In this document: piece after piece, positions 1-64,000 of the stretch
How positions within the stretch are numbered: the first letter of the stretch is position 1
Layout of the letters: every line of letters starts with the position of its first letter
Assembly: GCA_032718475.1 (NCBI GenBank)
Contig: JAUCBJ010006450.1
Location: forward strand, 1-64,000
Length of the DNA stretch: 64,000 nucleotides
Reading direction: 5' to 3'
Source of the DNA: Nemertoderma westbladi
Taxonomy: Eukaryota; Animalia; Xenacoelomorpha
Notes under the pieces: model-generated
Database searches by the model: none
What the model saw: only the letters and a program-made list of their open reading frames with translations
Told to the model about the DNA's origin: nothing
Program-made: the position numbers and the translations under genes

Positions 1-1274
1 AATTTAGAGGTAGTTTCAGGGAGCACAGGTGTGTCTATCACCGAAGGGGTGATTTCAAGAACAGGCCTAATTATCTCAGGCTCATCTACTATAGTAGGGA
101 GTCTTTCTATTTTAATTATTTGGTCTGTGGGCTCTGTACTACCTAAGTTGGTGTTATTTAGTTGCCTTCTAACAGCTGGAGGCAAATCAGGCAATTTCTG
201 ACGGTGGAATGTTCTTTTACGTCTACTTAGACGAGATCTATTTCCCTTGCCTTCAGTATCGGTGGTATCGCCTTCCTCAGATGATGTATATCCCTGTCTT
301 TTGGGAGTAGATCGATTCATCATCTGCATATTACTAGCTGTTAACTGTTTATTTATGCAGTCTTGATTCTCCTGAATGTTTTCCAATTCTAATTGGGTGG
401 TTTCTTCAGTCGCTCTCCGTTCGGCTTCTGCCACTGCCTCCGCCGCTTTTCTTTCCGCTTTGGCCACCGCCTCTGCTGCCGCTACTGCCGCTTTTGCCTC
501 TGCCGCTGCCACTGCCGCTGCCGCTTTTGTTTCTGCTTCTGCAGCTGCTACTGCTGCTGCTACTGCCGCTGCCTTTCTGTCTTCTATACGTTTTTTCTTT
601 ACTTGTTCTTCCTGGACTCGTGTGATGCGGAGTTGTTCATCAAATTTAGCCTGATTCGCAGCCCTCATTTCCACATCGATGGCATCCAACACAAGCTTGG
701 TTCCTTCACTATTAGGGCTAAGTCCCTCTAACCTTCTCCTCAACTCGTCATCACCTAAAAAACGTTGATAGTCTGACAGATAAATGTCAATGGCATCCCT
801 CTTATGCGGTTTCTCTGCCGTCGCTTCACTTTCCACTTGGGAAAAAGTAGCGTCTGTCGATTCTCCATGGGTTGATCGCTCCTCCAGCTGAGCTTTCCAC
901 TGAGCTGTTCCTTGAACCTGGAGACTCACCCGTTGAAACCAAGTCTTTACGGCAACTTGCAACGACGTGTCTTGTCTTCGTTTAGAAGCCTCCTCAAAGG
1001 CCGATAATATTAACCTGATTCGTAGAATTCTTTCTCTTACTTGATAAAGCAGCTGTCCCTGCTCTTGAGGTCCTTGAGGTTGTTGTAACAGTTGTTTTTC
1101 TACTCGCTCCATAGAGCTGAAGAATCCCTGTGCGTATCCGGCTGCGGACCTCTTCCACACAGCTGGATCGATGGTTTCCTCGGCTACTCCCATCCGGTGT
1201 ATGTCTTCCCAGGCAGCTTCGGATAAATCAAACGGGAGTCCGGGTCCGGGAAAGTTCCATTGCGACTCGACCAT
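1..1274 (-). CDS. 5' part of a long ORF running off the window start; probable Gag-like N-terminus of a second LTR retrotransposon
   Basis: Translated by hand from ATG (CAT at 1272-1274): MVESQWNFPGPGLPFDLSEAAW...; no stop before position 1. It has an Ala/Glu/Lys coiled-coil tract and a long AT-rich leader with repeats, similar in layout to the Bel/Pao gag region at 30-32 kb. No diagnostic domain is visible. Confidence 0.45.
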   Translation of the reverse strand, partial: MVESQWNFPGPGLPFDLSEAAWEDIHRMGVAEETIDPAVWKRSAAGYAQGFFSSMERVEKQLLQQPQGPQEQGQLLYQVRERILRIRLILSAFEEASKRRQDTSLQVAVKTWFQRVSLQVQGTAQWKAQLEERSTHGESTDATFSQVESEATAEKPHKRDAIDIYLSDYQRFLGDDELRRRLEGLSPNSEGTKLVLDAIDVEMRAANQAKFDEQLRITRVQEEQVKKKRIEDRKAAAVAAAVAAAEAETKAAAAVAAAEAKAAVAAAEAVAKAERKAAEAVAEAERRATEETTQLELENIQENQDCINKQLTASNMQMMNRSTPKRQGYTSSEEGDTTDTEGKGNRSRLSRRKRTFHRQKLPDLPPAVRRQLNNTNLGSTEPTDQIIKIERLPTIVDEPEIIRPVLEITPSVIDTPVLPETTSK

Positions 1275-2460
1275 GGACTTCAGTTCATAACTATAAAAGT
1301 ATTATTACAGACTAGGTTTATCACAGAATACCGGTATAATTTTAGCACAGATATATAGAAATATATAATAGGCCTATCGGGAATACCGGTATGCAGCTTA
1401 CAGTTTGTAGTATATATAATTCTGGACTAGAATTAATTACAAGTACCGGTATAATTTCAGCCTAAATTTATAGAAATAAAGATAATAGGCCTATCGTAAA
1501 TACCGGTATATCAATTATTTTAAATAATTGAATTTCTGAATTTTAGGGTTACTTGGTTACTTTACTTACTTTATTACCGCTATTTGAGCAGTAGACCAAC
1601 TGATATGGAGACCTAATGGTTGTATGGTAGGCCTACTATTTATAAATCGTTAGATTTGATTTATAATATATATATACCCGTTTTAATGGGTTTTGTCAAT
1701 GTTTGAAATAAATGTTATTATTTCTGGGGAGTAATCACTACACAAAGCGGTGCGCTTTCCGTGAAGTGTTACTTATAGGACACTAAAACAAATAATACTA
1801 ATTTACCTAAGTTACTTAATACTACAAATTACGTACAATTCGGGTGAGATTACAATCTCTAAATAAACACAAAAATTTACAAAAACACAAAATACGAATT
1901 TTTAGGGTAATTTTACAAGAAGTCTACAAACCAGCCTAACAAAGGGTTAGAAATCTGGTTATTACAACTGACAGGGTACTGCGGTATTTGAAAATAATAC
2001 TTAGTAGTAAGTACACTGCGTTGTCCAGATAGGAAAATACCACCGCCTGACGACCTATAGCCGTATCGCTATAGGTACTACGTTATGTATCACGGAGTGT
2101 TCCTACCTAGAAGTTAATAGAGCTAATCGAAAGTGCCTATCAACCACTTTACAACACGAATGTAATGCCTACACTAATTACTTTCGGAAAGCACTGTACA
2201 CTAAACCCTAAATTAGGTACGAGTACTTGTACAACAGATAATCAGTAGTTAAATATACTTGAACAGCTAAAAGAACCACGGCATCTGCTGGAGTGACCGA
2301 TGCACAAAATCACCAGTCTTTACCTACGCCAAGCAGCCCGTGTAGTACCGGGTTAATTTAACTATAGCGGTATGTATAACAAACACAATTACTGTAGGAA
2401 CAAACTTGGGGAATGAATGTTGCGAATAATCGCATAAACTCTGAATAATAAATATTACGC

Positions 2461-3015
2461 TACGCGTACAAACTACTCAAACAAAATGCAGACCGAACAC
2501 TGACAGACTACTATCAAGCCTAAACAAACTACGGTATATGCAGACTCCGAAATAATTAGGTAGTATGCGTTCTAACCCAGTAGTACGACTTATTCTTTAG
2601 TTGGGGGTTTACCTTACAGCATTCGCTGCCCCTACTTCCTAACCGTTCTTTATCGGACAAGTGATCTACACACGCTGCAATCCGTTCAGACCTAATAACA
2701 GCCAGACAACTATCCAGCCTACAAATTATCTAAATAAATATTATACGCTACCCGTACAGACTTACACAAACAAAGTACAGACTAAACGATGGCAGACTAC
2801 TCTCAAGCCTAAATAAACTACAGGACATGCAGACTCCGAAATGATTAGGTAGTATGCGTTCTAACCCAGTAGTACGACTTATTCTTTAGTTGGGGGTTTA
2901 CCTTACAGCATTCGCTGCCCCTACTTCCTCACCGTTCTTTATCGGACAGGTGATCTACACACACTGCAATCCGTTCAGACCTAACAGCAATCAGACAACA
3001 GTTCAACCTACAAAT
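2461..3015. repeat. ~290 bp tandem duplication in the leader upstream of the 1-1274 ORF
   Basis: TGCAGACTCCGAAAT...GGGGGTTTACCTTACAGCATTCGCTGCCCC occurs at ~2538 and ~2828. Confidence 0.85.
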
Positions 3016-5185
3016 TGTCTGCACAATCTGATCAGGCTTATACGCCTTCTGCTCAATACTGGCCTACAAATAAATAAAACTGACAGAAATAGGCCTAAGT
3101 AAAATCCCAATATAAACCAGGCGTCCCCGATTAATTATTAAGACCTACCGGCATATATAATCAAATCGAATAATACTGCTGTACCTGTACTGTAAGTACC
3201 GGTTCGGACAGTTGAGCCTACGGACGTACAGAGGTACCGGTTCTGGCAGTTGGACCTACGGGCCTACAGCAGTACCGGTTCTGTCAGTTGGGCCTACTGA
3301 CCTACAGATACACCGTTCAGGTTTACCGGTTGACCGGTACTTTCAACTTTATTGCTTACTGCAATAAAGAAGCTATATCCGTTATTGTTCGCGCTTTCAG
3401 ACCTTTGGCAGTTTAACCCGCCAAATTAGGATGTCTTCTAGATAATAAATCACCTTTAGCCTATGACAAGTATTTAATTCACTACACTAGTCGAAACCAA
3501 TCTGTGCGCGATCATTCACCCGCTGGATATACCCGGGAGATTGGGTTCGACGGCTTAATCTTATTGCTATGTAAGCCTAATGTATTATTCGACTGACAGT
3601 ATTATATAATCTCTGACAATATTATTCACCTTCGGGGAATATTAACAGTTCCTTTAGGACGTGGCGCTCTATCTATATAAACAGAGTTATGACTTAAACT
3701 ACTCACAACGATATGGCTTAGTTATAATTCACATATATGGCGCATTCTTTAGGAAATGCTTCGATATCAGTCTCACTCATACACAATGCTGCACAATACT
3801 GCACACTGATCTGCCGATCTTCACTGATTTTAGTTATATATAAAAGGAACACGGACTGACTCATGTAGGGTCTATCAAATAACATTAGATTCACTTCAAA
3901 CCTCTTTAACATAAGTCACAATCGTTATATGTAACCTTTCTCTCTTACCTTCGGTATATCAAGAATATTGGGTTTCGGGGTTATTTATCGTTATTCCAAA
4001 TATAATAATTCATCAACCATATTATGAAGAACTGACAGTAAATAGCAGTATAACAATATACAAGTATGCACAGTGATTCAGTGTGTTCATTAGTTTGTTA
4101 TGTTTGTTTTGTTGATAACGGATATATGCCCTTTATAATTAAGCCTACTAGTGTTAGACTAAAACAGAAAGCACAAAATATTTACAAGCCGTTCTCTCCT
4201 GGCTCAGGAAAGAAAGACCAACAACACTGAAAACTGATAAGAATAACCTTATTTACAAAGGCTTCCACCCAACACAGAGAAAGAGCATACAGATAGGAAA
4301 ATTCAGTTCAGTAGATCTGTGATAGGTCGAAATCAAAATCAACTCAAATCCTATAGGCAGATACTTTCCCAAGCTGGTTGGACAATCAAACGTAGCCCAG
4401 ATCCCTTCGCACAGCGAATCAGCCAATCAGCCGGTAGCTTGCGCTATTCGAGTTATAGATCCCTTTTTAGAGTATTCTAGCGACTGGGGGGAACTGGTTA
4501 GCAAGGCAAACGAATCAGTTATCCCACAAAAGCTTTTACACAAACTTTGATCAATGTTTGATCAAAGTTTGATCAATGTTTGATCAAAGGAATGCTTTTT
4601 GATAGCGGGACTGTATACCCCATACACATTTTAATCTACAATCTACATACAATTTTAAATACCGGTAATCAAGGTACGAGAACTAGAGACATTCTTTTTA
4701 ACCTACATACAAATTTTAAATTCATCCTGTAATTTTAATTAATTGGTACTATAAATTAAATGATTACAGTGATTTTAATGTGATTATACGCGTGATTTTA
4801 AGCGTAATTTTAATGTGATTTTAAGCGTAATTTTAAAGTGATTTTAGGATGATTTTGAAGTGATTTTAACTGTTTAAGAGTGATTTTAACTTTTAACTTA
4901 CCTTTAGCCTGCATACTGTCAGACTGTACATTCCAGCATTCATAAATTTGATTCGTGATTTTAATTAAATTGTGTTACCGAGCTTTTAACCTACATACTT
5001 ATTCTTTTTAAAATTAAATTTCTGATTTTAACTACTGAACTAAGTCGGTAGGCCTAGATGTTGTGCCTTGTGTTAAATACTTTCAGTTTGTCGTGTAGGC
5101 CTATATCTTCTGATCTTAAACAGTTGTTGTTTCGTTCCTATAGGCCTACTATATTATGTATTACAGATACAGTATTAGTCCTCAA

Positions 5186-5548
5186 TAGGGCTCGATCGGA
5201 GCTCCGGCTCCGGCCATTTTGGCACCTCCGGCTCCTGCTCCGGCTCCGGTAAAAATATTGCCGGGGTTAATTTTTTAATAAAGTATTAGGCTATATTTCG
5301 TGCATATTCTAATCTGAACAATTATTTACACTATAAGTACTGTCAGACTGTAGTCTGGTAGTACAGCTTCAATATCCAGCAGTCCAGCATAATACTGCAG
5401 TATTTATTTACTTAAAGTCAATGACTGACTGACTGTTGACTGTACTGCAGTACCAGTCTGCCAGTACTGCAGTACTGGTACTGGCTCCGGCTCCGGCCAA
5501 ATTGTCCAACTCCGGCTCCGGCCAAATCCCAACTCCGATCGAGCCCTA
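5186..5548. mobile_element. hAT-type MITE (363 bp)
   Basis: TIR TAGGGCTCGATCGGAG / CTCCGATCGAGCCCTA; 8-bp TSD GTCCTCAA at 5178-5185 and 5549-5556; subterminal GGCTCC repeats. Confidence 0.9.
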
Positions 5549-5712
5549 GTCCTCAATAAATAATCTCAATCTCAAGGAACCAAAACAATAAACGATTTGA
5601 AAAAATATATATATTATAATTTTTTGAGTTATTTGTTGTGATTTGGGTGTTTAGTCTGTTAGTAGACGGACCGCGGACTGTAGTGTCTGAGTATACCGGT
5701 TCCGTTAGTATC

Positions 5713-6238
5713 AGTCGGGGAGAAGTTCAAATTTCAACTGAATTGAAATTTAAAACTTTTGTTTTTAAATTCAACTTTTAAGTTGTAAGTAAATTCAACT
5801 CTAAAATGGCAGGAGGCCCAGTCCCAGAAGGGCCCTAGGACGTTACAGAAGGGGTGTTTTTATTGTTTTTATGGGTAAAACTCGAAAAATCAACCCTCAT
5901 TACCGATGGAATAAAAACATTCACCGTCGGGATTACAGTTTTTAAAATCATTTGAAGTGATTACATTTGTAAATTAGCTGAAATACTACAGGAATTCATT
6001 AGATATATTAAATTACCGTACCTCTATATGTCATAATTATTATACAATCTGACAATGGAATACCAGTAATGGATTCCAATTCCATATTTCAGTATTTCCA
6101 AACCTACTCCAAAAGTTGAATTTTAAAAAAAGTTGAATTTTAAACCCTTCTCCAAAAGTTGAATTTTAATAAAAAGTTGAATTTTGAAAAATAAAGTTGA
6201 AATTTCAACTCAGTTGAAAATAGAACTTCTTCCCGACT
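5713..6238. mobile_element. Non-autonomous TIR element (MITE)
   Basis: Inverted ends AGTCGGGGAGAAGTTC / GAACTTCTTCCCGACT and AAAGTTGAATTTT subterminal repeats; a partial second copy of the right half lies at ~41858-42028. Confidence 0.75.
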
Positions 6239-6288
6239 CCCCTGCCCTGAGCCTGTGGTTCAGGTGGTTTATTTTTAAAAAAATCGCA

Positions 6289-6988
6289 GTGTCCCACTTT
6301 ACCCCGAGTGGGGTAAATTGGGACATCCGGCCGGGGTAAAGTGTGGGACATGAGGCATTGTTAGTGTTAGTGTTAGTTAGTCAAGTTCAGAAGTTAGATT
6401 AAGATTAGGGCCTATGACAGTATGAGTTGAAATAGCAGTATGAATATGAGTAGTTAAGACCAGTATGAGCTAGGCCTAATAACTAAATGCAATAGTAGCT
6501 ATAAAAGCTATAAAACTCAACAATCGCAGAGAAAAATCATCTAGGCATTATCAGATTATTCATGTTATTTACGGAGTTACACCTATATACATCTATCAAG
6601 GTAAAACTACAAATCTGTGTAGGCCTAACTCAAAAACGATCAGGAATTTGGACATTTGGACTTGTTCTACACCCACTAAATCGATGATTGCGATTCTAAT
6701 GCATATAATACTGTAATATCGAAGAAAATGAATGATAGGAAGTGTCCTAACTTTAAAGTCAGAAAGTGTATACACGCTTAACAAATTGCTTTCATCGCTT
6801 GATCTTGATCTCATCATATGTGCTATATAACAATGTAACATTTAGTTTCTCAATTAAAAATATATTAAAACAGACCTAAAAGTGTTCTTTAAAAAAAAAT
6901 TGGCCAAAAATATGCATGTCCCATTTTACCCCGACATGGCATCATGTCCCATTTTACCCCATGTCCCATTTTACCCCGTCTTACCCTA
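6289..6988. mobile_element. MITE remnant with GGGGTAAA.TGGGACA subterminal repeats
   Basis: GGGGTAAAnTGGGACA copies at ~6310-6350 are inverted relative to TGTCCCATTTTACCCC copies at ~6917-6977; the left terminus is unclear. Confidence 0.55.
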
Positions 6989-7246
6989 GCACCTAGGCCT
7001 ATAATACTGTAATACAGTAATATGTTAATAACATAGGCTACCGGAAACTGAAATAGTCCTCAAGTCCTGTAGTCAGTCATACCATACAATCATACTACAG
7101 TACTAGGCAGCTAGGCCCCTAGTCAACTAGTTACTGAGTTATTATACAGTTATAAATTTGTGTATTATTAATCGCTTATTGTTATTCACCTACAACTGAC
7201 AACTACGATTCCATTCAACTGTATATGTAGAATCTTCAATCGCAAA

Positions 7247-7800
7247 ATGAGCGGCCGCAAGAATAACAAAAATCGACCTACAAGTGCCGCTAACCGGCGT
7301 AAAGGTAACGCGAATACCCCGTATACGCCGGTGGATATATACGACGGGGTGTATGCGAACCCGTTCTTTGTTCACGCTGTTATTATTTATTATTTTATTA
7401 GTATCCAGTGTAGGAACGGCGCTTCTTACGAGGGAGTTTACCGTACGTTGGGCCCAAAGTGTCAGTTCTTAGTGGAGATGGTACACATAATCGATCCAGA
7501 TGATCCGAAAGCTCTTCCTAATAAGATGACGTTAGCCGAGACGGTTGTATTTATGTCCCAGGATGTTGTCACTATGACCGCCCTCTCTGTAGACCTCAAC
7601 TACGCTCTTAAAGATAGCTTTACGGACTCGGCGCTTAGCGGAATCACTGGGGACGTGAACAGCTGTTCGTTGAACGGCGAGCGGGAGTTGACACCCTGTG
7701 ATCTGGGTACCTCGCAGCCTCGTGCGGGTCGGCTGGGGATGTGGATGTCGCGTTGGATGGGGGACAGGATAACGGGTGGGACCCCGATGAAATGTTTAAA
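7247..7800 (+). pseudogene. ATXN2: Ataxin-2-like pseudogene fragment (LSm domain and start of LSmAD)
   Basis: DGVYANPFFVH...RNGASYEGVYRTLGPKC...KDSFTDSALSG...NGERELTP, then after a frameshift DGGQDNGWDPDEMFK. These match ataxin-2 motifs (GIYAN, YEGVFKT, DAFTDSAIS, NGWDPNDMF). Truncated at ~7800. Confidence 0.85.
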
Positions 7801-10800
7801 AGGAGGTTTTACAACTAGTTTACAACTAGTTTACTAGTACAACTAGTTTACAACAAGGTTTTACAACGGTTTTACAAGGCTACGTCAACAAAATAAGTCA
7901 TTGAGGGCTATAGCACCTAGGGCACCATTGAAGGCAAAGGCTTGATACGCATCTGCATTAGAGAGATGATACAAGCCCCGCCATGTCTATACTGGATGCT
8001 CCTCTACCAGTGTTAGGTAACCTAACCCAGGACGCACACTTGGTTCAGGGTGTAACAAAAGGACCCCTACAGTCGGCAGCAGGGCTGTAGGCCATGGATA
8101 CTGGGATAGGCGTAAGATAATCAACCAACGGCTAGACATGCTGGCTGACAAGGTCGGTGGAAGGTAATCAACCAACGGCGACCTACTGCGAAGACGCTTG
8201 TAGGAGTTGCGACCACAAGCGGTTTACTCCCGCAACTGAAAGATATGAGTATGAGAACCCTCCAGGAGAAATACCGGCTCGGTCGTCACCCGGGTCAACA
8301 AGGACCGCGTCCCTCAGTTGTACACCAGGCTGGGGTCGATAAATTGGCTACTGGAACAGAACACAGAGAAGAAAGAAGAACCAACCTGTTGAAATGTAAA
8401 AAGACACTAAAGATTGCTACAATGAACGCACGCTGAAAGCACATACCAAACAGGGTGACATGGTCGCTCTGGCAATGGAATATAACATCGACATCATCTG
8501 CATCCAAGAACATCGGATTTGTCATGAAGACACTGCCATGAAGTACAATGACATTGGAAATGGATGTAACAAGCTCAGCAGTAAGAAACTCGGCCAATGC
8601 ATCAATTGGTGGAGTAGGAATTCTGCTAAGCCCATTTGCACTTAAGACCCTAAACAACATCGAATCTATAAATTCCAGGGTTATGATCGCAACATTTGAT
8701 GGGAATCCCAAGGCAACAGTTATATGTTGCTACAGTCCAACCAATGCCTCAGAGCCAGAACAAGCAGTCAAGTTTTATGAAGAACTGACTGGACTTAGAA
8801 GTAGGCCTACATTCCGAAACACAATGTTAAAGTCATTGCTGGTGACCTGAATGCGCAAATTGGCCCAGAAGACATCAAGGGTTACATCTATAACACCAGT
8901 TCTAACAGAAATGGGTACTTACTTTTAGACCTAATGGAAGAATGTGAATTGATACCAACAAACAACACATTCGAAAAGAGTAAGGGGAAGCTATGGACCT
9001 TTCAATACCCTAATGGAACCAAAGCACAACTGGATTACATCCTTATAAACAAAAAGAGGAGAAACAGCATGATCAACTGCGAGGCATACAGCTCGTTCAA
9101 CCTAATTGGTTCGGACCACAGAATTGTGACTGCAGAGATCAGACTCAGTTTGAGAGCCAGCAAACCCAGGACAAACAAGCAAATCAAATATGACTGGGAG
9201 TAACTCAGAACTGACAATGCTGTAAAGGAGGCTTATACAGTAGAAGTTCAAAACCGCTTTGAAGCACTTCAGTCAATGGATGAAGACCAATCCACCAATT
9301 CAATATACCAGAATATAATAACAGCCCACAAGGAATCAGCTAAGAGGCATATCCCCCAGAAACCCAAACGAAAACAGTATGTGCCATGGCAAAACTCTGA
9401 GGTTACTTGTAAGAGAGAAGATCTTAAGATAGCCTACAAAGTTAAAACCGAACAACCAACAACCGAAAACATTAACAAGGTTGAGAAAGCTAAGGACGAT
9501 CTTAAATTGGCCTACAACATCAGCCAGGAAAAGTACATACAGGATAAAACTGAAGCAATTACAACTGCTCACATACAGCTAGGGATGTCCCGGAATTCCG
9601 TTCCGGCCGGAATTCCGGCTGTTTTTGCCCGATTCCGGTTCCGGCCGGAATTGCCGGAATGGGGTCAATTCCGGCCGGAATTTTACCGGAATTACCAGGT
9701 TCCTAACTAGTTTGATAGTTGCAATTAGTTTGTTAAATTATTATCAACATTTATAATATTATTTAAACATTATTACCAATTATATCGTTTAAGATACTTT
9801 TCAACACTTGTAAAAAAGTATAGTACAAAAAGTATAGTTTTCTTCGACCGTTAGAGCTCTAACATTTAAGGATGAAAGACATAGATGCCCCTTGGTTAGT
9901 CCCTTCAAACCATTCGTGCCGAATCGAAAACTGCCTTGGACCACATGCGGGGATCGAACCCACGACCTCCAGAGAGATGGGAATTCAATGCAACCACTTC
10001 ACCAAGGTGGAACCTAACTAACCTATCTAACGAGGGAAAATTCACAGCCACCCCGTTTTTTACAGTGAATGCAGTCTTGATGGGAATGTAACACATTTCC
10101 AAAAAAAATTCACCTGGTATTCAAACTAAAGTGGTCCCACCTTGTGTTACACCACTTACTGTAGTATTCATATACAATTCAATCAAAAATTTAAAAGGAG
10201 GTTTTACAACTAGTTTACAACTAGTTTACTAGTACAACTAGTTTACAACAAGGTTTTACAACTACCTAGTGCTACGTCAACTAAATAAGTCATTGAGGGC
10301 TATAGCACCTAGGGCACCATTGAAGGCAAAGGCTTGATACGCATCTGCATTAGAGATATGATACAAGCCCCGCCATGTCTATACTGGATGCTCCTCTACC
10401 AGTGTTAGGTAACCTAACCCAGGACGCACACTTGGTTCAGGGTGTAACAAAAGGACCCCTACAGTCGGCAGCAGGGCTGTAGGCCATGGATACTGGGATA
10501 GGCGTAAGATAATCAACCAACGGCTAGACATGCTGGCTGACAAGATCGGTGGAAGGTAATCAACCAACGGCGACCTACTGCGAAGACGCTTGTAGGAGTT
10601 GCGACCACAAGCGGTTTACTCCCGCAACTGAAAGATATGAGTATGAGAACCCTCCAGGAGAAATACCGGCTCGGTCGTCACCCGGGTCAACAAGGACCGC
10701 GTCCCTCAGTTGTACACCAGGCTGGGGTCGATAAATTGGCTACTGGAACAGAACACAGAGAAGAAAGAAGAACCAACCTGTTGAAATGTAAAAAGACACT

Positions 10801-12586
10801 AAAGATTGCTACAATGAACGCACGCACGCTGAAAGCACATACCAAACAGGGTGACATGGTCGCTCTGGCAATGGAATATAACATCGACATCATCTGCATC
10901 CAAGAACATCGGATTTGTCAAGAAGACACTGCCATGAAGTACAATGACATTGGAAATGGATGTAACAAGCTCAGCAGTAAGAAACTCGGCCAATGCATCA
11001 ATTGGTGGAGTAGGAATTCTGCTAAGCCCATTTGCACTTAAGACCCTAAACAACATTGAATCTATAAATTCTAGGGTTATGATCGCAACATTTGATGGGA
11101 ATCCCAAGGCAACAGTTATATGTTGCTACAGTCCAACCAATGCCTCAGAGCCAGAACAAGCAGTCAAGTTTTATGAAGAACTGACTGGACTTAGAAAGTA
11201 GGCCTACATTCCGAAACACAATGTTAAAGTCATTGCTGGTGACCTGAATGCGCAAATTGGCCCAGAAGACATCAAGGGTTACATCTATAACACCAGTTCT
11301 AACAGAAATGGGTACTTACTTTTAGACCTAATGGAAGAATGTGAATTGATACCAACAAACAACACATTCGAAAAGAGTAAGGGGAAGCTATGGACCTTTC
11401 AATACCCTAATGGAACCAAAGCACAACTGGATTACATCCTTATAAACAAAAAGAGGAGAAACAGCATGATCAACTGCGAGGCATACAGCTCGTTCAACCT
11501 AATTGGTTCGGACCACAGAATTGTGACTGCAGAGATCAGACTCAGTTTGAGAGCCAGCAAACCCAGGACAAACAAGCAAATCAAATATGACTGGGAGTAA
11601 CTCAGAACTGACAATGCTGTAAAGGAGGCTTATACAGTAGAAGTTCAAAACCGCTTTGAAGCACTTCAGTCAATGGATGAAGACCAATCCACCAATTCAA
11701 TATACCAGAATATAATAACAGCCCACAAGGAATCAGCTAAGAGGCATATCCCCCAGAAACCCAAACGAAAACAGTATGTGCCATGGCAAAACTCTGAGGT
11801 TACTTGTAAGAGAGAAGATCTTAAGATAGCCTACAAAGTTAAAACCGAACAACCAACAACCGAAAACATTAACAAGGTTGAGAAAGCTAAGGATGATCTT
11901 AAATTGGCCTACAACATCAGCCAGGAAAAGTACATACAGGATAAAACTGAAGCAATTACAACTGCTCACATACAGCTAGGGATGTCCCGGAATTCCGTTC
12001 CGGACGGAATTCCGGCTGTTTTTGCCCGATTCCGGTTCCGGCCGGAATTGCCGGAATGGGGTCAATTCCGGCCGGAATTTTACCGGAATTACCAGGTTCC
12101 TAACTAGTTTGATAGTTGCAATTAGTTTGTTAAATTATTATCAACATTTATAATATTATTTAAACATTATTACCAATTATATCGTTTAAGATACTTTTCA
12201 ACACTTGTAAAAAAGTATAGTACAAAAAGTATAGTTTTCTTCGACCGTTAGAGCTCTAACATTTAAGGATGAAAGACATAGATGCCCATTGGTTAGTCCC
12301 TTCAAACCATTCGTGCCGAATCGAAAACTGCCTTGGACCACATGCGGGGATCGAACCCACGACCTCCAGAGAGATGGGAATTCAATGCAACCACTTCACC
12401 AAGGTGGAACCTAACTAACCTATCTAACGAGGGAAAATTCACAGCCACCCCGTTTTTTACAGTGAATGCAGTCTTGATGGGAATGTAACACATTTCCAAA
12501 AAAAATTCACCTGGTATTCAAACTAAAGTGGTCCCACCTTGTGTTACACCACTTACTGTAGTATTCATATACAATTCAATCAAAAT
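7795..12586. repeat. Head-to-tail tandem duplication of ~2.4 kb (7795-10189 / 10190-12586)
   Basis: The two copies are nearly identical, each with a LINE 5' end plus MITE; the ORF track repeats at an offset of ~2392-2397. Confidence 0.95.
7900..9579 (+). mobile_element. RTE-like LINE (LINE A), duplicated 5' part with AP endonuclease, disrupted
   Basis: APE motifs IATMNART, ICIQEHR, GGVGILL, CYSPTN, AGDLNA, QLDYILIN, GSDHRIV, with frameshifts and stops. Confidence 0.9.
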
Positions 12587-12607
12587 ATCGATTCCGGGAC
12601 ATCCGTA
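11977..12607. mobile_element. hAT-type MITE in LINE A (truncated duplicate at 9580-10189)
   Basis: TIR TAGGGATGTCCCGGAAT / ATTCCGGGACATCCGTA; 8-bp TSD CATACAGC at 11969-11976 and 12608-12615. Confidence 0.9.
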
Positions 12608-12942
12608 CATACAGCAACAATCAAGACTTACCTGGCAAACTGTAAATGAGGTATCTGGTCGGAAAAGTTGTGCAAAGGGGCGCCTCAAAGCCGATAGTCC
12701 TGAAGAACGTGTTGGGAAGTGGAAAAACCACTTCAGCAATTTGCTTGGGCAGATCCACCAAACAACGCGACATGACAAGACACTACCTATAGAAACAGGG
12801 GACTTCACACCTGCCGAACTGCAAAGAAGCATTAAAAGTATGTCCAATAATAAAGCGAGTGGATTAGATGAAATCCCAGCGGAGGTATGGAAAACCGGAG
12901 TGCTAAACAGACCATTATTGAATGTTTGCAACCGGATGTTAA

Positions 12943-14150
12943 CCCTATTACCACTGGGGGGGGGGGGGGGGGGGGGGGGGGGGGGCGAATCGGCCCCTTC
13001 CTAGTTTATAGTTGCTGTAACTATGCAACCACATTACGTACAGGCCCAATTTTTATTGAGAATTAGCCAAATTTAATGCCGCATCTTTTGCAAAAAACGA
13101 CGTTGCAATTGGATTTCTACTTTTCGATGTGGGTGCCACCTCAAAATTTGGTCTCCAGCACCAAATTTTTTGAAATTTTCGAATTTTACAAATTCATTCG
13201 TGATTTAGTAATTATTTATGTTTGGGCTATTTTTATTTATTTTTATTGGTTTGGATCACTCTAATGCTCTATATAACTATATAAGTGTAGGGTACGTCAT
13301 TTTTGGAGCACCAAAATTAGGGCGTGGCACTTTAAAATTTCAAAATTACTTTATTCGGAAAATTTACTAAAGTTTTGATTTCGAAGCATTTTTATTGGTT
13401 TTCTGGAGCGCTGAATTGATTGAAAGTAATATAGAAGCCTGAAGACGTAGTGGTTCGCCATTTTTGGTGCCCCAAAATTAGGGCGTGGCACTTCAAATTT
13501 TGAAAAATACGAGATTCGGAAAATACACTAAAGTTTTGATTTCAAATTATTTTTATAGGTTTTCTGTAGCGCTGAATCGATTGAAAGTAATATAGATGCC
13601 TCAAATCCTTGGTATACGTAATAATTAGGGCGTGGCACTTCAAATTTTCAAAATTACTTTATTCGGAAAAAACACTAAAGTTTTGATTACAAAAAATGGC
13701 TAACCTCTAAGTCTTCAGGCTTCTATATTACTTTCAATCGATTCAGCGGTCTAGAAAACCTATATAAATGCGTTAAAATTTCAATTTTGGTTTATTTTCC
13801 GAATCTCGTATTTTTCAAAATTTCAAGTGCCACGCCCTAATTTTGGTGCACCAAAAATGGCGAACCACTAAGTCTTCAGGCTTCTATATTACTTTCAATC
13901 GATTCAGCGGCCCAGAAAACCTATAAAGATGCGTTGAAATAAAAAAATTAGGGGCATTTTCTGAACATCTAATTTTTCAAAATTTTAAGTGCCACGCCCA
14001 CTTCTTAGGTGCACGAAAAATAGCATCCACTTCAATTTTTGGAAATGGAATATAATCACATTCGATTCAGCGTCTTGAAAAACCTACTAAATCTAGCCAA
14101 CACTGCCACACTATTAGTTTTTAGAAAACGAAAAATTTTGTAATTTTGTC
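12943..14150. mobile_element. piggyBac-like non-autonomous element, right end lost
   Basis: Begins TTAA|CCCT followed by a poly-G run; internal ~150 bp repeats (TTAGGGCGTGGCACTT) in direct and inverted orientation; no matching AGGG|TTAA end found. Confidence 0.55.
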
Positions 14151-14262
14151 CTCGAGCCACAGTGGAAAGTGTATTTTTATACGGGGGTGAGACATGGACA
14201 CTGACTAAATCACTTGAACAACGAATTGATGGTTGCTACACAAGACTACTAACTGACTAGGG

Positions 14263-17200
14263 TGATAAACAACCGCGACCTCTATACTAACAGCAGAACT
14301 GTTGAACAGACCAATACCCGTTAATATCCTTCTGCCAACCTAATAAGCTCTCGCCTATCCAATAAGACACAAAGACTGCTCTACTGTTAAGTAAAGGGGA
14401 TCAGGAGCGTGCTATTACTAAATTGTAAGGGTTGCTAAATACAAAACCGCTACTTACCGTTGGATGGCGCTAATCTGCCGTCTGCTAATATATTTTACTA
14501 AATTTACACAACTCCTGCAAAATCGCTTGTTCCTTTCTCTACCGATTGCTCAATAGAGAGCTAACTGTTCGAATTTATGAGCCACGCAGGAATAACCAAA
14601 ACAATAAACCCGAGTCGGCTCCCTAAGCTTACTTAAGACGAGTGCGAGAGGCCTTGCACTCAGAGTATTCTTACGCCTAATTCTATCACTATTAAAGCAC
14701 GCTATTACCTACGTCTTTCTAATCGCGAATACTGGAGGTTCCCTAACATAATGTGTGAATGCGAGAATATTTAAAATAATCAAAATGATACAGTAACTGT
14801 TTCTACGTGGATAGTACCACTCCGAGTCTAAAACTGCCCGCGGCTGGCTTTAGGCCAGCAAAACTACTAGCGTATCGTGCGTACCGAATAGTGCGTTCTA
14901 GCTGATTGCCCGCTAATGCAAATAACCGCTCAGCGTGAATAGTTTACAGTACACTAATTATTACCTTAGCTACTCTCCGCTATGCTGCGTACTAATTCTT
15001 AATTTTTACTAATTAATTACAGTCACAAATATTTAACAGCGTACTAATTACTAAGAGTTCCAGAATACGTAATTCTAATTTATCACGCAACAGGTTTCGC
15101 TAGTAATAGCCTAAATTGCCGTATTACTTTGACCTAATCAGTAACTAATTATTGTAACTAAGAAATAGAAATCAATCAAAGGGAAAAGAGCGCCTATCTA
15201 AGCATTCGTAATCTTAGGCACACTTCAATAACACACCAATCAGCGTTAGAAATCACAGTTTACAATTGTGCAATTCACTACTCGTACTCCACACTCAACG
15301 TTATAATACGCGCAGGCCTCTCCCGGATACATCTAGGATTCCTAACTAACCCAATTCCTGCCCCCCTAATACTAAATAGAGACAAAACCTGCATCATCAG
15401 CCCCCTAGATACTGTACCAGCGATTGGTCTGCGTGCCGCAGTGCAAGATACCCGCCCGCAACGGTGACCCTGGCCAGCGTAGCCCGCTTTGAATCCTCCG
15501 CTCTCTCCTAGTCGCTCAACCCCCCGATGCGCCCACCGCCCACTGGCACCTTAGCCCTCCATGATGCTAATAGCTACCGTAGCGGCGCATGCAAATCACA
15601 AAGTCTGACAGTCTCAGAAATCCCTTAGGATTATTGCGCAGAAAGGAATCACATAGAACCATTAATCAAAAGGTAGAAATCATAGTTCAGTTGTAATTAG
15701 CAGTAATCGAAGGAATTATTGAGAAACACAAGCAAAGTAATCGCACTAGCAAATCATTCCAAGAAATTAATCCAAATTAGCAAATTGCAGAAAATACGAT
15801 ATCCTAATACAAAATTAGAGACAGCTCAGCAAGTAAATTGTAACAGGGGTGTGTCATGTGATGAGTAAGGGTATACAACATTAACACGTTCGTGGGGCCT
15901 TCGCGCAGCACGAGGCCCAGTTATGAGATACAAATTAATATCGAGCGACTGTATCACAAAATCAGTATTTAACTTTATAAATTAGTAAAATTTAGAAATT
16001 TAACCACACCGCCAATCAATCAAAAAAAGAGGGACAGTACGTGTTCAGCCCTTTAAATCTGCACCCCCACCCCACCCCACCACCCCCCCCCCCCCCCACC
16101 CTTCCCACCCACCAATACATAACCGCGACATCTACCACCCACGGAAGGTAGCACGAACTTATTTCCAATCGCACGTTCAATATGCGAAGCCAGGTCGTTT
16201 ATAGGAATATAATCTACGCAGTACTAAATACAGTCGATGCAGTAATGAATGATATTCAAATAATTTATTTAATATACTGTTAATGCCTCTGAAAACTTAG
16301 ACAATTAAAATACACAGAAATCCCATCAAAAAATAATAAGCATAATATTTTGAGAAATAAACAATTTTGGATATAAGCCTTCTGCGCACTGGTAATCTTA
16401 TTGACTGACAATCATTAAATGAGATCTGTCTATTACCTGAGACTAAAGAACACAGACTCTATAGTGTAATAGGAGGTAGGGAATGCAGGTTTCAATCTCG
16501 TTAGGTCTAGCTGGCAGCCGTGTGGCTAGTTACATACAACCCCCCTCCACTGGCATTCCCAGCAACTGGCTCCCTTACACACACATCCCCCATCTATGTA
16601 CCAGCCAACTTGCAAGTTGGCCAATAAATGATCAGTATTTAATAGAATCAATTTTTTATGCCATTTTAATTACTTTAGATCAATTAAAGACACAATTATT
16701 AAAGCAAATCACTTGAACTAATTAAAAACTATAATAGAATGGCGTATGTGGATTACATCTGTATAATTTTTAATTATAATTATTTAAATCTTATACTGTA
16801 AAACAATTAATTTCCTTTAAAAGGCAGGTTGAAAATGGTGTTTTCACCGTAATCAACTTAATTAACTAATTAACTGCTATTATCTTAGCTTCTCGAAGGC
16901 CACACGGAAATTCTACTTGGAAAATTTCTAAACTTTTGCCAAACAACATGTGTACCAAGTTTGGATAGATTTCATCAAAGATTGGCCGAGTTATTAACGT
17001 TTAAAATTGAACACGACAGAACGACAGAACGACAGAACGACAGGTTGATTAATGGTACCACTACGCTAAGGCTCACTCACTTCGTGGCTCGCCCCACAGC
17101 ATGAACATTAAGGTTCTACCGGCACACCGCCAATTTATAGGTGATCCGGATGGGGTGATGCAATAAGGTGACTCAATCGCTCTCCCATTGGCTCTCCAGT

Positions 17201-17675
17201 CCGTGCTAGCATTAAACCAACCTGGAAGCAGTTAGTCCAATAAGGAGGCCGGATTGTAGCCCTATCGTTTGCCCAAACCTCAAATTATTACCTTATATGG
17301 TAATGGTTCACGTCCCTGGCCGCTGAATGGCCAGGACAGCGTCCCTATATGATAGCCCTACTGATGCTAATATCAGCAAGCACAAAATCCAGGGTCCGAA
17401 TAAACTTGCTACCCTGGGACTATCTACATATATCCTAATACAAAATTACGTAGGTAGGGCTACATACTATACAAAATGGATGGATGCAAAATATATGGGC
17501 GTTTTAACTTCCTTACCTAAATGTCACCGCACTGTGCCTTATCTAAATAATTATACTGCACAACGGACTAATATTACGTACAGTATAACGGACTAATATT
17601 GCATACTGAAAACGGACTAATACTGCATACAGTATAACGACTAATAATGTGGATACAGCGCCATATACCGTAACA
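14263..17675 (-). repeat. 3' LTR (2201 bp net, with a 1212-bp insertion at 15887-17098)
   Basis: Matches 32405-34526 plus 39152-39227 with only a few substitutions and short indels; ends TGATAAAC...CCGTAACA on the + strand. Confidence 0.95.
15887..17098. mobile_element. Non-autonomous element (Helentron/DINE-like or Crypton-like) inserted in the 3' LTR
   Basis: Absent from the other LTR (empty site ATTAACAGCATG); ACA repeated at both junctions; ends GTGGGGCCTTCGCGCAGCACG ... CTTCGTGGCTCGCCCC; (GACAGAAC)n microsatellite near the 3' end. Confidence 0.8.
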
Positions 17676-18164
17676 CCGCTCCAAGGGAAATCATATAATG
17701 TTTCCCTCCAATTGTAGAAGAGTATAAGGTGATGTATACAAAACAAAATAAATTTCTTCCAACCAATCTAAATAACATAATAATTCTACTATTTACAAAT
17801 ATTGCCATAGATATTGCATAATGAATTGCATACAAATTAAATTTACAAAATATTATCTCTCTCATTGTTTAACGATTATTACATACAAATTAAATTTACA
17901 AAATATTGCTTCTCGTTCATTCTTACTACATAATGATTACTACATACAAAATCAAATATAAAAATTTTGCTAGGGCAAGTGAAAGGAGTAAGCCAAACCC
18001 GCAGGTTTGTCTCCCCAATCACTTCCTTCGCCTCTTTCATAATATAAATTCAAATAACTCAACTAGTGTATACGAGTCTAGTCGAAAATTTTCAAATGCT
18101 ACAATATACATCAGAGCGAAGATGATGTATATATCTAGAGTCTGTCGCCCTGTGCTATAATGTA

Positions 18165-19310
18165 TTATCGACCCGCTCCTGGGTTCTTTGGGCTCGCTCC
18201 TCTCTTCCGCCCCCTTCCCAGATACACTAATCTACCTCCAGTCGACTCCGTTGACGGCGTCCGTGAGGCGTCACTCCCCGGAACCGGCGACGACGTTCCC
18301 TGAGCCCCGACAGATTCTCGGCTGGTACTTCTCCCTCGGCCTCGTCCCAATTGTCGCGCTCCCGTGGTCGCTTCCGCCAACTCTTCCTTCTGCAGTTGCA
18401 CACGCGCTTTCTCCGACGCCCCCTGCGCCTTGCGCTGCAACCGTTGAGCTTCTATAATTGAGTGGTAGTGGTCGTCCTTGACTTGACGCTTGTCTTGGAC
18501 CTCTCCTCCTGGTTCTTTCCGCGAGCCTTGAGCTCCAGCGGTCGTCGCTGTGGTCGCTGCGATCCTTTGTTCCTGTATCCTCTCGGCGGTCAATGAACCC
18601 ACTGGCACATGAGTCAACAAGAATTCGTTGCGGTATTGTATAGCCGCCATCCTCCAATCACCTCGCGCGCGTACCACTTTTCTAGTCTCCGTAAATACAC
18701 CCTTCGTAATGCGATCGCAAATAGCAACGAAGTTCCATGTGTACTTATTGTCCATGTTCAATTGTCTGAAGTACTCTCGAACTACGATAACTCCAGTGTT
18801 TTGTGGAAGGTCTTGAGCAGTTAGGATGAGCTCCTGATATTGTGGTAGCGATTGTAGATATGGCTTGTACGCAACATGCGATGGGTCTACCGCCCAAAAC
18901 CCATATCCCGCTTTAAATGGTAACCAACGCATCTGCGCTTGAATATGGTAATCGGCCACACCCTCCCACTTATCTAACATCTCCCGAAGTAGGTTAGCGC
19001 TATGGTTTTGAAAGGAATCATCTCGCAGCTGACATCTCGCGCTACGATGTCCCTTTACCCCACAATATCCACATTGAGAAATGAAGACGGTGCACGTGTG
19101 AAACGAATGGTCGGTCTCATTACACCAACGACAGACTTTATGTGCCGCCTCCACTACCGCGTCGCACGACTTTAGATTGTGCCTTGTGCTGCCGCACAAC
19201 TTGCACCTACGCGCTTGTGGAAACCAGGCCCTCTCGTATATGAGGTCTCCAATCGGTTTCGCACTTCCTTCCTTCCCAATGTCTAATACGATGTCGTCCT
19301 CTCCAGTCAA
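18165..19310 (-). CDS. Extra ORF, C-terminal part: three CCHC zinc knuckles plus RGRG-rich tail
   Basis: CKLCGSTRHNLKSC, CRWCNETDHSFHTC, CGYCGVKGHRSARC; GRGRGR and GRGRKRG. No ATG before the knuckles; the frame is open from ~19455 and overlaps the upstream ORF in the -1 frame. Confidence 0.8.
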   Translation of the reverse strand: MTGEDDIVLDIGKEGSAKPIGDLIYERAWFPQARRCKLCGSTRHNLKSCDAVVEAAHKVCRWCNETDHSFHTCTVFISQCGYCGVKGHRSARCQLRDDSFQNHSANLLREMLDKWEGVADYHIQAQMRWLPFKAGYGFWAVDPSHVAYKPYLQSLPQYQELILTAQDLPQNTGVIVVREYFRQLNMDNKYTWNFVAICDRITKGVFTETRKVVRARGDWRMAAIQYRNEFLLTHVPVGSLTAERIQEQRIAATTATTAGAQGSRKEPGGEVQDKRQVKDDHYHSIIEAQRLQRKAQGASEKARVQLQKEELAEATTGARQLGRGRGRSTSRESVGAQGTSSPVPGSDASRTPSTESTGGRLVYLGRGRKRGASPKNPGAGR

Positions 19311-19363
19311 CGGTTGTCGATCCGGAACAAAGTAAACATCCTCGCCCTTGTCCTCTATATCCT

Positions 19364-21874
19364 CTATATTTCCTCCCGCGTTCGTTTCGGATATGTCTTC
19401 TCCACCGGAAGATCTACTCCGAACACCTCTACTAACGTTTCCGGCCAGCCCTCCTTAACAGGTCTATCAGCCTCCGAGTGGAAGGGAGTACCAAACCCGC
19501 GGGTTTGATTCCCGAACCACTTCTCCAAAGCTTCTGGCGTCGGATATTCCATCGACGGTCGGTCTCCCAAATCTCCGATGTTCTGTCGATATACTCCTTC
19601 GAATATCGCTAATCCTCTCCTAACCATCGACGTATTCTCTAACGATTGGTTGAAGAACGGGGTTAAGAAACGCTTCATCACGTCGGATTGGATTCCCCCT
19701 TTCGAGCGAACGTATTGATCTCCTCCGAATACCAATGGATGACGCTTCAAAACTCGCGCAACGATATCCGCTAATAAACAAGTCACCGTGTTCGTCTCAA
19801 GCACCAAATAATATTGTAGCGACGCACGGGGTGGCGCGCAAATGTTCCAATACACTAACGCTTGCCGCTTGAAGTGGGATTTGAACTCCGCTCCCGGTGG
19901 CGTGTTGTATTCGCCATACGCCTCCTCATACTTCTTTTGCGTCTTTAACTTAAAGTCCCAATTATACAACAAGTGTGCTATAAAGCCCATACCAGTCTTG
20001 GCAGAGTTGGGATACTCCCTATAAATTCCAATATCCTGTGCCCATAGCAACAATAGCTTGGTGTCGACAAACGGTCTCGGCAATCTATCTTCCAGATCAG
20101 TCATGGCGTTGAAGTCACTCTCTAAATCGCTCTGGACTCCCGATCCCACCTTGACGTAATCTTGGTTGAGAATAGCCTCTCTAACTTTCTTGGGTAGCAT
20201 CCTGGCGTCGATACGCTCCGCTCCGTGCATACCTCCTCGCCTGCATACCTCCAAAATCTGTTCCCTAGGATCCTTCCCTTTCCGATATTGTGTCGTTATG
20301 ATGGGCTCCGGTCTCTCTCGATCCGCCCTCACACGCATAAACACATGAGTCACACCATCGGCCGCACGAATTTGAATACACTTGCTGGTCAAACATTCCT
20401 GATGGGACCCTCCTTCATTGTCGTAGAACATCACCCTCCAATCTTGCAGTGATTCCTCCGTCTTCCTCCACTGACGCTGAATCTCGTCTGATGGGGTCCA
20501 CATGCGCTCGATCACCTTGTGGTCATCATATCGGGTATAAGAACCCTTCCTCCTCAGCCACGTCTGGTCTACCTCCTCGTCATCTGGGAATGTAGCCACC
20601 GCGACCCATACCTTGATGTACTTATCCAACCATCCGAATAACTTACTCTCCTTCCCCGGAGCTCCAATCTTATCCAACGTGTCATAATCTGTGATCTGCA
20701 TTGGGACATCACGCAAGAACTTCGCGCATAAAACTTCCCGTAGACAGTCAACGTTCCAATGGTCCGCCATTCTTACCATCGGCAAGAATCGTATCGCTTC
20801 TCGCGACTCCGGATGATCTACTAATATCGCAGGTTCGGTGCCGTCGGAATAATACACCGGTCCGGGTTGAGATACGACCTGTGGAACAAATCCGGTCACT
20901 CTCCTCGTCTCCTCTTGATGTCTATCCGCGGTCTTATTATACTCCGCTATCCTGTTCTCAAATAACTCTTTCGCCTTCGCCGCTCGCTCCTCCTGCCGCA
21001 ACGCGTCTATGTCGTCCTGATGCTCAGGCGTGAGGCTTCTCACTCGGTGAGGTGAAGTAAACGTAGTCCAGGGACTCGAGAGCTCCAAACCCGCGGGTTT
21101 GGTACCCGAGTCCCGCGCCGCTTCGCGCCGCGCCTCTAGATCCTTGTAGGCTCGGTACAGCGAAATGGCCGCTGCCGTCTCTATCAAACTGGGTGTCGAA
21201 CAGGGTTTAATCTCCGTATACGGATCTAATGTCGTAACGGTCGGCGTAATAGGTCTCGGAGGTCGCTTTCCGCTGAAGTCGATACTGATCATCGGGTTGC
21301 TCATCGGGTAACCTCCCTCGTTATATCTAAGGAATTGGTGAGCTGGACATCGCGTTAATATCGGTTCCGGATGTTGCTCGTCTAATCGGTCGGGAATCGC
21401 CACGTCCTGTTTATTCATGCATTCACCACACTTGTAGAAGAGCTTGTACACGCTGAAGACTTTCGGCGTCTCCTGATCCTCACCTCGAGTCCTCCGGTAC
21501 AGATGCATTCCGTCGAACTGGTCTCGGACTGCAGGTAGAGGCTCCTCATGTCGTAAATACATATTCATATGGTATAGTCGTGCGATTTCCTCGTCCGGAT
21601 CTGCGCTAATGTCGCACACGTCCAAAGCGAAGTCGTAGGGATACCGCGTGCGATACTCTCTCCGCAAGACTTCCATCCGGTCCCCCAACGCTCTCATTCT
21701 TTCTCTCCGTAATTCTTTATCATAACTTGGTTTGTACTTTCCATTTAGCTCCATCACGGACCGCCCATGGTAGTAAACGTTCGAATCTTTACATCCCGGT
21801 CGCGCGAACGGTAGCTCCGCCTCCTCTCTGGCAGTAAATCCTCTGCGCGGTTGCGCTCTAATATCCCTCTCCAT
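19364..21874 (-). CDS. Extra ORF, N-terminal part: DnaQ-like DEDDy 3'-5' exonuclease (WRN/EXD/Mut-7-like) with an N-terminal CxxC..CxxH motif
   Basis: 836-aa open frame. VMFYDNEG (ExoI), CIQI, LPKKVREAILNQDYVKVGSGVQSD (ExoII), FVDT, TGMGFIAHLL and W...YYLVLE (ExoIII-like) occur in the order of the WRN exonuclease motifs. Confidence 0.72.
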   Translation of the reverse strand: MERDIRAQPRRGFTAREEAELPFARPGCKDSNVYYHGRSVMELNGKYKPSYDKELRRERMRALGDRMEVLRREYRTRYPYDFALDVCDISADPDEEIARLYHMNMYLRHEEPLPAVRDQFDGMHLYRRTRGEDQETPKVFSVYKLFYKCGECMNKQDVAIPDRLDEQHPEPILTRCPAHQFLRYNEGGYPMSNPMISIDFSGKRPPRPITPTVTTLDPYTEIKPCSTPSLIETAAAISLYRAYKDLEARREAARDSGTKPAGLELSSPWTTFTSPHRVRSLTPEHQDDIDALRQEERAAKAKELFENRIAEYNKTADRHQEETRRVTGFVPQVVSQPGPVYYSDGTEPAILVDHPESREAIRFLPMVRMADHWNVDCLREVLCAKFLRDVPMQITDYDTLDKIGAPGKESKLFGWLDKYIKVWVAVATFPDDEEVDQTWLRRKGSYTRYDDHKVIERMWTPSDEIQRQWRKTEESLQDWRVMFYDNEGGSHQECLTSKCIQIRAADGVTHVFMRVRADRERPEPIITTQYRKGKDPREQILEVCRRGGMHGAERIDARMLPKKVREAILNQDYVKVGSGVQSDLESDFNAMTDLEDRLPRPFVDTKLLLLWAQDIGIYREYPNSAKTGMGFIAHLLYNWDFKLKTQKKYEEAYGEYNTPPGAEFKSHFKRQALVYWNICAPPRASLQYYLVLETNTVTCLLADIVARVLKRHPLVFGGDQYVRSKGGIQSDVMKRFLTPFFNQSLENTSMVRRGLAIFEGVYRQNIGDLGDRPSMEYPTPEALEKWFGNQTRGFGTPFHSEADRPVKEGWPETLVEVFGVDLPVEKTYPKRTREEI

Positions 21875-22636
21875 TATGTTACGCGTATATACATATATAT
21901 ATATATCCCAATAAGTGCCGTTACGTAACCAATTACACTGTGGGTAAATCAGTTAGATGTCGCCGAAGGACAGACCTCCCGAACCCCCCGCCGCCTTCCA
22001 GCAGTTCAGGTTCGACTCTCTAGATCCCGTCTCTTCCTAACTAACTATCCTCTAACCTATTCCCATGCATAGCGCAAAAACTTTGGAGATAAACTGGCCG
22101 TGACCAACTCACTTTTTGATGCCCAAACTACTCCCATTACTCGTACTAAACTACAGTAGTTAGAAAGGACCATAGCCACAATACTCGACTATACCAAACC
22201 CACAGGTTTGATAATCGAACATCACACATCCTGCAAACTACTGAGTGGGGTCCATGTACGCCTCTGGTGCTACTAACCTTTAGCACCTTAGTTGCACTGT
22301 TGGCACCAATCTGTGGAAGTTGCTAAACTCAATTTACACTCCTACATAATATAGCCATCACCATGGTTTCTAAATGCTATTTTCCAGGCTTCACGACTTT
22401 TCAAATTACTGTTTATCTATAGACGAATTCTAAAACGCGTCTATACACAACGTCTGGAATTGTCTTGGGTTCACTTCTAATTTTAAAATTTTCTAATTTT
22501 CCAAAAATTTTTGAAAATAAAATTTTGTTTTGATACCCACTAGACAAAACTCAACGCAAATCACCACAACCCCGCTCCTATGCATCTCCTTGTATTTGCA
22601 TACGAGGAATGCATACGAAGTGAGTTGCGTCCAACA

Positions 22637-25600
22637 CTAACTCTGTTTTGAGGCAGGAGACAAATTATAATCTCCCGTCTCGATACGTGTCTCCTCTAAT
22701 AACACAATATCTTGGACCGGTCGGTCCAAGGTGTGTAAACCATTAGTTTTACACTTCTTTGGGTGCGGACACTTGCACCTAATTTTCACAGTGACTGTGC
22801 GCACTATGTTTTGCACGTCTGGGTGTGTGTGCAAGATCACTCCAGTCTCCCAATATTTTCTCTTGACAATGGGTTCGGTTATCAACACGTAATCTCCCCT
22901 TTGGAGACTCCGAACCGTTTTGTACCACTTTGTTCTGGTGGATATGGTGGGAAGATAGTATTCCCGCCAATATTCCCAGAATGTGTACGCGACAAATTGA
23001 GTCATTTTCCAGCTTTTACGACTATATAGGTCGGCACTAATGGGTTCTGATGCCGGCACAAGAAATGCTGGACTCTGCATTAGCAAATGATTCGGCGTTA
23101 ATGCAACACCGTCTGGCAACATAGCTATCGGCCTCGAGTTTAGGGTATGCTCGATTTCAATGAAAGCTGTGACCAGTTCGTCGTCGGTAAGTTGTTTGTT
23201 CACAGGCAATGTTTTGGCAATGGCCTGCTTCACAGAGCGAACCAAACGCTCCCAACTTCCTCCTCTCCAAGGACTTTCTGGAGTATTGAATCTCCATTCT
23301 ACTCGTTGCGGCAAAAGTGCTGCAGAAATTTCCTTATTCTGTGCCGCTTTATGAGCCGCGTTCAACTCGCTATTCCCTCCGACAAAGTTTGTACCCTTAT
23401 CGGAGTAAAACGCCTTTACTAGTCCTCTCCTGGCCATAAATCTCTTCAAGGCCAGGAGCAGAGATTTGGTCGACATGTCTGCCACACGCTCGATATGTAT
23501 GGCTCTACTCGCCATACATGTCAGTAGCAGACCCCATCGCTTGTGGGTCAGCCGTCCACTCTTTGCTTCAATCGGACCAAAACAGTCCACCCCTGTATTC
23601 GTAAAGGGTGGGTCATATGCCTGCACTCTCGCCTCCGGGAGTTCAGCCATCTCCTGTTCCAATACTCTGGCGTTCACCCTTTTGCAAACCAGACAGGCGT
23701 CGTACATAGTGCCTACTGCCCTGCTTGGCTGCAATAGAATGAATCGCTGTCTCGCTGCCGACAAACAGTGTAACTTTCCCGCGTGATGCAACCTCTTATG
23801 TATATCCCATAGAATCGCTCTTTGCAATTCTATTGGGTGACTAGGGATTATCACTGGGAACCGAAACTGTGAGTTTATGTCGACAGTCTGGATTCTCGAT
23901 CTATGACAAATCAAACCCTTATGGATTAACGGACTCCATTTTCTAAGGGGTTTATAGAGAACTAGTCGTTGAGCCGATAATAGATGGAATTCTTTAGGGA
24001 AGGCACACATTTGATAATGCTTCAAATGCTTTAATTCCGCTTGATCAATCTCATCCTCTGTCAGAGGTTGTTTCAATTTCCGAATTCGCTCACTATTGGT
24101 GCTCAATGGTTCTCTCAAATGTTTCGAATGTTTTAAACAAAGGTACGAAACGTATCGGCTTAACCACGCAGTTCTTTTACAAATTGTCAGCCAAGAGGCA
24201 GACGAATTTAGTAATTTTTCATAAACACTGCATGACTCTAATGCCAGCGACGGTTGTCCGCTAACCAATGGAAGTTTCGAATCCAAACCCGCAGGTTTGG
24301 AAACCAAAGGATCCATTGTGTCGGTCAATTTCTGTCCGTCACTTACCAACTGTGACTGCTGTCCAGTCTGTAAGGGTGGTTTTATGTCATAACTTACCCT
24401 TCCGGACCTAGTAGTCACGTAAGTCTGTTGGTCTGACAGGTCTCCAGGCCGCTCCAATGACTCTTCAGGCCGCTCCAATGACTCTTCAGGCCGCTCCAAT
24501 GACTTAAGTTTGGCTTTAGACTTCGACTTAGAGACTTTCTCCACCTTGACTTCTGCATCTTCAGGCATCGGATTGGTCACTATCTTTAGTTGCTCTGGCC
24601 AATGTTCCTGTGTCCTCGTTAGAAAATCAGGTCCATGCAACCAAAACTCCTGCGACTCTTCCTGACAGAATTCCGCCGGCATTGCGCCTCTCGAAGTTAT
24701 GTCGGCCGGGTTCAACACTCCCGGACAATGTCTCCATTGTTCCTTCGTCGAAAAGTCAACGATCTGAGCGCGTCTGTTGGCCACAAATGTCTTTAGTGCA
24801 ATATTGTCGGCCGCAATGTATACTAACACCAAGGATGCGTCCGTCCAATAGAATAAGGTCAATGTCGTGTCTAATTCCTCTGTTATTTGCTTACTTACCT
24901 CGACCGAAACTACAGCCGCCTGTAACTCTGCACGAGGGACAGTCATGTATTTGACCGGCATTGTCTTTGATCTAGAAGTCACAAAGGCCGTCTCAAACTT
25001 GTCCTGACTTACCTCTCGGCGAAGGTAGGCTACCATACCAAAGCCGGTGTCACTTGCGTCACTGAATAGATGGAGTTCGAGATCAGCTGGAAATACCAGC
25101 TGATTCGGAAAGTAGGAACGGGGTACATCTATGTTTTTCAATAGATGCAACTCGGCTTCCCACTCCCTCCACTGCTTTGCATGTATAGGAGATATTGGTT
25201 CGTCCCACTCTACGTCGGACAACCAAATTTTCCTCATGCACGCTCGTGCCTGTAATATAACCGGACTGATAAAGTTCATCGGGTCAAATAGTCTACTTAA
25301 AGTCGATAAGCAAATCCTCTTAGTCAAAACTTTGTCTGGGCTACTGGGCTCAAATCTAACTCTTACCTGGAACTTATCTGAGTTCGGGTTCCAAGCGAGT
25401 CCCAGTACTCGCGCCATGGGGATTGGTTCTACCCCCAATTCTATGTCTCCGCTCCCGCGATCTTTTACCGGGAACGACTCTAATAGGGCCTCCGAGTTAG
25501 TAGTGAACTTGGTCAGAGGAAATCCCCCTGTAGCCAAGCACTCATGCAGGCCGTGAGCCACTTCTATGGCTTGTTCCGCTGTGTCCTTGGACACCAATCC

Positions 25601-28600
25601 GTCGTCCATATAGAAGTTTCTCAAGATGGACTCGATCACCTCTATTGGGTACTTACCAATCTGGGCTGTTGCCGTTTTCTTTAGAACGAACAGCGTGCCA
25701 TTCGGACTATCGCGGGCGCCAAATATCCTAACGTACATTTGGTATGTAACCACTGGGCCGGATAAGTCTTCATTCTCGTACCAGAGAAAGCGAAGGCTAT
25801 CCTGGTCTGCCTTACAGGCTCTTACCTGGTGGAACATCGCCTCGATGTCACAAGTAAATGCGAATCGCCGCTGTCTAAAACGTAACAGTATTCCAATCAA
25901 ATAGTTATTCAGGTTGGGACCATCCATCAACTCTGAATTCAGGGACATACCTCTATAGACTGCTGCGCAGTCGTTGACTACTCGGACTTTGTCAGGTTTG
26001 TCAGGGTGAGTCACATAGTGGTGTGGAAGGTAATAAGTCTGGTCTGTCACTGAGTCAGGGTCCTCTACCTTCCCAGCAAATCCCTTGGCGAAATAGTTGT
26101 TGATCTGGGCGCAATACTTCTCCCTAATGTCTGGATTCTTCAACAACCGAGCCCTTACTCCGTTCAATCTTTTCAAGGCTAAGTTGTAGTTGTTCTCCAA
26201 CTTAGGTGGTTGTCGACGCCACAACATTCCAACTTCAAAATGTCCAGTCGGTAGCAGACGTATGGTATCTTCCATCATCTCCAACGACCGCTTCTCATCA
26301 GTAGACATGGCTAGGTCATATCCACCGGGTTCCATTGCGTCCCTATCCAGCCATTCGGCGGTTCTGGCTCCTGTCTCGAGGTCCTGGCGTATCAATTCCT
26401 TCTGTAATTCCTCCCCACTGTACTGGAAAATGTCTAGGTCTCGATATTTAGCCACTTGACCCTGCACTATGTCTGTATAAGTCAAAACGTTAGTCAGATA
26501 GGTAGCGTGGGCCGCTGAACCAGACCCACGGGTCTGATAACAGTAGTCCTCGGGTTCACTATCTGTCCGGTCATTGTGCAGTGGTTCCGACAACCTAACA
26601 TTATCGGGAATCAACTCCTCGTCCGACTCGCTAAAGTCACTATAGTGGTCAATACAGGTTCTCCTAAACTCGTCTATGTCTGGTGGTTCTACTAACGGTG
26701 GTTGAGTTATAGGCTGTAATTCGTCGTATCTGTCCATTGGCTTGTCGCCACCTGTAAACTCATAAGACATGGGTACTCGTGTATACCAACCTAATATAGT
26801 CCTATGGGCATGCGGTCCATTGACATGCGGCTCAGCTGGTCTCGTTTCCCATATTTGGTGTGCGATCAGCTGTTCTGCACCAATCAACATAGAAACATTC
26901 CTATAACCTACCTGATGTCTCGGTATCCTGAGCTTGTCAAAATACTCCTGTGCTATGGGACTCATCGGCGGCACCTTACCTAATTGCCTGCCGAACCCCT
27001 TCATAGCTAGACACTTAAATCCGTCCAATGGCAAAGCTTTCCGTTCTTGTCGAGTATGTTGGTCTCTCGGAAGTAGGGAATCTAGTTCTACCGAAATTCT
27101 GTGTCCCTTGAGGTCTCCTACCCCATGCATAGACTTCAACTCTATTTGGATCTCCTCGGCGTCCTGGAAGCTAGAAACGGCTCTCGCCACTTCCTCGTCG
27201 ATATAGGATAATGTGGACGCAGTGTCCAACATCACATATATTCGCTTCGATCCCTTATCGCCAGTGAGTTTCACCGGAATCACGCTAAATATTTCCGACG
27301 TGGCCGATGATAAATACGTCCGCGCGCTGGTCGATGAACTATCCGCGGTGAAACCTTGGCAGGTCACTTCTCTCGCGCTCGACTCGCCATCCTCGTCCGA
27401 CGAACCTGGTTGGTAACCATCGTCCTGGATGCCAGTGTACGTATTCCTCCTTATCGATATGGGTTCTTTGCTCCCCTTCCTGTGAGGATTTCGCTGTAAG
27501 TAACGGTCCGTTGGGGTATGGAAATCCGCATGTAGCAACTTGTGATGTAGTCTGCCGCATTCCATGCATCCGTCCTTGCTGTTCGGGCACTGCCGCCGTA
27601 CATGACCTGGCGCAAGACATGCCCAACAGGTGTCCAACGTCCGCACTTGAACTCTTCTCTGTTCCGAATTTAATTCTTTGAACCGTCTGCAACTATCTAA
27701 CTTATGATCGTCAGATCTCACCTCCTTTAGTAAACAGTATTGGCAACCTACAAATCCATCCGGCAACTCCTGTTGCTTTAACCTAGGTCTATCTAACCGC
27801 TCACCTGACCATACTCGCGAGTCTGATCTAAAGGCTGGGGTACTCGAATTATATCTGTCTACTGAGTTAAATGTCACAGTGGTCCTGTCATCGTCAAAAC
27901 TTACCATAGACTTACCGGTAACAGGTTTAGACTCCCTCATATTCTCTTCTGAGAAGTTTGATTTCATCTCTGCTACTGCGTCTGTGGCTATCATGTCATG
28001 AATATGCTGAAGTGTCAACACCTTACCTTGGCCCTCCAACTTATTCTCTAATTTGCGCCATTTCTGTCTGTAACGCATGTTTAGACGTCTTATTACGCTC
28101 TTTAAAACTTCGGCGTGATCACCATGATGAGGTAGATTCACCGTCCTCAAGATGTCCAATGCGTTCGAAATAGCGTTCGCTAAGTTCAACAGCTCTAACG
28201 GAGTTGTAATCCTTCCGCCCTTACCCAAGTCTTCTACTATCGACTGCGCCATCTTCGTTTTATTCCCGTAGATGTCACTAAGCGTCTTCATCGCTAACTC
28301 GAATGCTCTTTCGTTGCCGACGAAGTTATCAGCAATGGCTCTAGGTTCTCGATGGAGCATTTGAAGCAAATAGTTGAACTTCTCGTTGGGAGTAAAGGTG
28401 CTGTTGGTTAGCTGCTCGTCGACATAGGTTTTAAAGGTCCTCCAATGCTTATGGTTGCCCATAAACCTCTGGGGTTGTTGCGTCGGCAGTCCTTGCCTAG
28501 CAGCAAACTTACCTATGTCCCTAAGGGTTGCGTCGTTCCGGGTTAACAAATGGTTTAGTTCTGCAGGGTTGTTAAGTCTGGTCCTTTCCCGGTGGTTCAA

Positions 28601-30325
28601 ACTTACCTGCTCCGCGTCGGTCCTTCTTTCCTTATAGTTTCGGGACTTCTGACGTCTCATGTCTTCCTCTTCATCGCTTGACTCGGTGTCAGTCCTTAGC
28701 GCTCGCGATGGTTTGCGTGCCGAGGCCCTGACCCAAGCCTCCTCAATAAATCTTTCAGCCGAATTTTCGAAATTGGGATTATGGATATTCGGGACAGGCG
28801 TCCTTACCTGAGGTCTATGTGGTATAGTCTCCTCCGATATGCGTACTCGTTGACTAGGCTGGACTTTATCTAACTCAGGCCTGCTAGGATTTGAATTACT
28901 TCTTACCTGGGCTGCTTCCTTTAACCGTAGGTTGCTAAGCATGTCCGTTATAGGTTGGATGTGCGGCGATATAGCTTGCGCTAAACTAGCACTTAACTCA
29001 TCTCTCGTAATAAATTCCTGGCTAGGGTTCTGTTGTATAGTCGGCTCTATCTGAGTAATCCGCTGTCTCTCATATAATCCCTCTTCCGGTTTAACCCGGA
29101 AGTTCTCCGTCGAACTGGGTCGGCGCTCTGTCCGCGTATTCCAAACCCGCGGGTTCGGTTCGCCAAGTACTCGTCCTGTCGGAGTTTCTCTAAACTCTCC
29201 GTTGTCGCGTTCGGTATATAGTGGTGCGGTGTTCCGATGACGTAGATCCTGAGCGATGGGTGAAGCACCAATACCAACTGGCGTGCGATATGTAGAGAAC
29301 GGTTTAGCGATCCGTGTACTCGTAATAGCTGGACCGGGTATAGGAATTCTGGTCATCGTCGACTCGCGTATAGTCGGAGTTCTCGCTTCCTGTTCGGCCT
29401 TCTGCAGTGCGAACAGTTCTCGCAACTCAGTCCCTACACTCGCCCCACATTCTTCGATCATTCGCATCCCCTTCTCGGCGATTTCGTTCGCCTTCCTAGT
29501 CCGTTCTTCGCTCTCTAAACTTAATCTCGCACTTTCCAACTGTGCCAGTTTACGTTCTTCTTCTTCCCTCGCTCGTCGTGCTGCGCTCTCTTCTTCCACT
29601 CGCGCCTTTTCTTCATACAATGCGCGTCTTCTTTTTTTGATCTCGAGTTCGCGTTCCTTGCGTCCGCGTTCGAGTTGAAGCTCGCGCTCCTTCTGTTCAC
29701 GATCGAGTTTCTTGCGTTCGCGTTCGGCTTGGAGTTCGCGTTTCTTCGCTTCCTGTTCGCGTTCGAGTTGGAGCTCGCGTTTCTTCGCTTCCCGCTCGCA
29801 TTCAAGTTGGAGTTCGCGTTCTCTCTGTTCGCGTTCGAGTTCCTCGCGCTCGCGCTCGGCTTGAAGTTCGCGTTCCCTTTGCTCGCGTTCCGCTCGCTCG
29901 CGCTTACTTATCTCTTCCAACTCTCGTAACTCTGCGTCCAACTTACGTGTGCGCTCCCGTTCCCGCTCGGCTTCCTTCCGTGCTTCCTGTGCACGCAAAA
30001 CTTCCGCCTGTTGTTCGTCCAGTCGGCGTCTTCTTTCCTCCGCCGAGTTGTGAGAAACAAGGGATCTAGCACATATAACTTTACCTCGCGCGTGACTAAC
30101 CTGGGAATCGCCGCTGTCTCTAGATGCATCGTCGGGTGGAGTCAACGTCCTCTGTTGGATGTTCTCCGTCATCGGTAGCACCTGACCTGGTACCACCACT
30201 CCATTCTGCATCAGCCAGCTAGTAACTTCCCTCTGATAACGGCGCTCTTCTTTATCTTGCGTCTCTTCACGCTCCACTAAGTCTCTTAACTCTGCGTCAC
30301 TCACTTGAGTCGCCTTGATGCCCAT
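22637..30325 (-). CDS. Bel/Pao Gag-Pol polyprotein
   Basis: DUF1759-like gag (FMGNHKHWRTF, EKFNYL); three Cys/His knuckles ending CMECGRLHHKLLH; protease LDTAS; RT YLPHH, DIEAMFHQV, FYMDD; RNase H FSDAS, PRAEL, WTDAS, NPAD; integrase HHCC, VDCFGP, SDKGTNF, WERLVRSVK; C-terminal FWEYWREYYL. Confidence 0.97.
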   Translation of the reverse strand: MGIKATQVSDAELRDLVEREETQDKEERRYQREVTSWLMQNGVVVPGQVLPMTENIQQRTLTPPDDASRDSGDSQVSHARGKVICARSLVSHNSAEERRRRLDEQQAEVLRAQEARKEAERERERTRKLDAELRELEEISKRERAEREQRERELQAEREREELEREQRERELQLECEREAKKRELQLEREQEAKKRELQAERERKKLDREQKERELQLERGRKERELEIKKRRRALYEEKARVEEESAARRAREEEERKLAQLESARLSLESEERTRKANEIAEKGMRMIEECGASVGTELRELFALQKAEQEARTPTIRESTMTRIPIPGPAITSTRIAKPFSTYRTPVGIGASPIAQDLRHRNTAPLYTERDNGEFRETPTGRVLGEPNPRVWNTRTERRPSSTENFRVKPEEGLYERQRITQIEPTIQQNPSQEFITRDELSASLAQAISPHIQPITDMLSNLRLKEAAQVRSNSNPSRPELDKVQPSQRVRISEETIPHRPQVRTPVPNIHNPNFENSAERFIEEAWVRASARKPSRALRTDTESSDEEEDMRRQKSRNYKERRTDAEQVSLNHRERTRLNNPAELNHLLTRNDATLRDIGKFAARQGLPTQQPQRFMGNHKHWRTFKTYVDEQLTNSTFTPNEKFNYLLQMLHREPRAIADNFVGNERAFELAMKTLSDIYGNKTKMAQSIVEDLGKGGRITTPLELLNLANAISNALDILRTVNLPHHGDHAEVLKSVIRRLNMRYRQKWRKLENKLEGQGKVLTLQHIHDMIATDAVAEMKSNFSEENMRESKPVTGKSMVSFDDDRTTVTFNSVDRYNSSTPAFRSDSRVWSGERLDRPRLKQQELPDGFVGCQYCLLKEVRSDDHKLDSCRRFKELNSEQRRVQVRTLDTCWACLAPGHVRRQCPNSKDGCMECGRLHHKLLHADFHTPTDRYLQRNPHRKGSKEPISIRRNTYTGIQDDGYQPGSSDEDGESSAREVTCQGFTADSSSTSARTYLSSATSEIFSVIPVKLTGDKGSKRIYVMLDTASTLSYIDEEVARAVSSFQDAEEIQIELKSMHGVGDLKGHRISVELDSLLPRDQHTRQERKALPLDGFKCLAMKGFGRQLGKVPPMSPIAQEYFDKLRIPRHQVGYRNVSMLIGAEQLIAHQIWETRPAEPHVNGPHAHRTILGWYTRVPMSYEFTGGDKPMDRYDELQPITQPPLVEPPDIDEFRRTCIDHYSDFSESDEELIPDNVRLSEPLHNDRTDSEPEDYCYQTRGSGSAAHATYLTNVLTYTDIVQGQVAKYRDLDIFQYSGEELQKELIRQDLETGARTAEWLDRDAMEPGGYDLAMSTDEKRSLEMMEDTIRLLPTGHFEVGMLWRRQPPKLENNYNLALKRLNGVRARLLKNPDIREKYCAQINNYFAKGFAGKVEDPDSVTDQTYYLPHHYVTHPDKPDKVRVVNDCAAVYRGMSLNSELMDGPNLNNYLIGILLRFRQRRFAFTCDIEAMFHQVRACKADQDSLRFLWYENEDLSGPVVTYQMYVRIFGARDSPNGTLFVLKKTATAQIGKYPIEVIESILRNFYMDDGLVSKDTAEQAIEVAHGLHECLATGGFPLTKFTTNSEALLESFPVKDRGSGDIELGVEPIPMARVLGLAWNPNSDKFQVRVRFEPSSPDKVLTKRICLSTLSRLFDPMNFISPVILQARACMRKIWLSDVEWDEPISPIHAKQWREWEAELHLLKNIDVPRSYFPNQLVFPADLELHLFSDASDTGFGMVAYLRREVSQDKFETAFVTSRSKTMPVKYMTVPRAELQAAVVSVEVSKQITEELDTTLTLFYWTDASLVLVYIAADNIALKTFVANRRAQIVDFSTKEQWRHCPGVLNPADITSRGAMPAEFCQEESQEFWLHGPDFLTRTQEHWPEQLKIVTNPMPEDAEVKVEKVSKSKSKAKLKSLERPEESLERPEESLERPGDLSDQQTYVTTRSGRVSYDIKPPLQTGQQSQLVSDGQKLTDTMDPLVSKPAGLDSKLPLVSGQPSLALESCSVYEKLLNSSASWLTICKRTAWLSRYVSYLCLKHSKHLREPLSTNSERIRKLKQPLTEDEIDQAELKHLKHYQMCAFPKEFHLLSAQRLVLYKPLRKWSPLIHKGLICHRSRIQTVDINSQFRFPVIIPSHPIELQRAILWDIHKRLHHAGKLHCLSAARQRFILLQPSRAVGTMYDACLVCKRVNARVLEQEMAELPEARVQAYDPPFTNTGVDCFGPIEAKSGRLTHKRWGLLLTCMASRAIHIERVADMSTKSLLLALKRFMARRGLVKAFYSDKGTNFVGGNSELNAAHKAAQNKEISAALLPQRVEWRFNTPESPWRGGSWERLVRSVKQAIAKTLPVNKQLTDDELVTAFIEIEHTLNSRPIAMLPDGVALTPNHLLMQSPAFLVPASEPISADLYSRKSWKMTQFVAYTFWEYWREYYLPTISTRTKWYKTVRSLQRGDYVLITEPIVKRKYWETGVILHTHPDVQNIVRTVTVKIRCKCPHPKKCKTNGLHTLDRPVQDIVLLEETRIETGDYNLSPASKQS

Positions 30326-31044
30326 AGCAGCCAGTTCTCCGTCCTAACTCGTCGAAATCGCTCCGATAACTCGCGGTGCTCCAACAAGGCTGCTAAAACC
30401 CTGTCGTAAATCCTCGTCGCCACGTCGCTCGACTGAGACTCCACTGCCTTCTTCGCTAGGACTGCAAGCTCCTCCGTCTGCTTGAATAACGCTGAGTTAT
30501 ATCCTCTTCTAACCTCTACTAACTCTACCCTCCCGATGTTCGCTGAGTCGGCTAACATCTTCCTTACCTTATCCGTCGTCCGAGTTATATGTCCGGCGTG
30601 CGCGCGAAGTTTCTTCTTTATCACGATATCGAACTCTCTATCACTCACCTGACTTACACTCGGTGGACTTGAAGGATTATTTCGGGAACTACGGGTACTC
30701 CTTGCAGCCGTCGGGACCACGGCACTTACCATACCCACAGGTCTGGAAACCGGGCTCCGGGCTCTCGCTTCTGCTACACTACTCTCCCTATCACTCACCT
30801 CTGTCCGGGCTGCTGTACAGTCCTTCCTATCAGTAGTGGTAGGGGATCCTAATACTATTACTTGAGGTTGCTGTTCTTCCTCACTAGTCACTGTCTCGTC
30901 CTCCTGTTCACTTACGTCAGCGTCGCTCGCTGCGTCGTCATAGTCGGCATTGTCGTCAACAGTAATGTTTACGCTATCGTCAGTCGGCGGTCCGGCCGCC
31001 GTCTCGTAGCTGTCCTCTAGTGCCTCCTTGTCTGAGACACTCAT
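30301..31044 (-). CDS. N-terminal Gag segment, separated from the polyprotein by a -1 frameshift
   Basis: ATG at 31044 (MSVSDKEALED..., acidic then helical); overlaps the start of the 2562-aa frame. Confidence 0.7.
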   Translation of the reverse strand: MSVSDKEALEDSYETAAGPPTDDSVNITVDDNADYDDAASDADVSEQEDETVTSEEEQQPQVIVLGSPTTTDRKDCTAARTEVSDRESSVAEARARSPVSRPVGMVSAVVPTAARSTRSSRNNPSSPPSVSQVSDREFDIVIKKKLRAHAGHITRTTDKVRKMLADSANIGRVELVEVRRGYNSALFKQTEELAVLAKKAVESQSSDVATRIYDRVLAALLEHRELSERFRRVRTENWLLWASRRLK

Positions 31045-34000
31045 AGTCCAAATAATGTTTGCCTTCCGGCAAAATATCTCGCAAAGGTTCGAGATATAAT
31101 TATAATTTAACCGAAATACGGTCAAATTATTTGTCAAATAATCAGTTGGTCCAAAATGTCAAATAAATTCGCAATGCAATATTGTGAATTTAATGGGGTA
31201 TATAGTTATAGCAAATACTAACACAATATTTAAACAAAAATATTATTATATAGCTACTATATAGTATTAAATACCGGTATAGCACAAAATAACTCTGAAT
31301 CTAATACAAAATATTCAAAATATACTTGCCGCCCGAATATTTCTAATTTTATATATATAGCTCTAATCAACGTAATTTTAATTTCAAATATTATATGTAT
31401 CCACTAGCGCGTGGCTACATCTTCGGGTTGCGACTCTCTCTAACTCTCTCTCTAACTTGAGCGATTCAAAAAACCATGGCCGGCTAAACCTAAATATCCT
31501 AACTAATAAATTGAGTTCAGCTTCGCAGTTAAACAACCGATAATTTTTTACTGCTTCCACAAACACACTGGTGCCAACAGAACAACTAACCTTGTTTGCT
31601 GTGAGATTCCACGTCCGCGTCCAAAGATTCAGGCCCTTCGCTGATTGCAAACCGAACCCGCAGACCCACACGAACCCCAAACTCAGAAGTTCCGTCTTGC
31701 CATGTATCTCCAGATGGTATAAAATAACTAAGCGGTTACCTAACATACCGGTACAAAACTCTAGAATTTTACAAATAATTTTGACCGAAACTGAATTCTC
31801 GCAAACCTAGCTAAAATTTTCAAAAAACTTACTAATTACAGTTTGCCCTAAGGCCTAAGGAACTGCTGTATTCGCAATTAGCAAAACGTACTACCGTACA
31901 TCCACTGTATGCAGTACAGTAAGTAAAACAGTACACCAACCTAACAGCCTAATGATACTGTATGTGGTACGGCAAACAAATGTCCTTCTACCGTACGCAG
32001 TAACAGCAATCAGCCTAATGTACTACTGTACTATCGTACGCAACCAGTGAATACAGTAATCTAAACTAACAGCCTAAGAATACACTCAATGTCTTACTGT
32101 ACGCTAGCCTATAGCCTACAGCAGACGATCACGTGCTCTAATTTATTACTTAATACTGTGATACTACTAATCAGCCTAAGAATACACTATTGACCGCTGC
32201 AAGCAACAGCCAATAAACGCGTATTACTGATACGAAGTATCAGTAATCTAAACTAACAGCCTAAGAATACACTATTGACTGCTGTAAGCAACAGCCAATA
32301 AAGCGCGTATTACTGATACGAAGTATCAGTAATCTAAACTAACAGCCTAAGAATACTCTATTTACTGTACGCTACAGCCTACAGCAAACAAAAGCGCGTA
32401 TTACTGATAAACAACCGCGACCTCTATACTAACAGCAGAACTGTTGAACAGACCAATACCCGTTAATATCCTTCTGCCAACCTAATAAGCTCTCGCCTAT
32501 CCAATAAGACACAAAGACTGCTCTACTGTTAAGTAAAGGGGATCAGGAGCGTGCTATTACTAAATTGTAAGGGTTGCTAAATACAAAACCGTTACCGTTG
32601 GATGGCGCTAATCTGCCGTCTGCTAATATATTTTACTAAATTTACACAACTCCTGCAAAATCGCTTGTTCCTTTCTCTACCTATTGCTCAATAGAGAGCT
32701 AACTGTTCGAATTTATGAGCCACGCAGGAATAACCAAAACAATAAACCCGAGTCGGCTCCCTAAGCTTACTTAAGACGAGTGCGAGAGGCCTTGCACTCA
32801 GAGTATTCTTACGCCTAATTCTATCACTATTAAAGCACGCTATTACCTACGTCTTTCTAATCGCGAATACTGGAGGTTCCCTAACATAATGTGTGAATGC
32901 GAGAATATTTAAAATAATCAAAATGATACAGTAACTGTTTCTACGTGGATAGTACCACTCCGAGTCTAAAACTGCCCGCGGCTGGCTTTAGGCCAGCAAA
33001 ACTACTAGCGTATCGTGCGTACCGAATAGTGCGTTCTAGCTGATTGCCCGCTAATGCAAATAACCGCTCAGCGTGAATAGTTTACAGTACACTAATTATT
33101 ACCTTAGCTACTCTCCGCTATGCTGCGTACTAATTCTTAATTTTTACTAATTAATTACAGTCACAAATATTTAACAGCGTACTAATTACTAAGAGTTCCA
33201 GAATACGTAATTCTAATTTATCACGCAACAGGTTTCGCTAGTAATAGCCTAAATTGCCGTATTACTTTGACCTAATCAGTAACTAATTATTGTAACTAAG
33301 AAATAGAAATCAATCAAAGGGAAAAGAGCGCCTATCTAAGCATTCGTAATCTTAGGCACACTTCAATAACACACCAATCAGCGTTAGAAATCACAGTTTA
33401 CAATTGTGCAATTCACTACTCGTACTCCACACTCAACGTTATAATACGCGCAGGCCTCTCCCGGATACATCTAGGATTCCTAACTAACCCAATTCCTGCC
33501 CCCCTAATACTAAATAGAGACAAAACCTGGATCATCAGCCCCCTAGATACTGTACCAGCGATTGGTCTGCGTGCCGCAGTGCAAGATACCCGCCCGCAAC
33601 GGTGACCCTGGCCAGCGTAGCCCGCTTTGAATCCTCCGCTCTCTCCTAGTCGCTCAACCCCCCGATGCGCCCACCGCCCACTGGCACCTTAGCCCTCCAT
33701 GATGCTAATAGCTACCGTAGCGGCGCATGCAAATCACAAAGTCTGACAGTCTCAGAAATCCCTTAGGATTATTGCGCAGAAAGGAATCACATAGAACCAT
33801 TAATCAAAAGGTAGAAATCATAGTTCAGTTGTAATTAGCAGTAATCGAAGGAATTATTGAGAAACACAAGCAAAGTAATCGCACTAGCAAATCATTCCAA
33901 GAAATTAATCAAAATTAGCAAATTGCAGAAAATACGATATCCTAATACAAAATTAGAGACAGCTCAGCAAGTAAATTGTAACAGGGGTGTGTCATGTGAT

Positions 34001-34526
34001 GAGTAAGGGTATACAACATTAACAGCATGAACATTAAGGTTCTACCGGCACACCGCCAATTTATAGGTGATCCGGATGGGGTGATGCAATAAGGTGACTC
34101 AATCGCTCTCCCATTGGCTCTCCAGTCCGTGCTAGCATTAAACCAACCTGGAAGCAGTTAGTCCAATAAGGAGGCCGGATTGTAGCCCTATCGTTTGCCC
34201 AAACCTCAAATTATTACCTTATATGGTAATGGTTCACGTCCCTGGCCGCTGAATGGCCAGGACAGCGTCCCTATATGATAGCCCTACTGATGCTAATATC
34301 AGCAAGCACAAAATCCAGGGTCCGAATAAACTTGCTACCCTGGGACTATCTACATATATCCTAATACAAAATTACGTAGGTAGGGCTACATACTATACAA
34401 AATGGATGGTTGCAAAATATATGGGCGTTTTAACTTCCTTACCTAAATGTCACCGCACTGTGCCTTATCTAAATAATTATACTGCACAACGGACTAATAT
34501 TACGTACAGTATAACGGACTAATAAT

Positions 34527-37500
34527 TAGGGGGAGATGTTAGGTCACAAACAGTATTGGCTACCATCCACAAAGTTGTGTCCATGTATCCTGTCACCGAA
34601 AATAACACCAAAACAGGGTAGGTGTCAAGTCCTAGGGTACCTACCCCCCTACGTAGATGCGCTTCCATCATATGCGACTGAATGTAGTCTAGCGGGTTAA
34701 CCGCTCTCACTAATTATGCAAAAAAAACGTAAAATTCAGAATTAATTATGTAAACTATCATCAAAAATACACCTACAGGGTAGGTGGTCACGGTTAGGTC
34801 CTCAAAACAGATTAGATTCAAGTCCTAGGGTACCTACCCCCCTACTTAGATGCGCTTCCATCATATGCGACTGAATGTAGTCTAGCGGGTTAACCGCTCT
34901 CACTAATTATGCAAAAAAAACGTAAAATTCAGAATTAATTATGTAAACTATCATCAAAAATACACCTACAGGGTAGGTGGTCACGGTTAGGTCCTCAAAA
35001 CAGATTAGATTCAAGTCCTAGGGTACCTTCCCCCACTTAGAACAGATTCCGTAATGTGCGACAATGTAGTCTAGCGGTCCTGCAGTCAAATGTCGTGTCC
35101 TGGGGGTACCCCTGCTTTAGAATGTGTCATTGCCTGTGATGGGTCACCAAATGTAGGCCTAGTTTTGTGCTACATCCTCTTGGGAATTCTGTAATTTAGG
35201 AGTTAAGCACTTATCTTAGCATAGGCCTTTGGTGACTTAGTAATTTGTAGATCGAATGTAACATAGTTATAGGATCCAATGTAACATAATTGAGGTTACG
35301 TTCGATTCGTAAAAACTATGTTACGTTCGATCCTGATTACGTTCGGTCTGTCACCCCCACTCTTTATAGGCCTACCTACTGGTTGCAGTTCATTTCATAT
35401 AATTTATACTATTGATACTTTGAATTCATTATATTGGATACTATATACAAAATTTAATCTAATTTAAACTCTTAGTATATTTATCTAATGGAGTCTGAAG
35501 AACAAGAAGATTTTAATTTTCTTACAACTAGAGCGAGTCAATACAGCAGGAAAGCAGCTACAGAAGTAGAAGTTTCTACATCAGCAGCATCTTCATCAAG
35601 TCGTCCTGTAAGAAAGCTGCAAGTGATAAAATGCCAGAACCATTATCAAAAGAAGGATTTGGGAAAGGATTGCTCTGAGTGCATTTACTTTCCCACATTA
35701 GAGTCTTTTCCAAATGGAAAGCTCCCAACTATAGCTCAAGTGATTGGTTTAACTTTGGTGGCAAAACATGATGAACAAAACCAAGCTCTGAAGGTTGACG
35801 TTATTTTAGATGTTGTATCAAATATGAGGCTCCAATGGATATATTGCAACATTTACACTGTAACACGAAAGTCTGTAAGAAACAAATTGGAATCTTTATT
35901 AAAGGAATACTAGCTTAAGGACTATCCTGCAACTAATAAGAAATATACTTACTGGCAAAGGTTCCAGGATTTTCAGGCAAAGTGCATCAAATTGACATCA
36001 AATGTGACAGTAGCAAAGAGAAATCACAGGGACTAATATGGGGTGTTATGATGACTGATGATGATCGGAAATTCTATGAAAATCAGTGTTTGATGCCACA
36101 AGTTGGGTACTGTTCTTCTTTTGTGAATAGGAAATGGGCAGTATCTAGTGAAAGGCATAATAGAGAAAGTCTTAGCAAGTTAAAGGCAAAGGAGAAGTCA
36201 GAGATTGAAAAAGAGAAGTTAAATCCTATTGCATGGTCTGATATTGAAGGTGGAATTTTGAGTGAAAGTAATGATGAAGGTGAATGCTTCGAATTGGCAA
36301 CACCTAAGAAAAGAAAGTATCAATTTGATGATGTTCTTGAATCAGAAAATGACCAGATTATGTCATTTAATTATAGACATATCCGTAATGGACCAAGATC
36401 GGTACGGCCAGAGGTTTATACATTGATGCATAAGTTGTCATCAGAATTTCATATGAGCAAAGCTCAAATAGAAGGTTCAATTATCAATGTAGCCAATACC
36501 CTATTTGGTAGAAATTGGAAAGCTTACAGTAATGATGATGCAACAACTGTTGATACACTGCCAAATCTGAGCAACTTAAGAAGAACCGAGCCATACATAG
36601 AAGCAATGGCCCTTAGCACTATTGTTGAGGATATAATGGAAGATAGTAATATGACATCAATTACATACTCGAGTGATGGGTCAAGCATGAGTGGAGTAGG
36701 TAAATATGTTGTGCAATCACTCACAATTAATGGTGTGCAGAGAGCACTACCAACACTTGGGATTTTTACAGAATCCAGAGAGAGTCTGAAGGATCTCGAA
36801 ATTATTACCTTAAAGATACTTTCAGCAGCAATAGGTCACAAATATTCTGAAAAAGATATACTTAAGAAGATTTCGTTTGTGATGACTGATAGCACTGCTC
36901 ATAACCTAAATGTCATTGAAAGTGTTTGTGAGGAGTTAGATGTTGATACTGTACCTGGAACACTCTTATGCAACATTCATCCATTGATGATGTTTCAGTC
37001 AAATATTAAACAGCTTTGTCAAGAAATACATGATTCGTTAGGACCACGTAAGATTAATGAATGTTTTCTGGTTGATCTTGACATGCATCATGAGTCATTC
37101 ATTATCAAAGCAATTAAGTGTCTTTCGCATTTTATCAATCGAGACTTTTCAGCAAAACCTTGGAATAGGCAAGGTCATTTTGATGAGTCCATCAAACCAA
37201 AGGTAAACATGTCATTGTGTCTAAAAGACCACCGATTTAATAGGATTAATGACTGTTGTCTAAGCTTGCTTTATCATCTTGATGACATTGCGAACTATCT
37301 TGATACTTTCAAGAATATTATGAATAACATATCGATTCTAGACCGCAGCTTTGTTGAGATGGAAATACTCAAACCAATATTGTGTACAATTTCATTAGTT
37401 GGAATTCATATTACTCGTCCTTTCGAGCATCTCCTCATGGACACATCAACTACATACTCAATGCTGTTAAAGTCATTTCCAAAGCTATTTGCTGATCTTA

Positions 37501-39143
37501 AGGAAATCCCAGCCATCAGATTCAGTTCCACATCAGAACAAGTTTGCACATTTGTCTCAAGTGAAATTTTTAAGAAGTCATTACCAAATCAATGCTTGTT
37601 AGATAACCTCAATCAAATTGCTAAGTGTTACAGCAGAGAAATTGAAGATCTGTTAACATTACTACTTCATAAATTTGCAAAAGGTTTTGAAAGACAGAAG
37701 GGTGCAATTTTTGGATTTGGAGAAAATAAAGAAGCGGATACAGGCACAGTTCTAAAAATTGCAAGTGCTACAGAAGAAGAAGTAACTAAGCTCGATCAGA
37801 CGATAATCCATAATGTTGGTGAGGAAAGAAGTGTTGGATTTGTCAACTATGAGATTGGTATCAGGGGGAAACGCTGTCTGGAAGCTGCATCACGTAAGAT
37901 GATATTAAATAAGGCCAGTGATCTGATAGCACAATGTAATCCTGCAGATTTAAGCAAATTTAGAAAGCAATCACAAGAAATAAAGGAACATAAGCTCAAT
38001 TGGAATGCACGTATGAGAGAACTTCAAAATATTGGATACACTGAAAAACAGGCTTTAAATACAAAGTTAGAGGAAACCAAATTAAATCTTCTGTCTTTTC
38101 TTAAGCACCAACAACCCATGGGACCATTTACTAACTCACAAGAGGTTAAAAACTTCATCAGTTGCTCGATTGATAATAAAGATGCAAATGATCGTCTATA
38201 CAGGGAAGTTAAATATGCCAGGACTACTTCTTTATCCCTCCCAGAAAGTTCTTCCGTTTTTAGATTAAGGAAAGATGGCAAAAATCTGGGTACAAATCAC
38301 TATGCAGACAATCTAATTCAGTATCTGGATCAGTCAAATAGTGCATCTACAATTAGTATGGCAGATCTGCATAATGTTTTAACAGGCTTGACAAACATGT
38401 CAAGTAAACCGTCATCAATAGGGCATATTGTAGAGAAAACTGTTGAAACATCTGGCATGAAGGTTGATATAGGAGACCATGTAATTGCATATTGGAGGGA
38501 TGACAATGACCTGCAATTAAAATGGTACCTAGGTGTTGTTGAATGTCAACTTGGAGATGGGAAATTCCTAATTTCATATCTCAAGAAATCAGATAAAGAT
38601 GGGTGCAGTTGGGTGTATCCAGAAGCAGCTGAGGTACTAGAAACATTGGAAGAACAGATAATGATGACACAAATTGATGTGACCTACCACTGCACAACAA
38701 GAATAAGATGTAATGTCAGTGGTGTCTTGGTAAAAAAGCTCAATGAGCTTTTAGCAGAAATGTAACTCGAGAGTCAGGACTAATTACAACATAGATACAT
38801 TTTATTATATCTACAAAGTACAAAACTTTAAAAATGTATTGCATTTTATACCTTATACATGTTCATGTTCATCTTGTTTAGGAATGCCAACACAGCTTCT
38901 AAATTAGCGCACAAACATCATTTTATTAAATAGTGCTGCTACCCGCTAAGATTATAGTGGACCATGATGACTGCCGTAAATAATGAGGTAATCACCGAAA
39001 CTTTGATATGATAGGTAGGTATCCTAAAAAATGGATCCTACCAAATATTTGCACGTTTTTCATCACCAGTAGACTAATTAACATGTTTTGGACAGGTAGG
39101 CAACCCCTTAAAACCCTTTTCAAAAAATAACATCCCCCCCCTA
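34527..39143 (+). mobile_element. hAT-superfamily DNA transposon (4.6 kb) inserted in the 5' LTR
   Basis: TIR TAGGGGGAGATGTTA / TAACATCCCCCCCCTA; 8-bp TSD CTAATAAT/CTAATATT; absent from the other LTR; ~193 bp subterminal tandem repeats at 34628, 34821 and 35014. Confidence 0.88.
35488..38765 (+). pseudogene. hAT-like DDE transposase with a stop (35911-35913) and a frameshift near the N-terminus
   Basis: YSSDGS, VMTDSTAHN, CNIH (CxxH), HRFNRI and HNVGEERSVG motifs in the 927-aa frame. Confidence 0.8.
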
Positions 39144-39302
39144 CTAATATTGCATACTGCATAACGGACTAATACTGCATACAGTATAACGACTAATAAT
39201 GTGGATACAGCGCCATATACCGTAACATAGGGGCAGCCCTAAATATCAGCTGGAGACAACACATGACAAACGCCGAGCTTTTATGGTACAATACCACCTG
39301 TA

Positions 39303-41560
39303 TGACTACCGGTAAGACTTAGTCTGCGTGCTAGCAGAACAACGAAATCTGCCTTGCCACGGCATGACTGGTCCTCTCTGTTGCAACAGCCAAGTGTGAG
39401 ATCCAGCTTCACACTACAGCTGAGCAACAGGTATGAGGCTCTTGCCTCTGAGGCGGCAGATCACTGTGAGGGCTATACTGCCTTTACAGAAGCAGTTAAG
39501 TTAGCAGCTGCAGAAACAGTTCCTGTATACCCTCGAAACAGGAAAAGGGCCCCCTGGACTGACAACAAAATTCAGAAGTGCCGAAATGACCTTCATAAGG
39601 CGCAGAAAGAGTCCCGACTCAAACAGACTACAGCGGCCAAGAATGCAGTTAAAGCTGCATCTAGGTCCCTGAACAGGCAGTACTCTGTTAATCTACAGGA
39701 GCTAATAAACCAACAGGTTGATGCCATCAATGATGCTGACGACAGCAGGCAATCATCCCAGGCATGGAAATCGATCAATCTGCTTACTGGGCGGAAAAGC
39801 CAACCAACCACCAAGGTTAAGGCTGAATCACCAGCCGATCGCCTCAATGGTTGGAAAGCCCACTTTGAAAAGCTCCTCAATAATGACAGGGTATTGCCTG
39901 ATAACTTTATAGAAGTAAAAGTGTCTGAGTCTGTACTCCCAGATATTCCCATTGGCGATATCTCCTTTGCAGAAGTGAAGGCTGCTGCAAAGAGCATTAA
40001 GACCAATCGTGCCAGTGGAGTAGATGGTGTTCCCCCTGAGGTCTTTAAAATACCTGAGTGTTTAAAGCTCATCTATCCCATCATAGTAGACATGTACCGT
40101 ACAACAAGAGTCCCACAAGAAATGAAAACAAATAAGTTGGTGCCAGTTCCCAAGAAAGGGCAACCTAACACTCTATGGTTCTTTTCGGGGAATCTCATTG
40201 ATCTCGATTGCTGCAAAACTATACAATAGAATTCTATTAAATCGCATCAGGGATCCCATTGAGAGACTGCTACGTGGAAATCAGAATGGGTTCCGTAAAG
40301 GTCGTGGGACCATGGAGCCCATTTTGGCACTTAGAAGGATAATTGAAGAGTTATCAAAAAAGAATGACAGGCATCTGGCTGTTATCTTTGTTGACTTCTT
40401 CAAGGCCTTTGATTCAGTCTCTCGCTCACGTATGTTCAGCATACTTTCATTATATGGGATTCCTGATGAAATTATTGCAGCAATCAGATCAGTATACGAT
40501 GGTTCGACAACATTTGTGTCTACTGTTGACGGTGACACAGAACCATTTGAAGTGTTATGGGGCGTCCTCCAAGGAGACACACTTGCACCATTCTTGTTCA
40601 TTATTGTGGTTGACTATGTTCTACGCATGTCCTTAGATCATCATAATGATGATGGGGTGATGATAACTCCACCTACTGGCTCCAGAAGTCGAGGAAATCC
40701 TGCCAAGTACCTAACTGATCTAGACTTTGCTGATGACTTAGGAGTACTCTCAGAATCATTAGAGGGAGCCCAGCGGCTCCTCAGCTCATTAGAACATGCT
40801 GCTTCTAGTGTTGGTCTTTTTATTAACTCCAGAAAGACCAAAATTCTGACAGTTAACTTTGAAAGTCCTCAGCAAGTCTCTGATCGGATGAGCATAAGCT
40901 CAAAGGATGGTATGCTTGAGCATGTGGACGACTTCTGTTACCTGCAGACCTGGGATCATGGATCCGGAAGTCAGGTGAGGACCTTCGAATACGTAAGGGA
41001 AAGGCATGGGCAGCCTTGAATTAGGCTTTCCAGGATTTGGAAGTCACCTAGAATTAATCGGAAACTTAAGGTCCGATTACTTAGAGCAGCAGTAGTTCCA
41101 GTACTCCTCTACGGGAGTCCATGCTGGGCTCTAACTGCTGAGGACACCAAATCTCTGGATGGCACATTCACAAGAATGCTACGCCGGGTACATTGTGTCA
41201 AGTACAATGCACACATCTCCAACCAGACACTATATAACATTGGAGGTGTCTCATTGGTTCCCCCAAGCTTGACACTAGAACAAAATCGCCTCCGCTTTGC
41301 AGGACATTGCTTTCGCCGTGAGGACCAGCCAGTGCATAATCTTGTACTTTGGCAGCCTCATGGAGTGAATAAGCATGGTGGACAGCCCATGACTTTCTTG
41401 AGACGCATCTTAAAGGACACTGGCCTTAAAGATGCGGATGATCTAGCAAATGTCATGGGTGATAGGGAGTTGTGGCGGTGCAATTTTGTTGACAAGCCGG
41501 CACAGCATTCTTAAAAATGCAGCTGCAATGCAGCATGCCGATCCTAGTAGTAGTAGTAGT
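39303..41560 (+). mobile_element. 5'-truncated RTE-like LINE (LINE B) with RT, inserted in LINE A
   Basis: RASGVDGVPPE, NQNGFRKGR, FVDFFKAFDSV, GVLQGDTLAPFLF, DLDFADD, LRFAGHCFR; several frameshifts; (TAG)n 3' tail at ~41545-41560. Confidence 0.92.
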
Positions 41561-43308
41561 ATCAACCACCCTCCGTGTACGCAGATTAAGATTCAGTGGG
41601 CACTGCTGGCGAAGTAAAGACGAGGTCATACTAGATATACTTCTCTGGCATCCAACTCATGGAAAGCGTAGTCGTGGACGACCGGCCATAACATACTGAC
41701 ATATATAGATCAACTTGAAAGAGATACTGAACTTGGGAGAAACGAAATTGCGACAACTATGGAGAATCGGGAAGCCTGGAAGGATCTCATTTCCACTGTC
41801 CGAGTTCGCTCGACCTAGCACCTAGCAGCCTAGTTGTAGTACCGGTAGTAGTATTATACAATGGAATACCAGTAATGGATTCCAATTCCATATTTCAGTA
41901 TTTCCAAACCTACTCCAAAAGTTGAATTTTAAACCCTTCTCCAAAAGTTGAATTATAATAAAAAGTTAAATTTTAAAAAACAAAGTTGAAATTTCAATTC
42001 AGTTGAAAATATAACTTCTCCCCAACTGAGTAGGCCTATAGTATATACTGATAGTACAGTACACTGCCTGACTGCACTGCTTGCTATAGTACAGAGTAAC
42101 AGACAGACAGGCAGTAGTACTGTAGTACTGTACTGGTAACAGTAAGTAGCCTACTGAAATAGGCTAAGGGCAGAAGGGTGAATAGTTGGGCAGTTGGGGG
42201 TTAGGCCTACTAACTTACATCTTACTGTCTTACATCCTTATGGCCCAAAGGGACGGCCCTCGACTGCCCTCGTCAATCCATGCAATCTGTAAATGGCAAT
42301 TATCTGATTATGTCCAAGATTCCGAAGTAGCTCCATCCTGCCTCCATTGCTGATTGCAGCAGTGCAGAGCAGAACTCTCGCCATGTAGTGTTGTACTGCT
42401 TAGTCTAGTCAGTCAGTTAGTACGGTCAGACGGTACCGGTCAGCCGGTACTTACTGAAGAATTCCCCCTCCATCTTGTGTCTATGACAAACAGACAATAG
42501 CAGGGATCTCTACCGGCAACGTTGAACGTTGCGTTGCTATCTTAAACTAAGATAAGCCTGTGGCCGTGGCCCTTCAGACTGTGTAGTTGTAGTCTTGTAG
42601 TGTAGTATAAATACAGAATAAATACAGAAATAAAATACAGGCCAATGCAATATCATCTGATCATTGTATCATGTAGGGTAGGCCTATCATTCAAAATACT
42701 GAAATACCGATATACAGATATATCATTTCAGCATTTTCATTGTTGATATCCAGATATCTGATGATAATTGCAGATTGTGTTACATCGTTCACTAGGTAGG
42801 CCTACTTCTGCTGTTCTGTACTTCCAGACTTCGTTGCTAGGCCATTTCACCATTTAGCTTCACCCCACCGCGTGACCGCGACCTGTCTGGTAAAGTTGAC
42901 TTGAGTACCAAAGTACCGATACCTGGATACAGATACCTGGATATCAGTACCTCTGAGCACTGACTCTGACAGTGACGGATTCAGCGTCCGACTGCTGGAC
43001 TGTCTAATTTGACTAGGCCAGTCAGTAGGCTACCCTATCTGCCTATCTCAACTGTCAATTGCAGAATTGTTCGCGGTTGGTTTGTTATTCTTTTACTTAT
43101 CACTCAGGGCTGCAGTCCTGCAGTGTTCATTCCTCTCCACCCACTGACCCGCTATACAGCTGGGTACACGTGTACACCGGTACACGTGCACTCTATGCTC
43201 TACTCACGATTTCTGTGTACGTGACAATCGTGAGATTCACCAACCGTGTAGACATAGAAGCGGTACAACCTTGCCTTCTACACCAGTCTTCCAAACCATC
43301 TTTTGAAA

Positions 43309-46300
43309 ATGTCGAGGCACGAAGGTGAGTCACATCACAAGGCTCTGAGAAAATCTTTCCCTGAAGGGCTTTTTTATATTGATCTTTATCAGTCCAGGGC
43401 GCATCTCTGCCCTGCATCCTTAAGTGGTAGCAAAATGACTAACTGGAGTTTCCTCTGGAGAGTAGCCTATAGTTCTCGGGGGACCGCACTGGAAATAAGG
43501 GGTAATCCCTGGTCTAACGGTGAACGGCCGAAGAAAATTTAATTTTTTTATCCTTTATTAAATTTCAAACTTCTAGCCGGTAGCTATTTTCGATTAAGCC
43601 ATAATTAGGCCCATTAATTAATAAAACAGTACGTTTTTTTATTTTATATTAAGACCTCATAAAAAGAACAAAGCAAGCAAAAAATAGGGGGGTCTTCAAT
43701 TTTCGTGGCAGTAGACTTGGGCAGGGTGCATATTGCGGTGCAGATTTTTAATTCCTGCGACTGAACAAAGGTTACCTGAATGTGTAGTTATCGGCGACTA
43801 CCGGTATTTGTATCTTCGGGGAAAGGTTGGAACATATTTTTTCATCGAGCCCACTTGCTGTAAAGTTCTCGATTATTTATAGCAATCGATTCCGTAGACT
43901 GGCGGTATTCCAAATCGGATTTATGTAGACAAATGTTGTTGCCAATTGGTCGGTGGTAAAGTAAATGGAATTTAATTTCAACTTATAGATTTAGTGGATT
44001 GAGTTTAATATTATTACCGTGATGTTTGTTGGATACCGATATTTCTGTATTTAACAAGATGTGCAAGTTCTTAACAGGCCAATAGTCCAGTCCTGTCACT
44101 TCTGTCAGTCACAAATAATGTTCTTATTATCCTCATCAAAAATTGACTCTGCGATGCTAGGGTGTTAACTATTGCGAAATTTCATTTTTTAGGGGTCAGC
44201 TGTGATTCCTGTTTGAAGGGAAACTTTAGGGGCAAACGTTACAAATGTTTAATATGTTATGACTACGATCTCTGTGGTGGTTGTTTCGAATCCGCCGCCA
44301 CCACGTCTAGACATACAGCTGATCACGCAATGCAATGTATCCTTACGCGCTCAGAATATGGTTAGTAGGTGGCCCGGGATTTGTTTAGTGGGTGCGGAAT
44401 ACGGTTAGTGGGTGGTCTGGAATACGCTGACTGGGTGGTTCGGTATACGGTTAGTGGGTGGTCCGGAATACGGTTAGTGGGTGGTCCGGAATACGGTTAG
44501 TGGGTGGTCCGGAATACGGTTGGTGGGTGGTCCGGAATACGGTTAGTGGGTGGTCCGGAATACGGTTAGTGGGTGGTCCGGAATACGGTTAGTGGGTGGT
44601 TCGGAATACGGTTGGTGGGTGGTCCGGAATACGGTTAGTGGGTAGTCCGGAATACGGTTAGTGGATGGTCCGGAATACGGTTAGTGGATGGTCCGGAATA
44701 CGGTTAGTGGGTGGTCCGGAATACGATTAGTGGGTGGTCCGGAATACGGTTAGTGGGTGGTCCGGAATACGGTTAGTGGGTGGTCCGGAATACGGTTAGT
44801 GGGTGGTCCGGAATACGGTTGGTGGGTGGTCCGGAATACGGTTAGTGGGTGGTCCGGAATACGGTTAGTGGGTGGTTCGGTATACGGTTAGTGGGTGGTT
44901 CGGAATACGGTTGGTGGGTGGTCCGGAATACGGTTGGTGGGTGGTCCGGAATACGGTTGGTGGGTGGTCCGGAATACGGTTAGTGGGTGGTTCGGTATAC
45001 GGTTAGTGGGTGGTTCGGAATACGGTTGGTGGGTGGTCCGGAATACGGTTGGTGGGTGGTCCGGAATACGGTTGGTGGGTGGTCCGGAATACGGTTGGTG
45101 GGTGGTCCGGAATACGATTAGTGGGTGGTCCGGAATACGGTTAGTGGGTGGTCCGGAATACGGTTAGTGGGTGGTCCGGAATACGGTTAGTGGGTGGTAC
45201 GGAATACGGTTAGTGGGTGGTCCGGAATACGGTTAGTGGGTAGTCCGGAATACGGTTGGTGGGTGGTCCGGAATACGGTTAGTGGGTGGTCCGGAATACG
45301 GTTAGTGGGTGGTCCGGAATACGGTTAGTGGGTGGTCCGGAATACGGTTAGTGGGTGGTCCGGAATACGGTTAGTGGGTGGTCCGGAATACGGTTAGTGG
45401 GTGTATTTTATGTTACGTTGCTGATTTCTCTATTTTTCTAAACATTTATTTATATTAGATATGTACTACGGCGGTGAACCTATTGCACCAGACCAACCGC
45501 AATCACTGACCTGCCCGTTATGCGCCACTATGGGACACACCGAGACAACCTTGTTGGATCACCTTAACAATGAACATCCAGGAGCTACTCAGGAAGTGGT
45601 TAGTATAGAATCTGGTACAGACTTACATTAATGGACTACCGTACTGGTTCGAAACACACCCCAGGCTAGGGAAGTAATTCACATATTTTTCTACTGTCAG
45701 TAATAATTATAAATAATCTGCATTTCACCAAAAAGGTATCAGAAAATTCATGTTAATATTTACAAAAAGGATTTAATATGTTAAAAAATACAATTAATTA
45801 TTGAAATATGGCAGTTTTGACTAACGCGACAGTATAATGTAAATAAATGATAATTAATTAGTATTGAAATATAAAATAATTAGATCCTTTTTTAGCGTTG
45901 GCTCACTGAGTGAGGAGGGATTTAGTGTTGGCTCACTGAGTGAGGAGGGATTTAGTGTTGGCTCACTGAGTGAGGAAGGATTTAGTGTTGGCTCACTGAG
46001 TGAGGAGAGATTTAGTGTTGGCTCACTGAGTGAGAAGGGATTTAGTGTTGACTCACTGAGTGAGGAGGGATTTATTGTTGGCTCACTGATTGAGGAGAGA
46101 TTTAGTGTTGGCTCACTGAGTGAGGAGGGATTTAGTGTTGTCTCACTGAGTGAGGAGGGATTTAGTGTTGGCCCACTGAGTGAGGAGGGATTTAGTGTTG
46201 GCTCACTGAGTGAGGAGGGATTTAGTGTTGGCTCACTGAGTGAGGAGGGATTTAGTGTTGGCTCACTGAGTGAAGAGGGATTTAGTGTTGGCTCACTGAT

Positions 46301-48448
46301 TGGGAGGGATTTAGTGTTGGCTCACTGAGTGAGGAGGGATTTAGTGTTGGCTCACTGAGTGAGGAGAGATTTAGTGTTGGCTCACTGAGTGAGGAGGGAT
46401 TTAGCGTTGGCTCACTGAGTGAGGAGAGATTTAGTGTTGGCTCACTGAGTGAGAAGGGATTTAGTGTTGACTCACTGAGTGAGGAGGGATTTATTGTTGG
46501 CTCACTGATTGAGGAGAGATTTAGTGTTGGCTCACTGAGTGAGGAGGGATTTAGTGTTGTCTCACTGAGTGAGGAGGGATTTAGTGTTGGCCCACTGAGT
46601 GAGGAGGGATTTAGTGTTGGCTCACTGAGTGAGGAGGGATTTAGTGTTGGCTCACTGAGTGAGGAGGGATTTAGTGTTGGCTCACTGAGTGAAGAGGGAT
46701 TTAGTGTTGGCTCACTGATTGGGAGGGATTTAGTGTTGGCTCACTGAGTGAGGAGGGATTTAGTGTTGGCTCACTGAGTGAGGAGAGATTTAGTGTTGGC
46801 TCTCTGAGTGAGGAGGGATTTAGCGTTGGCTCACTGAGTGAGGAGGGATTTATTGTTGGCTCACTGAGTGAGGAGGGATTTAGTGTTGGCTCACTGAGTG
46901 GGAGGGATTTAGTGTTGGCTCACTGATTGAGGAGGGATTTAGTGTTGGCTCACTGAGTGAGGAGGGATTTATTGTTGGCTCACTGAGTGAGGAGGGATTT
47001 AGTGTTGGCTCACTGAGTGAGGAGGGATTTAGTGTTGGCTCACTGAGTGGGGAGGGATTTAGTGTTGGCTCACTGAGTGGGGAGGGATTTAGTGTTGGCT
47101 CACTGAGTGAGGAGGGATTTAGTGTTGACTCACTGAGTGAGGAGGGATTTATTGTTGGCTCACTGAGTGAGGAGGGATTTAGTGTTGGCTCACTGAGTAA
47201 GGAGAGATTTAGTGTTGGCTCACTGAGTGAGGAGGGATTTATTGTTGGCCCACTGAGTGAGGAGGGATTTAGTGTTGGCTCACTGAGTGAGGAGGGATTT
47301 AGTGTTGGCTCACTGAGTGAGGAGGGATTTAGTGTTGGCTCACTGAGTGAGGAGGGATTTAGTGTTGGCTCACTGATTGGGAGGGATTTAGTGTTGTCAA
47401 TGACTTTCATTGGGCAACTAATTAGATAGGCCGTGGGCGGGTTTTAAAGGGATATGAATCGCAATTAAAAATATATTTTTAATGTTTTACATGTTGTAGC
47501 GTATTTTTTTTTTCACTTTTTCTACCATTAAAGGGGCAGGTTATAGTGACAATGTTTCTAAATGAAACAAACTAATTCTTTGAGACCTTTTTATATTTTT
47601 CAACACTTTTTCCCTTTGTGGGCTACCCCCCCCCCCTCCCCCCCCCCCCCCCCCACCCCATCTATACTGGTTCAAGTTCAACTGAAATAGTGACCCTGTT
47701 CCCGTACCTCCTGCCGCAGAAGATTATCCTTCACCTATCTCTAGGTCTGTCCTGTGTGTGCGGTCCTACAGGGCGGAGACCCTAACCATCTAACCGATGA
47801 TATAACCAGCCACCTAACCCTGGAACACCGAGCTCGTTCGCTCCGAGACAGGGACGCATCGGCCATAGACCCCCTGGATGATACGCCATCCAGCGGAAAC
47901 GCCCGTCATGTCCGTAGAATGTTCCATCCCACCCGGTAAGTATACAACCCATTGTATACAAACACACATTATAGGAAATAATATTATATATTATTATCCT
48001 CATTGAAATACTTGCGTTCTGATAAAATAAGTGATTGAATTATTGAAAACGTTTTAGAGTATTATTATATTTAACTTTATGGCAACCCATGATATAGAGG
48101 TCAGTCTGGTCAGTTGGTCAATTTTTAGATTTAGTTTCGGTTTGTTTTATTCTTATATAATAAATTCCCCCTATTTATAAAAACTAATAAATAATTAGCA
48201 CTATGTGCATTCCCAGCCCGTTGGGTCCACGCAGACGGATGATGGCCCAGAGCCCCAGTACGGCGCTAACGTCGTCGTCCTCGTCTGGTCTGGTCTCGAG
48301 TGGAGGAGGGTCTGGCCGGGAGTCCATGGACCCAATAGCGGAACTCCTGAGTCAGCTAACCGGGGTCAGGCGGCCTTCTAGCCAATCAACAGTCGCCCAG
48401 CTCCATCAGTTGCAGATGCATCTACAGCTGGAAAGGCAACAAGTTCAG
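43309..48448 (+). CDS. KCMF1: KCMF1 E3 ubiquitin ligase, exons 1-5 (43309-43324, 44193-44360, 45459-45598, 47745-47935, 48217-48448); 3' exons not found in the window
   Basis: The spliced product [33 protein letters not shown]...DMYYGGE...TCPLC...VCPVCAVLQGGDPNHLTDD...HLTLEHR...MDPIAELLSQLTGVRR matches KCMF1 (ZZ plus Di19-type C2H2). All four introns are GT-AG with consistent phases. Confidence 0.96.
44361..45403 (+). repeat. 23-bp minisatellite GGTTAGTGGGTGGTCCGGAATAC (~45 copies) filling KCMF1 intron 2
   Basis: Period 23 (for example 44461, 44484, 44507). Confidence 0.97.
45891..47397 (+). repeat. 30-bp minisatellite TTTAGTGTTGGCTCACTGAGTGAGGAGGGA (~50 copies) in KCMF1 intron 3
   Basis: Period 30; the order of variant units repeats at an offset of ~419 bp. 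Confidence 0.97.
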
Positions 48449-48575
48449 GTAGTTTAATTGTAATATATAGTTGTGAGATTTTAATTAGAACACAAGACTT
48501 ATAAGTTAAAAACGGAAAATTTATACCCGGTGCATTTTAATGATAAACGTGGAAAAAATATTTTGTTTCCTTTAA

Positions 48576-48868
48576 GGCCCGTTCACATCCAACGGAACGG
48601 TGTACCGCAGGGCCAGCGGTACACCGCTGACTGTGAACGACCCAACAGGTAGTTGTGCGCTAAACCGCGCGGTTTACCGCAGCCCATTTAAACAACGTTA
48701 AAACAATTAATGTAATTTCCTGTTGAATTCACAGTCGACAGATAGACAATCAGTTACCGCAATGGTACCGTTGGGTGTGAACGGGCTCCGGGTAGTGTAC
48801 CGCTGGCTTACCGCTTCAATACCACCAGACTACTTTACCGCTCACGCACCGTTGGGTGTGAACGGGGC
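48576..48868. mobile_element. MITE, probably PIF/Harbinger type
   Basis: TIR GGCCCGTTCACATCCAACGG / CCGTTGGGTGTGAACGGGGC, flanked by TTAA on both sides. Confidence 0.8.
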
Positions 48869-49291
48869 TTAAGGGATGTACCGGATTGACAATTTTCAAA
48901 CCGGCCAGGCCGGAGCCGGATGTAATTCCGGTCAAGGCCGGATTATTTTATTTGTCACTGTCGTCTACTTCCGGATCGTGGAGAGAAACTAATATTTCGC
49001 ACCATTACCTACGCCGATTTGATATTTGATGATTTGATATTATTAAATGTTAAATACGAAATGAAATGAAATAAAGTGCAAATTGAAAAATAGAACGAAT
49101 CGAATATATAAACTGGTCATTCACGGCGGTAAGCTTAATCTCAATTTATAACAATACCTAGACCTAACACAAACGCTTGCGCGCTGAGACAATATTATAA
49201 TTATTGTTGACTATAAGTTATAATTAGTATATGGGATGGACATACGTGTACTATTATTATACACCATGTCCTGGAATATAGTGTCGTTTAG

Positions 49292-50283
49292 AGTTGAAAC
49301 AGAGACCTGTCACTGATCTCTGATCTTTGGATTCTCCGGGCTATTTTTTGGTCTCCGGATAGGTCTCTGGTTCCCGGGTATTGAAAACAGACATTTTACC
49401 CAGAGATCAGTGATTTTACAAATTAGAAATAGATATTTAAAAATAGATCCTGTACAACACAAAATGTGAAATGAAGATAATTTTTCACAAATTTTTTACA
49501 ATTAATTATCTTTAATTTTTAACTATTTTTCATACACCACTTCAACACAATTATATATTCACTTTTACACTATTTCTAATAAATGTACCGATAATCTTCT
49601 ATTTAATTAATTTAAGGTGCGTTTAATTTTAAGTTAAATTAGCACCTAAAGAGTGGTTCTTATTTAAGGATAAAGGTGCTTAATTTGAGCACCCATAATG
49701 TTTAAAAGTGAAAGAAAGGGCTGTTCTCCATTCAATTTGTTATAGGATAGATAATATGACGACCAAATGGAGAGAACGAGCGTAACGAGGCTTGTAAATG
49801 GGGCGAGTAGAGCACTATACCTGTGCACTAAGTATTCGTAAATGACTAAGTTTATAGTACATTGAAATGTATATGATTTGAACAATTGTAAAATAAGTGC
49901 CTTTAATTAACAAAGTACCGGTACCTATGGCGCAAAACAAAATTATGTAACATATTATTAACAATAACAAAATAAGAACGAATTAATAAACAAATAACCA
50001 AATTAATATTAATTAAGCCCCCCAAACTGTACGTGCGCTTATTTTCTTACAATGGGTAGAGGGTTGAAATGGGTTGGATTTACTTTGCTGTAATTGAACC
50101 ATAGAAAAATAGTTATCAGGCCGTATGTACCTGTTTGTGCTATAGGGGAGTAATCAAATTGTAAGTAGAAAAATAAGCAAAGTCTCTGATCTCCGGCTCT
50201 GGTCTCCGGTATTTTTCAAAATAATTCTCCGGGTAGGGCTCTGGTTTACCGGGATTAAGAAAAACAGGTCTCTATTTCAACTT
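49292..50283. mobile_element. Non-autonomous TIR element (~1 kb)
   Basis: Inverted ends AGTTGAAACAGAGACCTGT / ACAGGTCTCTATTTCAACT; TCTCCGG subterminal motifs. Confidence 0.7.
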
Positions 50284-50686
50284 GAGGTACATGGACCCCC
50301 CCCCCCCCCCCCCCCCCAAATTTTTCTACAAATCGTGATGAGATTGTATGAAATTTTGAAACAGAGTCAGTTTCACCTCCCTCCTCCTTGCTGGGTGAGC
50401 CAGAATTTTTATATTTGCCTTCAATCTTTAGCTACAAGCGTTTGAAAAAGGTGTCTCCGATGATATTTCACCACACTGAAAAAACGAAACCAGTATTATT
50501 TATTGAAAAACCACCGGTTTGCCGAAGGAATCGCCGATTAAAATCCAGCCACTTTAATCGCCGATTCTTTCAGCAAACCGGTGGTTCCGAAAACCGGTGG
50601 TTAAGCCAAACCGGTGGTTTAGGAAAGTTATAAACTCTGGGTTTATTCTTTATTTTCAACCATATCGAACGGGATTCACAAACTTA

Positions 50687-51745
50687 AAACCCGGTTTAGA
50701 TGTATTTTAAACAGGGGTTCATTCATACAAAACCAGGGGTTCCTAAATATAAAACCCGGTTTAGATGTATTTTAAACAGGGGTTCATTCATACAAAACCA
50801 GGGGTTCCTAAATATAAAACCTGGTTTAGATGTGTGAAACGGGGTTTCATTAACACAAAACCAGGGGTTCCTAAATATAAAACCTGGGTTAGATGTGTGA
50901 AACGGGGTTTCATTCACACAAAACCAGGGGTTCCTAAATATAAAACCCGGTTTAGATGTATTTTAAACAGGGGTTCATTCATACAAAACCAGGGGTTCCT
51001 AAATATAAAACCCGGTTTAGATGTATTTTAAACAGGGGTTCATTCATACAAAACCAGGGGTTCCTAAATATAAAACCTGGTTTAGATGTGTGAAACGGGG
51101 TTTCATTAACACAAAACCAGGGGTTCCTAAATATAAAACCTGGGTTAGATGTGTGAAACGGGGTTTCATTCACACAAAACCAGGGGTTCCTAAATATAAA
51201 ACCCGGTTTAGATGTATTTTAAACAGGGGTTCATTCATACAAAACCAGGGGTTCCTAAATATAAAACCCGGTTTAGATGTATTTTAAACAGGGGTTCATT
51301 CATACAAAACCAGGGGTTCCTAAATATAAAACCTGGTTTAGATGTGTGAAACGGGGTTTCATTCACACAAAACCAGGGGTTCCTAAATATAAAACCTGGT
51401 TTAGATGTGTGAAACGGGGTTTCATTCACACAAAACCAGGGGTTCCTAAATATAAAACCCGGTTTAGATGTATTTTAAACAGGGGTTCATTCACACAAAA
51501 CCAGGGGTTCCTAAATATAAAACCTGGTTTAGATGTGTGAAACGGGGTTTCATTCACACAAAACCAGGGGTTCCTAAATATAAAACCCGGTTTAGATGTA
51601 TTTTAAACAGGGGTTCATTCACACAAAACCAGGGGTTCCTAAATATAAAACCTGGTTTAGATGTGTGAAACGGGGTTTCATTCACACAAAACCAGGGGTT
51701 CCTAAATATAAAACCTGGTTTAGATGTATTTGAAACAGGGTTTTT
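50687..51745 (+). repeat. 64-bp tandem repeat (~16 copies, two alternating variants)
   Basis: AAAACCAGGGGTTCCTAAATATAAAACC..GTTTAGATGT unit; ORF-track peptides recur every 256 bp. Confidence 0.95.
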
Positions 51746-51773
51746 ACATAATCTTACAAGAACACAAAACATA

Positions 51774-52309
51774 CACCATATCCCTTAATACAACCATTTT
51801 TAAGGGGTTGGAACCCCCCCCCCCCCCCCCCCCTATTTTTTTCAAATTTCAATCATATGCTACGAAATCTGGTATGATGGTAGTTCGACAATTTTTCAAC
51901 TGCTGGCCTGGCCGGATTTTTTAATTTATGAGCTATTTCGATACAACAGGAGGCCGTTAAAAACCCCCTTTTAACAATATTTAACCATCTCTGTTGGCTT
52001 TATTTTTAATATTTTGAATGTAATCTAGATATTATGTCAAAGATATTATGAAAATACTAGGGTGTAAATTTTGAGACTAAAATAAAGCCAACAAGATGGT
52101 TAAATTTAAATATTGCTAAAAATGAGTTTTTTAACGGCTTGTTGTATCGAAATAGCTCATAAATTAAAAAATCAGGCAAAGCCAGCAGGAAGAAAAGTTG
52201 GCGAACTACCATCAAACCAAATTTCCTAGCACATGATTGAAATTTGAAAAAAAGAAGGGGGGGGGGGGTCCGATCCTTTAAAATGGTTGTTGTACTATGG
52301 GAGATGGTG
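51774..52309. mobile_element. Foldback Tc1/mariner-type MITE
   Basis: TA|CACCATATCCC ... GGGAGATGGTG|TA; the two arms are nearly fully self-complementary, including the poly-C/poly-G runs. Confidence 0.8.
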
Positions 52310-52327
52310 TATATACAGCAGACACAA

Positions 52328-52950
52328 GGGCCCGTATGCTAAGTGATTTTTTTGTGCGCCGAACGCGACGCGGCGCAGAAAAAAATGTGCGCCTGCGCAG
52401 TCGAAAACAGTGCAAAATCCGCGTGCGCAGCAGAAAAACTGCGCGAGATTGGCGCGCGCAGCAGAAAAACTGCGCGAGATTGGCGCGCGCAGCAGAAATT
52501 CTGCGCGAGATTGGCGCGCACAGCAGAAATACTGCGCGAAATCTCCTACCACGTACCTGCCTGCCTACTGCTGTACTGGCCTAAAGCACACCAAGCAGCC
52601 AAGTAGCAAGTAGGAGGCTTATTACTGTATTATTTCAGTATTTCTTACAGTCTTATCTGTATTGTCATTACCCTGTTACCGGTAGTCGGCAGACTGCCAG
52701 GGGTAGCGGGTAGGTCTACTTACCGGTACTGACTTAGTGCTGTAGGCCTAATGCAAGTCTGAGCCGTGCTATCAATTTTCTGCGCCTGCGCCTGTCGCGC
52801 CGCGCTCTAAATTTTCTGCGCATGCGCGCTGCGCGGCGTTGCGCGGCGCTGCGCGGCGCTGCGCTGCGCTCTCAATTTTCTGCGCCTGCTCCAAATTCTG
52901 GAAAAAATTGTGCGCCGAACGCGTTCGGCGTACATGCCCTACTTAGCAGA
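52328..52950. mobile_element. GC-rich MITE-like element with ~31-bp internal repeats
   Basis: TGCTAAGT ... ACTTAGCA inverted motifs; GCAGCAGAAAAACTGCGCGAGATTGGCGCGC repeats mirrored by TTTTCTGCGC repeats. Confidence 0.5.
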
Positions 52951-53624
52951 ATGGCACAAGGGGGAAAATACATATAAAGTAAAACACACTAATCTAAAAG
53001 AAGATAAGGCATAGGAGGATACTCTAATAAATAAAACAGCCCTTTATTCAGTTTGTCTTTCCATTATGCAAAATTATCATTCTATCATTAAACTTAAATT
53101 GATTTACATTTACTTAGTTAACTTTATAATATCATATAACAGTAAATGAAGGTGCATCATGTTAGAACTTAGAACTGTGGGGCAGTGGGGAACATCTTAA
53201 TATTTCATTTAAAACATGTCGTGTCTGTTCAACCAATAAGGTAGCTGAAAAATGCTGTGGTGTGGGGTAACTATTGAAGGTGGATTTGGAAGCTCTGTCC
53301 GGTCTGTGAGAATTCTGTTGACCAAGAACAGTTGCTTGAAAGTTTCATTAAACTCAAAACGAAAAGTGTTCATAGGGATAATCTTTTCATTCCGTCACAG
53401 TGATAGAGGGAAGCCATACTATGTTCCAAATAAACCCCTCCTCACATTTAGTCCCAGTTCCGCAGTTATCCAACTGGATATCAGTAAATATAACATTGCC
53501 CTGAAAAGGGTCGTTTGGGTTGGTGTAAGACGAGTCAGGGAAGTGTCAGGGTGTGGGATACCACACACTGAGATGCGCGAGCAAGTTTGTAAGGGCAGTG
53601 GTCGTGGTCCCAGTTTTCACATAG

Positions 53625-54135
53625 GTCGTGTAATTCGCACCACATGAACTCGTCCAGGTGGCTGGGCAGCAAGGTGCTCTGGACGCTGCACATCGACTTA
53701 AATCGGCGCTTGCAGTTCTTCCAGTAGCACTCGACGTGGTTGGTGCAGGCACCATTAAACAGTAACTGGGTCGACGAAGTTTTGGTCATAGATCACGACT
53801 TGGTGTGAGTACACCATGTTCGGCATGGCACCGATCCCGTGCATGCTGCCCAACCATCGAAATGAATGATGGAACCAGGCGCGATATAGTTGCCTATAAT
53901 TGGCAGCAACGTCAGAACGTATTTGCCTCAAGAGTCAAGATGCCCGTCGACCGTCTTGAGGAAGAAGCCCTCCTGTTTGAGGCTGAGATGGGCAGATCGT
54001 GCTGAATACCCCGCGCTCAGGCTGTCAGGCACCTCGTGGCCCACGTTCCCCTTCCCATCCGCTTAGCTATTGCTATTAGCGACTCGTCGACTTCGACGAT
54101 AACCTGATAACGCCCGGTCCGTCGATAAAATGGGG
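53625..54135 (-). pseudogene. Degenerate Merlin (IS1016/ISXO2-like) transposase
   Basis: VIVEVDESL (~54085-54110) and CTNHVECYWKNCKRRF...LPSHLDEFMW, with stops and frameshifts. Confidence 0.8.
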
Positions 54136-54833
54136 GTGGTAAATAATATGCACTAACAGTGACAGTATACTGGCTGACTGGTATAACAATAGGCTACAAG
54201 GTACGGTACAGAGATCGGTCTGCCGGTAGGTTTAATAAATAGTTCCCGGTATATATAGCAGTATACTGCTGTACTGGTATAGGCAGATAGGCCTAGCAGC
54301 CTAGAGCTGAAAAATGCAGAAAGATGTTTGCATTCAGGAGGGGCAAAGGGGGTCCCCCAGTCCCTGTTGCCTGTACTTCTCTCCTGACTGCCTGACTCCT
54401 GTTCAGCTTTCATTGTTCTGTTGTTTCATCTGTATCTAACCAGTCTGCCAGTTCCGGCCTTCGGCCTACCTACCAGCTACCACCGGTACCCTACAGCCAG
54501 GCCATACAGCACACCCTGCAGCCCAACTCCTGGCCCTGGGGCTGTGGGGTCCTGTACTCTGCTACTGCACTAAAGGCTGAAAGGCCTAAAACTAGTAAAC
54601 CCAGGCGGCCAAAAAAATTGTACGGTGTGCAGTCTTAGTGCTCATGCTTACAGTCAGACAGTGCTGGTATCAGAGGCTACCTATTGCAATAGGCAGATAT
54701 GCACCGGTCCAATGCTGAATGCAGAATGCGGCATTTAGGTATGACTGTATGATACAAGTCAATAATATATACCGGTAGCTGAATACAGGAATGGGTCAGG
54801 TGCCAACCTGCTCCGACCATGATAGATTAGACA

Positions 54834-56097
54834 CGAAGTGGGGCCTTCGCGCAGCACGTGAAATGAGTTAATGCTAAGTATCAACTCGAAAGGATTATAA
54901 AAACATAGGAGAAGATTTTCCCGGAAAACGTTAACCCTCTAGCGGGAGACTGGGTAACTGAAGAAGGAAGGATTAGTTTCCCTACAAAGCCACATCCTAT
55001 GGTCTATTACATATCTACCAAGTTTCCGATTGACGGATCATAAATAACGAAATGTTGGAAGGTTTTCACTTTCATACATTTAGCCCTCTAGCGGCATATT
55101 AAAGAACTACGGATCGATCACCTTCCTCACAAAGACGAGGCATGTGGTCTAGTACATACCGGTACTGTATATTCCAAAATTCAGCTTAAATAGATTAAGA
55201 TCAAGGAATTCGCAAAGGTTATCACTTTCCTACATTTCGCCCTCTAGCGGCAGACTCGAAAACTCCGGACCGATTACTGTCCACACAAAGACTTAGGATG
55301 TCTTCTAGTACATATATGACAAGTTTCAGCGTAATCAGATCATAAACAACTAAATGGAAGAATAATTTCACATTCGGGACATTTCGCCCTCTAGCGGCAG
55401 ACTGGAGAACTGCAGACAGATTAGCCTCCTTTGAAATTTACAGCTAATGGTCTAGTACATACTTCCCAAGTTTCAGCTTAAACGGATTAAAAGCAAAGAA
55501 ATGGGTGGCCATTTAATGTTTAGACATGTGGCCCTCTAGCGGGAGACTGGAAAACTTCGGACCGATTACAATCCACACAAAGACTCAGGATGTCATCTAG
55601 TACATATATGACAAGTTTCAGCGTAATCAGATCATAAACAACTAAATGGAAGAATAATTTCACATTCGGGACATTTCGCCCTCTAGCGGCAGACTGGAGA
55701 ACTGCAGACAGATTAGCCTCCTTTGAAATTTACAGCTAATGGTCTAGTACATACTTCCCAAGTTTCAGCTTAAACGGATTAAAAGCAAAGAAATGGGTGG
55801 CCATTTAATGTTTAGACATGTGGCCCTCTAGCGGGAGACCATTGCACTGATGGTGTCTGAAAGTCTCTCAAAAATCTCAACTTTTGCTCATATTGATACC
55901 TACAAATTTTCAACTTGGCAGCTTTAAATCCGACAAAGTTATTAGCATGTCAAAATCGTAACGACAACGACGACGACGACAACGACGACGACGACAACGA
56001 CGACGACGACGACGACGACAACTATTTGCATAAATTGACCCACCCCCTAACAGTGTCAATTCGCTAAGGCTCCGCCAACTTCGTGGCTCGCCCCACA
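54834..56097. mobile_element. Second member of the ACA-flanked non-autonomous family
   Basis: Same termini as 15887-17098; ACA at both junctions; ~146-bp internal tandem repeats (CCCTCTAGCGG) and a (GAC)n microsatellite. Confidence 0.8.
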
Positions 56098-56259
56098 GTT
56101 AGATAGCCCGGGAAATTCAAATGATTTGAATTAACCGCCAAAAATATATAAATTCATTGTGTCTTTATCATTTGAATTTCCATGGCTGGAGCGCAGGGTA
56201 AACACCTTTTGGCTTTTAGGGACTTGTGCGGCATTATGGGTAAGAAGGTTTCAAATATT

Positions 56260-57005
56260 AACAAACCCCAGGTATTATCGCATTCATTTATGACTTATTA
56301 TTATTATAAAACCGGCATTTTGTTTGTTAAAAACCTCAATCATTATTGAATAAAAATCCAGGTTTATCAGTTAACAAGATGAAGGGTAAATGTAAAAAAA
56401 ATGCATGGTTTTAATTAACCAAAACCCCTAGTTTCCAATATTATCAAACCCCAGGTTTTCTCGTACAAATTTGGGACTGTTATTATCATAAAACCGGCAT
56501 TTTATTTGTTAAAAACCTCAATCTTTATTGAATAAAAACCCAGGTTTATCAGTTAACAAAATGAAGGTTAAATGTAAAAAAAATGCATGGTTTTAATTAA
56601 CCAAAACCCCTAGTTTCCAATATTATCAAACCCCAGGTTTTCTCGTACAAATTTGCGACTGTTATTATCATAAAACCGGCATTTTATTTGTTAAAAACCT
56701 CAATCATTATTGAATAAAAACCCAGGTATATCAGTTAACAAGATGAAGGTTAAATGTATACAAAATGCATGGTTTTAATTAACCAAAACCCCTAGTTTCC
56801 AATAATATCAAACCCCAGGTTTACTCGTACAAATTTGCGACTGTTATTATCATAAGACCGGCATTTTATTTGTTAAAAACCTCAATCTTTATTGATTAAA
56901 AACCCGGTTTATCAGTCAACAAAATGAAGGGTTAATGTATAAAAAAAAACAGTGGTTTTCACAACCCACAACCCTACTTTCAAAGAATTTACAAACCCCA
57001 AGTTT
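56260..57005 (+). repeat. 182-bp tandem repeat (~4 copies)
   Basis: ACCGGCATTTT at 56311, 56493, 56675 and 56857. Confidence 0.92.
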
Positions 57006-58574
57006 TTAACAGTAATTAAAAATAGATTTATTCCCAAAAACCCCGTTTTTGTTTCATTAATTATGTGTTTATTATGGGGTTAAACCCGGGTTTGTCACTG
57101 ATTAGAAAACCATCATCAAATTATTTAAAACCGGTGGTTTTGTTTCTCATTAAAACTAGGGTTTTTTGAGAAACCAGTAGTTTGATAAAAAAATATTAAA
57201 AGTTTTATAATTCTTTTAAAAGTAATTGTAATTAACCCTAATGTCAATACCACTCAAACTAATTATATAAATCGTTAATTTGAAACACTTATTCTTTTTT
57301 CGAAATCGGAAGTTCCAAATTGAAAACCTATGTTATAATTTACAACCCAGGGTGAAAATCACAAATACAGGTTTGGTTTTTTCAGTGCAGTTACACTGCA
57401 GTTATTCTGGAACCTTATAGCGATTTGTGGATATTGACGGACAGCGGGCCATGTGCAAGGATTCCAAATACGTATCATAATCTGCATTTGGTCGTAAAAT
57501 AGCTGAGATATGAGCGTCCAATTAATTGTTGCATGATTTAGCATCTATCGCGTGCCATTTTGTTCTATTTAATTAATAAACCATATTCTAGAACAGTTTG
57601 TTTATGTATGAATAGCTACGCAATAGTATGATTACAGAGTTATTGCATTGTTGCCCAGCTACGTATGGGATAAACAACATGTTCTAGAATAGGGAATAGA
57701 TGTTCTATTATAATTTATGTATAGTCTGGTCGATAAGACAATGTACCCGGAAAAAAATGTTACCAAGCTATATTTGGTATGGTTCGAATCGCTAGGATCC
57801 CCGCTTTCGAAATCTGAAAAGTCCTCTCTTCAATAGGGTGGGCAACTCTCACAAATCCCGTTTCCATAGCAACCGATATAAGAATATATATAATTACATT
57901 TAAAGCAACTGGGCTAGCTCCTACCCCCACTATATCACCAACGGAGAATTCATTGAACATATTTTAAATTCTCAGTTACCATGGCAACCGGTAGATTCAC
58001 CATATCAACCATCGATTTGGCCATCTTGAGGCAACGGGACCAACTCCTAATCCCACTATATCGGCTATGGAAAATTCATTGATAAAATTTTCAAGTCTCA
58101 GTTACTATGGCAACCGGTAGATTCACCATATATTCACCTACTCCTACCATGGTAACTCCTATCCCCGCTATTAATATTAATAAATTAAAGAATGATAGTT
58201 TATTAAACCAAAAATATAATAATTATTAAATATTATCAATTTATAATAGAAATATTGAAAATTGTATATTATACCTAGAGTTTATCATGAACCAAAGTTA
58301 TTATAATAAATAATATCACCCTTTATTAGTGGAACAATTGCATCTATACACCGTTTATTAAACCATACCTGTAATAATTAATGTTACTTAAATAAACAAT
58401 TAATGTTATTTATAAATAAAGATTGTTAATAAATAGAAAAATAAATATAATAATGTTATTAGAAAAGAGTTAATAGTAAAAATATGGTATTTTTGTTAAT
58501 ATTAATTGTTAATATTATAATAATAAAATTTAATAATTTGTCTTAAAAAAATATTTCAGCCATTATAAAAGTAT

Positions 58575-61382
58575 CTATCCAGAACTATAGAACGTTGCAC
58601 CATCTTCATATTCGTCCGCTTCTCCTTCTTGGTCTAGCACGACTTGGGTGATATTACTGCAATCAGTTCCTCGGCAGTCACTGCAAGCAGTTACACATGT
58701 CAGCCCGTGTTTTCGACAAGAACATAGCTTTGTGCCACAGCAATTTCTCGACGAGATCTTACACTTACATCTTATAAAATTGAGAATTTCCTCTGGAGCA
58801 GGATCTAAATCCGTCATTACAGGTATATACTTGTCATTCTTCACCTCCCACCCCCACTGGCAAGGATCCAGTAGACACTTACCAAGACTCTTCCAAACAA
58901 CAACTTGCAGGTGAACGCGAAGGGCGTGGAATAAGGCTGCTCGTTCAGTCGGGGGAAGTCGATCAGGTTGCAACTTCTTGGTTGATGTCGCAGTAAACTC
59001 CATATATCGGATATATCTGAGTGTATCAAGTGAATCCCCAGGTTTTCCGGAATACATTTTATTAAATATCTTTTGCCCTGCACTCGCAACATCGGTTTGT
59101 AAAGAATTTTCATTATTTATCGTTTCACAACAGCGAAGGATCTCTTGTGATCTGTGAATGAGTTTAATTAGCTCACATTTTCCATACCCAAAAATTGCAG
59201 AAGTTGAGTCACATCCACCCCAAGCGTGAATTACAAGTAGATTATGGATTACATCTGAGCTAATTTTTTCTACTATGTCTCGAATTCTAACCAGAGTTGG
59301 ACACCAATGGTACAGCAAAAGAACAAGAACATCGGTGTCATCAGCTTCCACAATCACAGTGTCTCCTTTTGCAGCCAATCGCAGTGCTTCAAAGACAATA
59401 TCTGTATCAGCATCGCCTTTACTTTGAACTACTGAGTGTCCATTTGCTGTAAAGAGGCGAGACAACATCTTTATCAACTGATCTTTATTCATCTCATTGT
59501 ACAAAAACAGATTCTGAGGGACAGCTACTTGCAAGTCATCACGAATTTGAATGTTGGCAGATGTTTTCCTTGACCGTCGCTGATGTTCTTGGTCTTTTAT
59601 TGATGGGCCCGCATTGTATCCATCAAAAACAATGTTGGATGGGCCATACTTTGCTTCTATATATTTCAGATATTGAGCAACTATATCTCTGTACATACCT
59701 TTTGGTAGCCACCGTACCCTGTGAAGTAGAGCACCACCATCTAAAACATGTGAAGCATGTTCTGGTGAATGGGATTCTGGAATACCAGCAGTAAGGTGAT
59801 GTGCTAGAACCGCTTTGTTTGTTTTTCGCATTTGAGAATCCTTGAATAATGAAGTTGGAAAAGGAGTGAGCTCAAATTTGAAATACGGAGTCAGATCTTC
59901 ACATCTTTCCATAACAATGATAAGTCGGGAAAACAAAGCATTTGGATCAATATGAATAGCTTGTCCTTCAATCTTTATGCATTTCTCTAAGTTTATTAGG
60001 GTGGAAATTTGATCACTTCTTTTCAGTGAGCTCTCCAAAACGCTCACATTATCGAGATTCTTTTGGATAGAATGACCAACTGCCTCTACATCATCACAAT
60101 TTATGCCATCGCCATCAGAAGCCGTTAAACCTGATGATAATGATCTCAACCCAGGGAGGTTTGTGTCAAATGGGTTATGTTGGGATATCCAATTGATAAT
60201 TTCAACCATGTCGTCAAAATCCCTTGTTCTTCTTGCGGTAGTAAGCTCCACATGCTGTTCTCTGGTCTTGTGAGAATGTCCTGTCAGTGTGGTCATGGCA
60301 TAATGCACTTGGGCACATTCATGGATACTGTATACCCACATCAATCTAACAGATTCTGTAATCCCTCGACCTCTAGTAAGACCTCCTCTGCTCTTGATAG
60401 ATCTCATCATGACTTGTTCGATGATAAGATCAGTCCATAAGCCAGACCAGTAACGATCACTGCGCCGAACAGAGTGAAACCCATACTGTGAGAACTGCCG
60501 ATACAACCATTGGTGTTTTTTAGGCAATTCCAGCATCCATTGCAAATACAAACGAGCACTCTTCGCATAATTAAAATGTCCTGTTGCCGCAAATATATTT
60601 ATCATCCTCCCAACTGCTACAAGATGCGTATTCCAATCTCCGGTTCTCTCTGCACGAATGAACAACTTCAGGGTGTTAACACACTCAATATAAGAAAGCC
60701 ACAACTTTGCTGTTCTAGATCTTTCCTTTAGTTCATTCATTACACAATTAAGAACTTTCTCCAGTTTCAAAAGTGGAGTTGAATTACTTACATCATGAAT
60801 GCTGATATCATGAGTACTGAGCTTCATATACAACTCCTTTAGCTCCTCCACCTCTTCATGGTCCAATTTTTCAGTTAAATCTTGATTCAATTCCACTGTA
60901 CGCTTATGGTGATTCTCAACATCTTCAGTTGCTGCTGGTTTTCCTATATCCTTTCCCTTTTCTTCTTCATCCATGCTGCTTATGACTCCCTCTCCCATGA
61001 CAGTTGGTTCTCCCACTTCAGGTGCTAGTGGGAAAACTGTATCAAAAATGTTTATCATCAAAGCTGCTTCTACTATGAAATGCGCCCGTATTGCTCTTGA
61101 TATAGCCTTTCCAGAAAGAATATGTGGGACTGAGTTCACACCATAGATTGTATTTAACAGCTCAGACAATCCAGAACCATTCATTAAACTGCCAATGCTT
61201 CCTAAAAATCTCATCATCATATGAAAACCTCCCAGCCGGCAAACTATGCCCATTGATTTTGCATCAATAATTTCTACAGCTTTTCTCCACAAGGGTTGGT
61301 CAAAGGTGATGCAAGGAGTTGGAATATTGAGATGTTCTGCTTGGTTTTTAACAAATAACAGTGACAAGCTACCATAAAACAT
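58575..61382 (-). CDS. Academ-type DNA transposon protein (transposase, XPG-like nuclease, Cys-rich finger), probably 5'-truncated
   Basis: TFDQPL..RLGGFH, RAERTGDW, TDLIIEQ; XPG/PIN-like LDGGALLH, VFDGY, DADT, DDTDV, GCDSTS; LPPT, WGW, CKCK..CSCRKHGLTC..C..C. Candidate terminus TAGTCTGGTC at ~57722. Confidence 0.85.
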   Translation of the reverse strand: MFYGSLSLLFVKNQAEHLNIPTPCITFDQPLWRKAVEIIDAKSMGIVCRLGGFHMMMRFLGSIGSLMNGSGLSELLNTIYGVNSVPHILSGKAISRAIRAHFIVEAALMINIFDTVFPLAPEVGEPTVMGEGVISSMDEEEKGKDIGKPAATEDVENHHKRTVELNQDLTEKLDHEEVEELKELYMKLSTHDISIHDVSNSTPLLKLEKVLNCVMNELKERSRTAKLWLSYIECVNTLKLFIRAERTGDWNTHLVAVGRMINIFAATGHFNYAKSARLYLQWMLELPKKHQWLYRQFSQYGFHSVRRSDRYWSGLWTDLIIEQVMMRSIKSRGGLTRGRGITESVRLMWVYSIHECAQVHYAMTTLTGHSHKTREQHVELTTARRTRDFDDMVEIINWISQHNPFDTNLPGLRSLSSGLTASDGDGINCDDVEAVGHSIQKNLDNVSVLESSLKRSDQISTLINLEKCIKIEGQAIHIDPNALFSRLIIVMERCEDLTPYFKFELTPFPTSLFKDSQMRKTNKAVLAHHLTAGIPESHSPEHASHVLDGGALLHRVRWLPKGMYRDIVAQYLKYIEAKYGPSNIVFDGYNAGPSIKDQEHQRRSRKTSANIQIRDDLQVAVPQNLFLYNEMNKDQLIKMLSRLFTANGHSVVQSKGDADTDIVFEALRLAAKGDTVIVEADDTDVLVLLLYHWCPTLVRIRDIVEKISSDVIHNLLVIHAWGGCDSTSAIFGYGKCELIKLIHRSQEILRCCETINNENSLQTDVASAGQKIFNKMYSGKPGDSLDTLRYIRYMEFTATSTKKLQPDRLPPTERAALFHALRVHLQVVVWKSLGKCLLDPCQWGWEVKNDKYIPVMTDLDPAPEEILNFIRCKCKISSRNCCGTKLCSCRKHGLTCVTACSDCRGTDCSNITQVVLDQEGEADEYEDGATFYSSG

Positions 61383-61705
61383 ATCTACTGAGGTTCTAGA
61401 ACACTAACCAATATCAAATAACACTCAAAAACACAAAAAAAATAATGGTTAAAAAACTCATTCGGGGTGCTACTGTCCCGGGGGATATTATCCGGTCTTT
61501 ACCGATGTTTTACTGATATATTTCTTTCAGCTGATGACGATATTTTGCTACCTGAAAATTTCTCCGATTATAACAGCAACTTAAACGACATTGTGATCCT
61601 GACACAAATCTTAAACTAAATTTATCCGCCATAATTGTCTACCTATTATCACTTAACATTCAATTTGACATACTAACATTAATTTACTGAAACTTTTCTA
61701 ACTGA

Positions 61706-62333
61706 TGACACTGACTTAGATTAGATTACAGTGCCGGATTAAGCCTCTGGTGGCCCTAAGGCACATTTTAGTAATTTCCAAAAATGGCCCGAAAGTTGAT
61801 ATTTTTCCGCAAACCCTTTCAAAAGAAAAAGCTGCTAAAAACAACTGAAATTGTGAAAATGTTGCGAAGGAAATATGAAGTATTTTCGTTGGATGACTGC
61901 GTGCAAATAAGTACTGACACTGACTTAGATTAGATTACAGTGCCGGATTAAGCCTCTGGTGGCCCTAAGGCACATTTTAGTAATTTCCAAAAATGGCCCG
62001 AAAGTTGATATTTTTCCGCAAACCCTTTCAAAAGAAAAAGCTGCTAAAAACAACTGAAATTGTGAAAATGTTGCGAAGGAAATATGAAGTATTTTCGTTG
62101 GATGACTGCGTGCAAATAAGTACTGACACTGACTTAGATTAGATTACAGTGCCGGATTAAGCCTCTGGTGGCCCTAAGGCACATTTTAGTAATTTCCAAA
62201 AATGGCCCGAAAGTTGATATTTTTCCGCAAACCCTTTCAAAAGAAAAAGCTGCTAAAAACAACTGAAATTGTGAAAATGTTGCGAAGGAAATATAAAGTA
62301 TTTTCGTTGGATGACTGCGTGCAAATAAGTACT
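61706..62333 (+). repeat. 209-bp tandem repeat x3 containing a hAT-like terminus (CAGTGCCGGATTAAG)
   Basis: CAGTGCCGGATT at 61729, 61938 and 62147. Confidence 0.93.
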
Positions 62334-63719
62334 AAGTACTATTTTGTGATAGACAAAGTGTAGCAAATCGTTACAAAATCGGTTCTAGAAGATCCAAATG
62401 GCCATGTTTTACAAACCAATATTCACGATTGTAGCCCTAAAGATGCTAAACATTTTGGTATATGTTTAATGGAAATTGAATACAAAAAAAGTAGTAGGGA
62501 ATTTAGTGATGAAAAAAGTCAAAATCGACAAACTGATAAAAAGGTTGTTTTATACAGAGAGGCATAAATATCAGCAATATATTATGTTGTTGAAAAGAGC
62601 AGTTTTGAGGTCAAAAAATAATTCAATGTTGAAAACAGATATCACCTTTTATGAAAGCCCTTCTATCAAACTACAAAAAAATTTGTAAATTTTCGAAAAT
62701 TTCATTTCTGTGGGTGTTATAGTTAGCCCCCTTAAGGCTGACTGGCCCCTGTAGGCATTTAGCAATTTTGATCGAATCGTGGGAATGTGTTATTTATTTG
62801 CTGTAGGTTTTGCAGGGTACTTATCTTTACAGGACTTGCTGATAAATATAACACACCAAAAGTGTGGGCTTAGTGCAAAGATATAATATTTCTGATCTAG
62901 ATTTGGACTTGCTGAGAAAGTAATGTTCTTCGATAAGAGAACAGTCTCGGAAATAAGTACTTTTTGTCACTAATTTTAATTTACCCAAATTCAATTATGC
63001 TGTCCGACAGTTTTAGGTTTTGCCAGAATTGCACCTAAAATGCCATCGTATGCAAAATGCAATACACGAGGGCAGAACATCTGAATTTCGGTTAAATTAG
63101 GGGGAGATTGTACCCCAGTACTTTTCAAAAATATTAAAATTTTCGAATTTTTTTTTTATTAATTCTAAATCAGAATTTAACGCAGATTTCAGAAATCGAA
63201 ATCCTAACATCACATCATAAGCTTAAGTTGTCTGTTTTTCTTTTTGTCTGTCTATTGGTCTGTTTTTCTGTTTGTCAACAAATTATGGATATAAAAATAT
63301 ACACCACCTAACTAAAATAATTGCTACATGGGTTTTCGTGGTCGCGGATTTCATTTCCGGGGTCAGTTTTCAAATTTGACGTAATCTAGTTTGTCTGTCC
63401 GTCTGTCGGTCTGTCTGTCAAAAACATAACGAATCACACTACGTAAGGTTTTAGGGTCGGTGATTTCATTTCTGGTGTTATCTTTCCTGTTTGGAGGAGT
63501 CTATTATGCCTTTATATTTGTCTGTCAGTCGATCTGTCTGTACATACAGACAGACTTAAACAGACAGTCTAGGTTCATGCAATTATTAAAAATGACATGG
63601 GAAATGAAATCAGCAACCAGGAAAACCCCATATCATAAATTATAGTTACTTATTACTTACTTATTTATTGTCTGTGAGATTGACAGTCAGACAGACAGAC
63701 AGACAGAATGACAGACAGA

Positions 63720-64000
63720 CAGGCAGTCTACATAGCAGGCTACTCACGACCATTAACTACTAACAGAACATACGATAAGAAGAACCGGGGTGGCACTGCA
63801 ATTTATATAAAATACGAACTAACTGTAACAGAAAGGAAAGATATTACAATACCACATTGTGAATCTACTTTGGGAGACTATTTCTTGGAAAACGATAACA
63901 ATTCACCCACGAAACCACTTATCGTAGGTTCAATATATAGATCCGATTCGTGCAATATCTCAGATTTCAACGAAAACTGAAATACAACATTATCCACACT
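63720..64000 (+). mobile_element. CR1/L2-clade LINE endonuclease fragment
   Basis: IAGY...NR...RGGTAIYIK...CES...IVGSIYR; preceded by a (GACA)n-rich DINE-like repeat. Confidence 0.7.

Follow-up and report, generated by a model that had tools for sequence, protein, structure and literature searches.

Nine evenly spaced hairpins on the sense strand of a Bel/Pao retrotransposon from Nemertoderma westbladi, candidate docking sites for an element-encoded zinc-knuckle protein

Why does a retrotransposon repeat one short hairpin along its transcript, inside and outside of its genes? The question is raised by an LTR element of Nemertoderma westbladi that lies in the window analysed here, i.e. the whole stretch of 64,000 nt at positions 1 to 64,000 of the forward strand of contig JAUCBJ010006450.1 (GCA_032718475.1). 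The element and its hairpins are listed in Table 1.

Table 1 Features of the retrotransposon and copies of the hairpin (window coordinates)
Feature	Position	Strand	Remarks
Bel/Pao LTR retrotransposon	14263..39227	-	~19.1 kb minus two nested insertions; 5-bp target-site duplication CCCTA
3' LTR (~2.2 kb)	14263..17675	-	interrupted by 1.2-kb insertion 15887-17095; no motif copy
Hairpin 1	17993..18009	-	UGCG loop; 3' UTR; extended stem ~17967-18039
ORF3, 429 aa stop to stop	18165..19454	-	three CX2CX4HX4C knuckles; no Met before the knuckles
ORF2, 862 aa	19364..21952	-	probable DEDD-type 3'-5' exonuclease-like domain
Hairpin 2	19491..19507	-	CGCG loop; ORF2 aa 816, close to ORF2 end
Hairpin 3	21085..21101	-	CGCG loop; inside ORF2, aa 284
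Hairpin 4	22194..22210	-	UGUG loop; non-coding, interval between gag-pol and ORF2
gag-pol ORF, 2568 aa	22637..30343	-	DUF1759, zinc knuckles, protease, RT, Peptidase_A17, integrase, DUF5641
Hairpin 5	24283..24299	-	UGCG loop; RNase H/integrase linker, aa 2015
Hairpin 6	26520..26536	-	CGUG loop; A-U to G-C change; protease/RT linker, aa 1270
Hairpin 7 (newly found)	27809..27825	-	CGCG loop; Gag linker preceding the zinc knuckles, aa 840
Hairpin 8	29141..29157	-	CGCG loop; G-U pair on sense only; aa 396 in the unconserved N-terminal region of Gag
ORF0, 285 aa stop to stop	30301..31158	-	5' of gag-pol, in a different frame
Hairpin 9 (newly found)	30729..30745	-	UGUG loop; G-A mismatch; ORF0 aa 138
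Degenerate UGCG hairpin	31652..31668	-	5' leader; G-U-rich; excluded from the copy count
5' LTR (~2.2 kb)	32405..39227	-	interrupted by 4.6-kb insertion 34525-39142; no motif copy

The element is placed in Bel/Pao (Belpaoviridae) because of its protein domains. The polyprotein matches DUF1759 (E 4e-9), Peptidase_A17 (E 5e-39) and DUF5641 (E 2e-16), has the order PR-RT-RH-INT with YMDD at aa 1578, and its RT-RNase H shares at most 43% identity with any relative among the matches listed. As in other Bel/Pao elements, the LTRs are of the TG..CA type (ends TGT and TCA), the target site is duplicated, with CCCTA on both sides of the element, and gag-pol includes an integrase. The two LTRs are 99.6% identical over 1624 nt, and the element is young. 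Unlike other Bel/Pao elements, it measures about 19 kb, encodes accessory ORFs downstream and carries dispersed hairpins; a TGG-initial tRNA primer-binding site was sought next to the 5' LTR end (32405) and not found, the primer-binding region being atypical.

The first-pass annotation described at least seven copies of the hairpin along the retrotransposon. All seven are present at the positions given, and two additions (27809 and 30729) raise the count to nine. For each copy a scoring matrix was derived from the remaining eight and run over both strands of the window; eight of the copies outscored every non-site, and the copy at 27809 reached 16.3, with one non-site higher at 16.4. A cluster of half-sites at about 31652-31678, mentioned earlier beside the seven copies, is not supported as a tenth: the hairpin there scores 4.4, below at least 79 non-sites, and a covariance model returned no match there at E up to 10. 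The pattern CARACYYGYGRGTHYGG, which was fitted after the copies had been seen, gave 13 matches with no more than one mismatch (the nine sites, four of them read on both strands), against a mean of 0.07 and a maximum of 1 in 100 shuffles. An unbiased search for recurring hairpin families returned the same motif as top family, with eight dispersed members in the internal region of the element. Within the four ORFs, seven matches stand against 0.38 expected from synonymous codon redraws (at most 3 in 1000). Two copies are non-coding (17993 and 22194) and the seven coding ones use all three codon phases, in agreement with the earlier view that the constraint is not on the protein. All nine lie in the internal region and read in the same direction on the sense strand of the element. 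As also noticed before, the motif stays within the element: no copy lies in the LTRs or in the remaining 49 kb of the window, where further transposons are included. A repeated, sense-polarised and element-restricted hairpin, not accounted for by protein constraint, is supported by these counts and by the consensus fold described next.

The RNAalifold consensus has 12 pairs on the sense strand (-11.5 kcal/mol) and 6 on the antisense strand (-6.6). In the 12-pair structure 86% of 108 cells are paired and 14 are changed on both sides, values that none of 500 shuffles reached, with the reservation that the structure derives from the same alignment of nine paralogous copies and that their covariation is possibly inflated because of shared descent. 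The 8-pair upper stem alone is modest: it has five G-U and no C-A among 72 cells, and its values on four measures were reached in 8-15 of 500 shuffles, that on a fifth in 265. The left flank of a copy pairs better with its own right flank than with one taken from another copy (permutation p 0.0016). Copy flanks are weakly better than those of 25 chance matches (p 0.03), and a flank stem is individually significant in only three of the nine copies. Per copy, flank folding has no strand bias (combined z -3.1 sense, -3.4 antisense; G-U pairs 18 vs 17). At 22194 the sense-strand stem is long and contains G-U pairs (-33.8 vs -22.0 kcal/mol). The copy at 27809, with a C-G to U-A change and a G-A mismatch, is the weakest of the nine; at 30729 the sense-strand core has a pairing probability of only ~0.25 in a 300-nt context, and the antisense strand folds better. 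The changes reported earlier at 26520 and 29141 and the two c(UGCG)g loops were found as described. G2 and G4 of the YGYG loop are invariant in all nine copies and are predicted to be exposed as in Psi tetraloops. The hairpin very probably forms in RNA.

The copies recur about every 1.6 kb along 12.7 kb, with gaps of 1109-2237 nt; the range of 1.1-2.6 kb given before is corrected to 1.1-2.24 kb because the two new copies fill the former 2.6-kb gap. Uniform placement would rarely be so even (P(min gap >= 1109) 2.7e-4; P(CV <= 0.245) 1.6e-4), and the probability drops further when the RT-RNase H and integrase blocks are excluded. The only gaps above 2 kb, which are the two longest, extend across these two conserved blocks, and on either side of each block the adjoining linker carries a hairpin. 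The copies occupy UTRs and, for three of the four in gag-pol, poorly conserved linkers; the unconserved gag-pol residues 1-550 hold a single copy. The first copy lies about 3.3 kb from the presumed RNA start, and the LTR parts of the RNA have none. New here are the even spacing of the copies and the position of the longest gaps across conserved blocks.

The accessory ORFs offer a candidate reader. ORF3 is probably the C-terminal part of a single protein with ORF2. The only ORF2 relative among 1.84 billion representatives, P0121, shares 27% identity with the exonuclease-like domain (E 8e-6) and also bears three knuckles, which align with ORF3 (pairwise E 1e-6) and match the HIV-1 nucleocapsid (E 1e-4); the knuckles of ORF3 itself had no significant match in the PDB. 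Candidate ExoI-III acidic motifs of a putative DnaQ-like domain in ORF2 are found at aa 511, 607 and 715, and its PF01612-type similarity is weak. The exonuclease assignment is weak as well: a Pfam search gave no match for ORF2 and E 0.2 for P0121, the Atlas value was 0.90-0.91, no profile or structure match for an exonuclease domain in ORF2 was significant, and both structure models were unusable (pLDDT 33-35). An element-encoded reader of the hairpin is plausible because ORF2 and ORF3 match a protein joining an exonuclease-like domain to three CCHC knuckles. The earlier proposal of a cis-signal for packaging, export or self-recognition, possibly read by the element's own zinc-knuckle/exonuclease protein, is partly supported, namely for the repeated, sense-polarised signal and for a candidate reader in the ORFs that match P0121. 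Precedents for both domains are described in the available parts of the respective reports: nucleocapsid knuckles bind G2 and G4 of tetraloops (PMC7599994), those of Rous sarcoma virus bind a UGCG loop (PMC5035970), and an exonuclease-homology domain contacts stem-loops in Egalitarian (PMC13186709).

A branch-point and acceptor-like sequence at ~21938-21956 lies just upstream of ORF2, with six copies upstream of the predicted acceptor at 21938 and three downstream, and the predicted spliced accessory mRNA would thus retain three of the nine copies. This resembles Cer1 of C. elegans, which encodes its own export factor, CERV, on a spliced mRNA (PMC10309623), and Rev-type export systems: the accessory protein here probably also comes from spliced RNA, in an LTR element whose unspliced RNA is rich in splice signals. 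CERV has a putative C4 finger, and the available part of that source mentions neither an exonuclease nor a repeated stem. Unlike the response elements of Rev (RRE) or CERV, which are confined to the intron, these hairpins occur both upstream and downstream of the putative acceptor. Exonuclease-like extra ORFs downstream of pol are also present in the bdelloid LTR elements Juno and Vesta and in Terminons (DEDDy ORF3), and candidate acidic residues of ORF2 fall where the motifs of such a domain would be expected, the last one being E. Those elements are not Bel/Pao, and the accessible portion of the report names no repeated RNA signal (PMC5408684); here three CCHC knuckles follow the domain.

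With a probability of roughly 0.4, the hairpins serve as sequence-specific docking sites for an exonuclease-like zinc-knuckle protein of the element itself, which would license a very long transcript. The sense transcript would fold the nine repeats as RNA hairpins, and a CCHC knuckle protein would read the guanines exposed in the loop together with the conserved stem, on the model of retroviral nucleocapsid knuckles with GGAG, GGUG and UGCG loops. The reader would be the ORF2/ORF3 product, probably translated from spliced RNA, and may coat the RNA about every 1.6 kb, such that it is finished, exported and spared host decay. A limited range of each bound site would select against long gaps and against clusters. 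The even spacing, together with the three copies left in the spliced accessory mRNA, agrees better with such coating of the whole transcript than with a packaging signal of the classical kind. Against docking of the accessory protein counts that Gag also bears knuckles, and the copy-free LTR parts of the RNA are not explained by a simple coating model. One study, as far as its available text goes, found Gag selectivity to be independent of the UGCG loop (PMC5035970), which also counts against docking at these loops.

The nucleocapsid knuckles of Gag could themselves read the hairpins as dispersed packaging signals, each contacting the growing capsid and helping to fold a 17-19-kb RNA into the particle, which is unlikely. 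Such signals are known from ssRNA viruses (MS2, STNV, HBV pregenomic RNA) as many small shared-loop hairpins inside ORFs. The present motif likewise forms multiple hairpins on the coding strand and within ORFs, but its 17-nt core is nearly invariant, its copies are few and evenly spaced, and its host is an LTR retrotransposon. Gag has a canonical CWAC knuckle (aa 906) and two variants, the loop type is that of known nucleocapsid ligands, and nine sites on full-length vs three on spliced RNA could still give selectivity. Ordinary Bel/Pao elements share the Gag domains, yet peptide signatures of the motif appear only twice in 224,071 residues of 120 Bel/Pao polyproteins, and 19 distant Bel/Pao loci lack both the motif and a comparable hairpin family (one to three members in the top one). 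The Psi tetraloops of HIV-1 SL2/SL3 and RSV SL-C also have G at loop positions 2 and 4 and are bound by nucleocapsid, CCHC knuckle proteins being encoded by the present element too, and the loop of SL-C is identical to the UGCG loop of two of the nine copies; in the available parts of the sources, however, they are single and clustered in the leader, as retroviral packaging signals are, whereas the hairpins here repeat over 12.7 kb, mostly in coding sequence, with none of the nine in the leader and at most the degenerate copy there (PMC7599994, PMC5035970).

A host RNA-binding protein serving export, germline transport or antitermination, whose site the element mimics, is as unlikely as packaging by Gag. 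All evidence at the RNA level applies to it equally, and the splice-donor word GGTAAG is independently enriched in gag-pol (16 vs 3.5 expected; family-wise 0/500), which suggests that the element recruits host RNA machinery from inside coding sequence. A search of Rfam 15, however, gave three matches at E 1-4.5 and none at the motif sites, and the rest of the window is free of the motif. The motifs of Smaug, Roquin, IRE and the histone stem-loop are presumably a poor match to this hairpin. Its core is conserved in sequence, unlike Egalitarian-type signals, for which the accessible part of the report describes no overt sequence patterns (PMC13186709).

Less probable still is a palindromic dsDNA site repeated every 1.6 kb, to which a protein of the element or of the host would bind and so keep the locus unsilenced. 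In its favour are a core that forms a near-perfect 16-bp palindrome, the even spacing, as would suit a factor of limited chromatin range, and a folding energy of the flanks that shows no strand bias. On the other hand, the eight asymmetric copies all have the same orientation, the seven loop departures from CGCG are all C to U on the sense strand with no G to A, arm changes are paired, flanks pair without sequence similarity, the LTR promoter has no copy, and neither ORF2 nor ORF3 showed a DNA-binding fold. Sequence-specific anti-silencing by an element-encoded factor has a precedent in VANC/VANDAL of Arabidopsis, which shares the candidate factor, the short element-specific motifs and the logic of self-recognition; according to the available part of the report, the VANC targets are DNA motifs of a DNA transposon, non-coding and often in tandem arrays (PMC5735166), whereas the motif here is RNA-polarised, coding in seven of nine copies and spaced by at least 1.1 kb.

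Signals for pausing, re-priming or strand transfer that help reverse transcription of an unusually long genome are very improbable, despite the regular 1-2 kb spacing, the restriction to the internal region, the accessory 3'-5' exonuclease-like ORF and the atypical primer-binding region: known internal plus-strand primers are purine tracts, not hairpins, and no joint ends at a core among the 15 of 107 joints listed. Neutral relics, i.e. chance matches or remnants of small repeats, are close to refuted: single exact 17-mers do arise by chance in large collections, but the 32 such loci in viral contigs have one site each and the nine sites here are frame-preserving, evenly spaced and in a single orientation.

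The candidate docking sites and their candidate reader bear on how LTR retrotransposons distinguish their own RNA from that of the host, and on the role of extra exonuclease or zinc-knuckle ORFs. The element combines a short, defined candidate signal with a candidate reader, and both can therefore be tested in vitro. The even spacing puts a figure on the reach of a site, ~1 kb in either direction, and a pair that works in a reporter would be a compact orthogonal RNA-tag/reader system. More doubtful is a wider RNA-level self-recognition code, in which a private hairpin every 1.6 kb or so would let the exonuclease-zinc-knuckle reader shield or license only coded RNAs, and planted U1-binding words would prevent shortening of the long transcript. 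If true, it would parallel VANC anti-silencing at the level of RNA, and giant retroelements may have found the same solution more generally.

Among relatives, the association of motif and accessory ORFs concerns one family only. No relative of ORF2 or ORF3 was detectable in the 19 distant loci, but most of these are so short or broken that a downstream ORF may have escaped detection. Sister families showed conservation at one of nine sites (17993, the sole site compared at base level), and distant Bel/Pao elements lack the motif. Contigs with unrelated flanks had the 3'-UTR hairpin of 17993 alone in common (73 nt, 5 differences). Runs X4 and X5 supplied the contigs with this hairpin between unalignable flanks, and identical loose ends were present in X1 and X3. 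Within 17967-18035 two variants are listed, U/C at loop position 1 and a change from A-U to G-U.

The motif is a real feature of the retrotransposon. All seven copies claimed by the first-pass annotation were recovered with their exact sequence and position, and looser matching found two additional ones, 27809 and 30729. In leave-one-out scoring eight of the nine outscored all non-sites, and 27809 was passed by a single non-site. The fitted pattern matched 13 times, compared with a mean of 0.07 in shuffled sequence, and the ORFs held seven matches when 0.38 were expected from codon redraws with the protein held fixed, a null that is conservative because the protein itself already carries the peptides of the motif. 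A motif-blind search for recurring hairpins ranked the same family first with eight dispersed members; top families had one to three members in 19 distant Bel/Pao loci and four to five, AT-rich, in the rest of the window. The motif is confined to the element as had been proposed, with no copy in the remaining window and none in the LTRs. The half-site cluster described near 31652 did not hold up as a tenth copy and was rejected, being significant neither by leave-one-out scoring nor by the covariance model. The AACCACCGGTT palindromes of the 63/65-nt array bear no relation to the hairpin.

Coordinates of the element, its parts and neighboring features
Feature	Position	Strand	Remarks
Bel/Pao LTR retrotransposon	14263-39227	minus	target duplication CCCTA on both sides
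Hairpin copies	17993, 19491, 21085, 22194, 24283, 26520, 27809, 29141, 30729	minus (sense)	
ORF0	30301-31158	minus	overlaps gag-pol (30301-30343), different frame, in this copy
gag-pol	22637-30343	minus	2568 aa, Bel/Pao domains
ORF2	19364-21952	minus	862 aa; overlaps ORF3 (19364-19454), different frame, in this copy
ORF3	18165-19454	minus	429 aa
Predicted splice acceptor	21938	minus	
Insertion in 5' LTR	34525-39142		4.6 kb, DNA-transposon-like, short inverted ends
Insertion in 3' LTR	15887-17095		1.2 kb, non-coding
Purine run	17676-17712		no more than a short run before the 3' LTR; small hairpin immediately upstream
5' leader	32054-32410		86-nt repeats with a perfect 11-bp hairpin
LINE-like RT fragment	39306-41514		RVT_1, E 3e-28; element inserted beside or into it
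Tandem duplication	7172-12300		2.4 kb, adjoins ataxin-2 SM-domain exon
Foldback element	13287-14031		~160-nt units
Tandem arrays	44253-47443		23 nt and 30 nt
Tandem array	50500-52270		63/65 nt

The nine copies share a sense consensus in which an upper stem of 8 pairs, capped by a YGYG loop, is joined through a 1x3 internal loop to a lower stem of 4 pairs (-11.5 kcal/mol); the antisense consensus has 6 pairs (-6.6 kcal/mol). Both G residues of the loop are invariant, and positions 1 and 3 alternate between C and U. The reported sense-strand covariation was borne out: 86% of the cells in the 12-pair structure pair, 14 of them changed on both sides, and none of 500 shuffles matched this, in a control that ignores the relatedness of the copies and uses a structure obtained from this very alignment. 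The upper stem by itself covaries modestly, with five G-U and no C-A cells. Furthermore, the left and right flanks of a copy pair better with each other than crossed flanks do (p 0.0016). Against an RNA reading, flank folding is equally strong on the antisense strand and individually significant in three of nine copies, the flanks beat 25 chance matches weakly (p 0.03), and copy 30729 folds better in antisense. On balance we consider it likely, with a probability of roughly 0.85, that the hairpins act at the RNA level. Rfam held no match to the motif. Microprocessor, whose substrates are defined by stem length and loop size, was rejected as a reader of the UGUG loops since the stems mostly lack the required length and the loops are overly tight.

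Successive copies are separated by 1498, 1594, 1109, 2089, 2237, 1289, 1332 and 1588 nt. With nine sites placed randomly in the internal region, a minimum gap this large has a P of 2.7e-4 and a spread this small a P of 1.6e-4; both values fall further when conserved enzyme blocks are excluded, and the original seven copies alone give a minimum-gap P of 0.015. When 120 related polyproteins are tallied in 50-residue bins, three of the gag-pol copies lie in bins that 0, 4 and 22 of them cover, and the fourth (aa 840) in one that 76 of them cover at 15% identity. Just two gaps exceed 2 kb; they cross RT-RNase H and integrase, and the linkers to either side each hold a copy. Long tolerant stretches hold one copy only. 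This placement suggests that selection favors a site every 1-1.6 kb as far as the protein permits.

Of seven listed runs, X1, X3, X4 and X5 were compared with the element, and its family is plentiful in X1 and X3. Contigs from two other runs, X4 (164 nt) and X5 (281 nt), match 17967-18039 only, around the 3'-UTR hairpin, with five differences and unalignable flanks on either side. Such loose ends also occur in X1 and X3, others cluster at 17956-17979 and 18035-18039, and the limits of the shared block coincide with the predicted extended stem. Four substitution sites are listed over 141 nt; two, both structure-preserving, fall inside 17967-18035, and one of the five X4/X5 differences is among those listed. 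The contigs may represent sister families in which the hairpin has been conserved, or into which it was brought by recombination. At the 3'-UTR hairpin, the one site compared at base level, this would amount to conservation in sister families; distant Bel/Pao elements lack the motif. The metagenome scan gave distant loci only (19 of 43 stretches, 34-42% identity): across their 117 kb the covariance model had no match below E 4, and four of the 19 showed a single antisense match with two mismatches. Distant Bel/Pao polyproteins contained two motif peptide signatures in a total of 224,071 residues. No pol relatives were found in viral contigs, and 32 motif matches there, one site each, were treated as chance.

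ORF2 has no Pfam match, and its sole relative among 1.84 billion representatives is P0121, a protein with a weak 3'-5' exonuclease signal, beyond which come three CCHC knuckles followed by a short aromatic segment, both aligning with ORF3. Since ORF3 has no Met upstream of its knuckles, ORF2 and ORF3 are probably parts of a single protein, and the branch-point and acceptor-like sequence upstream of ORF2 suggests that it is made from a spliced mRNA. Near the ORF2/ORF3 junction other copies diverge from the window, and P0121 holds both domains in one chain; the overlapping frames may reflect a lesion, a splice or recoding. A word-indexed search returned no ORF2 relative among 6717 candidates, P0121 as query retrieved only itself, PDB sequence searches with ORF2 and with an ORF2/P0121 profile yielded no exonuclease, and both single-sequence structure predictions were unusable. 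Putative exonuclease ORFs are described 3' of pol in rotifer elements (PMC5408684). Nucleocapsid knuckles contact HIV-1 tetraloops at G2 and G4 (PMC7599994) and also bind the UGCG loop in Rous sarcoma virus, although Gag selectivity did not depend on that loop in one assay (PMC5035970), and the exonuclease-homology domain of Egalitarian touches stem-loops without use of catalytic residues (PMC13186709). These systems are precedents for a putative ORF2/ORF3 reader.

In the likeliest of the readings, an accessory knuckle protein would bind each hairpin, each bound hairpin would act over a limited range, and the bound sites would license the long RNA for completion, export and survival; we hold this tentatively and at somewhat less than even odds. 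No coating model accounts for the motif-free LTR parts of the RNA. The motif would work in the manner of a self-recognition system or of packaging signals dispersed along an RNA, and in position it differs from Psi, RRE and VANC. That the hairpins are packaging signals for Gag is unlikely. Recognition by a host protein, in place of one encoded by the element, is equally doubtful. A DNA site of the kind described for VANC (PMC5735166) would fit the antisense folding of the flanks, is set against the sense-strand covariation, and is improbable. Signals for reverse transcription are a very unlikely explanation, and neutrality, given the even spacing, hardly deserves any weight. In the literature covered, which lay mostly outside subscription journals, no description of evenly spaced conserved hairpins in Bel/Pao or other LTR elements was found.

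The gag-pol region also carries splice-donor words. GGTAAG is its top enriched sense-strand hexamer (24347-28907; 16 compared with 3.5 under synonymous permutation), a score reached by the best hexamer of none of 500 null sequences (family-wise), and GGTAAGT (9 compared with 1.1) and strong U1-pairing sites (7 compared with 1.4) are likewise in excess. The excess is restricted to the sense strand of gag-pol and was not seen in ORF2 or ORF3; distant loci hold 0-2 GGTAAG each in 18 of 19 cases and six in the 16.7-kb L016. These are possibly planted U1-binding sites, or they may serve the 21938 acceptor as alternative donors. As in telescripting, the sites may suppress premature termination; depletion of poly(A) signals was not seen in gag-pol (1 compared with 1.2). 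With so many donors ahead of an acceptor, an RNA would need help to exit the nucleus unspliced, and unspliced Cer1 RNA leaves through CERV (PMC10309623). Hairpin ends as general splice donors were rejected, since no more than two of nine adjoin a donor.

The insertion is young, given LTRs of ~2.2 kb each that share 99.6% identity in their longest block. A later nested insertion sits in either LTR, and without both the element measures ~19.1 kb. Its nearest polyprotein relatives are at most 43% identical in RT-RNase H, and those named are from marine invertebrates, so that a host of this kind is probable. The 941-aa ORF of the 5' LTR insertion has no Pfam match and is unrelated to the 942-aa ORF at 58575-61403. 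Next to the 5' LTR (32394-32404) there is no TGG primer site; these first 11 nt are complementary, with one G-U, to the LTR-internal stretch 33441-33451, and complementarity of at least 11 nt was reached in 9 of 300 shuffles. The pairing is a hint at self-priming of the Tf1 kind, although the sole TATAAA lies ~600 nt upstream of the complementary stretch. Lastly, the LTR-end junction recurs in the 3' arm of the 11-bp leader hairpin, and the leader contains other long hairpins as well.

Follow-up and report, generated by a model that had tools for sequence, protein, structure and literature searches.

The Bel/Pao element and its third gene

The region of interest (18165..21874, minus strand) lies within the window, the whole 64,000-nucleotide stretch of Nemertoderma westbladi contig JAUCBJ010006450.1 that was analysed, and its host element is a complete, recent Bel/Pao retrotransposon of ~19 kb on the minus strand. 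A 5-bp target-site duplication, TAGGG, flanks both element ends (14258-14262 and 39228-39232), the LTR ends are TG...CA, and blastn of the 5' against the 3' LTR gave identities of 99.6% and 99.8%. The 3' LTR (14263..17675, minus strand), delimited by its match to the 5' LTR, its TG...CA ends and the TAGGG flank, holds ~2.2 kb of its own sequence and is interrupted by a 1.2-kb insertion (15887-17095); a short purine-rich tract adjoining it (17676..17684, minus strand) is a putative PPT. The 5' LTR (32405..39227, minus strand), bordered by the TAGGG at 39228-39232, is split into two parts (32405-34526 and 39144-39227) by a 4.6-kb hAT-like DNA transposon. The element family is multi-copy, recent, and highly polymorphic.

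The gag-pol frame (22637..30343, minus strand; 2568 aa open) encodes a coiled coil, DUF1759, three gag Cys-His boxes, a protease (DTA), reverse transcriptase (YMDD), RNase H (DAS), an integrase, and DUF5641. Pfam matched Peptidase_A17 (E 5.5e-39), DUF5641, and DUF1759, with PF05380, PF03564, and PF18701 above cut-off, and both the PR-RT-RH-IN order and the triple Cys-His gag box are of the Pao type. A sequence-only reading of this DNA had placed the region between a Bel/Pao pol and the 3' LTR, and these matches bear that setting out. An upstream frame of 285 aa (30301..31158, minus strand) overlaps gag-pol by 43 nt and probably encodes the N-terminal part of gag, set apart by a frameshift or a break. 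The 5' leader contains 2.8 copies of an 86-nt repeat (32166..32409, minus strand), each of which includes a hairpin and repeats the junction of LTR end and primer site.

Between gag-pol and the 3' LTR, within the target-site duplication, lies a third gene, ORF3. It had been described as a 3.7-kb coding stretch on the same strand as pol; the strand was right, but the stretch is not one frame, and a break had been overlooked. In the window copy, ORF3 consists of two frames, 21952-19364 (P0001) and 19454-18165 (P0002), so that the exonuclease and zinc-knuckle parts described below are unjoined. The break (19363..19365, minus strand) looks private to this copy, judging from element copies in runs X1, X2, and X3, where all listed depth over ~19364 differs in length from the window, and from a distant homologue, P0005, which is in one frame. 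The upstream frame, taken from Met27 of P0001 (19364..21874, minus strand; 836 aa), comprises an N-terminal part of ~475 aa, for which Pfam gave no match, followed by the exonuclease domain. We take the ATG at 21874 as the likely start because non-triplet indels among copies lie directly upstream of it. A candidate splice acceptor (21938..21960, minus strand), consisting of a branch-like CTAAC, pyrimidines, and CAG, lies 63 nt before this ATG, and ORF3 may be expressed from a spliced subgenomic RNA.

The downstream frame (18165..19454, minus strand; 429 aa open), also recognised by its alignment to P0005, encodes an acidic linker, three CCHC knuckles, a W/G/F-rich segment common to P0005, and a low-complexity R/G/S tail. 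The three CX2CX4HX4C knuckles seen earlier are indeed present (19205-19032, P0002 residues 84-141), while the supposed RGRG repeats come down to two short GRG tracts, at residues 370 and 413. Hydropathy is too low for a membrane anchor (best 19-residue mean, 1.34 in P0001 and 0.55 in P0002), as the sequence-only reading had judged, and ORF3 lacks the env-like features of a signal peptide and a transmembrane anchor.

Comparison with element copies in short public contigs, runs X1, X2, and X3 included, revealed that 34 of the 41 listed ORF3 differences are synonymous, against ~31% expected, with an approximate dN/dS of <0.1. Neutral evolution, which had been named as an outcome that would count against a functional gene, is therefore not what we observed; the synonymous excess indicates purifying selection. 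Six of nine scored differences in the P0002 frame are synonymous. One sub-family is missing ~110 codons of the N-terminal part (joint 21399-21729), a deletion that is in frame. Codon usage of ORF3 tracks that of gag-pol (rho 0.54 and 0.42) and not that of two DNA-transposon ORFs (-0.16 to 0.05).

A predicted DEDDy-type exonuclease domain

The exonuclease motifs quoted in the sequence-only reading are all present in P0001, on the minus strand: FYDNEG (F509 at 20428), CIQI (20380), VKVGSGVQSD (20155), FVDT (20071), GMGFIAHLL (19993), and YYLVLE (19813). They lie within a predicted DEDDy-type 3'-5' exonuclease domain at 19733..20446 (minus strand), with predicted catalytic residues D511 (20422), E513 (20416), D609 (20128), Y715 (19810), and E719 (19798). 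The ExoI D-x-E at a strand end and the ExoII Asp occur in the DEDDy order, and the fourth acid is Glu rather than Asp, both the window protein and P0005 having Y-x3-Glu.

Curated profiles and structures did not identify this domain. The Pfam check that had been proposed gave no match for whole P0001 at E<=1 and none for the domain at E<=10, NCBIfam and PHROG gave no match for the window protein, and PDB sequence searches with the window domain and P0005 returned no nuclease. A rotavirus VP4 match in the PDB (E 0.05-0.9) was taken as chance. Two AlphaFold2 models were of very low confidence (pLDDT 33 and 31), and Foldseek on the first was uninformative.

The call of a DEDDy, WRN-type enzyme instead draws on three sources: P0005, a language-model search, and the order of motif blocks. 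P0005 was the single homologue of the window domain that phmmer found among 1.84 billion representatives (E 8.4e-6). Its one ORF follows the order of the window gene, with exonuclease, linker, three knuckles, and W/G/F segment, and BLASTP aligned it with P0002 at 25% over 128 aa (E 1e-6). D511, E513, D609, Y715, and E719 are all common to P0005 in an alignment in which the proteins are 26% identical. Pfam matched P0005 to PF01612 at E 0.2 only (11.9 bits, against a cut-off of 23.6), and its knuckles match HIV-1 nucleocapsid (E 1e-4). Word-index protein searches over limited length ranges returned nothing for the window domain or for a two-sequence profile, P0005 finding itself alone, and locus scans of viral contigs, metagenome contigs, and prokaryote genomes found no relative. 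Matches from tblastn of phages and plasmids were chance only; the two that were inspected had no sensible frames. Linkage of the exonuclease-knuckle gene to Bel/Pao was seen in the window element's family alone.

In the language-model search (Atlas), the window domain scored 0.90 and had PF01612 clusters as its second- and third-ranked matches, and the P0005 domain scored 0.94-0.95, with PF01612 on 25 of 30 matches; the matches of the window domain have 120-143 features in common, compared to 170 typical for true family members. We also built a comparison profile from 12 bacterial PF01612 stand-alone exonucleases. At ExoII, the window protein and P0005 both outscored all 1000 shuffles against it; hhalign gave 65.6%, versus <=4.8% for 100 column shuffles, and a weak 1.4% in global mode. 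A six-block motif-order test against the bacterial enzymes was reached by 1 of 1000 shuffles for the window protein, a figure obtained after the gap limit had been widened, and by 0 of 1000 for P0005. With gaps capped at 50, the test had chosen another ExoI register, D544/E546 (4 of 500 shuffles), which scores far lower (8.1 vs 26.1). The favoured ExoI fit requires an insertion of ~30 residues after the third strand, and MAFFT misaligns ExoI unless the sequences are trimmed beforehand. The block test selects Y-x3-Glu as ExoIII in P0005 and not YYLVLE in the window protein, where that assignment comes from the alignment to P0005. The exonuclease assignment is thus a prediction, supported indirectly by a homologue, by the order of the motifs, and by the PF01612 matches of the language model, and from it we infer that the ORF3 domain may adopt a DnaQ fold and be catalytically active.

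Primer site and possible roles of the nuclease

The primer-site position (32394..32404, minus strand) held no TGG-type tRNA primer site, as judged from the sequence of one element copy. Its 11 nt are complementary to a site inside the 5' LTR (33441..33451, minus strand) through 10 Watson-Crick pairs and one G-U, and the 3' LTR carries a second copy of the complement (15303-15313). The pairing is modest, as 10 or more pairs form in 24 of 2000 shuffled LTRs, and was examined in one copy. Neither a tRNA gene nor an Rfam match was found in the element, and hence no element-encoded tRNA-like primer was seen; by eye, the LTR has no convincing TATA-linked intron able to build a primer.

Our leading reading, offered tentatively, is that the ORF3 protein, which is predicted to combine a DEDDy-type 3'-5' exonuclease with three zinc knuckles, would bind the element's own RNA and trim single-stranded RNA 3' ends. 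RNA is the expected substrate because the knuckles are of nucleocapsid type. Trimming would take place in the element's own particle, timed to particle assembly or to the start of reverse transcription. We favour this role because, with no tRNA-type primer site, an RNA 3' end would be needed from the element's own transcript. No evidence ties the nuclease directly to the primer, and the trimming role is deduced. In a much more speculative extension, which we consider improbable, the family would self-prime without tRNA by pairing the 11-nt LTR complement in an element RNA with the primer site, and the knuckle-guided exonuclease would chew the unpaired 3' tail back to the duplex to leave the primer. 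The retrotransposon would then encode its own primer-maturation enzyme, and reverse transcription would gain a new step, the maturation of a self-made primer by a nuclease.

In Tf1 and sushi elements, reverse transcription is self-primed, the primer site pairing with the element's own transcript rather than with a tRNA; Tf1 is not known to carry an exonuclease gene. The window element shows a tentative likeness to Tf1: 11 nt of the LTR have their complement in the sequence that directly follows the 5' LTR. Unlike in Tf1, the complement in the LTR is not at the predicted RNA 5' end; the best TATA/CCAAT promoter candidate lies ~590 nt upstream of it. Some chromoviruses prime by a hairpin, according to the accessible part of PMC3601003.

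Of the other readings, counter-defence is the one that we regard as least unlikely: the nuclease might degrade or over-trim small RNAs (piRNA, siRNA, or tRNA fragments), the precursors of these, or silencing-triggering RNA by-products. The purifying selection and exonuclease motifs are equally compatible with it, and the element family is, as noted, multi-copy and recent. The accessible text of PMC5408684 places mut-7 and EXD1 in this nuclease family and reports DEDDy cargo in unrelated LTR lineages, as a general advantage would predict; that same text describes bdelloid families with DEDDy cargo as still covered by small RNAs and without clear copy-number gain. Our sequences offer no direct evidence for such a role. 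It is less probable again that the ORF3 domain derives from a DEDD nuclease, has little or no catalytic activity left, and serves as a scaffold that binds RNA, like EXD1 or Maelstrom. Glu as the fourth acid and the long insertion required by the ExoI register fit this reading, and dead DEDD derivatives do function in piRNA biology (PMC5408684, in the part available). Retention of all four acids and the Tyr between proteins as diverged as the window protein and P0005 argues against it, as does the absence of change at the five predicted catalytic codons among the differences listed (40 of 87).

We give little credence to proofreading for the reverse transcriptase, which would permit a genome roughly double the Bel/Pao norm and is the weakest of the three roles that the sequence-only reading had suggested. 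The element is ~19 kb, compared to 4.2-10 kb in the ICTV profile (PMC8742986), and WRN-type domains can act on DNA (PMC5408684, available part). However, the nuclease is encoded in a gene of its own and has RNA-binding knuckles, polymorphism in the family is high, and no such domain is mentioned in the available portions of the sources on larger LTR elements, Ogre (16-25 kb) and Burro (>30 kb). It is similarly doubtful that ORF3 is no DnaQ-fold nuclease at all but a conserved protein with a different fold, whose motifs resemble those of exonucleases by chance; the missing curated-profile and structure matches and the weak global profile alignment favour this, against which four partly independent lines (Pfam for P0005, Atlas, the bacterial profile, and the block test) indicate PF01612. 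Neutral drift of captured cargo, which the broken frame of the window copy, the shortened sub-family, and bdelloid ORF3s without clear departure from neutrality (PMC5408684, in part) might suggest, is largely refuted by the synonymous excess and by a deletion that preserves the frame.

Comparison with known systems

The textbook picture of an LTR retrotransposon is gag-pol, with env as an option. The LTRs, the PR-RT-RH-IN gag-pol, the Pao-specific Pfam domains, and a third gene in the env position are shared with Belpaoviridae/Semotivirus, according to PMC8742986 and, as far as its accessible text goes, to de la Chaux and Wagner (2011; PMC3118150). The window element differs from Belpaoviridae in that its third gene is not env-like, it has no tRNA-type 18-nt primer site, and its LTRs are 2.2 kb, compared to 0.2-1.2 kb (PMC8742986). 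An 18-nt tRNA primer site and a size of 4.2-10 kb are typical rather than defining features of that family (PMC8742986).

With the PF01612 (DNA_pol_A_exo1/WRN-EXD) exonucleases, the predicted domain shares ExoI h-h-x-h-D-x-E, ExoII L(P)xxlxxxLxxxxxxKVGxxIxxD, an F-V-D segment, and, by the alignment to P0005, Y-x3-acid followed by an amphipathic helix. Unlike the stand-alone enzymes, it falls below the Pfam cut-off, has a long insertion after strand 3 and Glu as the fourth acid, and is fused to knuckles.

The closest precedents are the bdelloid LTR elements Juno and Vesta, and also Athena/Terminon, whose DEDDy-type ORF3s were described by Rodriguez, Kenefick, and Arkhipova (2017; PMC5408684, accessible text), with 3'-end processing and mut-7-like silencing as guessed roles. 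As in Juno and Vesta, the exonuclease ORF3 of the window element sits between pol and the 3' LTR, has no membrane anchor, and has one acid swapped; the catalytic motif is DEED in the bdelloid ORF3s and DEDE here. The window ORF3 adds three CCHC knuckles and a 475-aa N-terminal region and is under purifying selection, whereas the bdelloid ORF3s show no significant departure from neutrality in that text, which also does not report self-priming for elements with DEDDy cargo. The carriers there are not named Bel/Pao, and the words bel and pao are absent (PMC5408684).

The novelty that had been proposed is thereby narrowed: we found no literature report of an exonuclease third gene in Bel/Pao, in a search that left Repbase, GyDB, and some older nematode papers outside, but DEDDy ORF3s and the same guesses about their role had been published for bdelloids. 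The exonuclease ORF3 itself is already known from rotifer LTR elements, and the arrangement in the window is a variant. What the window adds is its predicted occurrence as a third gene in a second superfamily, its fusion to knuckles, and the purifying selection on it. Given that selection and the recurrence in a second superfamily, we conclude that the element makes use of the gene; as a soluble domain, ORF3 can be assayed for RNA-end processing versus silencing suppression versus proofreading.

Structure and classification of the element

The third gene (ORF3) sits on the − strand in a complete LTR element, whose repeats match each other between 14263-15886 and 32405-34024 (99.6% identity) and between 17096-17598 and 34022-34524 (99.8% identity). 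The terminal 85-nt piece of the 5' LTR is found at 39143-39227 (−), past a 4.6-kb DNA transposon, and TAGGG is present at both outer ends. After removal of two nested insertions, LTRs of 2.2 kb enclose an interior of 14,729 nt, for a total of ~19 kb. Because its gag-pol frame (2568 residues; 30343-22637, −) contains Peptidase_A17, DUF1759 and DUF5641 above cut-offs, along with three gag Cys-His boxes, YMDD and an integrase, we class the element by its predicted proteins as Bel/Pao, although it is about twice the 4.2-10 kb given for this group in the ICTV profile (PMC8742986). An upstream frame overlaps gag-pol by 43 nt (30301-30343) with no slippery heptamer, and may reflect either a programmed shift or a second break; gag carries long E/R-rich coiled-coil repeats of unusual extent (28900-30000). 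A separate 433-aa open frame at 3-1301 (−) encodes an Ala/Glu-rich coiled coil with no tblastn match to the element's gag.

Examination of the DNA 3' of the 5' LTR did not reveal a TGG-type primer site. For the initial 11 nt past this LTR (32394-32404), the best complement anywhere in the element is an LTR site at 33451-33441 (copy at 15313-15303), with 10 Watson-Crick pairs plus a G-U pair; at least 10 pairs arise in 24 of 2000 shuffled LTRs. Since the best promoter candidate (CCAAT, with TATAAA at 34065) lies ~600 nt upstream of this complement, any self-priming here would not simply be the Tf1 arrangement. Alternatively, the primer may be a host tRNA fragment. The leader (32166-32409) contains 86-nt repeats, each bearing an 11-bp hairpin; the 3' arm of this hairpin is a copy of the junction between the LTR end and the primer site.

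The transposon inside the 5' LTR (34527-39143), which we take to be hAT-like, has terminal inverted repeats beginning TAGGG, an 8-bp duplication with one mismatch, and a 941-aa ORF (35940-38765) with a CxxH motif and no Pfam match. The 3' LTR holds a 1.2-kb insertion (15887-17095) with an apparent 3-bp duplication and no long ORF. Elsewhere in the window are a 942-aa ORF (58575-61403), presumably an Academ-type transposase, with RLGGFH, an XPG-like segment, a Cys-rich tail and no Pfam match above cut-off; non-LTR retrotransposon fragments with RVT_1 (39306-41514; E 2.9e-28); a 2.4-kb tandemly duplicated unit (7795-12585; 99% identity); and a palindromic MITE-like array and several minisatellite arrays with periods of 23, 30, 63-65, 147, 182 and 209 (13291-13999, 44253-47500, 50671-51801, 55059-57092 and 61699-62333).

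Reading frames and predicted exonuclease identity of ORF3

Between pol and the 3' LTR, every motif quoted in the sequence-only reading is present, together with its three knuckles of the CX2CX4HX4C type; a membrane anchor is absent, in line with that reading. It missed a change of frame: the exonuclease-side frame, P0001, spans 21952-19364 (−; earliest Met at 21874) and the knuckle-side frame, P0002, spans 19454-18165 (−). All depth listed over 19363-19365 in sequencing runs X1, X2 and X3 (X1 and X2 being one sample) differs in length from the window, and a distant homologue, P0005, holds both parts in a single frame. From these comparisons, a single ORF3 is the most likely state of the family, and the break would be private to this copy or arise from its assembly. 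Copies differ by non-triplet indels at 21893-21946, which indicates that the stretch before 21874 is non-coding. A sub-family in three runs lacks ~110 codons of the N-terminal region (21399-21729), with the frame preserved.

The P0001 domain has no Pfam match, and the ORF3 protein matched nothing in NCBIfam or PHROGs and no exonuclease among PDB sequences. AlphaFold2 models had pLDDT of 33 and 31, and Foldseek was uninformative. Searching 1.84 billion representatives with phmmer returned one match, P0005 (648 aa; E 8.4e-6), with 27% identity to P0001 across 162 residues; the three knuckles in its C-terminal part, with the segment after them, match both P0002 (E 1e-6) and HIV-1 nucleocapsid (E 1e-4). 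The trimmed alignment pairs D511/E513 with D62/E64, D609 with D130, and Y715/E719 with Y229/E233. In the ESM Atlas, the P0001 domain retrieved PF01612 clusters weakly (0.90; 130-143 shared features) and the P0005 domain did so well (0.94-0.95; 171-186 features; 25 of 30 matches).

We built a reference profile from 18 PF01612-match regions of bacterial genomes, 15 of which were translated and 12, all stand-alone exonucleases, retained (one was dropped for its masked residues, and two because they belong to a different type). Against it, the ExoII segment scored 2.9 bits in P0001 and 8.3 bits in P0005 (maxima of 1000 shuffles, 2.1 and 3.5), and hhalign gave 65.6% locally (100 column shuffles, ≤4.8%) and 1.4% globally. 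The ExoI register proposed earlier scored 26.1 over ExoI and the next two strands vs. 8.1 for an alternative at D544 (8 of 300 shuffles reach 26.1), but a six-block order test with gaps ≤50 chose the alternative (4/500 shuffles); the proposed register was chosen when the gap limit was widened afterwards to 70 with a longer last block (1/1000 shuffles; P0005 at this limit, 0/1000). For ExoIII, the block test selects YYIYCE in P0005 but does not select YYLVLE in P0001. These indirect lines are consistent with one another, and we regard a DnaQ fold for the P0001 domain as very probable. Its predicted catalytic competence is rated lower because the fourth acid is Glu.

Selection on ORF3 and its possible role

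The element is multi-copy in public runs. We classed 36 of the 40 listed differences (87 in all; four lying outside the frame or at the break were dropped) and added five upstream, from 40 listed of 246. Of these 41, 34 are synonymous vs. 22-32% expected (approximate dN/dS 0.06-0.10), with the caveat that rows are not independent events and two share a codon; the choice of rows listed, however, takes no account of codon position. Excluding 13 rows that trace to a single X6 contig leaves 26 of 28 synonymous; in P0002 the count is 6 of 9. None of the listed differences falls in the five catalytic codons, and ORF3 codon usage tracks gag-pol, unlike that of neighbouring DNA transposons. We conclude that ORF3 is a real accessory gene under selection and a long-standing working part of the element.

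Trimming of single-stranded 3' tails up to a structured stretch is established for RNase D, Rrp6 and mut-7 (see also PMC5408684). By analogy, and as our tentative first choice, ORF3 may trim element RNA ends within the particle: it would be expressed from a spliced subgenomic RNA (an acceptor-like sequence lies ahead of it at 21938-21960, −), the knuckles would bind RNA, and the DEDDy domain would remove single-stranded 3' tails, halting at structure. Suppression of silencing by the nuclease is possible but less likely, and a dead scaffold, a reading that Glu as fourth acid would favour, is doubtful. Proofreading and a fold other than DnaQ are both very unlikely, and neutral cargo, set beside the synonymous excess, is barely credible.

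Comparison with known elements

Nematode Cer elements reportedly carry extra domains, possibly including an exonuclease (Malik et al., 2000); if so, Bel/Pao exonuclease cargo is less new still. Full-text literature searches, with Repbase and GyDB outside their scope, returned no report of a Bel/Pao exonuclease gene, and the word "exonuclease" does not occur in PMC13524379, in portions of the Bel/Pao survey PMC3118150 or in portions of mollusc and annelid surveys. A DnaQ-like domain is, according to part of PMC6338049, a well-known accessory of LTR elements. In bdelloids, DEDDy ORF3s have been described from the Juno and Vesta elements as well as from Terminons by Rodriguez et al. 2017 (PMC5408684), who suggest a function in 3'-end processing or in silencing of the mut-7 kind. 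Whereas those ORF3s have the motif DEED, the gene described here has DEDE; what is new is the host superfamily, the WRN/EXD-like DEDE domain, the triple knuckle, the demonstration of selection and the odd primer site.
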